From positions 25,296,001 to 25,360,000 of the forward strand of contig NC_083279.1 of NCBI RefSeq assembly GCF_963506605.1: a DNA stretch of 64,000 nucleotides, in the 5' to 3' direction. Shown here one piece after another: positions 1 to 64,000 of the stretch. This DNA comes from Zootoca vivipara. Its lineage: Eukaryota. A model generated the notes under the pieces. That model was not told where the DNA came from. It did no database searches and saw only the letters and a program-made list of their open reading frames with translations. Every line of letters starts with the position of its first letter. Positions within the stretch are counted from its first letter, which is position 1. Position numbers and translations under genes: made by a program.

Positions 1-238
1 TTTGCACTAGGAGATGTATCTAGCTAGAGTAGTGAAGTTTCAATAAACATTGTGATGCAGATGTGACCAACCCAACACATATTTATCTGCATTGGCATTA
101 TCTGTGCTTGTATGTGCCTACAGTTGTTGTTTTTTCTGGATCAAGGCAGTTCAAGGACCTGGGAGTAAGTTCCTCTCAGTCTCAAAATGTGCATATTAAT
201 TACATTTAGTCATTTAGCCAATGTGTGGTTCTTTTAAG

Positions 239-337
239 GTTTAGAATACCCAGCTGTTGTTGAATTTGCACCATTCCAAAAGATTTCTAAGAAGAAGCTG
301 AAGAAGAAAGATGCAAAAGCTGGAAGCATAGAAGATG
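239..337 (+). CDS. UPF3A: UPF3A internal coding exon (99 bp); upstream exons lie outside the window
   Basis: ttttaag|...|gtaagc boundaries; translates (G)LEYPAVVEFAPFQKISKKKLKKKDAKAGSIED, the conserved UPF3 post-RRM segment. Confidence 0.95.
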
Positions 338-457
338 GTAAGCTCATTTTCATGGTGAAAACATTTTCCTGATTTACTGCACTTCATGGATAATTTCTCA
401 TGTAATATATTTGACATACAACACTTAATTTTCTTACTGGTTTTTTTTCTTTCATAG

Positions 458-568
458 ATCCAGAATACAGAAAATTTTTAGAAAGTTATTGTGCAGAAGA
501 AGAAAAAATATGTGCTAACCCTGAGACTCTGCTGGGAGAGATTGAGGCAAAAACAAGAGAACTCATTG
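458..568 (+). CDS. UPF3A: UPF3A coding exon (111 bp)
   Basis: ttcatag|...|gtctgt; (D)PEYRKFLESYCAEEEKICANPETLLGEIEAKTRELI; phase matches the flanking exons. Confidence 0.95.
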
Positions 569-3300
569 GTCTGTTAAGCTGATCTCCTCCATTAGTGAAT
601 GCTTCTGAATTATATGATCATATTTTATTAGTCTCACATTAGCACTCTTGAGGTTATATTCATTAAATTATGGTTATCTCTAGCACCATTTCAGAAGTTC
701 TTAATAAAAAGAACATCCCCTGTTTATTTTCAAACATTAGCTGAACAACAGATTTGGAAAACTAGTACTCTGCAGGCCTGTACTATGTCCATATAGCTAT
801 GAGGTTTGTGAGATATCATTACAGTAGTGGTATTTTATGATCACGAACTGTTGGTGGGCTAGGGGTATAAATGTAAAATGTTTTATACCTAAAACTCCTT
901 AATTTCATAAGTTATTGTGTGCAATCCAAGTTTTGTGTGTTACACTGGCCTCTATAACACTGATATTTATTTAAGATCATAAAAGGCACCAGTTGGCTAT
1001 TAGAAATACACAAAACTTTTCCCCAACCTGTGCCACTTCTCCTATAATCAAGAGATTATTCTACAATAAAGAAGGGGTTGCTCTGTAGTTTCAGCCCTGT
1101 CTTTCATTATGTTAATTTTAACATTGAAAATTTCACTGAAAGGGACGTTTTTCTGAAAGGGATTTGCATTGGAGTTTGATCCCAATTAAAGCGAATGAGA
1201 TAAAAACAAACTCTTTGCAAACTCAAGGTCTGGAATTGGAGAGGGGGCCAAAATGCTACCAGCATGGTAAAAAATTTTCATTTAACAACACAGTTACTAC
1301 TACTTTATATAGATTCAGCAGTTAATAAGCATTCAATATTGAATGCTGATGATGATCTCTAGGATGAAACTCCTGGCTTGTTATTAGTAACTTCCCTAAT
1401 TATTAAAAAAGTTATACAGTATAGACTATTTCTGTGGGTATTTATAATCTTGAATATGTACTATAATCTTATTTTACCAAAATTGTGGAAGAAATCCTAA
1501 TTACTTTGTTAATCAGATGGTTAATTAAATGGAGTGTGGAAAATATCTAAATAATATGCAATGCAATCAAAGAGATAACAAGGCATTTCCAATACATCTC
1601 AGTCCTAATTATGTACATATGAGAGGACAGATTTGTGAATAATGTGACTCCTACTCTCATAACACCCAGACAGCATGTTCAAGGATGATGAGAGTTGTAT
1701 TCCAACAATATATGGAGAGCCACAGTTCCCCAACCAACCCATTATCCAGTCCTGTATTACATTAATAACGCCTGTAAAAAAGGAACATGGGTCAGCTGAA
1801 CTGACAGTTTTACCTATCATTAGGTTGCTGAACAGTTTATGTCTGCCAAAGAACCATACCATTCAACAAACCAGTGTGGGTGATCTGATAATGTGGAACT
1901 GCTTTCCATGCTGCTCCAATAATGTATGAATTGGATGTTTATAGGATTTGAGGTAGAGTAGTAGTTTTGATATCCATTTACACAAACTTATATTTTGATC
2001 CAAAATGTATACATTTTAAGGACTTAACTATACAGATAATTAACTATGGGTCAATACAGCATTAAATATGAGTGCGCTGGTATAAGCTGGTAGTTAAGAG
2101 CACATGGTATGCTCAACATATGTGGTTCAAATCTTTAGCCAGTTGTGGATTCACTGGCTGCCATTAGACCATTATCTCTTGGCTTCAGATCTATAATGTT
2201 TATTACAACAGACTGCCTTACAGGGTTGGTATAGGGAACCTTCTGCCTGTGGGTCTGTTTATTTATATAGATTATTTAGGCTTGCCAGGCCTCCCCATTT
2301 AGTCCACGAGGCCATTTCAGCCAAAGCATAGGCACCACCCCAACAGCTCAGCTAAAAGGTTTGAAGCTGATTGTCCGGTGTTGCCAAGTCTCATGCAAAG
2401 TGCTCTGCGAGACCTGTGTTGGCACTGTATCATTATCGTATCATCATTGTATCATCAAGGGATTGACAGGTGGACAGTCCTACCTACCTGTCGAGCCTGG
2501 CCCACTATGGGTAGGGAGAGAACAATCTGGCCCTCAGGTCATAATCAGTTCTCCCTAATCCACCTGTTGTAAGGATTGTAGAGAAAATATATGAGAAGTG
2601 TTTTGATCACTTTGGAAATTATTATTGATTTTACCTGCAACTGACCTGCTGTGTCTACAGTGGAAATGCACAGGAATCAGTGTAGGCACCACCAGAAGCT
2701 AAATTTTACATGACAATCAGAAAAAAGTGTGCATATTGATGTTCCAATGCTTTTGCCACTCATTCTATCACTATTTGATCAAGATTAAAATTATGATTGT
2801 GTACACAGGTCAATCTTTCCCCCACTGTTTTCAGGAGTTTAACCATTAACTAGATGCTACTTTTGCACAGATCTGTAGGAAGAATTTTACACATATGTGT
2901 ATTTCATTAATGGCAAACTTTTCAAGGCTAATTTAAGACCACTGCATGCAGTCAAAATGCCAACCAGTCAGTTAGAAGATGGCACAACAGTATTGTGCAG
3001 CACAGATTTTTCCTCCTTTAAATGGTTGCATCCATTAAAAAAAATTACAGAAAAATAAAATATGACATAGACATCAAATAATCTCAGATACTTGTCTAAT
3101 TTTACTGATTTTCTAAACTATTATGATAAGAAATGAGTGGCTTTTATGTACTAGAGTAACAGGGACTTTCTATATGGCCCATTATGAAATCGTGTTCATT
3201 GTCATATAGTAATTACATTTTTAAAGCTTGAATGCCAAAATCATTTATAATCAATCTTACATATTAGAAACAAGATACTATATCACTTTTTGTGTTTTAG

Positions 3301-3356
3301 CTAGAAGAACAACACCACTTTTGGAATATATTAAAAATAGAAAATTAGAAAAACAG
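3301..3356 (+). CDS. UPF3A: UPF3A coding exon (56 bp)
   Basis: gttttag|...|gtatgt; (A)RRTTPLLEYIKNRKLEKQ, the conserved UPF3 TTPLL motif. Confidence 0.95.
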
Positions 3357-3450
3357 GTATGTTTGTGTTTTGGACTAAGCCCTAAACTTTGTGCTTTAAG
3401 TTCTTTTTAATATTTCTACAAATCTACATAAAACATTTCCAATGTTTTAG

Positions 3451-3609
3451 AGAATCCGAGAAGAGAAAAGGGAAGAACGAAGGAGAAGAGAATCAGAAAA
3501 AAAACGCCTAAGGGAAGATGAGAAGCGGAAACGCAGAGAGGAAGAAAGGCGTAAAAGAAAAGAAGCAGAAAAGCAAAAGAAAATGGCTGAAAAAGAAATA
3601 AGGATCAAG
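3451..3609 (+). CDS. UPF3A: UPF3A coding exon (159 bp), charged coiled coil
   Basis: gttttag|...|gtatta; RIREEKREERRRRESEKKRLREDEKRKRREEERRKRKEAEKQKKMAEKEIRIK. Confidence 0.95.
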
Positions 3610-4099
3610 GTATTATTTTCCTGCTATCTCCCATCTTTCAGATGTATCAGAGTTACAGTAGGTTAGCTTGATGTGTATCCTTACCCTAAATGCCATGCAT
3701 GTGGAAGAAGTCTCATTGATTTCATATCAGTGGGTTAGGACTATAGCATTAGGAACACAGGAAGTATACTCAAGTCACTGAGTTCAGCCAAGTATTTGGA
3801 TTCCCTATTACAGAAATTTTATTTTTAGAGGGTTGTGTTTTTTTTGTAGAGGGCCAAACCTATCTGAGCATTTGTAGAATGTGACTTCTTGAATCTTGTG
3901 TCTTGCATTGCAAAGTAGATGTGTAAATTTCCCACTCCTAACTCAAGAAAATAGTTACCATTCTGAAGTTCTTAAACTGAACCATTGTCATTGGCAGTTA
4001 TCTGTGTCAATAAAATATGGTTTCAAATTCTGGAAATTCTGCAGATCATGAAAGTAAAAGCAGAAATAAATTTTATGTTGCAAAACTAAAAATCAGATC

Positions 4100-4730
4100 T
4101 TTATTTATTTTTTTAAGCTTCCCCCTCCCCAATATACAGAACAGAGAAACGTCACAACAGTGATTAGAATTCTAAGATAAGTTAACTTAAGGAAGGTTAT
4201 AGAATGAAGTTTTCCACCTATCTTTTTATCCCTACAGCTGCCTGAGTCCCCGTCCCCAAACCTTTTGAGCAAGGGAGAGGGTGATGTGGGATGGTGTAAT
4301 TACCCCAAATTAGGCTTGGATCAAAAGATACATTAATTTAAGGAAGCTCACAAATGAAAAGTTTTCGATTCCCTCCTCCACCTGGCAGCTCCTGGGTGCC
4401 ATCATACATTGTTCAGGAGGATTCCTGGGTCTCCAGAGTGGCTTTTCAGAGGTTATAGGGGAAATGTGAAACGCCTACTGGGAACTCCCTACTGGGAACT
4501 TCGTAAGATTATCTTACATTAGGATAAATGTCAGCATATCAAAAGGCAAATAAAAATCAGGGACTGAATAAAATATATCCTTGATCCTTGCATGAATTAA
4601 TACATGCAGTAATAATTGTGGTTCCCTCTTGAGATTCTTTAGAAAAAGTCCAGGGGACAGAGACCACATCCCATCTCTGGCAGAATGAACTGTGCCCATT
4701 TAAAAGAGGGATATATTTCCACATACTTAC
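4100..4730 (-). mobile_element. degraded L1/Tx1-like LINE 3' fragment (tentative; boundaries approximate)
   Basis: T-rich tail on + at ~4100; minus-strand peptide LSPGLFL...LLLHVLIHARIKDIF resembles the ORF2 C-terminus; frames broken. Confidence 0.35.
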
Positions 4731-5388
4731 ATATGTATACACACACAATATCATACATATATGGTGTATTCATTGCATTCTAAACATTAACCATATACAG
4801 TACTATTATAGTTAAACAATGCAATATATTTGAGGAGCATGTTTGAACAGAAAATGCCAGAACATTAGAGGGAGTTAATGCTTTGTCAATCAGTTTCCAT
4901 AATATCTATAATTTATATACTTAGCTGAATTTGTATTAAGAGATGCTGGTAACTGTTACAGTTCAGTTATTAGATCTAGATATGACATTTCTTCTTGAGG
5001 GTTTCTATATATTTTAGACCCACAGCAGCAGAACTGCCTTGCATCAAGAATGTGGAAACTCTAGATTCTTTCATCAGTGCTAAGCAGTTATAAAATGTAA
5101 TTCATTTCAACAGGCGATATCTTGGTCTGTGGTTAATTCTCTCACTGAAATTAGGCATATTTGTTCAAATGCTTAATTGTTGCTGCATCGTGATTTCTTT
5201 TTAAATTGTTTTTTGAAAGCTGATGTCATATGGGTGGGTTTTTGGGGGGCGGTGGCTAAGGACACATCAAGCAAGTATGCTATAAGTTGATTTTCCTGAA
5301 AACCGTGTATTCTGTAAGATGTTAACATTTGTAAAGATGTAGAAAACACGTTTATAATAGTCATATATTTTACAAAAATATTTTTTAG

Positions 5389-5546
5389 CTTCTTAAGAAA
5401 CCGGAGAAAGGCGATGAGCAAGCCACAGAAAAGCACAGAGAAAAAGAAAAAGCTGACATAGACGAGAGTAAATGGGAGAAATCACCTGGGCACGGGAGTA
5501 TAAAATCTAAGCCCCTGGAAGGTTCCCTGAAGGAACTTAAGGAAAA
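5389..5546 (+). CDS. UPF3A: UPF3A coding exon (158 bp)
   Basis: ttttttag|...|gtaagt; LLKKPEKGDEQATEKHREKEK...; frame continuous with neighbours. Confidence 0.92.
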
Positions 5547-5699
5547 GTAAGTAGTGCTTTATCTTGAAGATAAAGTTGCATCCTCAAGGCAGTTTAAATT
5601 GGTACATCCCTTTGACTTAAAACCTCTGGGTTTTTCCAAAAGTAATCATAGCTTGTCATCTGAATCCAATAAACTATATTAATAGTCTTAATTATAGTT

Positions 5700-5880
5700 T
5701 GGGAAACAAACAAACCTTAATTCATGCTTTATGAAGTTTTTCTCTGTCTTCCAACATGCTCGTATCACACTGCCGGGAGCTGATATTATTCTGTAACACC
5801 ACCACCACCAAGATCTTAGGGTGAAGGGCATTATATCAATCAATCCAAGCTGGTCTCTGACCATAATAAATTTCATGTTT
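5700..5880 (-). mobile_element. degraded L1/Tx1-like ORF2 C-terminal fragment (tentative)
   Basis: peptide IISAPGSVIRACWKT resembles the L1-clade 'AAR..IA..WK' motif. Confidence 0.3.
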
Positions 5881-6282
5881 CATATCAATCAATCAAATAA
5901 ATAACCAAAATTTGGCATCCAAAGCTAGGCAAGTTATAGAAAAAAAGGAGTAACCAACTCTTGACATTCCGGGACTCCTAGGATCTGTAAGTCTTAACCT
6001 TATACAAAATAAATTATTGAATTTCCAAAACCCTTCCTTTTTACTTTAATAATGGTAAACATGTAGCACGAAGTAGCACAATCCTATGTGCATACTCAGA
6101 AGTAAATACCTACTTATCTAGGAATAAGCCCTATTGAAGGCAATGGGACTTGCTTCTGAATAGGCCCTTACTCCAACTCCACTAAATAACCTGGGAGCTT
6201 TGTTTAGGCATCATATGCCTTGTTACCTGAGTTTTAAGTAGTTTATTTTTTATGTTTGGATTTTTCATTTTTTAAAACACAG

Positions 6283-6577
6283 GTCTCAAAATGATAGCGA
6301 TAAAGAGCAAAGAGATTCAGAGAGAAGATTTCGTGAAAAAGAACCTGAGAGACAAAGGTATCGACTGGATGATAGCCGAAAGCACAGAAGTCACTATGAA
6401 TTTGACAAGTTTGTGAGAAGGAATGAAGATGAGGTGAAGTGGGGGAAAGGATACAGCCAAGATCGAGGGAAGAAAGTGAACTACAACTACAGCTTCACTG
6501 TGGACACAGTAGACAAACTGGGTAAAGAGGACAAGTGTGATGACATGGCATCCAAAAAGGAGCGCATAAGAAATAAG
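6283..6577 (+). CDS. UPF3A: UPF3A coding exon (295 bp)
   Basis: aacacag|...|gttctt; open frame ending MASKKERIRNK, the first half of the EJC-binding motif. Confidence 0.92.
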
Positions 6578-7084
6578 GTTCTTTTATTCATTTAGGATAA
6601 TCTTTCATTAGTAAAATTACTTCAAGGTCATACAAGATTTGCTTTTGACATCTCAGCATGAACTTTTTAAACATTTGATTTTCACTAAAATGAAAACCTC
6701 CATTTTTTTAATTCAGCAAAAGCGGTTAAAGTGATAGGTATTGGAATCTGTCTTTGCTGCTAATGATGTCTATGTTTGCATTTTTTAAATGCATGCTTTT
6801 ATGAAGCACAGTTCTTAGAATCTGGGTTGTTTAAAAAAATGTTTATCTGTTTTAATATACACATTTCAGAATGCTTATGCTCTCCCTGATAACCTATACT
6901 CTAATCACTCAAACATATTGTGCCCTTATGTTTGGACCTACTATATTACTGCTAAGGGAATCAATAGCCTAAACGATCTAAGTTGAAGTAACGTTGCTAC
7001 CAGTGAAAATAATAGGAGGTGGAAACCATGATCATTACTTCAGTTGAGTACATAGTGATCTTAAAAAAGAAGCAGAAACTAATA

Positions 7085-7333
7085 CAGCGGTACCTCAGAA
7101 GTTGAACAGAATCCATTCCAGAAGTCTGTTCAACTTCCAAAATGTTCAAGAACCAAGGCATGGCTTCTGATTGACTGCAGGAAGCTCTTGCAGCCAAGCG
7201 GAAGCCATGGAACCGCGAAGGAAGTTCAGGTTACAAAGAACTTTCACAAACCGGAACAATCACTTCCAGGTTTGCGACGTTCGGAAGCCAAAACGTTCAA
7301 CTGGGAAGGCGTTTGACTTCTGAGGTATGACTC
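7085..7333. mobile_element. Tigger/pogo-like non-autonomous DNA transposon (MITE)
   Basis: ta|cagcggtacctc ... gaggtatgactc|ta; TA target, imperfect terminal inverted repeats. Confidence 0.75.
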
Positions 7334-8469
7334 TATTATGAAGATTTTCAAAGTACAGTAATTTAACAGCTTAGCTGTTGTTAATATTGATGTAGCCCAG
7401 CAAATCAGTAATTTACACACAGGTATCATTCTTACACTTGACCCTGTGGATATGTGTAGCTGTAACATTGCAAAGAATTAGTTCCTGTGACCCAGCAACG
7501 ACATCATTCTTTGTGCATTAGATAACCCGGCTATGTTGCTTGTCATTTGGAATCCCAACTCCACTTACCTGGAAGTGAGCCACATTTAATTAGGACATAC
7601 TTCTGAGTAGGCATGGTTGAGATTGTGCTGTTAACTACAATTTATCAGGGATGTCCAGCATGATTCTAAACAAGATTACTGGAAATAAAGACCCACTCCC
7701 TTCTATAGGACATGCTCCCCAATAGGTTTGTTCAGAATTGCAGCTTTGGTCTTATGCTACTATAAGGCCTTGTCATTCACTGGTTGGAGACAGAGGAATG
7801 GTGGGAGGGACCAGCTAGGGAATCACCAAGGGAAGAAGGCTGAGAGCCTGGGGAGTGGTGGTGGCACAAGGATGAGTGGTCAGAGGGAAAACGGGGGGAA
7901 GACTGGGAAGAGGAGGTGTTAAAGCTGAAGAGGTAATAGGGCTTAGTGAGCTGGGAGAGTTTGTGTCAACAAGAAGTTATGGTTAAACCTTTACTGGCTA
8001 GCCAGATTATTAAATCAAGCTCTACTTTGATAGGTGAGCTATTAAGTTATTATGCTACCTTTATACCTTGGAAACTGTGGACTGTCTTCGTGTTTGAAAC
8101 TGTTTGTGCCCATATTTGATTGCAGCCATATTTCTTCTAGTTGTTATAACAGATTAAAATTTTGATAGTGGGTTGTGAAATTTTCCATCTTTGCTACTGT
8201 GTTCTTAAGCATCACTTTCCTCCCAAAACAGCAATCTGAATTTGTCCAGTATTCTTTTAATTTGCTTAAAGTACTTGGCTCTCAGGGGCTAAGAGTGAGG
8301 TAATAAGTGTAAGATATTTATAACCTAGTTTTCCCATTTGTTGTAAAATCAGTTCGTCAAAAAAGTCCTCTTTTCTTTCGCAGAACAGTTAAGACATTTT
8401 GAGATCTCCTGTGGATAATAAATTATTTTCTCCAAGCCTTAATCTTTTTTCTTCTTATTTTCTGCACAG

Positions 8470-8643
8470 GATCGGCCAGCCATGCAACTATACCAGCCAG
8501 GAGTTCGCATTCGAACACATACGGGGTCTACAAGTAGGTCCTATGACTGCACTGAAAAGTCTTCAGAAGAAGCTTATGATAGAAAGTATGAAGCAGACAA
8601 TTCACCTGGAGGTGGTTCTGAGAAGAGCGAAGAGGCAGAATAA
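8470..8643 (+). CDS. UPF3A: UPF3A last coding exon with stop codon
   Basis: tgcacag|GAT; DRPAMQLYQPGVRIR...SEKSEEAE*TAA. Called UPF3A rather than UPF3B because of adjacency to CHAMP1 and the C-terminal ...EEAE. Confidence 0.92.
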   Translation, partial: DRPAMQLYQPGVRIRTHTGSTSRSYDCTEKSSEEAYDRKYEADNSPGGGSEKSEEAE

Positions 8644-11458
8644 AACATGATGGACAGAAACTTCAGCATTTAAGATTTAGTGTCCCGCAAAATATTGTAT
8701 GTTCTTGGAATTGGCCCACCGTTACCAAGAAATCTTTTTAAAATAGTTTTCTAGTAGAAGTTTAGGCCACAGGCAACGTTACATAAATGTTACAAGAGAA
8801 TATCATCACTGTGCACTTACTCTGTTTCCAGCTATATGCATGTGAAGGCATCTTTCATCCCCATGCATATAGATACATATTTGATGGTATGTTATGATAG
8901 TACATGACTTTTAAAGGTTGTTCTTCAGGTGGATTTCATTGCCCATTATCACTGACATGTTACGCAAATATGTGCCTCTATACATAATGGAGTGATGGCT
9001 CACAAAGGCATAGGGCATACTGTGGCTTGAGAAATGGGAAGGGTATTTATGACACAATGTTATTGAATATTACAGTAGAATTCAGAATTTCGAAGTTTCT
9101 GATAGTACCAAGCATATTTTGAGGTTTTTTGTTTTGCATGAAACTTTTCTGAAATGTTCCACTGTTCCACTCTAGTGGAATTCTTTAAAGCATGCATTTC
9201 CATCAGTTTTAACTGAGGCATTTTATGTTCTATAAATTGCAGTAACAGGTCTCAGTACGACAAGACCATAAGAATAAGACATTATACAGAGTGTAACTGT
9301 ATTTACATCAGTCGGGAGAATAACACACAAGCCTGGCCCTGTAAGGAGTTAAGTCCCAGTTTAGTAAGTGCATTGCTGCATAAAGAACTATAAACAGCAA
9401 ATTACCCTTGTAATTAAGATAATGTTTAAATGATTATTACAGGACAGTACTCAACTGCAGGATCATGGGTGGTTAAAACGCACAATTTGCACATTTGTGT
9501 CCAGTGTCTGCAGTCCTCAGTCCATTTACTTTGGTTTTCAGGGGTAAACTAGGCAGAAAGGCAGCATGATCCATGTATTATATTTGGGGTTGTGCCAAAT
9601 TCCAATGAAGGAGAGTGGGAAGATTTAAAGCCTAGCATGTGCAGGTGGGATGAGAGTGCTAAAGTTTTCCTTCCTCTAGCCAAAAGCTGCTTCTCCCTCC
9701 CAGCAAGCAGCTAATGGGTTGCAGCTCTGCCCACTGGGTCAGTTGCTCCTGCCTCCAAGTGCTTTTATTACAACAGGAGTTACTTTCAGACTCAAAACCC
9801 CATCTGAAGAAAACCAGCTTTGGGCAAGCAGTTTCAAGGGAGAAAGGGGGGGGGAGTGGGTCGGCACTTTCTGCTTTATAGGAATCCAGAAGCAACCCAT
9901 GGGTCTGGTGCTGTAATGTCTAATTTGCTCTTTCATTTGCTAGAACATCAGGTAAGTGTCTGTGTTCTTTTGTTTCCAAGCTGCTTTTGCCTTGTAAAAG
10001 GTTTTGTATGTTTAAACCAGAGAAAAGCCTGAATATTTAATGCTGTGTCTGTCATGAAATAGCATATTTAAAGGTTTTGCCACTTTTTAATATGTGATAT
10101 AAGTGACATTGTTTTGTATGTTAATTTTTCATATAGTATGTTTTTACATAAGTCACCAGTGGAAACACTTCTGTTTATAGGTAAAAGCTATGGAAATAGA
10201 TTTTTTTTTGAGGGAATAAACTGCTACGACCGTTCCCTCTGTTTATTGTGCTTGTTAAGAATCCATTTTTTGTGTATATATTGTTCTTAGTATCCTCAGT
10301 AAGCAACTACACAGGCCTTGAGATCAGAGCATCACTCTGACAATACTGATATGCTTTTTGTTTACCTGAAACACAGATCTTCTTTTGACTACTTTTTTAC
10401 ATCATGTCCTCAACCTTTTTTTACTGTCATCCTATCAGCATTTGATTGTTCTTATGTAAATAAAGGTGATAATCTGGACCTTCAACCACTAGAATATTAA
10501 ACTGAAATCTGATCATCTGAATAGTGCTTCGCCTGATGTGTTTTACTACTATACCAAATCGATTAAAAAAATAGGATTCATGGATTAAAAATACCAAACC
10601 AGCTTCAAAAGTACTGTGCTAATCTGACTCTCCACTCGATTTGAACTATTCTTTTGTTTCCCAGATGATAAACCAGAAAAACTAGACCAAAAGTTAATAA
10701 CAACAATAACAAAATTGATGTAGTACTGCCTTTCACCCTAAGGCCTCAGGGCAGGTCACAATTTAAAATACATTTAAAAGAATTTAAAACAAATTACTCT
10801 CACAATAATATGATGGGGCCTAAAAATATACATCTCAAGTGTCAAAGCCAAGGTAAAGAGTTGTGTCTTTAGCATATGATTAAAACTGTATTGTGTACTT
10901 TCTCCCGGAAAGGCAGAAACATAGGGAACCTACTGGATCTTACATTACTTTTATTATTTATACACATGATTCTCTTTGACTTGTTTCTCTGATTTTGAGA
11001 AAAATTGTGCAATTATTTGCAACATCTTAACATGTTTTTGAGAAGTAAACAACACACAACTTGAAAAGCCATTTCCCTACATTTACTGCTAGTGAACCAA
11101 CCTCTTGCCACTTCTAGAACACACAGGTGCATCTGAAAAGGAAAAGACATGCACTTCTGCACCATGAAGAATATTTATGTGATCCAAAGCTCATTGGTGC
11201 TGTGAAGTGTTTATTGTCCAAAAACGCCTCATTCTATGTTGTGTGTTCTTCATTATGAATAAGATTTTACAATGTCACTTTCTGGCTTCGTTTTACCTTC
11301 AGTATATTGTTACATGCATCACTGGGTGCAGGCTCCTCCATTCCTGTGTAGCAGCTTGGTGAACTTTTGAAATAGCAAGACTTGCCTCTGAAGACATTTT
11401 TTGTACCTGGATTATTTTAGCTGAAGTGGAATGCAGGAGTCTTGATCTGCAATCAGTT

Positions 11459-11623
11459 TCAGAAGAATGTGGTCTGCCTTCTTTGCATCTGTGGCAAAAA
11501 GCCTGGTCTTTGTCTGAAATTAGTGGGCTTCTTGTAAGCTGAAACCTTGACAGTTTGTATATCAAGAGTGTATTTATCTTGCACCCTTTTTCTTCTTTCC
11601 CAAAATTCTTCAGTATTGCATAG
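11459..11623 (-). CDS. FBXO36-like gene, coding exon 4 (last)
   Basis: cttttag|CTA; LCNTEEFWERRKRVQDKYTLDIQTVKVSAYKKPTNFRQRPGFLPQMQRRQTTFF*TGA; the start completes the F-box (L-C-x4-F-W). Confidence 0.85.
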   Translation of the reverse strand, partial: LCNTEEFWERRKRVQDKYTLDIQTVKVSAYKKPTNFRQRPGFLPQMQRRQTTFF

Positions 11624-11890
11624 CTAAAAGGTAAATATTTGCAATATATTATACATAATACGTGTGAGTAGGCCAGATTCTCATTTTCTTTACAATAGAT
11701 TTGTTTGCTTTTCAGACTACAACATGACTTGCAAATCTTTTGGTCTACTCTTAAGCTCTCATTATTCTGGTTCTACATGGCAACTGTCACTGGTAACTGA
11801 TCGTACTTGCTACTTCTGTAAAGCTCCATTTACACCAAGTCTATAACTAAAATTATTTTATCAAGATTACATATTTGTCATAATTTTTAC

Positions 11891-12063
11891 CTGCCGAAAC
11901 CTTTTACATGTTTGTGACAATTGCCTTATATCCTCTGTATTAAGAAATGACAATATGTGTATGATCAAATGGTCAGGAATTCGATGGAGGAAGTCATAGT
12001 GTCCTTGACATAAGCTGAGAATGTAGTCTAGCGTTTTCTTCCCAAAGACACCTTGCATTTGTT
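11891..12063 (-). CDS. FBXO36-like gene, coding exon 3 (173 bp), F-box domain
   Basis: tttactcag|...|gtaaaa; QMQGVFGKKTLDYILSLCQGHYDFLHRIPDHLIIHILSFLNTEDIRQLSQTCKRFRQ aligns with recalled FBXO36 ...FG..ILDYVINLCKGKFDFLERL... Confidence 0.92.
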
Positions 12064-13456
12064 CTGAGTAAAAGAAAAAATATACAAGCAAACAGATTTT
12101 AAACAGGAATACTGCCAAAGTGAAAGGCACTGTGCTAAGCTAAATGAGAAAGGGCACATACAAAAAAAACCCAAGAGGAAGAAAGAGAAACTTCATTCTA
12201 TTGCTGTTTCCTAACTTAACTGGAAGTAAGGCTCATAGAACTTAACATGGTTTACTTCTGAGTGTATACAGGATTGCATGGTTGTTCTATTAATAAATAT
12301 AATTAATCTGATACCCGATGACTGTGAAGACTGAAACTTAGGCTACTTCCAGGTGACCTGTTTATTGAGCATTCATTCTTGTTTGTTTATAGGAAAGTTA
12401 AATAATTTGCATGAAGCAATTGTTATCTCACACTTTTCAATGCATTTCCCTGTCACTTTCCTTCTTGTAGAAAGTCAATTTTGTGGGGAAGTGGGTTTCT
12501 TGCACAAGAGCACCAAATCAGCTTTAATTCTGCAACCTGAATTTGTCACTACTGTATGTGATTGAATCAAGCCTGAATACAGCAACAGTCTGGAAGCACC
12601 CATAAGGCAGATAAGGATAAGTCCTGTGCATTGGTGGAAAGCCTGATACAAGAAGGGCAATTCAGTCTATCATACTAAGAATAGGCAATTTAGCACAGAG
12701 TAAATGGCAAGCTGCCATGATAATCATTAAGTAGAATACTAATTCTGAATTGCCCAGGCATGTCATATTGAAAGGCATATTATTTGCACTCACCAACACT
12801 GTTTAAAGCAATTCTTGTTCTTAAGTGCAATGCACACACTGCAGCCCTTTGCACTCTGGAAGCCTTTTATGTTCCAAATATAAATAAAATTGACTTGAAG
12901 TATAATAATCAGAAAGGCACAAAGGCTTGCTGTGTGTGCTTAAGGTATTAGGAATGATAAAAGGATTTCTCCATAGCTACCACAACCATGCGGTCTAGCA
13001 CTATTCGTTAAGTACATAACCAAAACAAAAAGCTAAGTCTATAGAATGAATGTCTTAAAAAGCAACAGGGGACGAAACAAAATTAACCCTATGGAGTAAA
13101 TGTACTAACTGCTTGGCACTTGACGCTGCATTCCATTAGTGTCAAATATTTCCATGGAAACAAATGAGAGATTGGGCAGATCTGTACCATACACTTAAAG
13201 TACATCCAACTGATGCTTCAACCGGTTTATCAAGTCTTCATCCTGATTAGTTTGCAGGGAGATTGGGTGACATTGGGTCAAGAAAGTGGTGTCCCATTTG
13301 GTAAAGGGAGAAGGCGACAGAAAATCAAGAAAGAAAAACCAACGAAAATCCTATTGGATTTGGGATCAAATGGTAACTCCCCGCCCCCCCAAGATGGTTG
13401 GTTTATGCTGGTTAAGTGCCATTAACACGTGTGTACTCAAAAGTCAATGTTATAGC

Positions 13457-13582
13457 CAGTGCTTTTTTCTGGGGCGACGCAGGGTATGCATACCCCTAAA
13501 TATTTTGTGAATTTATTTTTGGCCTCATTGAGAGGCAGTATTTCAATATGAGTAGGATAATGAGAATAACCCCAAACATTTT
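13457..13582. mobile_element. hAT-like MITE fragment
   Basis: begins cagtgcttttttctgggg, a terminus similar to the element at 43209; the other end is eroded. Confidence 0.45.
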
Positions 13583-14469
13583 AATATCTGTTTCTTTGGG
13601 TAGTTTACAAGTTGGCTCTTTTCAGCCCCAGGTGATTGTATCAAGGCTAGTGCCACTCACATAACCTTTCCTGGACTGACTTTTTACACACTGCTGTCAA
13701 GAGTTGATTTTTGAGTGCTTGCAGCAACTTGGATGGAGTTATGCATGCAGCATTAGCCTGTCGTGCAATTGGCAGAGGACATGACACCTGCCCTGACATG
13801 ATGTCACCGGTGGTTGTAAGAACTGATGTAGAGATTTGACTTTTAAAGTTCTTTTTATCTTTTAAGACATATTTCTCCCATTGAATAAAAATTAAAGTTG
13901 ATTTATATATTAGGGATTGCAATGGATCTATGAATTAATCCATTAAGGCAGACCTCCCTTAATTTTCCTTCAGAAATTCCCTGCTCACTAACTTCATCTT
14001 CCCCAACATCACCAACTCAAGAAGGGATGAGAGATTATCAGTTGCAGCAAGACTAGTTTATGCCTAGTTAACACCTAAGCATTACCTGACAGCAGGGATA
14101 TGGCTTGATATGGCTACTGATGGAATTTTTTGGCAAATTGAGGGTTACATTTTAAAAATCCACTAAAAGTGTTCTGTTTTTCTCTGACTAAACGTTCTGT
14201 TCTACTGTATAGCATGACCTTGGTTGATAGCATTATTCAGCATACTGCAATACTATACTATTTGCCAGGAAACAGGAAGATAAGGAGGTAGGTCTCGATG
14301 TCATTCTCCTTGGGACTTTGTCAGTGAAACTCTTTTGTCAATAATGCAACTGCTGAACAGGGATAACTCCATTTAGCATGGGGTATAATTTCTAACTAAA
14401 TTAGAAGAATTAAACTGTGATTTAGAAGGTGACAAGGAATTAGCAGGGTTTTTAATAAAAAATTGCTAG

Positions 14470-14598
14470 CCAACATGGTATCCTCCATATGCTCCTGGAC
14501 TACAACTCCCATCATCCCAGACCATTGGCTATGTTGGATGCAGCTGATGAGAATCTGAATCCAATGACACCTAAAGGGCTACATATCCCCTGCCCTAC
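14470..14598. mobile_element. hAT-Charlie-like MITE (ggactacaactcccatc family)
   Basis: ggactacaactcccatcatccc...gctgatgagaatctg core; a related copy lies at 49070-49200. Confidence 0.55.
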
Positions 14599-14803
14599 AG
14601 AATGGAATATTAGACGATAATTTCTATTGACCTGGTCCATCAATAGCACACACTTGGAGAAAAAAAAAGTACCCTTTTTAGTATTCATGTAAGTTTGACA
14701 TTTAGTACTAGCTTCCTTTTTCACTTGTTTAAAAGTATTTTGATGCTGCACCTTAGTATGTTTAACCACTGTGTATTTGTCTCCCCCTGCATCTTAATGA
14801 GTA

Positions 14804-15033
14804 CAGTTGTACCTCGGTTTAAGTACACAATTGGTGCTAGAAGTCTGTACTTAACCTGAAGCGTACTTAGCCCGAGGTATGACTGTAATTGGTTCCGAAA
14901 GTCCATACTTAACCTGAAGCGAACTTTCCCACTGAAAGTAATGGAAAGTGGATTAATCCGTTCCAGACGGGTCCACGGAGTACTTAAACTGAAAGTACTC
15001 AAACCAAAGCGTACTTAAACCGAGGTATGACTG
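14804..15033. mobile_element. Tigger/pogo-like MITE with an internally duplicated right end
   Basis: ta|cagttgtacctcggttt ... aaaccgaggtatgactg|ta; a second ccgaggtatgactgta at 14872-14887. Confidence 0.8.
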
Positions 15034-15311
15034 TAATTTTACTTTGAGAGCCCAATGCAGTCATTCTCAATTGTTTACCATCCAGTTTATTTACATTAGC
15101 CATCCAATATTGATCTGAAATTCAGACTGACTTCTTAAAACATAATTTGTAGTTTCAATTCTCTATTTCCAGAAGGAATGTAAAGGCAGTTAAAACAAAC
15201 AAAACCATTTAAAATCCAAAATATAAATACAAACATAAAAACAATGAAATGGACTACTCGGGAATTATCTGAGGTTTTCAGTTACACTCCTGTGATCTCA
15301 CTTTATGTTTC

Positions 15312-15570
15312 AAACTGCCAGCCTAGCAGTTTGAAAGCATACCAATGCGAGTAGATAAATAGGTACTGCTGCAGTAGGAAGGTAAACGGCATTTACATGC
15401 ACCCTGGCTTCCGTCACAGTGTCCTGTTGCACCAGAAGTGGTGTAGTCATGCGAGCCACATAACCCGGAAAGCTGTCTGTGGACAAAAACCAGCTCCCTC
15501 GGTCTGAAGCAAGATGAGCACCACACCCTATAGTCAAGTTGAACTGGACTTAACCATCCAGGGGTCCTTT
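15312..15570 (+). mobile_element. Sauria SINE, 5'-truncated
   Basis: core ctagcagtt.gaaagca...agtagataaataggtac...; 12-bp TSD actttatgtttc (15300-15311, 15571-15582). Confidence 0.85.
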
Positions 15571-15627
15571 ACTTTATGTTTCTAGTGCACTTGGAACATT
15601 TAGATGACTATTCACAAACAACCAAGG

Positions 15628-16050
15628 GCGCAATCCTAATTGTGTCTACCCAGAAATAAGTCCCATTGAATTAAATGTGTCTTACTCCTGGTAAGTGGAT
15701 GGAATTCAGTGTTTCACTTTTATGAATGTTCCATCTGCACAGCCAAAGTTTATTAATAAGAAAAGTCAAAAGAAATTTAGGACCTTAAATCCAATCCTGA
15801 GCAAATTTACTCAGATGTAATCCCAAACTGAGTTTCATGGCACTTCATCCCATGGAAGTATACCTAGGATTGCAGCCCAAATATTCATCCCAAGGTTGTG
15901 TGATCCTATGCACCCTTTATTGTGAGTAAATCCTCTTCAAAAATGCAACACTTCTAAGTAAACATACATAGGATCAGTCTGTTATAAGACAGTCCCATTG
16001 AATTCACTGGGGTTTATTTCAGAGTTAACGTGCACATGATTAGATTGTAA
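15628..16050. repeat. cluster of about four copies of a ~90-bp imperfect palindromic element
   Basis: repeated gcaatcct...tactcaga.gtaa.tccc.ttgaa.t.aatgg..ttac...aggattgc pattern; dispersed copies near 6080, 12230, 41045, 47940 and 56820. Confidence 0.6.
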
Positions 16051-16147
16051 AAGCAGGGATATGGCCATTAGACACAGCACAACAACATTTTTTTCAGAAG
16101 GGTGGGTAATCAAAATTCTATTATTTCTTTGCCCACTCAATACTTGC

Positions 16148-16256
16148 TGTGTAATGGTTCATCCAAGAGAAAATCTTTATGGGGTTTCTTCACTTCTCTT
16201 GGGCAAATCCTTTCTCGATCTGGTCGAAATGTAATCCTCCAGGACTGCCAGATAAC
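16148..16256 (-). CDS. FBXO36-like gene, coding exon 2 (109 bp), GC donor
   Basis: gttttag|GTT; VIWQSWRITFRPDRERICPREVKKPHKDFLLDEPLH resembles FBXO36 VIFRWWKISLR...PGEAKETHEDFL; frame into exon 3 requires donor A|GCAAGT. Confidence 0.88.
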
Positions 16257-16602
16257 CTAAAACATTCAGGTTTAAAATAATGAGTCAGGTTGGGCATTAT
16301 TATGTCCTATTTTATTTTATCAAAAGCCTAGTCAGTCCAGATATAAAGCAGAAAATGCAGGACTTTATCATGACCTAGATCTGTGCAGTAATTAACTGCA
16401 TTGCTTACAAAAATAAAAGCAAACAATGATAGGATTATTATCACAATTTGTTTGCTTTTCCCTAGCAGATTTGCCTGAACAACCATGCTTGGGGTTGCCC
16501 ACCTTTTCTTCCTGGCAGAGACCCTGTGCCTTTATCAGCTATCCAACAAATGCAGATTTATCAGAAAAACACATTCCAACCAGAAATCTGTCTCTTTTTT
16601 AC

Positions 16603-16698
16603 CTCATTTTTTGTGATGGTCAAGTGATGAAAGTCTTTACTGGGAGGAGGTGCCTGAGTGTGAGCTTCATAGAGTTTCTCTTGCAGCAGGGAAGTCAT
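16603..16698 (-). CDS. FBXO36-like gene, coding exon 1 (96 bp, ATG at 16698)
   Basis: caaaATG; MTSLLQEKLYEAHTQAPPPSKDFHHLTITKNE|gtaaaa resembles FBXO36 MASWLPETLFETVGQGPPPSKDYYQLLVTRSQ. Confidence 0.9.
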
Positions 16699-17687
16699 TT
16701 TGACTCCGTCTACTTGCTTTCAGCTTGCAATAGAGATCACAGACTCCCAAGGTTGTTTCTATGGACTCTATATGAGAAGGACTTGACTTCAGCCAACTCC
16801 ACGTGCTGTATAAATACATGGCTGGCTAGTGTTTGCATTCCTGAACTCAGGTTCTTTACCCAAGGAGGACTCAGGTGTTCAATATTTATATCACCAGGAG
16901 GATAATATTAAAAGCAAACAAAAAAACACAGTCTAATTCTATGCATACATTGTTTTTTTGCCCCAAGTCACACTGGTTTCATAAGCATGTTTTGCACTCC
17001 CCACTTTCCAGAAGTAGTATTACAGATGCCAGAGGGTCAATTACCCTAGAAGAACACAGCACTTTTTTTATTATACTTTCCTTTCAAAAAAAAATATATT
17101 TTTCTAGGCTTCAAAACTGAGCATACAAAAGCAAACAAGTGATCATTAACTAATTCACACAATGAATTTTGTTAAAGGAACATCAGTTGTTGTCATCATC
17201 GCAAAAATACACAGCCTTAGAACAACCAACTGCAAAAACTCAGATTTTAATCTCATTCACTGGCTAGCTTCTGATAGCCAAGCTGTGACTTTTATCCCCC
17301 ACCCAAGCAGGCAACCTACTGTTATAAATAAAATCTGGCCTTATTCCCTTATGGGGTACACAAGAGCCCTTATTGGGTTCTCCTTCAGTCAGAGAATATA
17401 ACAGAGGCCAACCAGAGAATCTTGAGAAGCAAAGCCTTTATTTTTGCTGTTGCAGCAGGGTCCTTCCCCTCACGCAGGAGAACAAGGAAGGAACCCCAAA
17501 CAAACGTGTCCTGCCCTTAAATAAACAATTTTAAATCCCCCACTCCAATCAGAGCCACCTCTAGAAGCATCATACATACATCATACATACATCACAGTAG
17601 GGGTGTAGCCCAAGACCAACCCCCAGGCACGTCATCCTACATCATAGAAAGGGGCGGTTTACAGCAGAAATCTGAGTACCTTGTTTA

Positions 17688-18482
17688 CCGTGTTTCTCAT
17701 ATTATAAGACACGTCTTATATTTATTTTTTCTTCAAAAAAACACACCATGGCTTATTTTCAAGGGATGTCTTATTTTTATTACGGTACATGGGTAGTGCA
17801 GTAGCTCCCCCCGCTATCGCGTTTTGCGTGTCCTGTTGCGAGTGTGTGTCCTCTCGCTCCCACACCGGGCAGTGAGCTGGGGAGCGGAGGTGGTTTTGCT
17901 GAGTTGATTGAGTCAGGCAGGCAGGCAAGGGAGTCTATTTCGGATTGCCTGAGGAAAGGTTTGCTGCTTCCCCCCCCCCATGCCTGCGCCTCAGCCGGGC
18001 GCGCATCCTCAGCCTGCTTTGCGCGGCGGGGGCAAGATGCGCGTCAGCATGCAACCCCTCAGATTCCTTCCGCCACTCCCTCGCCGCCAACCGACCCCCA
18101 CCCCATTTCCCCGCCTGAGGTAAAAAGTCCATACCGTAGTTAGAGCCAGTGACTGGCTGCCCAGCTATCGTATGTGAAGGCCGAGGGAGGAGGAGGGGTG
18201 GGTGGGAAACCTCTCCTGGCCATTTCCTCACCTCCCTCGTTCGTTCGCGCGCCTGCCTGTCTGCGAGCGGGGCTTCGCGCGGCGCCCGCGAAGGCTGCAG
18301 CCGGGGCCCAGGGGTTAACGCAGCAGCAGCAGCCGGTTCCGAGCAGCCCCCTTCCTTTTCCTCTTCTTTGCCACAGACCTGCGGTATGGCTTATTTTCGA
18401 GGTATGCCTTATATTTTGCCACCTCAGAAAAATCCTGCCATGCCTTATTTTGTAGGGGTGTTTTATAATGTGAGAAACACGG
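17688..18482. mobile_element. Tc1/mariner-superfamily (Tc2-like) non-autonomous DNA transposon, 795 bp, GC-rich interior
   Basis: ta|ccgtgtttctcatattataagacac ... gtgttttataatgtgagaaacacgg|ta: 25-bp TIR with 2 mismatches, TA duplication; no transposase ORF. Confidence 0.85.
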
Positions 18483-18763
18483 TATCTCCTGTCTGGCAAG
18501 TTACCTGTTAATGTTGGATTACCAGGGGGCCTAGCCAGTCTTTTGAAATGATGAATACTTAGTTCCTGAACCAGGACACAGACTCACACCCTATTAATAT
18601 CTTAAATGTGCCCTTAAGGCAGGATCTGTGAGCAGAGAGACAAAGGGTTTTTTTTTCATTTCCTCCCTCCTCGCAGAGAAATATTTGGTCAGTTTGGGAG
18701 TCAAAATGGTTTTCAGGCCTGTCTTCCTGTACATGTGCCTGTACATTCATGTACATGTTTATG

Positions 18764-18768
<5 letters not shown>

Positions 18769-18810
<42 letters not shown>
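18769..18810. repeat. (TA)n microsatellite at the MITE target site
   Basis: about 21 TA units directly abutting the cagtggtacctc terminus. Confidence 0.95.
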
Positions 18811-18813
<3 letters not shown>

Positions 18814-18998
18814 TGGTACCTCGGTTTATGAACACAATTGGTTCCGGAAGTCTGTTCATAAACTGAAGCGTTCATAAACTGAAGCAAACTTTCCCATTGA
18901 AAGTAATGGAAAGTGAATTAATCCCTTCAAGATGGGTTCGCGGCGTTCATAAACCGAAAATTCGTAAACCGAGGGGTTCATAAACCGAGGTTCCACTG
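18811..18998. mobile_element. Tigger/pogo-like MITE
   Basis: cagtggtacctcggttt ... aaaccgaggttccactg; same family as 14804-15033. Confidence 0.85.
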
Positions 18999-19038
18999 TT
19001 AAACCTTAAAATTCTTACAACAATACATCTGGTACATA

Positions 19039-19386
19039 GTAAAGGTAAAGGGACCCCTGACCATTAGGTCCAGTCGTGGACAACTCTGGGGTTGTGGCGC
19101 TCATCTTGCTTTACTGGCCAAGGCAGCTGGTGTACAGCTTCCAGGTCATTTGGCCAGCATGACTAAGCCGCTTCTGGCGAAACCAGAGCAGCACATGGAA
19201 ACACTGTTTACCTTCCTGCTGGAGCGGTACCTATTTATCTACTTGCACTTTGATGTGCTTTCGAACTGCTAGGTTGGTAGAAGCAGGGACCAAGCAATGG
19301 GAGCTCACCCCGTCATGGGGATTCAAACTGCCAACCTTCTGATCGGCAAGCCCTAGGCTCTGTGGTTTAGCCCACAGCGCCACCCG
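19039..19386 (-). mobile_element. Sauria SINE, near full length
   Basis: gtaaaggtaaagggacccctgac tail (reverse of the ACCTTT repeats) through a tRNA-like head ending cacagcgccacccg. Confidence 0.9.
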
Positions 19387-19847
19387 TAATACGTAGCAGC
19401 TGCTGCCTATTAAAAACTTATATTTTATATTGATTTCAGTTTATTAGTCATTTATTTATTATAGGCAGGAATATATAACAACCATATTAAAACACAACAC
19501 AAAGATAATAAAATAGTAACAGTAATTAAAATCATTCATAGATTGGTAACACAACCTTTAAGAACATTTTCCTGCATTTTATTGTTGTTACTAATGAATA
19601 TGCAAGTCTCTGTAAGTAACTGTAAGTAAATTATTTTAAACTTACCTTGTAGTCTGTGGTCTGTTTTATTGAATAAGGGGGAAAGGGAGGCAGCTGCCCT
19701 AAGGAGCTGGAATATAATAAATCTTTTTTTAAAAAAGGTTTTAAAAAAATGGTTTTAAAACTTATTCCTATACTTCACAAAATCCGCCTAATGATGGAAT
19801 GTAAATTCTGCTACTTTATGCACAAGCCCCACATATTTAAAACAAGT

Positions 19848-19930
19848 GTGTGCATGCACACGAAAGCTCATACCAATGACAAACTTAGCTGGTCTCTAAG
19901 GTGCTACTGGAAGGAATTTTATTTTCATTT
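19848..19930 (+). mobile_element. truncated Penelope-like terminal fragment
   Basis: gtgtgcatgcacacgaaagctcatacc...aaggtgctactg.aaggaatttt, near-identical to the right arm at 39568-39645. Confidence 0.75.
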
Positions 19931-21114
19931 TTCTTTGTGTTAACCTACACACATGGATTTGTGGAGGATTAAATATGGTTAATATATCCTCTTACTAATA
20001 TCCTTCAGAGCTAATTACCAAAAGCCTTGCAAAATAGGTATGTTAAAACCATAAAACCAATACCCATTGTCAAGAACATTTCAATAAAATAGAAACTCCT
20101 AATGCAGATAAGCTAGTTATTGAACTCATCAATGCTCAAAGGAACAGATACATCTTCACCTGACACCTGAAAGCAACCAATGGGGTGGGGGGGACAAATG
20201 TGTCTCCAATGGAAATGAATTCCAAGGCACCATGACAGAAGAAGCCCTGCACTGCACAGATCACATCTGTCAATAGCACTACAAGCAAGGCCTTACCTGC
20301 TTGTTGATAATGGGAAAGATGCTCCTTTATGTGTAGATCACTCAAAGTACCGTAGCAGAAATAATAAATCACAGCATGGAAAGAAAAGAAAAAAAGCAAC
20401 AGCAACAGCAACACAACAAAGTAACAAAAATAGTTTCCTTTCTTGTAACATAAGAACACCAGATTATACTCTTTTAGTTGCAGAAATATATTATGTATTT
20501 CTTCCCTATTTAAATAAGGATGTTTCAAATTTCAGCTCTAATTTGTTACTGTTGTTTTTAGGTTATCAGCCGGTAGAGGTCAGCAAACACTGCACTTTGA
20601 GGAATCAGTGTTTCAGCCTGTGTGTGTGTGTGTGTGTAATGAATACACATATAGTCTTGTGGCACCTTAAGAACTTAACAGGAATATTGAGGTATAAGCA
20701 TTTAGGAATTAGACACCAATTCATCAGATGCATGATTATTTTCAGGTAATATTATCAGATGCCAAATATTGAATATATATTTAAAAGTTGTTTGTCTTAT
20801 GCATTTGGACAGCTGTTAAGAAATTATAACCAAATTTTGCATAGTTATTGATATACGGAGCAGGGTTTTTTTTTTTAATACCGTAGTTTAGATACTATTG
20901 CATGCCACTTTGAATCAAGATGGCAGACTGAGCCTTTAGAAATTGCACTAATTTTAACCAAATTTAAGTGTGGTGGTTCCTGAGATCAAGGTGTCCATCT
21001 CTGTTATGTTTGGGTACAACTGGGTACCGTTTTGAATCAAGACTGAACCTTTCAAAACTTCACAGATTTTTTCGGTTTTTTAGAGTTCCAAAGCAATGCT
21101 GGGTACAAGCCTGC

Positions 21115-21116
<2 letters not shown>

Positions 21117-21156
<40 letters not shown>

Positions 21157-21184
21157 CAGTGTAATACACACACACACACACACA
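21117..21184. repeat. (GT)n and (AC)n microsatellites in inverted arrangement
   Basis: ~15 GT units, a short AT-rich spacer, then ~9 AC units. Confidence 0.9.
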
Positions 21185-21963
21185 TTATGGAGAAAAGCTG
21201 TGGAGCCACCCCTCCCCCAACAAATGAAATGCAACACACATGTGCTATTTATATACAAAGTTCAAATGTCAGGGCCCAGACTGACTCCAGCTACAAAAGC
21301 TGAGGCTGCTGAACACTCTTGGGCTGAGGTATAGTTTAGGGGATTTTGTTGGAGTGGAGTTTGTTCCTGTTATTTTTTGCATCTTTGTTTTAGATCTGAT
21401 TATGACTTACGTGGAAATCGTTCAGTTTGGTTGTGTACTTTCTGGTGTTTTATTCAGTGTTTATGACAACCTTGGTTATGTTTAAAATGTGTTTTGGGGG
21501 GGCAATTGGGTTGTTTTTGTTTTTATTATGTATTTTGTGCTTTTATATCTTGATTTTATTCTGTGAACTGCTCTGAGACCCCCAGGTATAGGGCTGTATA
21601 AAGATTCATTCAATCAAGTAATTTTAAAAAATGTTGTAAGCAGCCTCAAGCATGATTTTAAGGTGGCATACAAATGAAAGGATGTAAATGTGTGCCCATT
21701 CCCTCAGAATCCTCTGCAAAATGCAACAAATGCTGTCGCACCCCAGGGCTTCATCAGCAGGCTGGTGAATTCAGGTAACCTTCCCTGCGGTTGTGACATA
21801 TTGAGAGGCTGCCATACAATTTATGTCTAGTTCTCGTCTGCATTTCCTATGCGATGGACACTGAAAAATAGCACATCAGAGAATCAGGAGCCAACCTTCT
21901 GCTTTTCTATCATTATTTGTACAAACCAACACACAATTGCCAGGAAAAAATATTATATTATAG

Positions 21964-22053
21964 CATAGCTGCCAAGTTTTCCCTTTTCTCACGAGGAAGC
22001 CTATTCAGCATAAGGGAATTTCCCTTAAAAAAAGGGATAACTTGGCAGCTATG
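21964..22053. mobile_element. 90-bp MITE with perfect 15-bp TIRs
   Basis: catagctgccaagtt ... aacttggcagctatg; 7-bp direct repeat attatag on both sides (21957-21963, 22054-22060). Confidence 0.85.
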
Positions 22054-22189
22054 ATTATAGTTTAATTAATAGTTTTAAAAAATTATATTATAATTATATT
22101 ATAATATAAATTAATTACAGTCATGTGAGCCCCCAACTTGTAGGATGACTACCTAGTCACGAGAACTAAGCAGCATGCAATCTCTGTCA

Positions 22190-23080
22190 CGTAAACACCA
22201 TGACGGAGGAGTCCCACTCCCATCTCCTCCTCACGGGTCGGGAAGCACGGGGAGATGGAGGCATCATGGCGACTCCAGCAGACTCTTCCCTCCCCAACAG
22301 CCTCATTTCAACGACGTTACTCGCCGCCACGCGCCTGCGCCGAATTCTACAGCGGGGGCGGGGCGAACTCAAGTGGCAGTTGGGCAGCAGCTGGACGGCG
22401 CGAGCCAATGAAAGGGCGCCTGTGTGGCCGCGCGGCCTACCCACCGCTCCGCCTCAGTACCGTCGCCTGGCGCCTTCAGCCGCCGCCTCCCCCCTCCTGC
22501 GCGCGCGCCACAGTCTCCGGCATCCCTCTCGACCCTGGCTTGTGAGAGCAGCCGCCATTGTAGGGAAGCGCCCCTCTCACTCCGTAGCCGTTGTTTTCTC
22601 CCGGGTAGGTACTTTGCCGTTTCTTCAGCCCCCCTTCCTTCCCCTCCTCCACCACCTCCCCACCCCCCCCCCCAGTTTAATAGGGTAATGGAGAGGGACG
22701 TGTTTTCACCTCATGTGTGAAAAGCTCGGCTCGCCTCCCCGCCCTTTTTTCTTTTTAAACGCATCACAGTAGCCTTTTGTCCCCTCCCACTTTCCGTTCA
22801 CGTAGCGTTTTGCGCGCGCTCGGTTGCGCGTTCCTTTCCCCCGTTCTCTGCGCGCGCGCGTACAGCTCTTGTCTGTCGCCTCTCTCCCTCCCCCATTGAT
22901 ACCTCCCCCTCCCCTACCGTCATTGCGAAGAGCTTGTTGCTGACAAACTTATTAATCGGCTCGTGCGTGCACACGATCGAACCGTCTTCAACTGTGCTTG
23001 GCGTCGGCCCTAAGCTCTTTCGCCCTTAGCAACGTTTATGCGCAGCAGCAGGTCGTTGCTGTTTCCTGAAGGCTGGGCTA
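22190..23080. promoter_or_regulatory. CpG island; CHAMP1 promoter and first non-coding exon
   Basis: CpG-dense; NRF1-like gcgcctgcgc (22331), GC box (~22355), CCAAT (22405), YY1-like gccgccatt (22551), candidate donor cgg|gtaggt (~22604). Confidence 0.8.
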
Positions 23081-23925
23081 CGAGGCTCAGTTATTTGGGA
23101 TTAACTCTTAAGGTTATCGGGCCTCATTGGGTGTTGGGGGCCACCTGCATCAGGAGAGCTACAGGTACCCCATCCTTTGTGTAAGGCCAACATCGGCTTG
23201 GATTCCCACCCCCCACCCCCGTCTAACTGCAGCAGTGGGATGCACATTTCAAGACATGTTTTATTCTATTGGTGGAAATATCATTGCTTAAATAGTCTCT
23301 TGGAAAGCATATTATATTGCCATTTTATTCAGGTGGTTCTGTTTGCTGTTTCCAGAGGCTGGCAGCAGTTAATTCAACAAATAACCAAACACATACCGTA
23401 GTTTGTATACACTGAAAGGTTTAGCTGATGCTTGTTCATCTGTTGATGACAGATATAAGAGCATGAGTAGCCCCATCAAAACTTTAAAAAGAAAGTTCCT
23501 AAGTTGCATTGTGATTTCTGATGTGACGTGCTTGTTTAGGGAGATGTGATGTTCTGAAATAGGGTGTCTGTCTTCTTTTGGAAGACCAGGAACCCTGGAA
23601 ATGAGGGTAGGAAGAGTAGAATTCATTTTTCAACATGAGGTGACTCTTGAAAGGGGTTGGCATTTGGATTGGGTGCATTCAGTAACAGCAGCATGTTTGG
23701 CATACCATTCATATAATCCTATTAAATATTCTTCGTGTAGTGCCCTGATTCTTTTAGTAAATATATGGTGTTCTTAGATGAGGGGAGATTTCATCCCAAT
23801 CGGTTAGTACAAAATCTTATGTTTAGTTGTTACATATGCTTTGTTTTTAATCGCAACTTCCCAAACCATTTTTTCTTTCCTGATGCATCATGAAGTGCTA
23901 GTACTGCTATGGGCAAACAGGCACA

Positions 23926-24050
23926 GATCATAGAATTGTACAGTTGGGAGGTACCCAAGGGTCAATCCTGCCCACAGCTGTCCTTGGGAGGGTACGAACC
24001 ACTAACCTTCTGGTTAACAGCCAAATGCACTGACCCATTGTGCCACAGGA
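23926..24050 (-). mobile_element. tRNA-derived SINE with CR1-like tail, degraded
   Basis: atcatagaattgta tail; minus strand reads tggcacaatggg...gctgttaaccagaagg...ggttcgtaccc with A/B-box-like motifs. Confidence 0.55.
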
Positions 24051-25137
24051 GGAACATTATGTTAATGTTAGTATTTCATATTATTATTATTATTCATTAA
24101 ATTTGTATACCGCCCTATACCCACAGGTCTCAGGGCAGCTACAACATAAAATCACAATATAAAAACCCAAAATACATAATAAAAATAAATATTTGAAAAC
24201 ATTTTAATAAATACTATTGTTTATTAAAAGCAAATAGTACAATCATTTCACTTTATGATTCTGAGACTTGGGTTGATTCTGAGACTTAAGGTGACTGTTG
24301 TCACCTTAAGCAGGTGGAAACCTTTAATTTTTCCTAAGACATGTTTCTAATATAAATTTATAGGGCCAGAATCCCTACTATACATTTTATAAAGGGGTTC
24401 GGATTCTTGGTTTCGACTGGCATTTTGTTTATTAGAACTCAACTCTGTGAAACTAGATCTTTCAGTTTGGGGTCCTTTTATTTGCCTAAAAGGGTGTTCT
24501 CAGCTGTGGAAGCTCATTTCAAGAGACCAACCTGCTGAGACATAAAGATACTTTAAAGCCCAACATCAAAACATTATGATTAACTTTGATAATGTTGAAG
24601 GTTGAAGGATAGAAAATGCATTCTAGCACCTTGTAGTATTCAACTTGTTGAACATTTTGCATGCTGCCTCTCCAAATGTTTGAAGTGGCTAGTGACAGTC
24701 ATAAAAACAATCGAAATAAAATTCTGTAGTTAAAAACAAACCAAGGCACTGGTAAAAAATAACTACCAATAGAATAACTTCCAGAGGTCACTCAAGTGTA
24801 ATATACTTTGCACTTCTTTCTAAAGCAAGTCTCAATGTCTTAAGGGTGATAGCTGTAGGTGAGGAGTGATGTGTACAGAATATGCCAGAGAAAATATATA
24901 CAGTATTGTGAACTGTGGTCCTCACTACCGGTAATATGTTTACAGTGTATGCACCTGCCAGTCTTAAGAAAACTCATAGTGGCTTCACACCTATCTGTCA
25001 TCAAGAAAACAGTATTTTATATTTAAATATTTAATAGTTTGTATTTATGCATCATTTTTGCTTAGTGTTCGGTGTGCTTCAGATGTGTTATCTCAGTAGT
25101 CCTTAACAACAATCCTGTGAGGCAAGCCAGTACTGTG

Positions 25138-25368
25138 GCTTTAAAAGAGGCTCAATGGCTACTAGCCACGATGGCTGTGCTCTGCTTCCACAGTCAGAGG
25201 CAATAATGCTTCTGAATGTCCACTGCTGGAATTGGCAGAAGGAGAGAGTGCTCTTGTGCTTGGGTCCTGCTTTGGGGTTTCCCACAGGCATCTGGTTGGC
25301 CACTGTGAGAACAGGATGCTGGACTAGATGTGTCATTGGCCTGATCCTGTGGGCTCCTTTTATGTTCT
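25138..25368 (+). mobile_element. CR1 LINE 3' UTR fragment
   Basis: gctttaaaagagg...caatggctactagcc...gatgctggactagatg...ggcctgatcc...ttatgttct, typical of squamate CR1 3' ends. Confidence 0.7.
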
Positions 25369-26664
25369 CACGTATCCCCATTTGCAGATGGTGGGCTGAG
25401 AAATAAAAAATATCCAGCGACTTTTGGCTTATTTGAAATTTTAATTGGAGGCTTCTATTTCACAGATTATTTTCCTACTACTATACTACGGTAGCTTCCT
25501 GAAAGCTATGGAGTCAGTGTGCTTCTACATTGCTAATAGGTAGTTTCAATGTCAAATATTTTAATATTCCAAAAACTTTAAGTAGTATATGGTGCCTTGA
25601 GAAATGGCATCAAGGATGCATCCTGGGGTTTCCCATGTAGCAGTGAACATGGAAATCAAAAGTTCTGGTTAGTTTTTATTTTTGTTGAAATAGTGAATGA
25701 AGGTTACCCCATGGCTTAGCATGAATGAAAAAATATGCAGGTTGCTAGGGGGAAGATTGCAGTCACTGTGCTCCTTGACCAGGCCTCCTGCTTCCATGCT
25801 ACCTCTGGAACAAAGTCAATATTTGACATAGCATTGTATCTGAACCTGGGCTTGTGGTTTGCCTTGCTCCAGCTGTGACTAAAACCCCTCCACTGCAGCT
25901 GTCTATGTGCTATATGCATAAGTTTTGGGGGAAGCACTAGATGGAGTGTGTGGCATTGGGAGTGGGACTTATCTGCGTGGCTCATTGCCTTGCTTCCGTG
26001 TTGCTGTACATGGGAGATAGTAACATCTGCAAAGAGCTATAAGTCTAACCCTTTTAAGAGTGAATGTTACTGGCACATAGCAAAATATTCCTAATACAAA
26101 ATTTCTGTACTTTACAACTGTGATATACATTACTATGTAATGGCCCTTCTGGGTTTTGACTGATTTAGTTGGTATACAGAATGAGGAAGAATACAGCATA
26201 ATTTAATAGTGAAATCAGGAAGATCAGCTCACTTAAAGCCAAATTCACAACCCATACATTTGCTAGCTCCATTCCATTGGAATTTGCTTGTAGGATTTAA
26301 ATAAAAGAATCTAGAACTAGCAGGATATTCTCTGCAGATTGTGTGTTTTGTTAGGCTTTCTGCAACAGAAAGAACTATCTGGAATTGGTAAACAGATTAA
26401 ATTGCCGTCAGCAACTGCTGATGATTTTGTATACAATGAAGAGATTAATATTCAGAAGTACTTGTACAAAGGGTGATTTCCCTCCGAAGTGGAAGATTGT
26501 GATGTACAGCTTAACAAGGTCAGATGATTTGATTTTTCTTAGGAAATATAATTATTCAGCTGAGTGTTCATTTAGTTAATTTTACTTTAATAAGAACTTT
26601 TTGTATGTCATGTGCTAACTTTTTAACCTTTATTTCAGGAATACTGGAGCTTACAGTCTGAAAT

Positions 26665-29600
26665 ATGTGTAGTGTTATGCAAGTTGACAACAGAAAAATG
26701 GACATGTTGAAGATCCTGCGTAAAACAACAGAGCGTTTGGAATGTGACCACTGCAGTTTCAGAGGGTCTGACTATGAAAACATACAGATTCATATGGGTA
26801 CTATCCACCCCGAGTTTTGTGATGAAATGGATACAGCAGGACTGGGGAAACTTATATTTTACCAGAAAAGTGCAAAGTTGTTCCACTGCCACAAATGTTT
26901 TTTTACCAGCAAAATGTATTGCAATGTTTATTATCACATCACAGCACACCATGCAATGCCTGACAAATGGAAAGAAGAGCAAAAAGATTTGTTAGCAACA
27001 GGTGCAGAAACTGTAAAGAAACCTCTGTTTGTGGAACCTCAGAAGTCTTCTCCATCTCCTGAGTCACTGAAACCCACTGTTTCTCCTGAATCTCAGAAGC
27101 TGGCTCCCTCTGAACCCCTCAAGCCTGAGGTTGGGTTATCTTCCAAGATACAAAAGCCCATCTCAGTTGTATCCATGGAGCAACCGAAGGTTGCTCCAGT
27201 TGCATGCCCAGAGCCACAGAAACCCATCTCTGTTGCATCATCAGAGCTTCCAAAACCTATTCCAGTGGTGTCATCAGAGCCATTGAAACCAGTCCCTTTT
27301 GTGGCTCCAGAGCCCCTGAAACCCACTCCAGTGGAGTCCTCAGATGTATCAAAACCTGTATCTACTATCTCCCCTGAGCCACAGAAGCCTGGCACAGCCA
27401 CATATGTTGAGCCACAGAAACCCTTCCCTAATGTACATCCAGAATTGCATGTATCTATCTCAGAGTCAGAGAAGCCTGCACCACCTGTTTCTCTAGAACC
27501 ACAAAAACCCCTACAACCTGTATCCCCAGAACCTCAGAAGTCTGCTGTGCCTGCATCTCCACCTGTGGCTGCATCTGAACCACAGAAATTTGCTTCAACT
27601 GTGTCTCCTGAGCCTCGCAGGCATTCTCCGGCTGTGTCTCCTGAGCCTCGCAGGCACTCTCCAGCTGTGTCTCCTGAGCCTCGCAAGCACTCTCCGGCTG
27701 TGTCTCCTGAACCTCGCAGGCACTCTCCAGCAGTGTCTCCTGAGCCCCGCAGGCACTCTCCGGCTGTGTCACCTGAGCTAAAGAAATCTACATCTGCTAT
27801 ATCGTCAGAAACTCGCAGGCATATTCCTCCGATGCGGAGACCTGCTTCAGCGCTTTCCCCTGAACTAAGGAAACCTGAACCACCAATACCAGATCATTGG
27901 AGGTCTGCTCCTAGTATTGCTCCAGAACCCTGGAGGAATGCTCCTAATATTTCCCACGAACAACAGAAGTCTTCTATTACTGTGTCACCTTGGTCCCCCA
28001 AACCTCCCACATCTATGTCAATGGAGTCCAGGAGGCCTGCCTCAGAACCTCGAAGACCAGGTTCTTTGATGTCCCCAGAGCCTCAGAAGTTTGTGCCAGA
28101 GCCTTGGAAATCTACTTCCTTGCCTGAGTCTCAGAAATCTAGTCTTGTTTCCTCAGAGCCCTGGAAACCCATTTCTTCTGTTTATCCTGAAGGCTGGAAA
28201 CCTGTCTTGTCTCCTGACACCTGGAGGTCATCACCAGCAGTACCACCCTCTGCACATCCCATGCCAACAGAGCTTAGAAAGTCTGGTCCCCCAATGTCAC
28301 CTGATCTTTGGAAACCTTCATTCTTTCCTGAACAACGTAAGCCAACTCCTATGTCTCCTGACCCTTGGAAATTCCCTTCTGACTCTCGGAAGTCTCCTTT
28401 CTTTTCAGAGACTCAGAAGCCTGCTCCTTTTGTTTCTTCTGAGTTCCAAAAACGTGCTTTGTTTTCCGAACCCCGAAAACGGGCACTTTTTCCAGAGTCT
28501 AAGAAATCTGTTCCTCCTCCTACTTCTGCTGATGTACAAAAACGTCAATTCTTCCATGAAAGTCACATGTCTTTTCCTGAAGTCCAAAAACATGCCCTGT
28601 TTTCTGAACCTCACAGACCACCTCCTGTTTCACCTGAGGCCCAAAAGCATGCCTTCTTCCCAGAGCCCCAGAAACATGTTGCAGTTTCTCCTGAAGTTCC
28701 AGAGCATGTTCCCTTTGGAGAACCTCAGAAACCTCCTGTTCTTACTCATGAAGTGCTGAAGGCTTCTTCAGTTTCTCCTGAAATTCAGAAACATGCAAGC
28801 TTCGCTGAACCACAGAAGGCTCTTCCAGGTTCCCCTGAGAAACTACGGCAAGGTTTCTTTGCTGAGCCTTCAAAAGGTTCTCTTTCACTTGAGCTCCAAA
28901 AACCTGCTCCTATGTCTTCTGATCCAAAGCAGAACTTTGGTTCTGATGTCCACAGACCACTGGAAACAGCAGGCAGGGAAGTTCACAAAACTGCTGTCTC
29001 TGACTTTGGTCAGTCTGCTGCACCCATTTTTTCAGACTTGCAGGCACATTCCGAATCTGGTAAAGATTTCTTCGCTGAGCAGCCAGAAGGTGAGAATCCA
29101 TTCAGTAGTCTGTTAGCTCCAAAGGAGCAGCTTATACAAGCCAAGGAAGCTAAAGAAGAAGTATTATTTTCTTGTCCAAAGAAGAAACCGAAGAAGGAAA
29201 ATCAGGAAACTGCAAATATAGACCTAAATAACAGTGGGAGTGGAAATAATGAAATGGATACCTCTGAAGTTAAGGAGCAGGAATCAAACAGTGATCAAGA
29301 ACAGTTTGATACAGAAACTTCTGACCTCAACAAAGACACTAAAATTGATGCAGTTACTCCCACTCAGCCTCAGTGTGTGCTGCAGTTTACGGAAGAAAAG
29401 GAAGCCTTTATCTCAGAAGAAGAAATAGCAAAATATATGAAGCGTGGCAAAGGCAAATATTATTGCAAAATTTGTTGCTGCCGGGCTATGAAAAAAGGTG
29501 CTGTTTTGCATCATTTGGTTAACAAGCATAACGTTCACAGTCCATACAAGTGTGACATATGTGGAAAGGCATTTCTCTTGGAATCTCACCTTAAAAACCA

Positions 29601-29847
29601 TGTTGCTGCTCATGGTCAGAGTTTGCTTAAATGTCCACGTTGCAGTTTTGAATCAAACTTTCCTAGAGGCTTTAAGAAGCATCTAACCCATTGCCAAAGT
29701 CGTCATAATGAAGAGGCCAATAAAAAACAGATGGATACAATAACTGAGCCACCTACTCAGAGTGAAGAGGCCAATAAGGTGCCAGTTGATGGCACCGAAC
29801 CATTGAACGAATCACTTATCGAATCACTTACTGAACCACAGATTTAA
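26665..29847 (+). CDS. CHAMP1: Chromosome alignment-maintaining phosphoprotein 1, single coding exon (conserved start probably ATG 26698, MDMLKILRK)
   Basis: 1060-aa ORF; N-terminal LECDHCSFRGSDYENIQIHMGTIHPEFCDEMD and second C2H2 finger; SPE, WK and FPE repeat regions; three C-terminal C2H2 fingers; acceptor tgctaac...tttcag| at 26638. Confidence 0.97.
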   Translation: MCSVMQVDNRKMDMLKILRKTTERLECDHCSFRGSDYENIQIHMGTIHPEFCDEMDTAGLGKLIFYQKSAKLFHCHKCFFTSKMYCNVYYHITAHHAMPDKWKEEQKDLLATGAETVKKPLFVEPQKSSPSPESLKPTVSPESQKLAPSEPLKPEVGLSSKIQKPISVVSMEQPKVAPVACPEPQKPISVASSELPKPIPVVSSEPLKPVPFVAPEPLKPTPVESSDVSKPVSTISPEPQKPGTATYVEPQKPFPNVHPELHVSISESEKPAPPVSLEPQKPLQPVSPEPQKSAVPASPPVAASEPQKFASTVSPEPRRHSPAVSPEPRRHSPAVSPEPRKHSPAVSPEPRRHSPAVSPEPRRHSPAVSPELKKSTSAISSETRRHIPPMRRPASALSPELRKPEPPIPDHWRSAPSIAPEPWRNAPNISHEQQKSSITVSPWSPKPPTSMSMESRRPASEPRRPGSLMSPEPQKFVPEPWKSTSLPESQKSSLVSSEPWKPISSVYPEGWKPVLSPDTWRSSPAVPPSAHPMPTELRKSGPPMSPDLWKPSFFPEQRKPTPMSPDPWKFPSDSRKSPFFSETQKPAPFVSSEFQKRALFSEPRKRALFPESKKSVPPPTSADVQKRQFFHESHMSFPEVQKHALFSEPHRPPPVSPEAQKHAFFPEPQKHVAVSPEVPEHVPFGEPQKPPVLTHEVLKASSVSPEIQKHASFAEPQKALPGSPEKLRQGFFAEPSKGSLSLELQKPAPMSSDPKQNFGSDVHRPLETAGREVHKTAVSDFGQSAAPIFSDLQAHSESGKDFFAEQPEGENPFSSLLAPKEQLIQAKEAKEEVLFSCPKKKPKKENQETANIDLNNSGSGNNEMDTSEVKEQESNSDQEQFDTETSDLNKDTKIDAVTPTQPQCVLQFTEEKEAFISEEEIAKYMKRGKGKYYCKICCCRAMKKGAVLHHLVNKHNVHSPYKCDICGKAFLLESHLKNHVAAHGQSLLKCPRCSFESNFPRGFKKHLTHCQSRHNEEANKKQMDTITEPPTQSEEANKVPVDGTEPLNESLIESLTEPQI
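27601..27779 (+). repeat. coding 33-bp tandem repeat, ~5.4 units (VSPEPRRHSPA)
   Basis: gtgtctcctgagcctcgcaggcactctcc(a/g)gct repeated with few substitutions. Confidence 0.95.
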
Positions 29848-30499
29848 TCATATTTATTTTGGAAGTTGAAGAATCTCCAAAAATGTTAGCTTGTCAGTAA
29901 TGCGGTTGAACTGTTTTATGCAACTATATCAGCATGTCACAATAAACATGATGGCCACAATTAAATGCGAAATTAAGTGCACTTAACTCATTTATTTAAA
30001 TGGGCCCTAGTTTGCTTAACACTGCTATATTGTAGCCATTAGTTTGCAGAAATAGTAAACCCAGAACTACCAAAGTAATAGGTCTGTACTGGATTGTATG
30101 GAGTGCTGTTTTTAAAACAAAAAAATGGAGATTAAGTCATGGACAGAGCAGCCAATGAGTTATTACAAATGCTCTGGCAACAGAATTATCACATTCTGAG
30201 CCGTGACACAACTTCACTACCCATAACAGAAGGTTGGAGGTGGTGAGAGACAGAAGGAGCAGAGCCCAGAGGTGGTGTACATCTCCCTCTACCCTACATC
30301 CTGGGTTTGTGTCCAGGGAATGTGGGCTTTTGATTCCCTGATCCACATGCTCCCACAAACAGCTCCTTTTTGCCATCTCCACTGCAGCAGTAGCAGTCCT
30401 TTCAATGGTGGCTGGAAGGGCACTCCTAAGAACAGACCTCTTTGCCTGCAAGAGGGAGACTGCTGCAGAATCCTATGACTCCTGTGATTGTTGAATATT

Positions 30500-31050
30500 T
30501 GTGAGCATCTTTTCCAACTCACAAAGTGTCCAGCATGCTCCTCTGCATGCTCTACTCTGCGCAGCGTTGTCAAGCCTTTTGTGGAAACAATCACCGATGC
30601 AATAAACTCGCTTCACACCCATGGTACAGGCAGTAAGGTTTATTTCCGGTTTACAGCTTAATGATTTTGTACATCATTAACCCATACATCAGTTGCTAGC
30701 ATGCTGCATCTGGAGATGGCCCTCCCCCTCACCGCAGGGAGAAGAGCAGCAAGAGAAAATGAACAAACTCAACTCTTTCAATCTTATATAGGCCCAGAGA
30801 CAGGCTGCGCATGAACATTACCTGTGCTTCTGACCTTGAAGCCTCCCGCTATTATATTGTTTACATTATACTGTGTAGATACAGAATTACTACTAGTTTC
30901 AGTTTCACATATACCAACAACCCCCTCGGTCCTTATCGGAACTGGAGTACAGTATACAAAAAAAACCTATGCAGTATGCTTATTCAGACCCAATTGCAAA
31001 CACATCTCTCATGTTTCTGAAACTTGAAAGCCTTGGTTATGCCATCAACA
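30500..31050 (-). mobile_element. solo LTR, 551 bp
   Basis: TG...CA termini, perfect 5-bp TSD atatt (30495-30499, 31051-31055); minus-strand TATATAA (30790-30784) then AATAAA (30644-30639). Confidence 0.75.
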
Positions 31051-34000
31051 ATATTCTCACTGGGGCAATATTTCAGTTTCACTAGACCTTGTGAGAGATG
31101 TTCACAAACACTTTGAAATTTAATTTCAATATGTTTTGTTCTGTTCTTAAATTGTCCAGATTCTGCTAGCTATACCTTGTCTGCATTTTCCCAACCCTCC
31201 CAACATTATAGGTTTGCACTATGGTTTTCTAAATTACTAAAATAAGCAGCTAGAATAGCAGAAATGTGGCAATTCGCCCAATCAGTTTAACTCTCCAAAT
31301 CCAGTTTTTTATTTGAAATATATTGAATAGCTCAATATTTAGTGTAAACATCACAGAACTGAAATTGTTTTAAATTGTGCATGGAATAGTATAGTAATTT
31401 GTCTTGAATCATAAGTAGTGATCATTTTTATAAGTATTGCAAGGAAAAATCAATGTTTGCACCTCAATAAATTTGCTTGTTTAGATTTTTTAAGTAGTTG
31501 TGCTTCTGCTCTCTATTTGAAGTGCAGATTAATGTGTGTGAAATAGCTAGAATAATGTCATATGTATTGGACATATATATGCTGTCTTGTATTATTGTTC
31601 TTTATAATTTGGGGAATGCGTTCTAAGTATTGTTTTCTATTCTTCTAACAATAAAAATAATCTCTGCATTGAAATTGTTAAATTGAATGTATTAGGTAAT
31701 GTTTCATCAGCTTTTATTACTTCAGATATTTATTACTGGAATTAGTACAGATTTCTGTGCATTCTCTAATGCAGGTAAGTGATAGCATTCACAATGTAAA
31801 TAATATTGCTTTAAAAAGAAAATTAAATGGCAAATCTCTATACAAATCTCTTGTGATTCAAATTCAGCACCACATGTGGTTACATCATACATGACCTGCT
31901 TGTTCTACATGAGAAATGGATTTAGATATCAACAAAATTGTGTAGGAAGTGGCAGCCGTGCCATTCAGGTGGTAGATAAATTGGTTCAGTCATTCCCAGT
32001 CCACAGTACTACTTATGTTCATTATCCATAGCAATTGAAACTTGGAGCCTCTATCCTTTTGTCATTTGAGATGTGAAGGTGTCGTATCTCATCTTTCATG
32101 GTGTGCAACCTTTTATTTTACCAAAAGACTGAGAAGTGAAATGAAGTCCAAAGATACTGTTCTGCTGATACAATCTCTTGGATAAGCAGAGCATAATAAC
32201 TCTTAAAGAACCTACGTGTTATGGCACGGGATAGATTTTTCCATTTTTATTAAAAACTTTTTTTTGTAACTTCTGCTTGACATTCTTGCTTTATCATGTA
32301 AGGTGTAATAAAATAGAAAAGTTCCAAAGTCATTAATATAATTCAGCCCAATGTAAGCATTGTTAAATATTACTGGTATTTTTTTATTAAAAAAAGTGTG
32401 CCAACATGAAGTGGGGATTATATTTACAGTGCATAGACATAATCCCATGATTTGTATGTACATAGTAGTAGAATTTGGGCAACCTGAGATTTGTTTGAAG
32501 CTCACGTTATAGCTTTTTGCTCTGCAGAAGAGAGAAGCTGGTTGCTTAAATTTCAGGGGTGCAATACAAGCAGCTATAGGTGAAACTTTAACCTATATTT
32601 GAAAATAAGTTGTTTCATCTGCATTGTGGATGTCTCCTGCCATAAAACTTGCATGTATAACTATAAAAATAGTTGGAGGTGCCCATGCCAAGCATACTCT
32701 AGTCAAGATGTAGAAGAATTAAGTTGAATCTGAAATTAATTTAGCCAAATGAGAAATGAAAACATTGTCTGTGTACCAACATATTTACACGGCTTGAATT
32801 CCCCAAAAGGTCAATGTGATCCCTTATATAAGAATAGCACCTAATCTGCATTTTGTTTTCATCATAGATTAGCTTTTCTGAAGTATGTAAGGACGTATGC
32901 CCTTGGGAAAAGTAAAAACATGCAGGTCTGGATTTTTCCATTGCTATGATTTGAACAGATGTAAGTGAATTGTATTTATAGTATGTAGGATGTTCCATGA
33001 CAGGAAAATAGGTACAGATAAATATTTATTATTTATGCCCTGCTAGAATAGTTTTCTAAACACACACGCGCACAGCTGCTTCCAAAAAAAACCCAAGGGT
33101 ATCAATTCATAAAATGTAACTCATTAGCAAAACTTGGAGATGGATGGGATTACATTTTGACACTTTGTGGTTACAGTTGCCAGCTCTATCAGGGGGCTCA
33201 ATGGATTGAATTTGGGTATTCCAGGACCTAACTAACGACTGCTAGGTGAAAACATATGTTAATTTATTAGTATTTCCTTTGCATTAACTAGACTGGAGCT
33301 TTGTTAATAATGTCTAATAATCTTTTCCATATCCCACAATACATTTTATGATGGGAATCTGTAACACTTTGTACAATATGAACTGTTAATGCAGGGACAG
33401 ACAAAAGTTACTTAAAAACAAACAAACAGAACTTCTAGCCTGCCCTTCTCTCAGGGCAGCTGTCAACAATTAAATTCAGTGTCATGAAACAATATCAAAC
33501 AATATTATGCAACAGAGGTAGGCAGAATAAAAACAGATAACATCAACTGGGCCAGGCAAAAACCTGCTGGAATAAATATTGATCTATTGAGCAGAAGATG
33601 GTTAAAGAGGAGCTGCATAGACATTTTTATCACAGACACGTATCTTCCTTCATAGGTGAGAAATAGAGATGAGCCTCTCCACATCTTGGGCAGCAAAGCA
33701 GAGTAGTGGCGAAGGATGTAGGTGGTTCTGGATCCAAACCCTTTAGGGCTTTAAAGGTACGGTAATTAGAAGCATTTAATGTGCCCCCAACAAAATAACC
33801 TGGCTATGATACTCTGCTTGTGCTGTCCTCTAGGATAGTGGCTAAGATCAGCTGCTAGATGGCAGCAGTATTTAGCATTTAGCTTGCATTGGAGTCGATC
33901 TACTACTTCCTAACTTTTTTTCTTTTTTACAAAACTAGGAAGATGTTGATCTATTGTTGATAGCAGAAGATGAGGCAGGCCATAATGTACATGCATGACA

Positions 34001-34110
34001 CATGTACATGCATTACTTGATCACATTTGTATCATTCAGAAGCATTGTGTATGAAGTGATATGCAAGTTCTGACTGTGGTGTTTGATCCCTAATGGCTCC
34101 TTGACACATA

Positions 34111-34418
34111 AGGTAAAGGTAAAGGTACTGTTAGGTCCAGTCGCGAACAACTCTAGGGTTGCGCACTCATCTCACTCTATAGGCTGAGCCAGCGTTTGTC
34201 CGCAGACAGCTTCCGGGTCATGTGGCTAGCATGACTAAGCCGCTTCTGGTGAAACAGAGCAGTGCACGGAAGCTCTGTTTACCTTCCCGCTGGAGTGGTA
34301 CCTATTTCGAACTGCTGGGACCAAGCAACGGGAGCTCACCCCATTGCGGGGATTCAAACCGCCGACCTGATCGGTAAACCCTAGGCTCTGTGGTTTATAC
34401 CACAGCACCACCCGCACC
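34111..34418 (-). mobile_element. Sauria SINE
   Basis: aggtaaaggtaaaggt tail; 12-bp TSD ccttgacacata (34099-34110, 34419-34430). Confidence 0.9.
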
Positions 34419-37400
34419 CCTTGACACATACAATACCACAATTTGCTGCAACCATGGCAAACAGCATGCTCTCATGTTAACTCTTGGACAAAAAAAAATT
34501 CTCACAGTTCTGCCAGTGGCATCTTTTCCTAGTCCTTTATAGGGTTTGCTCAGATCCTATTTCTTTGTTATGTTTTGACAGGGCAATCTCTAAAATTCAA
34601 GCTACTCCCCCATTACTTTTTATTTTAAAAGCTGTGCTCTACTGAGCCAGGTGTTTCTCTTTTTTAATATACCTCTATTAGCCATCTACCATTTCCACTG
34701 ATGAGAAGACATAATTATGTCTCAAGTGTGTTCCCTCTTAAAATTGCAAAAAAGGACTTTGATTTAGACTTTCTCTAGCCTGCCTATGTTAAAAGCCTGC
34801 AAAAACTTTATCAATGAGCTATTTGAGCAGACTTTTGCTTCTTAGGCACTACTCAAGACATTTTTAGAACTTTTCATACAACACAGCATTTTTCTTATAA
34901 CTGCCATTTAAATTATTTTATGTGCAGAAGCCAAAATAGTGAATGTTTTGCCAGAATGTGGGAGTCTCTTGCAAAGGAATTTCTAGGCAGGCGATGCCAG
35001 AGCACTTAAGAATGTTCAGCTGTGGCAGTGGACAAATATTTGCTTGTAACAGCATTATCTAAAGGGGTCAGAACAATCTGACTTCATTTTTATGGTCCAG
35101 CAAAGTCCTTTTAAACAATGAGAAAACATGGGATGTTTTGACTTTTCTGTTACTAAGCATGGCCAATCTCTTCACTTTCCACTTTCAGCCCACAATCTAG
35201 GATTTAAAAGTGCTGGTGGAAAGGCAAAAACTAATACCAGTATTTCTCATTCTTTTTCTGAATATATTTAGATGCAAATTAGCTATAGAATGAATCTGGC
35301 TCACAGCATTCCATCATATTCTTAGTGCGACCAAGAAATGGCACAGGATGGAACTTTACATGTAGGGAAATGCTACAGTTATTCGGGTCACCAGGGACAA
35401 CAATGGCTCCCGCTCCATCTGTAAGTGCACCTCTATTTTTCACAGTGTAAATAATGCTTTGAATTCATTCAAAAGCCAAGTGCTTCTAAAGTCAAAAGTG
35501 CAGCAAGGTCTGCTTTTGGGATTGCTGAAATGGCAATGATGGGTTCTCGGAGAGTGTGTGTACATGTACCGTAGTACATACATTCTCAGTGCAAAGAAAT
35601 GGACTGCATTTAACTGGGTATCAGAACAAGCCCTCTGCCCAATCATCCTAATGATGTGTATTTTGCTATTGATTTTTTTTAAAAAAACTGTTTTGCTAAT
35701 GATACATGTTCTAACCTGATGATGAATGTTCACTGTCTTCCTTCACACATGCTATCCTTCCTTCTTTGGTACAGCTTCATCCTTCTGGGACAAGGAAAGA
35801 ATGATATACCGGGCACTGAGTGAAACGTCAGCTGTGGTATATTTTCTTGTGTGCCTCCTGGAATCATACTGTCAGCATCTATTCCTTGGCAGAGATCAGG
35901 GCTAGATCATAAACCAAAATTGGTTTGGCTGTTGGCTGTAGCAACTGCTAAAGGCACAGAGTTTTAACCAATAAAGGACTTCTGTTTGTGCAACAAGAAG
36001 ATACGGTACTCTACCTCTCCTCTCCCTGCACACCCTCCTTAGCCACCTCCATCTGTACTGGAGTTTTCCCCACCAGAGCAGATTTGGGTTGGAGGCAGGG
36101 AGACGCAAGTCCCATTGCACAGGCAAAAGCCCTTGCACTAACAGTATGACATCGCAGTGCCCTAAACTTCAATATACCTGCCTACCCATTTAAAACATCC
36201 TGGCTTTTGCTTTCTGATTATAGCAAAGTGTTAATTCACCATAGCCATCTCATATCAACAGCCTCTCAACCGTATTGTCTTGTCTATCCCTGTGTTGTTC
36301 AATAACAACTGCTTGAAAATAAATCCTGAAATCTCTGCATGGAGATTGTTGTCAGCGTCCATATGTTCTCGTTTTAAAAAGCATAAAATAGTTTAATTAG
36401 ATATGCTATTTATTGACTATAGGAATAGGCCTTTATCAGCTAAAAGTTTTAAACTTAAAGAGAGAAATCGCTGGATAGTCACTTCAAATTATGGAGTATT
36501 TTTTAAAAATGCTAGTTAGAATGTATGTGAAATAAATATGCAACTTTTAATAGATACCATCTGTCCTGTCAAACTGTTCTGCTTTTCTTGCTAGGACTGG
36601 TTAATTACGTGACTGGCAACCATTTCAGTAAGGAGGTGTGCTAAAGTCAAATGACTCTCCTCTTTTGTCCTTTGTAATTTTCAGCAAACAATATGGTACT
36701 GTCTCTGCTGACCTTTCGCTGTTCTTTCTTTTAAAAAGAATGCTATTGAGGCTTTGGTGACAACAGACTTAACCATTGCACCCAAAATCTTGAATGGCTT
36801 CCCAAGAACATTTGCAATGTTATTTTAAGGAGCAAAGGAAATTATAAACACAAATGACATTCTTATTCAGGGTTCAGTTGACCAATTTATTTTAAAAAAT
36901 AATGAAAAAAGTTATGATAAGTGAGTTTTAAATAGCAGTTGCCAGTGTATGGAGGGCATGGTGTACATATATTCACCCTCACTTTTCCCGAGTCAATTAC
37001 CTTCAACGGTTAAGTTCAGCTTGTGACTTAATTACTATTTATACCCATCTCTATCTCATACACTCTAGGTAACTTTCTGAAATGTCATCAATATCTGGCT
37101 CACAATCTGGGCTTGTCTACAACAGAACAAAATGTGAGTTTTTATCGTATTTTTGGTCTAGTTTTACTCTCAGAAAGAAAATATAAGATAAAAATGTGAA
37201 ACACAGATGCCCTTAACTCTTAGGCTCAGTGATTTAAAGGTGGCCTCGTCGTTAATCAGCTTCAGGCCATAATTCTCATGGAATCAGGCAAGCTTAAGCA
37301 AAATGCATTTAAACATTATTGTAACTTTAGTGATTATCTATAACAGTTGTAGCCCTGATAAATTATTATATTACTATTACTTTGTATTAGAAATGGCTAT

Positions 37401-38374
37401 TCTAATTACTTTCCAGCAAAAAAACCAAGCTTTTTAAACCATGTTGCAGCTTTTAACATTTATTTTTACAGCTTAATTCTTCATGTATTATGTTCTATTG
37501 TATTCTTATTTTATTGTTGTGCCGTATATATAACGATACTGTACTTTTAATTCTGCCCAGATAGCTTATAACAAAAGGGCAAGTAAATAAGTAAATATGA
37601 TTCAGTAGTAGTAATGAGAATAGGAAATGTGCTCTGGTGCCTCTTTCAAAATGGGTATGGCATGAGGATATACACCCTGAGAATAGGACAGATCCTCCTC
37701 AGTTTCAATGAAATAACAGTTCCATGTAAATTTCATAGAATGTGTAAATGCTGGTTCAGGAATTGTGATAAACAGTAAGGCAACAGGATTAGAAAGAGAG
37801 ATTGTATTTTGATTTACACAAGGATTTAGCCAGGCTTTGTTCCCTGGCAACTAAGCTAAGAATATAATCAGTACTGTAAGCAGACCAGCACAAATTTCCT
37901 GTATGTTATGGTGGGGAATTCGGAATAAACTAAACTGGCTCCAGATCAAAATGTGAATATTCAAATATATTCAGAAATCTGAAGTGCTATTTCAAGGTAA
38001 AGTTGTATCCTTCAGTAAGATCCTGTTTCTAGGAAGGAAGAGGGAGCATAAGTAACTATGTTAACCAACAAGACTTTACTGATACCTATTTAGTATGTTC
38101 ACTTTTTAGTATGTTTAGTATGGTCAGAACTACCTGCATAGTTAGCAAGCCAGCATTTGTTTTGGAGTAGGGAGTACTTGGATAATTCTACACAAATATT
38201 GCAATGACCAGTTCATTCAGTTTTACAATCAATATGTACATAAAATCAAACCTTCTATAAAAACCACCCTGAAGGGGTGACCCTTCTTTACACTCGTAAT
38301 ACAATTTTCTTAATTTTTCACTCAGTCCTTTTATCTGATAAAACTTTACAATTCTGTGATCAGACCCTAATATT

Positions 38375-38684
38375 TGTTGTTGTTGTTGTTTAGTCATTTA
38401 GTCTTGTCCGACTCTTCATGACCCCATGGACCATAGCACGCCAGGCACTCCTGTCTTCCACTGCCTCCCACAGTTTGGTCAGACTCATGTTCGTAGCTTC
38501 GAGAACACTGTCCAACCATCTCGTCCTCTGTCGTCCCCTTCTCCTAGTGCCCTCAATCTTTCCCATCATCAGGGTCTTTTCCAAGGATTCTTCTCTTCTC
38601 ATGAGGTGGCCAAAGTATTGGAGCCTCAGCTTCAGGACCTGTCCTTCCAGTGAGCACTCAGGGCTGATTTCCTTAAGAGTGGAT
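38375..38684 (-). mobile_element. BovB (RTE) LINE, 5'-truncated 3' end
   Basis: ORF end MRREESLEKTLMMGKIEGTRRRGRQRTRWLD...AWRAMVHGVMKSRTRLND; (CAA)n tail; 13-bp TSD agaccctaatatt (38362-38374, 38685-38697). Confidence 0.92.
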
Positions 38685-38963
38685 AGACCCTAATATTAAC
38701 ATGAATTAATATTTTTATTGTACAGAACAGATAAAATATTTTCCTAAGCTCTCATAGTGCTGCGAGATCACCACCACCAAATGAACTTACACACAACCCA
38801 AACGAACTTACACCCACCACCCACTTAACCACGCATTCTTCATCCAGCTTTGGCTGTTCTTTCTGGTGCATATTTCTGATGCACTTACCCCAGCTAATCA
38901 AGGATAAAAATATGCTATTCACTTTTTAAAGCTTGAGAAACAGTGTACAACTACTCCTGACTG

Positions 38964-39305
38964 CAGGGCTGGCCCACCTATGAGGCAAGGAGAAGCAAAC
39001 GCCTTGAGCAGCAGGATCCTTAGGGGCAACAGTTCCAGCCTCCAAGGAATGCATCACCTGCTGATGCTGATGCTGATGCTGCTGATGCAGTAGCAGTGAC
39101 AGCTGTGGGACGCTCCTTGGAGGCCAGATCTGCTGCCTCCTCAGCAACCTCCCCCACCAAAATACAGTGACCTCTTGGCAAATAAGAGCTGGTGCTGAAC
39201 TCCTCCCACCCTTGTTCTCCATATAGATCTTCACTCCTCTCTCCCCTGGTGCAGGAGGCATTTTGTGGTTTGCCTCAGGTGCCAAAATGTCTTGGGCTGG
39301 CCCTA
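38964..39305. mobile_element. hAT-Tip100-like non-autonomous element
   Basis: cagggctggccc ... gggctggcccta termini; internal (CTGATG)n; no clear TSD. Confidence 0.55.
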
Positions 39306-39446
39306 CTTAACTGACAAGAATGTTAGATTCTTAAACTTTTATTGGCAAACATACAAGATTCCAGTAGGGTTCAGCACCCAAAAACCCCAAAACAAAACAC
39401 CATTCACCCCCCAACCCCTCTGCATCTAAAACTTAAGTTAGTGCTG

Positions 39447-39645
39447 GTTACAGGTAGGTAGCCGTGTTGGTCTGGATCGAAGTAAAATAAAAAAATTCCT
39501 TCAGTAGCACCTTAAAGACCAACTAAGTTTTTATTTTGGTATGAGCTTTCGTGTGGTATCTGAAGAAGTGTGCATGCACACGAAAGCTCATACCAAAATA
39601 AAAACTTAGTTGGTCTTTAAGGTGCTACTGAAGGAATTTTTTTAT
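39447..39645. mobile_element. Penelope-like element remnant with ~70-bp perfect inverted arms
   Basis: arms ~39486-39555 and 39577-39647; 14-bp flanking direct repeat ttaagttagtgctg (39433-39446, 39646-39659). Confidence 0.8.
39554..39595 (+). ncRNA. minimal type I hammerhead ribozyme motif
   Basis: UGGUAU-CUGAAGA-A-GUGUG(CAUG)CACAC-GAAA-GC-UC^-AUACCA: both core boxes, 6-bp helix I, 5-bp helix II, palindromic AGCU in place of helix III. Confidence 0.75.
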
Positions 39646-39829
39646 TTAAGTTAGTGCTGTATACCATTCATGAATCCTCATTGCATGTGGCAGAAACCTG
39701 TCTACACTCTCCATCCCATCCCCATCCTGAGTAAACATAAGGAAGGCTACCTTGCATTCTGAATTCCACTCCCTACTAGCAACCAACTGATTAATAAACT
39801 TAGATCAAATTGTCTAGTACGAGTGCACA

Positions 39830-40330
39830 AGAACATGTGTGACTGATTCTATTGGCCTCTGTCCACAAGTGCGTAGTCTCTCTCTAAGTGATGTTTTCTG
39901 GAATCTCCCCTGTAGGTAGTACATCCAGTCTTGCCAGTGTGTAAGCCTAGCATTGATTCGGGAGAGAGACAACACCATTGACTTGCTCATCTTACACCAT
40001 CCCCAAACCTGCACACACACTATTCCTGATTTGGCTGCTACGTTCCTGGAATTCCTTGACAAGAATGTCATTTTTATTACATAGGAAGGTAATAACCGAT
40101 GGCACTGTAGTGCCTGGGGCAATTTTTACCTGTAACTATGAAAAGGCACAAAATATTCCCTAAACAGCACACCCCAATGTCTCTCACAATTCTTTGCTAA
40201 GTCCATATTCACTCTTCTGGGAATGTCTGGTGTACACTACTTGTTACCATCTACAGCTCTCAGCAGAAATAACTTCAGTGTGTCACCAGTTATCAGCAAG
40301 GCAATCTGGACAGTGATATTTTGCACATTG
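39830..40330 (-). mobile_element. old non-LTR retrotransposon ORF2 C-terminal fragment (tentative)
   Basis: peptide SLSRINARL...LQGRFQKTSLRERL.TC resembles the 'GRF....ERLC' LINE C-terminal motif; frames broken. Confidence 0.35.
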
Positions 40331-43208
40331 GATCACAAGGCTTTCTTCCCGTGGAAGGTAACCGAAATGATTAATTACATACAAACACACCTATCAAGAC
40401 AAGATTTGCATAGCATAGATGAATTTTTGATTTATAGAAAAACTCCATGGGAGGGGGAGACTGCTAACTTAAACAGAATTATCACATGGGAATAAAACTT
40501 GGATGTTACAGGGTATGTTTGAGGTCAAACAGAATGGCCCTTCTTCCTGTTTTGAATACACTCTTTATTTTCCATCTTATTTGTAGTTAACAGAGAACAC
40601 TGCCTTGACTTTTTTTTAAAAAAAATTGCTGGTGTGGTAGCTAGTTATTAGAAGGTTCATTTCCAATAAATCCTGCCATAATGGAATTTTTAGGCATGAC
40701 AGCTTCCATCTGCTATGCAAAGCAAGCACAGCCTTGCTTCCATGGGTGGGGCCCTGACTCAGGCAGCAGACAAATGCTTGGCAGCCTGAAAAATAGAAAG
40801 ACAGCCCAGAATATGAAAGTATTTAAACACATGCACAAAAACAACACAACTGTAAAGATTCTTTCTAAAATCCAAATAACTCAAATGTGTGCTGGAATTT
40901 TGCAAAAACGGTAAGATCGACAGTGCTTGTTCACTGGCATTTCTTACATTAGGTTTGCACAGCCTGCTCTGGGAAAGCAACAGTATTAAACAAGTACAAA
41001 AGCCACAGGCCTGATTCACATATGCACGTGTGCTATTCCAAGTGCAATCCTGTGTAGGTCTTCTCAGAAGTAAATCCAAGATGGTATTTGCTTCTAGATC
41101 AGCACAAGCTTAATTTCTCTGCACTCATTATCATACAGTTGGTGACTGAAAGCTGAATACACCAATAGAGTTGGTGACTGAAAGCTGAAAAATATATTTA
41201 AGGAGATATGGAAAAGATCTGCTTGTGGTGTTACATCAAGGATGACCCATTCATACATGCAAGTCATCATTGCATGCTGCTGTAACACAAGATATACATG
41301 TGTTAACTATCCCACAGTTTCCCGGCTTGAACACTCACAGTCCACAGAGAAAATGAGGAACACATAGCCAAAACTTTGTTTCAAGGGACCCTGGTATTCC
41401 AGCAGAATGAGAAGTTTACTAATGATACGACACATTTCTTGGAAGACACAAATCTCCTGCAGTGCACATCACAGGAGAGTGTCCTGGACATGGTCTTTCA
41501 GTTCACACAGGGCAAAAATGTGACCAGAGAGGCTTGCCAAGCTATGAAACTCTGTAAACTGACTGTGCACCCTTAAACATGCCCAGGAATAATTGTACAG
41601 CCATTTTACAGCAGATAAGATGATGTGGAAATGGTTTCCCGAAGGCAGCATGTTTGAGAAACCACCAAATTAAACCACCCTAATCACTACCACAGCTGAT
41701 GCCTGAGGAAGTCTCTTTCCAATTAAATTTTCTGGCTTCAGTTGTTAAGGTGGAAAGCTGAAGGCATGCTGCAGTGAAATATATTTCTGCTATCCTGAGT
41801 CCCAGTCTCTTCTCCAATATGCAAGGAATTGTAAAAAGGAGTAAGCATTTACCGTACTCTCCTATTCTTTTTGTTTGGAAGCTATGTGAAAAATACTAAA
41901 GATCATTTGTTTTTGGGAGGGGAAACGGGGGAATAATCCAGGAAATTCAGGAAATGTTCAATTCCATTGGAGGAATTAGGTATGTGATTAACACTCAGTT
42001 GATTTTAACAGAACAGACAGTGCTTAACCTTGGCTGAATCATGCCCATGATATGTACTGTGTACACCTAGCCTTCTTGTAAGATGTGAATTCATTTCCTA
42101 ATTAACTGAAAACACCATGCATGCTATGTTATTTCCTCGGGGAAAGGGTGGAATATAGATATGAATAACAATACTTAATAAAAGAGAAAATAGCACTGAG
42201 AGGCAACCCCTTAATCTGCTTGGTTTTCAGTTTGAGAATTACATGCTTCTGGGTAATCATTTTAATCAAGTCTACATTACTTAACCTAAACATATACAGA
42301 ACAGGAAGTAGGAGGCCTGCAGTGCTGTCTGGCTCTTCTTGGTCATTTTTAAATATACATATAATTTAAGGTATGCATCTTACAAAATTAGAAGCTGGCC
42401 TGACAACTCTTCTGCATTTTACATAACCACCTGCTTTTAGACGGTTCAGTAAACACACCTGACCAGCATGCAAGAGGAAAATAGGTTGATTATATAATTA
42501 TCCATTGTTTATAACTTTGCTAAGTTTGCCAACTCTTTATTTATGAATAAATTTGTTACACTTTTTCCAGGAAGAACCCAACCACAGACATTGCAATAAT
42601 CTAATAGGTCATACACAAAGAGAATGCTCAGAAAATTTTACATGGCTCATTTTGTTTTCTTCTGTTTTTAATTGAGCTACTCTCCTTTTTTCAAATGGAA
42701 ACTGGAGGAAATATTCAACAACAATAAACCCAATTTAGAATATGAAAGAGGAAATTTAGTTATGGTATTCCATCAAACTGGAAACATGGGTATGATTCAG
42801 CCAAACTTGCAGTCATTAAGAATGTATTAAAATTTCTTCTGTTGATAGCAAAATAATTTAGAAGCACTTGTCTTTGGCTGAATTTTGTCCATTGTGATAA
42901 TTGAAAAAGTTATTCATTCCAGCTCCTGGTGTCCTGCTAACCAGAGTAAGTAACACAGGCACAACTTTTCTATAGTAGCACCCCTCTTTATACATATAAG
43001 CACTTAGGAAATACTTCACTTGGGAGGACCTTTAATGATTAGCTTTAATATGTGCAAGCTAGCATGATTTCTAAGAAGACATTTTAGTGGCACGTTTCAG
43101 ATCATTTTGTGACTGAATTGCTTTTACTGATTATGTGATGCTTTCATTGCTTTTGAGTTTTGTAATCCATCTTGTAATTATTGTAAAAGTTGTAACACAC
43201 ACACACAC

Positions 43209-43337
43209 CAGGGCTTTTTTTCAGCCAGAACTTGTCAGAACTGAGTTTGGGCACATCTCAGGTGGGCACCATTTCCATTATAAGAGAACAAGGGAGGCGT
43301 TCATGGAGAGTTCCGGCACCTCTTTTTCTAGAAAAAT

Positions 43338-43340
<3 letters not shown>
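43209..43340. mobile_element. hAT-like MITE inserted in a (CA)n tract
   Basis: cagggctttttt...gagttccggcacctctttttctagaaaaatag; CA repeats on both sides (43195-43208, 43341-43385). Confidence 0.6.
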
Positions 43341-43387
<47 letters not shown>

Positions 43388-43423
43388 CAGCTGTTCTACA
43401 ATCATTTAAACAGAAATAGAGGA

Positions 43424-43800
43424 GTGGTCTAAACCACTGAGCCTAGGGCTTGCCGATCAGAAGGTTGGCGGTTCGAATCCCTGCGATGGGCTGCGCTCCC
43501 GTTGCGCCCCAGCTCCTGCCAACCTAGCAGTTCGAAAGCACACCAAAAGTGCAAGTAGATAAATAGGTAACACTCCAGTGGGAAGGTAAATGGCCTTTCT
43601 GTGCACTGCTCTGATGTCAGTGTTCCATTGTGCCAGAAGCAGCTTAGTCATGCTGGCCACATGACCTCGAAAAACTGTCTGCAGAGTAGACAAATGCCAG
43701 CTCCCTCAGCCTGTAAAGCGAGATGAGCGCCGCAACCTCAGAGTCGTTCGCGACTGGACTTAACTGTCAAGGGTCCCTTTACCTTTACCTTTACTTTACC
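43424..43800 (+). mobile_element. Sauria SINE
   Basis: B-box ggttcgaatccc; (ACCTTT)n tail; 7-bp TSD tagagga (43417-43423, 43801-43807). Confidence 0.9.
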
Positions 43801-44225
43801 TAGAGGAAGGATCTAAATTCACATGCACTTATCTTGAAGTATAAATACACTAGAATCCTTGGCCTCCACGTTCATTCAACAATATCTGAATTAAGTTAAC
43901 ATGAGCGTGGGCAGTTATTTTTGTGTCACGGCAGAGCTCTATCCTCCCTTTTCTAGTAAATTATTTCCGTACAGCTAATTATGTAAAAATGAAGTAGGAA
44001 TGCTTTGTTGGCAGTTCTCAGCTAAACCTATGAAAACATGACTGCTTGGTTGAATACCCTCTTATCTGAGAAATAGGAAGAGTGAATGTCATTACAGGCC
44101 TTATTAAGGAACCCTAGGACTGTGGTTTGTAGGACATGCTTGCTGTAACAGTCAAAAGGAAGGACTTTCCCTTGTGTGTGTGGATGTGTTTTTGGCAGCT
44201 CAGGGTAAGCAGGGAAGGACTGAAA

Positions 44226-44382
44226 TAGAATTATAGAATCATAGAGTTGTAGAGTTGGAAAGGACCCTGAGGATCATCTAGTCTAACCCCCTGCAATGCA
44301 GGAATATGCAGCTGTCCCATATGGGGATTGAACTTGCAACCTTGGTGTTATCAGCACCACACTCTAACCAACTGAGCTAAGC
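44226..44382 (-). mobile_element. tRNA-Ile-derived SINE with CR1-like tail
   Basis: minus strand gcttagctcagttggttagagtgtggtgctgataacaccaaggttgcaagttcaatcccc followed by ...ctctatgattctataattctat. Confidence 0.8.
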
Positions 44383-45552
44383 TGTGTGAAAGATGGTGTC
44401 TAATGTAATAAATTATCGAGCAGCAGAATCCAAGTCATAGCTGGAGGGGATAAGAAATTCCATTAGGCCCTGAGCCAAGAATAAGGAAAGGACGAGTAAT
44501 AAGCTGCAACTTGATGGGAGCAAAACTCACTACAAGTTGTGGCAGCAGCAACTTTAGAGCCCTGGCACTGCTGTCATCAATTTATGAGATATTTAAATCA
44601 AGATTCAACAAGCTCCATGGCCGTATGGGATAAGGAAGGATTATTTTGCTGCAGGATCTGTGATTCAAGATTGAGGGTTTTTTTAAAAAAACACAACAGA
44701 TTTTCTAAATGCACAAATTCCTTGTCAGACACCCTACAGTAAAAAAACAACAAAAAAACACGAATGAACATAAAGCATGCTTTGCTCCTTGGTTACATCC
44801 TGTATCTATGGCAGTTTCTTCCTGGGAGCCAGTAGTTTCTTCCTGGGAGCCAGTAGGAAAATCCCATGGCCCTTGCAATGACCAATGTAAATCCTGATTC
44901 TGTGACACCCTGGTCCATTTTACACTGCTGCAATCATCATGGGCATGTCCCCTGCAAATCCCATCATGCTGGCATTGGGAGGCTCACAAGTGCAAGCACT
45001 GTTGTTCTGAACAGTAAAAGCAGGGCCCAACTATCTATGGAAGCAGAAAACTTTCATCTTTACATCCATTATAATGTGCCACCGTTGGCTAAATGGGAAC
45101 CCCAGAGCAGCTGTTTTGCACTGGCTGCTGAAGAATGAGCACAAAAGGCAAGACAGGCCTTGCTCAAGGCACAAAAACATTTATTAATATTGCAGAGGGG
45201 AAATGGATGATATGAAACAAATATTTTAGTAAAGATGACAAATTTCTATGATGCAAAGTTTGTAAGAAGAAATACAGAAGACCCTTTCTGCCCTTGAGAG
45301 AAGCCTTTATTCTCTCAGTCGGAGCTTTTACAAAACGCTGCATGCTGAAAAAGGAAGCTCATAGTTCTTTGTACCATTGTGAAGTGACAGAGCTTGAGAG
45401 AAAAGCTCTGCTCTTTACACAGTCAAGGGTGCTAAAGTCCTGAGCTGGGGTGGGGGAATATCCATGTGAATTTTAAACTTTTACTGCCTGGACACAAGCT
45501 GACAGAAAAGTGGGATAAACCAATAGGGTTTATCTCGTTCATACTGCCTTAA

Positions 45553-45921
45553 AAAGGTAAAGGTAAAGGACCCCTGACAGTTAAGTCCAGTCGTGAATGA
45601 CTCTGGGGTTGTGGCGCTCATCTCGATTTAGTGGCCAAGGGAGCCAACGTTTGTCCGCAGACAGTTTATCCGGGTCATGTGGCCATCATGACTAAGCCAC
45701 TTCTGGCGAAACCAAAGCAGCACATGGAAACGCCGTTTACCTTCCCACCGGAGCGGTACCTATTGATCTACTTGCACTTTGACGTGCTCTCGAACTGCTA
45801 GGTTGACAGGAGCTGGGACCGAGCAATGGGAGCTCACCTCGTCGCAGGGATTCAAACCGGCAACCTTCTGATCGGCAAGCCCTAGGCTCAGTGGTTTAGA
45901 TTATAGCACCACCCGCATCTC
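45553..45921 (-). mobile_element. Sauria SINE
   Basis: aaaggtaaaggtaaagg tail; TSD tactgccttaa (45542-45552, 45926-45936). Confidence 0.9.
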
Positions 45922-46504
45922 TTCGTACTGCCTTAAGGACTCTAAATATGGTTTCAAATTTGTATCTTCCAAGTGTACATATCCAGAGGAATAAATAACT
46001 TGAATCATTTTCTGATTCGCTTTAATCAGCAGCAAACCCACACACTTCATACATTCCTTCGGCTTTGAAGAATGTGTTCCTGATGTCAGCTGATTGCTAG
46101 ATAACACTTTGTGCGTCCTTGAACTTTCAGAACACATTCCCTGCTTTAAGGTTGTCCCCTTGCTCAGTGCATTCTCCTTTAGCTTGTTCTGAAATCTTAG
46201 CATACTACCTCAGCCAAAATAATGTCAACAGGTGAAACTCTGCCTTGTATAAGCACCATGCATGACATCACTCATGTATTGTGGCCATCTAGATGCTAGG
46301 TAAGCCTCTTCTTGAAAAAATATTGGCAAAGCAAATATAGGTGGTTTATTGAGTTGTGATGGGGCATTGTACATGACTGGTGGGTTCCACTTGGCTTGGT
46401 GGATCATAAGTTGTGCAGTTCTAGTTTAATATGAGCCAGGACTCTCAAGAACATAGACCCAAATAATAAAGAGGGGAGACCTCTGAGCATGTGTGAGATA
46501 GCCT

Positions 46505-46672
46505 AAATACATCCCTAATATCTACATTTAAAGCATGGCTTCCCCCCAAAGAATCCAGGAACTGTAGCATACCTGTTACAGAGGTACTATTCTCAGCACC
46601 TTTAGAAACTACAATTCCCAGTATTCTTTGGGAGAAGCCATGTGCTTTAAATATATGGTGTGGATGTGACCC
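46505..46672. mobile_element. palindromic MITE
   Basis: tttaaagcatggcttcccccaaagaatcc.ggaactgtag ... ctacaattcccagtattctttgggagaagccatgtgctttaaa; related decayed copy at ~50840-51000. Confidence 0.6.
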
Positions 46673-59212: not shown

Positions 59213-62088
59213 ACTCCTATCACTGACCTTTTGGAAGAATATAATAAAAATGTTCACAACACAAAAGTTTTTCATATTCCTGTTTATATGTACCCTAAGC
59301 ATTGCTTGGATTTATATAGTCTATCAGGAAGTTAAAGCTGCAGTTACTGAAGAGGTTACTCAGAAGTTTCAGATATTAATTCAAGTGGATATGCAAGCTG
59401 CAAAGAATTTGCACATGGCCTCTTGTTATGCTTCTGCCAAAGAGTAAGTTGTGAAGAGAGAGAGTGTTCGCTTAAATACACATTCTCCTTAGCAAAACAT
59501 CTAAAATGGCACAGTAAGAGGCCTTGCACAACTACTGTGGTTTATGGAACCTCACATGATAACATCCAAAGCTGCTTTCATAAACAGTACTGTTCATATT
59601 CCATGGTTTAAAAACAGCTTCTAATTCCCTTAGATAAGTGTTTAACATAACAGTTCCAAAGTATCTGAAAATCTGAGAAACATGCTTTAGCATTTACTTG
59701 GCAGCATTTTGACTTTTATATTCATTTCAGCAGCATCAGAGGTCCAGCCCCAATATCCTTATTGTTGAAGAGAAAGTGCTTATACCACAGATCTCTTATT
59801 CATGTTTTGCTAGAACTGTTGACTTTTGAACAGTTGACATTGGGAACTTCCCCTCAAATATTATTCTTAGTATTTTTAAAGCATTTTTTTTCAAGTTTCA
59901 AGCTATAAAGTTTTGTTGGTGCTTTTCTACAACACATTTATTCCCTGTTCAAAAGAGGGAACGGTTAAGTAACTTTCATGCCAAGGAAGACATAAGAAAG
60001 CTTCCAAGACATTTTGTAACAGGCTCCAGCAAGCACAATCCATGTGCTCTTATATTTACATGCATTATCCATTGTACTTGATGTGCATAAGCTTGCGCAC
60101 ATGACATTTCACATTCAGTAACTGGAGAACACATGTGCAATGGTCATATCAAACCCCATAATTATCCTCATATACACACTTAACACAACAGACACTGTTT
60201 CCACTGGTGTACCACTGGTGTCCCTGTGCTGCTCCTGATCTCTGGATCACACAGCAAGTGTGTTTCAGAGTGTAAGGGAATCCATTTAATGAGAACACTA
60301 TATGGGAATTTTTTGTTATAGTGCTATGAATGTCTCCTGCTCATACCTTCTGAATAAAACATGTCTTTCATTATTAATGGTTAAATGCACTAGCACTTTT
60401 CTTCAAGATAAACCCAAATGACATGTTCAGACGCCATACAAGTGGAAGCCAGCTCACACAACCAGTCTCTTTCCTCCTTTAGTACCTGAAAAACTGCTCC
60501 AGAGGGTTGGAAGGTCTTAAACACTCTGGGAAGTGTAGTACTGGGCTAGAGTAAGAGTGAGTAATCACCTGAAATCGGGTGGAAGTGAAGATTCTTTTGG
60601 GACAAAGAGGGATTGCTAGGGCTGCAGAGGGGAAGGAAGAGAAAGATGGGTTGCAGAACCTGTCTTCTGTACAGGCAACCATTGTGTGCACTTAGGAGCT
60701 AGCATACAAGATTGCTTCTTAAAGATTCTATAGTAAATTCGTCTGCAGCAGTCTCCCATCGAACAAGAATGAAACAAGCCCTTTCTAGAGCTGATGGAGG
60801 AAAAGTCTCACTGAGCACATAGCAGCATAGCTCTCGCTCTCTTTACTTTGCAACTAATCATTTAACAAATTAAATTATATTCAATTGCACCTCAACTAGA
60901 TAGCTACTGAGAGCCCTGTCTCACAACAAAATAAAGTTACCTTCGGGTACTGTTAGCACTTCCAAGGCAATGTACTCAATAGGAAAAGTATGTTTAAAAC
61001 TCAAAAGTATAAAAATAAAAAGGTGTACCTTTAGGTATAATCACTTTCCCTCTAAATTAATGGCCAACTTTAGTGCTTCTCAGTCACAAACTCAGCCTGT
61101 ACTGTAGTTGTCAGGCAATGTTTTTAGAATACATACTCTTACCTATGCATTCTTAAACACTTGTCCCTTAGCATTAGGGCTAAACTATATGGTGTTAGGA
61201 AGGCACCACAGCATTTCCAATACTGTGTTTCCTTTGCCCCTTATGCATTGTAACACTCCCACTCCCTTCTACCTGGACTCAGAAATTGTTTCTGGCCAGG
61301 AGAAATCTTGTAACATTGAGGATTTCAAGGAAGAATTGGTAGCCATGGGAAAAGCTTAACTAAACTCCTGCCTGTTCACTTAGCTTCTATGAATGCCACC
61401 CACACTTGCATTCTCTTCCCTCTGTATAACACCAATAAATGACCCTACAATAGCTAAGGATCTCAAGTTAGGCCCTTACAAATATAGTTCTCATTGTGGA
61501 ATGAACTTGTGTAATACCACTTCAGCAAAAGCTTGTGTAATTAATCTTCCATACTAATTTTTAAAAATGAAATCCTTCCACAGAGAAAACAAGATGTCAG
61601 AGGAAAAGTTAAAGCTTTGCCTTCTTCACATGGTAGTTTTCCATGTGCAGAGATTTTGCTTGTAGGTGAACAAGCCCTCATCACATGCAAGCCTTAAAGG
61701 TTCAACCTAGCCACACCCACCTCAGTAAGAACTGGACCATAAAAACCCTCCATACATAGCAGCTCCAGGGACTGTAACCAGACAAAACTTAATCCAAGTA
61801 GAAATATTTAAATCTCAAATGTTAAAGTAAAATAGTGTTTCAGTTAGTTTGGTGAGTTATTGAAATGCCAACAACCACAGTAGGCTACTAGCTAATGTTT
61901 GTTTACGCCCTCAAGTCCTACTCTGTATTTATCCTACCGTACTTAGCCCAGTGCCTGCCTAGCAGTTAAAGGCATTGTCCCAGGTAGATTTATCCTCAAA
62001 CAGCTCCATCCCGGCAAAGGAAGTGGCATTAGACTCAGCCACCCACACACCCTGCCCCATTCAGGTACAAGAAATAACACTCCTTGTT

Positions 62089-63645
62089 CTACCCGAACAC
62101 ATTGGACTTAGGTCTGAGCTTGAAAGAGGATTTTAGGGACCTTTCTTCTTGACCTTCCTCCTCTGCATCCCCGCGGAAAGAAGGAGTGGTGTGGATGATC
62201 TGGGTCCGGAAGCGGATTTTGTTGAGCCGCGGTTTTATCCTCCCGCTGCCCGAGGTTTTCCTGCTCAGTTCTTTAGCCTTGCCGGGCGCTCCAGCCCCGT
62301 CTCCCGTCTCCCCATCGTCCCCGTGGTGGGGCAGGAGGTGGTGGGAGAGCTTATAGGAGATGAGGTTGGCCGGCAGCACCTTGGAGAGCCTCCAGCGCCC
62401 GCTGCCGTTGGTCGCTCCGCCGTCGGCCTCGTCCTGCAGGGCCCCCACCAGGCTGCGCACCTCGTCGGCGGTGCTGCGGCTCAGGTAGTGCGCGGCCTTG
62501 CGCCCGCTGTAGTCGCGCACGTCCACGTCGGCGTCGTAGGCACCCACCAGCAGCTTGACCACCTCCAGGTGCCCGTGCATGGCGGCCAGGTGCAGCGCCG
62601 TGTAGCCTCCGCTGGTGCGCGCGTTCACGTCCACGGGTAGCCGGTGCCTCTGCGCGAAGTTCACCAGCAGCGCCAGCAGCTCGTGGCGGCCGTGCTTGGC
62701 GGCCCAGTGCACGCACGTGAAGCCCGTGATGAAGTCCCGCTTGCACAGCAGCGACGGCTCGCAGCTCAGCAGGCCCTCTAGGCTCTCCCAGCGGCCGTCC
62801 GAAGCGCACAGCATCCACGCGTGCTCCAGGGGGTCCAGGGCCACCGAGGCGCCCGAGTTGCTGCCGCCCTCGTCCTCAGCAGAAGACGACGCCAGCGAGG
62901 CGCTGTCCGAGTCCCCCCCGCTGGCGGTGGAGCGGCTCCCGCGAGGGGCAAGCCCGCCGCCGCGCTTCAGCTGAGGGGAGCTGCCCAGCATCCGCTCGCG
63001 GAAGTTCTTGCGCGCGCAACGCGGGGTGGTGGCGGGGGCCGCCGCGGGGGCAACCCCCGAGGCGGCGGCGGCGGAGTCGTCCTCAGGCGGGGTCTCGCCA
63101 CTGCCCGGCTCTGGCTCCCCGTGCTGAGAGCGGCTGTCCTCCTGCTCCTCTCTCCCCTCCTGGCCTCCTCCTCCTCCAGGGGTCGCCTGAGGCACCTCAG
63201 CGGCATCGGGCGCCTCAAGCTGCCGGGGTCCGCTTTCCTCCACAGCAACAGGGAGGCTCCTTTTCGCCGCCGCCGCCGCCACCTCCTCCTCTTCCTTCTG
63301 GGGCTCCCCCGCTTCTCGCCGGGCAGCTTCGCCATCTCCGCCAGGCTCGGGGGGCAGCCGGGGCCCCCCGGGTTCCTCAGCCGGCTCGGCGGCCACGACG
63401 GCAACGGCGACCCTGTACTTCTTCCTCAGCTGCACGTACTTGGCCCCGGAGCCGGGCTCTTGCCTCACGGTAGCCACGGCGTTGACCATCTCTTTGAAGC
63501 GCTCCCTGGCGCGCGAGCGGCGCTGCTGGTCGGGGGAGTTGAGGTAGCCTCGGAAGTGGTCCAACAGGTCGGCGTTGCGAGCCCGACCTCCCCGCTCCGA
63601 TAGGAACTGAAGCACCGCGTCCTGGCTCGGCTCCGCTGCGGCCAT
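62089..63645 (-). CDS. SOWAHC: Ankyrin repeat domain-containing protein SOWAHC (ANKRD57), intronless, 518 aa
   Basis: N-terminal AVLQFLSERGGRARNADLLDHFR...FKEMVNAVATVR; LDPLEHAWML; ankyrin repeats DFITGFTCVHWAAKHG and GYTALHLAAMHGH; C-terminus KLRPKSNVFG. Confidence 0.93.
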   Translation of the reverse strand: MAAAEPSQDAVLQFLSERGGRARNADLLDHFRGYLNSPDQQRRSRARERFKEMVNAVATVRQEPGSGAKYVQLRKKYRVAVAVVAAEPAEEPGGPRLPPEPGGDGEAARREAGEPQKEEEEVAAAAAKRSLPVAVEESGPRQLEAPDAAEVPQATPGGGGGQEGREEQEDSRSQHGEPEPGSGETPPEDDSAAAASGVAPAAAPATTPRCARKNFRERMLGSSPQLKRGGGLAPRGSRSTASGGDSDSASLASSSAEDEGGSNSGASVALDPLEHAWMLCASDGRWESLEGLLSCEPSLLCKRDFITGFTCVHWAAKHGRHELLALLVNFAQRHRLPVDVNARTSGGYTALHLAAMHGHLEVVKLLVGAYDADVDVRDYSGRKAAHYLSRSTADEVRSLVGALQDEADGGATNGSGRWRLSKVLPANLISYKLSHHLLPHHGDDGETGDGAGAPGKAKELSRKTSGSGRIKPRLNKIRFRTQIIHTTPSFRGDAEEEGQEERSLKSSFKLRPKSNVFG

Positions 63646-64000
63646 CGGAGCGCAGAGGGACCCAACTGTCGCCGCCTCCGCCGCGCAGCGAACTGAAGGC
63701 GGCTCAGCGCGCGGTCGTCGCCTCCTCCCTCCTCGCGTTGCCCCATGGCATCGTCGCTAACATTTCCCTCAGGGCTCCTGAGGCGGCATCGCCAGGCTCA
63801 AATCACGGCGCCGACGTCAACGTCGTCGTCCTCGCCGCTCCCTGGCATTATACCCATTCCAGGCGCTCGCCGCCTCCCTCACGTGACGCCAGCCTGAGGG
63901 GGAACGAGGGCGGCGCCTACCGGCACAGTTTAAATTCGGAGGAGGAGGAGGAGGAGTCCGAGCGAGCGGCGCGGCCCTCTTGAGGGCGGGGCTGTTAATG
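63646..64000. promoter_or_regulatory. CpG-island promoter / 5' UTR of SOWAHC
   Basis: CpG-dense and continuous with the CDS; E-box tcacgtgac (63879-63887); GC box gggcgggg (~63984). Confidence 0.7.

What the first reader, a model, noticed from the sequence alone, without database searches (positions are those of the whole stretch)
11459..16698. Hidden intact FBXO36-like F-box gene between UPF3A and CHAMP1
Seen: four minus-strand exons (96/109/173/165 bp) splice in frame to a 180-aa protein with an FBXO36-type N-terminus (PPPSKD), an F-box and no internal stop. The ORF track shows only exon 3. Established (recalled): mammalian FBXO36 sits head-to-head with TRIP12, and human UPF3A-CHAMP1 has no such gene between them. 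Inference: this is a second, intron-containing FBXO36 paralogue (an old duplicate, not a retrocopy), possibly lost in mammals. Its tail after the F-box (…KKPTNFRQRPGFLPQMQRRQTTFF) looks strongly diverged, suggesting an SCF adaptor with different partners.
Basis: partly seen in the sequence, partly recalled or inferred. Interest (0 to 1): 0.78.

Follow-up and report, generated by a model that had tools for sequence, protein, structure and literature searches.

The report
Annotated lizard FBXO36-like F-box gene
The four exons are a real, spliced and expressed gene for a second FBXO36-type F-box protein, but it is already in RefSeq for this lizard and many other vertebrates, so it is an ordinary, if unstudied, gene.

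Summary
Four minus-strand exons (16603-16698, 16148-16256, 11891-12063, 11459-11623) give 543 coding bases, 180 codons plus stop. Intron 2 has a GC-AG border. Raw RNA reads cross two of the three junctions, and a spliced 1056-nt contig carries all three.

The exon peptides match RefSeq XP_034971421.2, "F-box only protein 36-like" of Zootoca vivipara, at 179 of 179 residues. So the gene is not hidden in public annotation.

Zootoca also has a canonical FBXO36, 71/180 identical to this one. In a 66-row tree the "like" proteins of squamates, birds, amphibians, marsupials and pteropodid bats form one branch (92/95). They join sturgeon and salmonid proteins at 100/99. The duplicate therefore predates bony vertebrates. 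It is not a retrocopy and is not lost in all mammals.

The tail differs from canonical FBXO36 (6/44 identical) but is conserved within the clade: 42 of 52 proteins end RRxx[ST][FLMI][FY].

It most likely acts as an SKP1-binding SCF adaptor; that is inferred, not shown.

I found no paper on the paralogue.

The parts
16699..16808 (-). 5' untranslated part of exon 1 (minimum extent)
   Evidence: The X1 contig record 1 (1056 nt) runs about 206 nt upstream of the exon 1 donor. The depth in bin 16723-16900 fits an end near 16808. The true start is not mapped.
16603..16698 (-). Coding exon 1 (96 bp, residues 1-32, ATG at 16698, PPPSKD motif)
   Evidence: It is 32/32 identical to P0246. Its junction to exon 2 is seen only in the X1 contig.
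16257..16602 (-). Intron 1 (346 bp, GT-AG)
   Evidence: Splice sites. The 346-bp skip is in the X1 contig.
16148..16256 (-). Coding exon 2 (109 bp, residues 33-68 plus the first base of codon 69)
   Evidence: It is 36/36 identical to P0246.
12064..16147 (-). Intron 2 (4084 bp, GC-AG; donor GCAAGT at 16147-16142); holds high-copy repeats at about 14480-15040 and 15414-15600
   Evidence: The 4084-bp skip with ends CT..GC is seen in X20 (5 reads), X22 (4 reads) and the X1 contig. Repeat depths come and the donor sequence.
11891..12063 (-). Coding exon 3 (173 bp, residues 69-126; most of the F-box, which starts at about residue 94)
   Evidence: Pfam F-box-like 1e-9. It is 57/57 identical to P0246.
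11624..11890 (-). Intron 3 (267 bp, GT-AG)
   Evidence: The 267-bp skip (CT..AC) is seen in 13 raw RNA reads over three runs and in the X1 contig.
11459..11623 (-). Coding exon 4 (165 bp including TGA; residues 127-180; end of the F-box and the clade-specific tail ending QMQRRQTTFF)
   Evidence: It is 54/54 identical to P0246.
11056..11458 (-). 3' untranslated region (minimum extent); AATAAA at 11215 and 10955
   Evidence: The X1 contig runs 246 nt beyond 11302. The poly(A) signals were found by script. The real 3' end is not mapped.
8470..8643 (+). Last coding exon of the neighbouring UPF3-family gene (DRPAMQLYQPG... then stop), tail to tail with the F-box gene
   Evidence: Translation. It matches PDB 2xb2 chain G, regulator of nonsense transcripts 3B, at E 3.4e-4. 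Assigning it to UPF3A rather than UPF3B rests on the neighbourhood only.
26665..29847 (+). Large coding exon of the CHAMP1-type zinc-finger gene, upstream of and divergent from the F-box gene
   Evidence: A 1060-aa ORF holds 16 SPE, 6 WK and 4 FPE motifs and 4 C2H2 fingers at its two ends. This is the architecture described for CHAMP1 in passages of PMC4849844. Pfam and PDB report only zinc fingers.

Best explanation
This is the lizard's FBXO36-like gene (RefSeq 'F-box only protein 36-like'). It is a transcribed, correctly spliced, four-coding-exon gene. It lies tail to tail with a UPF3-family gene and divergent from a CHAMP1-type gene.

It is an ancient paralogue of FBXO36. It arose by DNA-level duplication before ray-finned fish and tetrapods split, and the data allow an origin before the jawed-vertebrate radiation. 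It has been kept under constraint in fish, amphibians, sauropsids and marsupials.

The 180-aa protein has three parts: the FBXO36-type N-terminal region (residues 1-93), an F-box (about 94-136), and a clade-specific basic tail ending in a conserved RR-x-x-S/T-hydrophobic-F carboxy terminus.

Inferred mechanism: the F-box docks on SKP1, so the protein acts as a small substrate receptor or regulator of an SCF (SKP1-CUL1) ubiquitin ligase, as shown for mouse FBXO36. The different C-terminal 44 residues would give it partners or regulation distinct from canonical FBXO36.

The gene structure, expression, identity and phylogeny are shown. SKP1 binding, substrates and any role of the tail are inferred.
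For: Structure and expression:
- Two junctions, including the GC-AG one, are in raw RNA reads. All three are in one spliced contig.

Identity:
- 179/179 exon-encoded residues, plus K at the split codon, match XP_034971421.2.
- Pfam F-box-like scores 2.6e-13 on that protein.
- The profile of 52 clade members matches solved F-boxes only (FBXW7 2.2e-7, SKP2 1.6e-3) over positions 88-151.

Family:
- The profile-profile match to canonical FBXO36 has probability 100, E 1.4e-57, over 178 columns.

Paralogy:
- Canonical FBXO36 is named in the same species and in Podarcis, Varanus, Tiliqua, Hemicordylus, Anolis, Macrotis, Notamacropus, Ambystoma, Eleutherodactylus and Microcaecilia, alongside the 'like' protein.
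- In the tree the like clade is one branch at 92/95. With sturgeon and Hucho it scores 100/99 starred.
- Holding all canonical, shark and teleost a/b rows as one clade is not rejected, p-AU 0.52.

Constraint:
- Across 52 aligned proteins there are 17 invariant and 28 nearly invariant columns.
- Zootoca versus Podarcis muralis is 176/180 identical, against 174/189 for their canonical FBXO36.
- 42 of 52 proteins end RRxx[ST][FLMI][FY].

Function of the relative:
- Mouse FBXO36 co-precipitates SKP1 only when its F-box is present (passages of PMC13432620).
Against: - No experiment or model here shows SKP1 binding, a substrate, or any function for the tail.
- The exon 1-exon 2 junction has no raw-read support: 0 reads in X20-X22, with exon 1 at zero depth. 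It rests on a contig from a run whose RNA status is a guess.
- In X21 only exons 3-4 and sequence just upstream of exon 3 are covered. A shorter transcript lacking the N-terminal region may therefore be the main form in that sample.
- Across deep splits the protein changes faster than canonical FBXO36. Zootoca versus Varanus is 140/180 against 172/189, and versus Ambystoma 96/180 against 129/189.
- The bat models lack exon 2 or end differently, which could mean decay there.
- One sample carries a non-synonymous variant, G76E, in 8 of 9 reads.
- dN/dS was not computed.
- Mouse Fbxo36 knockouts show no overt phenotype (abstract and passages of PMC13432620), so even the family's role is unclear.
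Confidence: 0.85

Rival explanations
1. It is the only FBXO36 gene of this genome, simply moved from beside TRIP12 to beside CHAMP1.
For: All four parts of the protein are homologous to FBXO36. NCBI even names the Anolis and Xenopus laevis members of this clade plain 'F-box only protein 36'.
Against: A separate canonical 'F-box only protein 36' of Zootoca vivipara (P0285) and of Podarcis muralis (P0291) exists. It is 71/180 identical to this protein. It groups with other squamate canonical proteins, while this gene groups with the 'like' clade.
Confidence: 0.01
2. It is a decaying or non-functional duplicate (pseudogene or transcribed relic) whose open frame is fortuitous.
For: It evolves faster than canonical FBXO36 over deep splits. 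The bat models are incomplete. RNA depth is low and intronic coverage is present. One sample carries a non-synonymous variant.
Against: Intact proteins of 174-192 aa are annotated in 50 tetrapod entries of alignment A2, with 17 invariant columns and a conserved C-terminus. Identity within lacertids is 97-98%. Splicing is exact. An unconstrained frame would not stay open across the amphibian-amniote split.
Confidence: 0.03
3. It is a retrocopy or a recent lineage-specific (squamate or sauropsid) duplicate of FBXO36.
For: None beyond the similarity to FBXO36.
Against: There are three introns in the coding region. They lie at positions where canonical FBXO36 partial models also break: residues 31-33 and 124-127. 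Orthologues are found in amphibians, birds, marsupials, bats, sturgeon and a salmonid.
Confidence: 0.01
4. The gene is real, but the protein does not work as an SCF substrate receptor. With only 180 residues and no recognised substrate-binding domain, it could be an SKP1-sequestering regulator, or could act through its N-terminal region or C-terminal motif independently of cullins.
For: Pfam finds no domain other than the F-box. The PDB profile search finds nothing outside positions 88-151 at convincing E-values. The conserved carboxy-terminal RRxx[ST]-hydrophobic-F resembles, from my own recall, a basophilic kinase site and a class I PDZ ligand ([ST]-x-hydrophobic-COOH, 42 of 52).
Against: F-box proteins with unassigned partner domains are common. 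Mouse FBXO36 binds SKP1 through its F-box (PMC13432620 passages). No test here separates these options.
Confidence: 0.1

Closest known systems
RefSeq 'F-box only protein 36-like' (XP_034971421.2 of Zootoca vivipara; also XP_053240312.1 Podarcis raffonei, XP_033003592.1 Lacerta agilis)
   Same: It is the same protein. 179/179 exon-encoded residues match, with K at the split codon, and the borders at 32|33, 68|70 and 126|127 agree. The other lacertid entries differ at 3-5 residues.
   Different: Nothing. An older RefSeq version (XP_034971421.1) differs at residue 3, S versus F.
Canonical FBXO36 (F-box only protein 36)
   Same: Similar length and layout. The N-terminal region carries the PxPSKD motif and W38, the F-box sits at the same place, and the exon borders are the same. 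Profile-profile probability is 100.
   Different: The two are 39% identical within Zootoca. The C-terminal region shares only 6/44 residues. The canonical invariant G157-W158 and FFTNKLQ block are absent, and the protein ends 9 residues earlier in a motif of its own. The genomic neighbourhood differs: UPF3/CHAMP1 here, while the TRIP12 neighbourhood of canonical FBXO36 is recalled and not tested.
Teleost fbxo36a and fbxo36b
   Same: They are members of the same family.
   Different: The two group with each other (97/84 starred) on the canonical side of the tree, not with this gene. The fish counterparts of this gene are the sturgeon 'F-box only protein 36-like' (XP_058886536.1) and a Hucho hucho protein, which join it at 100/99 starred.
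F-box of FBXW7 and SKP2 (solved SCF structures, e.g. 2ovp, 1fs1)
   Same: These are the best solved-structure matches. The LP start, the hydrophobic core and the closing W of the F-box all align.
   Different: There is no WD40 or LRR substrate domain after the F-box. The non-F-box parts have no solved relative by sequence.

Membership tests
F-box protein superfamily | An F-box domain recognised by the curated models above their cut-offs | tested here: met
   On exon 3 alone, PF12937 scores 38.5 bits (cut-off 24.3) and PF00646 37.8 bits (cut-off 20.5). On P0246 they score 50.0 and 45.7 bits at residues 94-137.
F-box protein superfamily | Binding to SKP1 through the F-box | not testable with these tools
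   This is shown only for mouse FBXO36 (passages of PMC13432620).
FBXO36 family (broad sense) | Homology over the whole length, including the N-terminal region with the PxPSKD motif | tested here: met
   Exon 1 is 56% identical (1.7e-9), exon 2 39% (1.2e-5) and exon 3 53% (5e-18) to bird FBXO36 P0041. hhalign of A2 against A3 gives probability 100, E 1.4e-57, 178 columns.
Canonical FBXO36 (orthologue of the mammalian gene) | Groups with canonical FBXO36 of related species in a tree | tested here: not met
   It lies in the separate 'like' clade (92/95; squamate subclade 100/99 starred). Zootoca's canonical protein sits with the squamate canonical proteins.
Canonical FBXO36 (orthologue of the mammalian gene) | The conserved C-terminal block (invariant G157, W158, F162, Q168, L169; FFTNKLQLQ) | tested here: not met
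   These columns are invariant in 52 canonical proteins and absent here. The tail is 6/44 identical. Exon 4 had no hit in canonical proteins.
   In the window the neighbours are a UPF3-family gene and a CHAMP1-type gene. No HECT-type ORF was seen, though only ORFs of at least 110 aa were listed.
FBXO36-like clade (NCBI 'F-box only protein 36-like') | Near-identity to annotated members, with the same exon borders | tested here: met
   179/179 to P0246, 175/179 to P0174, and 127-139 of 179 to nine other full-length squamate proteins (P0170-P0173, P0175-P0178, P0181).
FBXO36-like clade (NCBI 'F-box only protein 36-like') | Carboxy terminus RRxx[ST][FLMI][FY] | tested here: met
   The window ends QMQRRQTTFF. 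42 of 52 clade proteins fit. The 10 misses are two bird models with other ends, one bird with RI for RR and V at the S/T place, three marsupials with A at the S/T place, three frog entries and the two sturgeon proteins.
FBXO36-like clade (NCBI 'F-box only protein 36-like') | Conserved position beside UPF3A/CHAMP1 in other species | not testable with these tools
The only hint is that the Rousettus member is deposited under the name CHAMP1 (KAF6427286.1).

The most novel reading that the evidence does not exclude
FBXO36-like is a 2R-type ohnologue of FBXO36, born with the paralogous chromosome blocks that (recalled) also hold IRS1/IRS2 and COL4A3-4/COL4A1-2. It is kept from sturgeon to marsupials and lost or decaying in placentals. 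Its conserved carboxy-terminal RR-x-x-S/T-hydrophobic-F would be a docking or phospho-switch motif that gives this small SCF adaptor partners canonical FBXO36 lacks. None of this turned up in my paper searches.
Probability: 0.3. Interest if true: 0.35.

Novelty: already known. Interest (0 to 1): 0.2.

Why it matters
The gene itself is already in RefSeq.

For biology the value is modest. FBXO36 is one of the least understood F-box proteins, and mouse knockouts show no overt phenotype. Non-placental vertebrates carry a second, faster-evolving copy with its own conserved C-terminal motif. Anyone studying FBXO36 in fish, frogs, birds or reptiles has to reckon with two genes, and with inconsistent names: Anolis and Xenopus laevis entries of this clade are called plain FBXO36. 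The pattern of retention in marsupials and apparent decay in bats is a small, testable case of ohnologue loss.

Tried and rejected
**Steps that gave nothing**
- The word search with exon 3 alone found nothing. That is expected, because only proteins of 31-100 aa were candidates.
- Earlier scan notes hold nothing on FBXO36 or TRIP12 in this genome. The 'box' search gave only unrelated notes, and the 'near' search gave only a hammerhead note at 39447-39645.
- The protein atlas gave only generic zinc-finger clusters for the CHAMP1-type ORF and F-box/FBXO36 clusters for P0246, with no structure search.
- The PDB sequence search of the UPF3 penultimate-exon ORF found nothing.
- The PDB search of the CHAMP1-type ORF found only C2H2 fingers.

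**Steps that could not be run**

**Readings rejected**
- A translocated single FBXO36, a retrocopy, a squamate-specific duplicate and a pseudogene were all considered and rejected (see rivals).
- Equating this gene with teleost fbxo36b was rejected by the tree.
- A 30-letter loose end of an X1 contig at 12375 is not in the window. I could not explain it and dropped it.

**Limits of the literature check**
- Papers: 73 hold 'FBXO36'.
- One paper holds fbxo36b, and none holds fbxo36a, fbxo36l, 'FBXO36-like' or 'F-box only protein 36-like'.
- The only paper with FBXO36 plus CHAMP1/UPF3A is a mouse brain atlas (listing only).
- In one search none of the 15 listed papers holds FBXO36.
- Supplements were not asked for. 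Figure S1A of PMC13432620, an FBXO phylogeny, was not seen and might show or omit this paralogue.

Full report
**1. The observation**

Read on the minus strand, the region holds an ATG at 16698 followed by four exons.

| Exon | Coordinates | Length |
|---|---|---|
| E1 | 16603-16698 | 96 bp |
| E2 | 16148-16256 | 109 bp |
| E3 | 11891-12063 | 173 bp |
| E4 | 11459-11623 | 165 bp with TGA |

Translated one by one, they give:
- E1: MTSLLQEKLYEAHTQAPPPSKDFHHLTITKNE
- E2: VIWQSW...DEPLH, plus one base
- E3: two bases plus QMQGVFGKK...CKRFRQ
- E4: LCNTEEFWE...QMQRRQTTFF and stop

The total is 543 bases, 180 codons and a stop. The split codon is A|AA, which encodes K.

Introns 1 and 3 are GT-AG.

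Pfam sees an F-box in exon 3 only: PF12937 at 1e-9 and PF00646 at 1.5e-9. It sees nothing in exons 1, 2 and 4.

**2. Expression and splicing**

I laid three raw RNA-seq runs of the same species label (X20-X22, about 6 in 100 of each read) and one contig run (X1, RNA by guess) on 11300-16900.

| Junction | X20 | X21 | X22 | X1 contig |
|---|---|---|---|---|
| 11623\|11891 (CT..AC, i.e. GT-AG on the minus strand) | 1 | 11 (7 starts, all first mates on +) | 1 | yes |
| 12063\|16148 (CT..GC, i.e. GC-AG) | 5 | 0 | 4 | yes |
| 16256\|16603 | 0 | 0 | 0 | yes |

For the third junction, exon 1 had zero depth in all three raw runs. It is carried only by the X1 contig, a single 1056-nt record at depth 20. 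That contig strings together all four exons. It runs about 206 nt upstream of the exon 1 donor (to about 16808) and 246 nt past 11302 (to about 11056).

X1 also covers intron 2 at depth 5-7, so it holds unspliced RNA or DNA as well.

In X21 only exons 3-4, intron 3 and about 360 bases upstream of exon 3 are covered. This may be an alternative start or intron retention. Python has an annotated isoform that replaces exons 1-2 (P0004).

**3. Identity**

A word search with exon 3 alone was blank because of the length limits. I therefore used the exhaustive search with the 57-aa exon 3 peptide. It gave 206 hits at E up to 1e-3, and the best 150 are essentially the FBXO36 family.

Blast of each exon peptide against those proteins showed two things. 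Exons 1-3 align to both 'FBXO36' and 'FBXO36-like' entries at the same positions (1-32, 33-68, 70-126). Exon 4 aligns only to a subset.

Cluster look-ups named that subset. It is NCBI's 'F-box only protein 36-like' of snakes, turtles, birds, amphibians, marsupials (Petaurus, Notamacropus, Macrotis) and pteropodid bats (Pteropus vampyrus). The Rousettus entry is deposited under the name CHAMP1.

A profile search (A1) gave 81 hits. Among them are 180-aa proteins of many squamates.

The lacertid cluster holds XP_034971421.2 of Zootoca vivipara (P0246). It matches the four exon peptides at 179 of 179 residues and has K at the split codon. Lacerta agilis differs at 3 residues, Podarcis raffonei and P. 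muralis at 4, and P. lilfordi at 5.

I left out the step of joining the exons myself. From here on P0246, a database protein, stands in for the gene.

**4. Is it a second gene?**

A search with bird FBXO36 (P0041) found 247 proteins at E up to 1e-10. Of the 120 listed, canonical 'F-box only protein 36' appears for Zootoca vivipara (P0285), Podarcis muralis, Varanus, Tiliqua, Hemicordylus, Anolis, Eublepharis, Macrotis, Notamacropus, Ambystoma, Eleutherodactylus and Microcaecilia. All of these species also have a 'like' protein.

Within Zootoca the two proteins compare as follows:

| Region | Identical residues |
|---|---|
| Whole protein | 71/180 |
| Residues 1-93 | 44/93 |
| F-box | 21/43 |
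| Tail | 6/44 |

Profile against profile (52 sequences each), the families match with probability 100 and E 1.4e-57 over 178 columns. So this is a true family member whose C-terminal quarter has gone its own way.

**5. Age and mode of the duplication**

I built a careful maximum-likelihood tree of 66 rows: 24 like, 24 canonical, 4 shark, 9 teleost a/b, 3 sturgeon/Hucho and 2 invertebrate-type outgroups, with 189 columns.

- The 24 tetrapod 'like' rows fall on one branch (92/95).
- They join the sturgeon 'like' proteins and a Hucho hucho protein at 100/99 (starred), on a long branch (0.85).
- Teleost fbxo36a and fbxo36b join each other (97/84, starred) on the canonical side.
- The tool warns that long branches meet here, and the free tree nests the fast clade among fish canonical rows.
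- Holding all canonical, shark and teleost a/b rows together as one clade costs nothing: log-likelihood is 0.6 higher and p-AU is 0.52.

The duplication therefore predates the split of ray-finned fish and tetrapods. An origin before the jawed-vertebrate radiation is allowed but not shown.

The sturgeon tail (…QQRRMSTKALN) shares the RR-x-S-T core with the tetrapod tail.

Partial and alternative canonical FBXO36 models break at residues 31-33 and 124-127. These are the same places as this gene's exon borders. Together with three introns in the coding region, this excludes a retrocopy.

My recalled knowledge that the FBXO36 and CHAMP1 regions of mammals lie in blocks sharing IRS1/IRS2 and COL4A3-4/COL4A1-2 would fit a whole-genome-duplication origin. 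This was not tested.

**6. Constraint**

In 52 aligned clade proteins there are 17 invariant and 28 nearly invariant columns, and mean column identity is 59%. The canonical set gives 70%.

For matched species against Zootoca:

| Species | Like | Canonical |
|---|---|---|
| Varanus | 140/180 | 172/189 |
| Anolis | 130/180 | 164/189 |
| Ambystoma | 96/180 | 129/189 |
| Eublepharis | 139/180 | 138/189 |
| Podarcis muralis | 176/180 | 174/189 |

The like protein changes faster over deep splits. It does not do so against Eublepharis, and not within lacertids.

The carboxy terminus is the most striking conserved piece outside the F-box. 42 of 52 proteins end RRxx[ST][FLMI][FY], and 47 of 52 end in [FLMI][FY]. 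The window, Python and most squamates share QRRQTTFF, with M or I before it in all but one.

The 10 misses are two bird models with other ends, one bird with RI for RR and V at the S/T place, three marsupials with A at the S/T place, three frog entries and the two sturgeon proteins.

One sample (X20) carries C>T at 12042 in 8 of 9 reads, which changes G76 to E. dN/dS could not be computed because no orthologous DNA could be fetched.

**7. Surroundings**

Downstream on the plus strand, 8470-8643 encodes DRPAMQLYQPGVRIR… and a stop. It matches the UPF3B peptide of PDB 2xb2 at E 3.4e-4. The frame before it ends …SKKERIRNK at 6577. So a UPF3-family gene ends about 2.4 kb from the mapped end of the F-box transcript, tail to tail. 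Calling it UPF3A rests on context.

Upstream, a 1060-aa plus-strand ORF (26665-29847) has 16 SPE, 6 WK and 4 FPE motifs between terminal C2H2 fingers. This is the layout described for CHAMP1 in passages of PMC4849844. Pfam and PDB name only zinc fingers.

G+C-rich stretches lie at 18000-18500 (0.60) and 22000-23000 (0.53-0.58). The F-box gene's own start region is 0.41 G+C, so a shared bidirectional promoter is not evident.

The title's 'between UPF3A and CHAMP1' is thus supported. The A/B assignment and the CHAMP1 name rest on motif architecture and context.

**8. How it most likely works**

Shown here:
- An F-box lies at residues 94-137. Its best solved relatives are the SKP1-binding F-boxes of FBXW7 and SKP2.
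- The N-terminal region is shared with FBXO36. Its PxPSKD motif also appears in an invertebrate (rotifer) protein.

Shown elsewhere:
- Mouse FBXO36 binds SKP1 only with its F-box. It is testis-enriched, and its knockout has no overt fertility phenotype (abstract and passages of PMC13432620).

Inferred:
- The lizard protein docks on SKP1 and serves as a small SCF receptor or regulator.
- The N-terminal region is the likeliest shared partner surface.
- The clade-specific tail gives different partners or control.
- From recall only, the tail fits a basophilic kinase site and a class I PDZ ligand pattern. I put about 0.6-0.7 on SKP1 binding and much less on any specific role for the tail.

**9. 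Novelty and verdict**

The gene, its exon structure and its name are in RefSeq for this species and dozens of others, so it is already known as an annotation.

I found no paper on the paralogue. These searches cover open-access full text only, and supplements were not seen.

The family-level points appear to be unpublished but are modest:
- an origin before bony vertebrates,
- teleost a/b not being its counterparts,
- retention in marsupials,
- odd bat models,
- the conserved carboxy-terminal motif,
- inconsistent naming in Anolis and Xenopus laevis.

Interest is low.

Noticed in passing
window 14480-15040 and 15414-15600 (intron 2, both strands): These are high-copy repeats. RNA and contig depth jumps from under 10 to hundreds or thousands (X1 word depth up to 15,954). 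There are many internal 'goes back' and 'skips' joints of 41-110 bases and many loose ends. This is typical of a SINE-like element with variable internal sub-repeats that is transcribed from many loci.
   Followed up: no
window 11300-12421, run X21: In X21 only exons 3-4, intron 3 and about 360 bases upstream of exon 3 are covered. It has 0 reads on the exon 2-exon 3 junction and 11 on exon 3-exon 4. This may be an alternative start inside intron 2 or intron retention. Python has an annotated isoform X2 that replaces exons 1-2. Read from M71, such a transcript would encode only the F-box and the tail.
   Followed up: partly
window 12042: C>T on the plus strand appears in 8 of 9 reads of X20 and in 0 of 18 (X21) and 0 of 10 (X22). 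It changes codon GGG to GAG, i.e. G76E, in a column where G is conserved in at least 90% of 52 clade proteins.
   Followed up: partly
window 12375 (run X1): One X1 contig fits up to 12375 and then runs on for 255 letters unlike the stretch. The first 30 of them occur nowhere in the 64-kb window. It may be a chimeric contig, a repeat copy from elsewhere, or a far upstream exon.
   Followed up: partly
window 62089-63645 (minus strand): A G+C-rich single 518-aa ORF carries ankyrin repeats at residues 278-386 (Pfam Ank_2 8.6e-16). It looks like an intronless ankyrin gene, SOWAH-like by my recall only. Several long overlapping ORFs in other frames arise from the high G+C.
   Followed up: partly
window 18000-18500 and 22000-23000: These are two G+C-rich islands (0.60 and 0.53-0.58) between the F-box gene and the CHAMP1-type coding exon. 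They are candidate CHAMP1 promoter or first-exon regions. The F-box gene's own start region is not G+C-rich.
   Followed up: no
database entries, not the window: Naming is inconsistent. Members of the 'like' clade are called plain 'F-box only protein 36' in Anolis carolinensis (XP_008105245.2), Xenopus laevis (XP_018101206.1), Microcaecilia and Fulmarus. The Rousettus aegyptiacus member is deposited as CHAMP1 (KAF6427286.1). Several shark canonical proteins are called 'FBXO36-like'.
   Followed up: partly
bat proteins P0152, P0016, P0019: The Pteropus and Rousettus models lack the exon 2 segment or start with unrelated sequence. The Rousettus tail ends differently. Their branches are long (0.39-0.42). 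The gene may be decaying in bats, or the models may be poor.
   Followed up: no
window 39447-39645: An earlier scan note (s1-847953) reports a hammerhead ribozyme inside a palindromic Penelope-like insertion here. I did not look at it.
   Followed up: no

Follow-up and report, generated by a model that had tools for sequence, protein, structure and literature searches.

A head-to-head stub of a Penelope-like element with a predicted hammerhead ribozyme in Zootoca vivipara, and a proposed paired-priming model for its formation

The window analysed here is a stretch of 64,000 nucleotides from Zootoca vivipara (NCBI RefSeq assembly GCF_963506605.1, contig NC_083279.1, positions 25,296,001 to 25,360,000 of the forward strand). 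It contains a 199-bp insert (39447-39645), which sits between genes, namely a zinc-finger ORF (26662-29847) that we take to be CHAMP1-like and an ankyrin-type ORF (62089-63756) that is presumably SOWAH-like. The insert is flanked on both sides by TTAAGTTAGTGCTG (39433-39446 and 39646-39659), a repeat of exactly 14 bp, and no other exact 14-mer repeat with the insert's spacing occurs at the 63,600 window positions compared. Two perfect inverted arms, each 71 bp long (39485-39555 and 39577-39647), enclose a spacer of 21 nt, and the last two bases of the right arm are shared with the target duplication. These observations bear out a first-pass annotation of the sequence, which had described a 199-bp insertion with a 14-bp flanking duplication and perfect inverted arms of about 70 bp. 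Inside the duplication, the insert consists of two copies of the pLTR end, one with and one without a tail. Its features are given below; published work is cited by its identifier.

39433 to 39446, no strand: left copy of the target-site duplication; duplications of 12-16 bp occur in 20 of 22 related stubs
39447 to 39555, minus strand: left arm, antisense copy of the pLTR end that begins where the tail ends (priming site 1, about +130) and extends back as far as +21 in stem II; 105 of 109 positions identical to the full-length copy L141
39447 to 39484, minus strand: one-sided tail of 38 nt, located just upstream of the ORF start codon in full-length copies; such tails are described in PMC8557442 and PMC11167929
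39485 to 39555, no strand: left perfect inverted arm, 71 bp
39555, plus strand: G at -1, which closes the left arm and may in addition represent a reverse-transcribed RNA cap; G occupies -1 in 70 of the 100 listed copies with a non-native base there
39556 to 39645, plus strand: right arm, sense, which begins with the first base of the ribozyme (G0, putative transcription start) and ends at priming site 2, a U-rich site at about +90; 91 of 92 positions identical to L141 over 39556-39647
39556 to 39593, plus strand: minimal type I hammerhead motif with core boxes and features as in PMC4209133; predicted activity
39556 to 39559 and 39590 to 39593, plus strand: helix I, GUAU and AUAC
39560 to 39566, plus strand: CUGAAGA, followed by a bulged A
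39568 to 39581, plus strand: stem II, itself a 14-nt palindrome
39577 to 39647, no strand: right perfect inverted arm, 71 bp
39582 to 39585, plus strand: GAAA; helix III AGCU follows at 39585 to 39588, with the predicted cut after 39589
39646 to 39659, no strand: right copy of the target-site duplication, exact 14-bp match

That the insert is a stub of a Penelope-like element is nearly certain, and a young Penelope-type element has left such short stubs by the thousand in this genome. The left arm would represent the first cDNA and the right arm the second. Because 91 of 92 positions of the right arm and 105 of 109 of the left arm match L141, the insertion is young; the recent origin proposed in the first-pass annotation is further upheld by a 199/199 copy elsewhere in the genome. 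Among the joints listed for two DNA contig sets, which hold 205 further joints, no empty allele of the locus was seen. The locus itself is ordinary, and both the palindromic pLTR layout and the minimal hammerhead have already been published. The window also harbours an older solo stub of the same family (about 19845-19925, plus strand), which begins in stem II and lacks CUGANGA. Another dispersed repeat of about 350 bp, presumably Sauria-SINE-like, is present in several copies (19033-19394, 34127-34422, 43424-43792 and 45550-45923). Moreover, inverted arms of 36 bp, 188 nt apart and 97% complementary (53264-53523), appear by eye to be unrelated to the Penelope-like element.

A scan of the whole window for the hammerhead core (CUGANGA, stem II and GAAA) gave one match, on the plus strand at 39560, and none on the minus strand, as expected from the earlier statement that the minus-strand copy lacks CUGANGA. 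The core boxes with cleavage after C39589 (C17) hold as a sequence prediction, and the assignment to the minimal type I hammerheads with a palindromic AGCU helix III matches the description of this class (PMC4209133). The proposed 6-bp helix I (UGGUAU/AUACCA) had to be revised, as it is chimeric: the additional UG stems from the junction, 39554-39555 belonging to the left arm or the junction. Full-length copies read ...CTAGT followed by GTATCTGA upstream of the ribozyme, and the native helix I thus comprises 4 bp (GUAU/AUAC). TGGTAT (919 exact matches) was dismissed as the start of the element; it is an artefact of the search pattern, and in solo copies the TG is often part of the target duplication. 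The Infernal comparison with the Rfam hammerhead models, which the annotation had named as a check, did not confirm the motif: no hammerhead family was found at E<=10, and the Rfam scans gave only unspecific miRNA-type hairpin matches below gathering scores. The ribozyme call therefore relies on the core boxes and not on Infernal, and the miss is probably due to the absent helix III. Conservation of the core across copies was borne out in a set of 115 copies found without the ribozyme letters, in which N7 differs in 13 and every other core position in 0-4, which is modest evidence in such a young family. By the same modest evidence, the variability of N7 hints that the ribozyme may be under selection in the parent element. 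For a native 5' RNA begun at G0, folding predicts helix I with P 0.69-0.80 and stem II with P 0.96-0.97. Minimal metazoan Penelope-like hammerheads are described as inactive as monomers (PMC4209133), and cleavage as dimers is reported (PMC5785218, through a passage in the review PMC6765202).

The link to a Penelope-like element and the existence of an autonomous partner with RT and GIY-YIG domains, both put forward in the first-pass annotation, proved correct, since the parent encodes both domains and carries the same ribozyme and tail. For instance, the locus L032 joins this ribozyme and tail to a GIY-YIG frame, and L141 is a full copy composed of a truncated pLTR, an intact 901-aa ORF and a second pLTR. 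In L141 and L142, ribozyme and pLTR sequence is found on both sides of the ORF (partial tandem). The 901-aa ORF contains RVT_1 (PF00078, 433-577, E 2e-11) together with a GIY-YIG domain at its C-terminus (PF01541, 799-840). The parent protein also carries VYAIKCQRCPSALYIG and downstream histidines, compared by eye with PMC8557442, which places it among the endonuclease-bearing elements. The linker before the endonuclease is CNKPRCQLC (CX4CxxC); a CX2-5CxxC linker defines the Neptune/Nematis type (PMC8557442), to which the parent element belongs as judged by this motif. When the 142-aa endonuclease piece of L032 was scored at 150 places, 133 of them matched it with 100% identity, several inside open frames of 925 codons. 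The best named relatives of the 901-aa protein (P0001, L141:4306-7011) are turtle proteins (60-69% identity), and a crinoid protein is 50% identical to it; the high identity could reflect horizontal transfer or strong constraint. A genome-wide copy count, again a check named in the annotation, covered 1.44 Gb in 48 contigs and gave more than 10,000 exact ribozyme copies: the 33-nt ribozyme core has 14,239 exact copies and a 34-mer downstream of the ribozyme 17,533 exact matches, each inverted insertion being counted twice. Most loci that were analysed more closely are located in the first 33 Mb of contig C1. One of them, L115 (C1 2.7775-2.7797 Mb), is an array of four units arranged head to tail at a distance of 598 bp, and every unit comprises the ribozyme, the tail and an ORF with an internal deletion; it is retrozyme-like and consistent with a circular or tandem template.

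As regards the outer ends of the insertions, element copies fall into two classes, with a 3' end at the U-rich site (about +81 to +98) in one and at the end of the tail (about +125 to +140) in the other. In a position-based sample (L061-L130) the tail is present on exactly one arm in 32 of 34 inverted pairs. A one-sided tail was likewise found in 87 of 92 pairs after 30 window-like loci had been left out, and in 69 of 73 pairs as compared with 36.5 expected under independent ends (p 1e-16). Moreover, the two arms of a pair resemble each other: at a common A/T subfamily site, both carry the same letter in 29 of 30 pairs (Fisher p 4e-7) and in 60 of 61 pairs of a larger set, and a 47-nt stretch is identical in 54 of 78 true arm pairs, window-like loci included, versus a mean of 22.7 (maximum 35) in 2,000 shuffles. 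One-sided tails and concordant arms together argue for a single template source with two fixed start points. However, the concordance would also fit two RNAs of one locus or a later homogenisation of the arms, which weakens the case for priming of both arms on one RNA.

The inner ends point to the 5' end of this template. The base before G0 is non-native in 3,953 ribozyme copies and native in 10,286. Of 100 listed non-native copies, 94 are true breaks at G0 and 6 continue as native sequence, so that about 26% of the exact ribozyme copies start at G0. A matched control at +4 yielded 687 copies, which are probably substitutions because 60 of 100 listed cases are C. At -1, G was found in 70 of 100 listed G0 copies as opposed to 12 of 100 at the control. 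Among 52 solo copies, the duplication was found in 31; seven of them have one extra base, which is G in six, and nine abut the duplication directly, seven of these at a G, the flank G content being 21%. An extra G is a mark of capping in L1 insertions (PMC11702581). Part of the excess may come from letters of the left arm or of templated inserts, or from an RT adding C: 31 of 42 inverted junctions have the G, several of them after 'ttcttca', and in 16 of 37 solo G copies the duplication was not found. A TATA-like box is located at -29 to -34 from G0, mostly at -31, in several subfamilies whose upstream letters otherwise differ. Unlike the Drosophila Penelope promoter, which is TATA-less and internal (PMC2377424), the Zootoca element has its box upstream of G0. 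We infer that transcription begins at the first base of the ribozyme, about 31 nt after this box; the start may not be confined to one base, as 5' ends at -1 to -3 also occur. Two other explanations of the boundary were set aside: a splice acceptor, as one subfamily has CAC instead of YAG at the same TATA spacing, and a start at A(-3) with a cap G, as G occurs in 7 of 100 copies and the A is mostly a subfamily variant. At the cleavage site, for which the search pattern covers the younger subfamilies only, 342 preceding bases are non-native, and 10 of 25 inspected are breaks, which is less than 1% of about 17,500. Thus, no peak of ends from cleaved RNA is seen at this site in the younger subfamilies, and the template RNA appears to have been capped and uncleaved. 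In a separate case, the arm junction of L159 contains the inserted telomere-repeat-like letters TAGGGTTAG.

RNA data were taken from three raw runs of one study (X20-X22) of fragmented RNA-seq. They neither support nor contradict a start at G0 or cleavage of the RNA: the three runs have no pile of read starts or ends at G0 or at the cleavage site. Almost no reads map to the element ORF, and coverage comes mostly from stubs in host transcripts, 86-89% of the reads running into other sequence. The unique flanks of the window insert have no reads in two runs, of which about 6% each was read. At L141:4221, A-to-G is far more common in one read direction (122/669 versus 30/2480, 156/378 versus 12/660 and 30/292 versus 7/357 in X20-X22), which could be due to editing of hairpin transcripts or to one expressed variant locus.

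The annotation had further noted that the left arm is complementary to the 3' half of the ribozyme and that the long hairpin and the active fold exclude each other, and had raised the possibility of a built-in off switch. As a prediction, the exclusion holds (-118.6 kcal/mol for the hairpin versus -89.7 kcal/mol with ribozyme helices I and II forced), and the ribozyme of the window copy is predicted to be trapped in the hairpin, without any function. As the hairpin is favoured by about 29 kcal/mol, there is one predicted state rather than two. Complementarity, the strongly favoured hairpin and the abundance of family stubs in host transcripts would suit an inverted arm selected to turn the ribozyme off in read-through transcripts. 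However, the switch was not supported: the layout is generic for Penelope-like elements (PMC3846280, PMC8557442), 64 insertions have 56 different junction groups, and minimal ribozymes are inactive as monomers anyway (PMC4209133). The window copy itself lies between genes, has no TATA region or promoter, and its flanks lack reads in the sampled parts of the two runs. We therefore regard selection for a switch as very improbable, and the hairpin is probably a by-product of insertion.

How the hairpin came about is a question on which the two arms themselves are informative. As suggested in PMC3846280, one cDNA could fold back and copy itself, or self-prime on an antisense template. Arms with identical private variants are expected from such a process, stem II as a 14-nt palindrome is suited to snap-back, and templated inverted bits do occur at junctions. 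However, the tail is only in the left arm and +0 to +20 only in the right arm; each arm thus holds sequence that is absent from the other, which disfavours fold-back of a tail-primed cDNA. Such a cDNA would also predict that the tail arm reaches further 5'. The opposite was observed: of 43 short mixed pairs, 29 have a site-2 arm that extends further 5' and 7 a tail arm that does so, with 7 ties, in a comparison in which several 5'-end calls of the older subfamily failed (value 46) and two pairs share one junction. In a position-based subset counted by hand, which includes the two pairs with one junction, the site-2 arm reaches further in 11 of 14, the tail arm in 1, and 2 are ties. The window copy follows this asymmetry, its right arm starting at G0 and its left arm stopping at +21. 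Finally, the cap-like G at the sense-strand start fits a sense template, and fold-back is an unlikely origin. Such an asymmetry would result if a leading RT worked on free RNA and a trailing RT had to displace it.

The junctions between the arms are diverse, 49 of the 56 groups among the 64 short inverted insertions being singletons. This diversity bears on a further alternative, a self-propagating non-autonomous palindromic mini-element, of which the whole hairpin would be transcribed and re-inserted as a unit. Some loci speak for it. Contig C10 carries a 199/199 identical copy of the insert with its own duplication, which may reflect a recurrent simple junction or a re-copied hairpin centre. 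Four loci (L280-L283; C1 15.32, 15.58 and 17.10 Mb, C19 5.36 Mb) have one complex junction and a one-arm-only substitution in common, each with its own duplication of 12-15 bp and unrelated flanks; three of them lie within 1.8 Mb on C1. The tail belongs to the sense arm at three of the four loci and to the antisense arm at the other. A second junction with a one-arm-only change is shared by L284 and L285 (C1 2.106 and 3.656 Mb, 1.55 Mb apart), which have different duplications and represent the only two exact occurrences of this junction in the genome. Thus, not every junction was made anew, and two small lineages share hairpin centres, which could be due to re-retrotransposition of a transcribed hairpin or to ectopic gene conversion at break-prone palindromes. 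However, the exact junction of the window occurs only 15 times genome-wide and on many different subfamily backgrounds, most junction groups are singletons, and ectopic gene conversion would also account for shared-centre loci that lie within 1.6-1.8 Mb of each other and for the tail on the other arm in one of them. A mini-element therefore seems an improbable general explanation. A MITE-like or SINE-like unit was rejected on related grounds, since apart from the shared-centre loci there is no fixed internal sequence in all copies.

The reading that we prefer is paired priming. It is near certain that the insert is a head-to-head stub of an endonuclease-bearing Penelope-like element, and it is likely that it arose in situ, when both nicked strands primed reverse transcription on the 5' end of one capped, uncleaved RNA. 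Transcription would start at the first base of the ribozyme, about 31 nt past the TATA-like box, and the element protein would nick both target strands about 14 bp apart. One target 3' end would prime at the U-rich site (+90), run to the cap and often add a cap-derived base, and the other would follow behind after priming at the end of the tail, which is located about 38 nt more 3'. The trailing cDNA would usually stop or be trimmed earlier, in the window copy within stem II, before end joining fuses both cDNAs. The ribozyme would be carried along because it forms the first 38 nt of the element RNA. The anole Poseidon protein has been studied in vitro (PMC11167929): it cleaves and elongates the two strands, initiates at two internal sites that are adjacent, and works on uncleaved RNA; by analogy, the two start sites and two-strand extension proposed here match the anole element. 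However, the same study found no strand difference in the start site and examined another clade (PMC11167929); the two lineages with shared hairpin centres are a further point against paired priming.

A broader reading, for which we see about even chances, combines obligatory paired priming by a protein dimer on one capped RNA, a ribozyme that acts as a decapping brake or circle-making step, and centres that spread locally. The leading RT would run from the U-rich site to the cap, and the trailing RT from the tail end would displace it. The mRNA would begin with the 38 nt of the hammerhead, so that cleavage would take off the cap; cleaved RNA would almost never be inserted, and the ribozyme would not make the template's 5' end. 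If this is true, about one quarter of the ribozyme-bearing copies are integrated 'strong-stop'-like cDNAs, and hairpin centres can also spread between nearby loci. In the literature searched, which comprised few subscription papers, neither paired priming nor a cap signature was found stated for Penelope-like elements; relevant junction data may exist in the supplements of PMC11167929. The formation of their inverted repeats and tails has been called undefined (PMC8557442) and the role of the ribozyme is regarded as open (PMC11167929), which makes the Zootoca family useful. More than 10,000 near-identical insertions are available in the genome together with intact 901-aa copies, and the end statistics give sharp predictions for the existing in vitro assay, namely one start site per strand, one RNA, run-off to the cap at the first base of the ribozyme, and cleaved RNA left unused.

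Among known systems, Adineta Pen2a (PMC3846280) and the scheme in PMC8557442 are close to the window insert, with head-to-head 5'-truncated pLTRs, a short target duplication, an optional tail of 30-40 bp at one end, and TATA and Inr-like motifs in the pLTR. The insert indeed combines an inverted 5'-truncated pLTR with a one-sided tail in this range (38 nt) and a target duplication (14 bp). Unlike Pen2a, the arms of the stub are only about 100 bp long and have no ORF. Moreover, the passages in PMC3846280 and PMC8557442 propose antisense self-priming or endonuclease resolution, whereas the copies described here favour two primings on sense RNA. The green anole Poseidon PAc (PMC11167929) is also a reptile element with a hammerhead in the pLTR, in which two adjacent internal RT starts define the tail, both strands are cut and extended, and uncleaved RNA is the substrate. 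However, PAc belongs to the Penelope/Poseidon clade, and the Zootoca parent has the CX2-5CxxC linker of the Neptune/Nematis type; in PAc, the ORF begins within the ribozyme and RT is initiated 111-118 nt into the ORF (PMC11167929), whereas the Zootoca ORF starts just after the tail.

With the metazoan minimal hammerheads (PMC4209133), the motif shares the core boxes, a bulged base before stem II, the G10.1-C11.1 pair, a 4-bp helix I and the palindromic 15.2/16.2 positions; that study also mentions paired motifs on opposite strands, separated by 100-700 bp. The stem II described here differs in having 5 bp and a 4-nt loop and in being fully palindromic, and its cleavage is predicted from sequence. 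Non-LTR retrozymes (bioRxiv 10.64898/2026.07.22.740005) are likewise short, non-coding, hammerhead-bearing and pLTR-derived. However, they are head-to-tail tandems with a ribozyme per unit, and the insert was not assigned to them because it is a single head-to-head stub with one whole ribozyme. As in the model proposed here, both target ends prime on RNA and end joining fuses the cDNAs in L1 twin priming, and full run-off leaves an extra G (PMC11702581). In L1, the second primer gives a 5' inversion with little overlap between the cDNAs, whereas in the model proposed for the stub the two cDNAs have 71 nt in common and start at two fixed sites.
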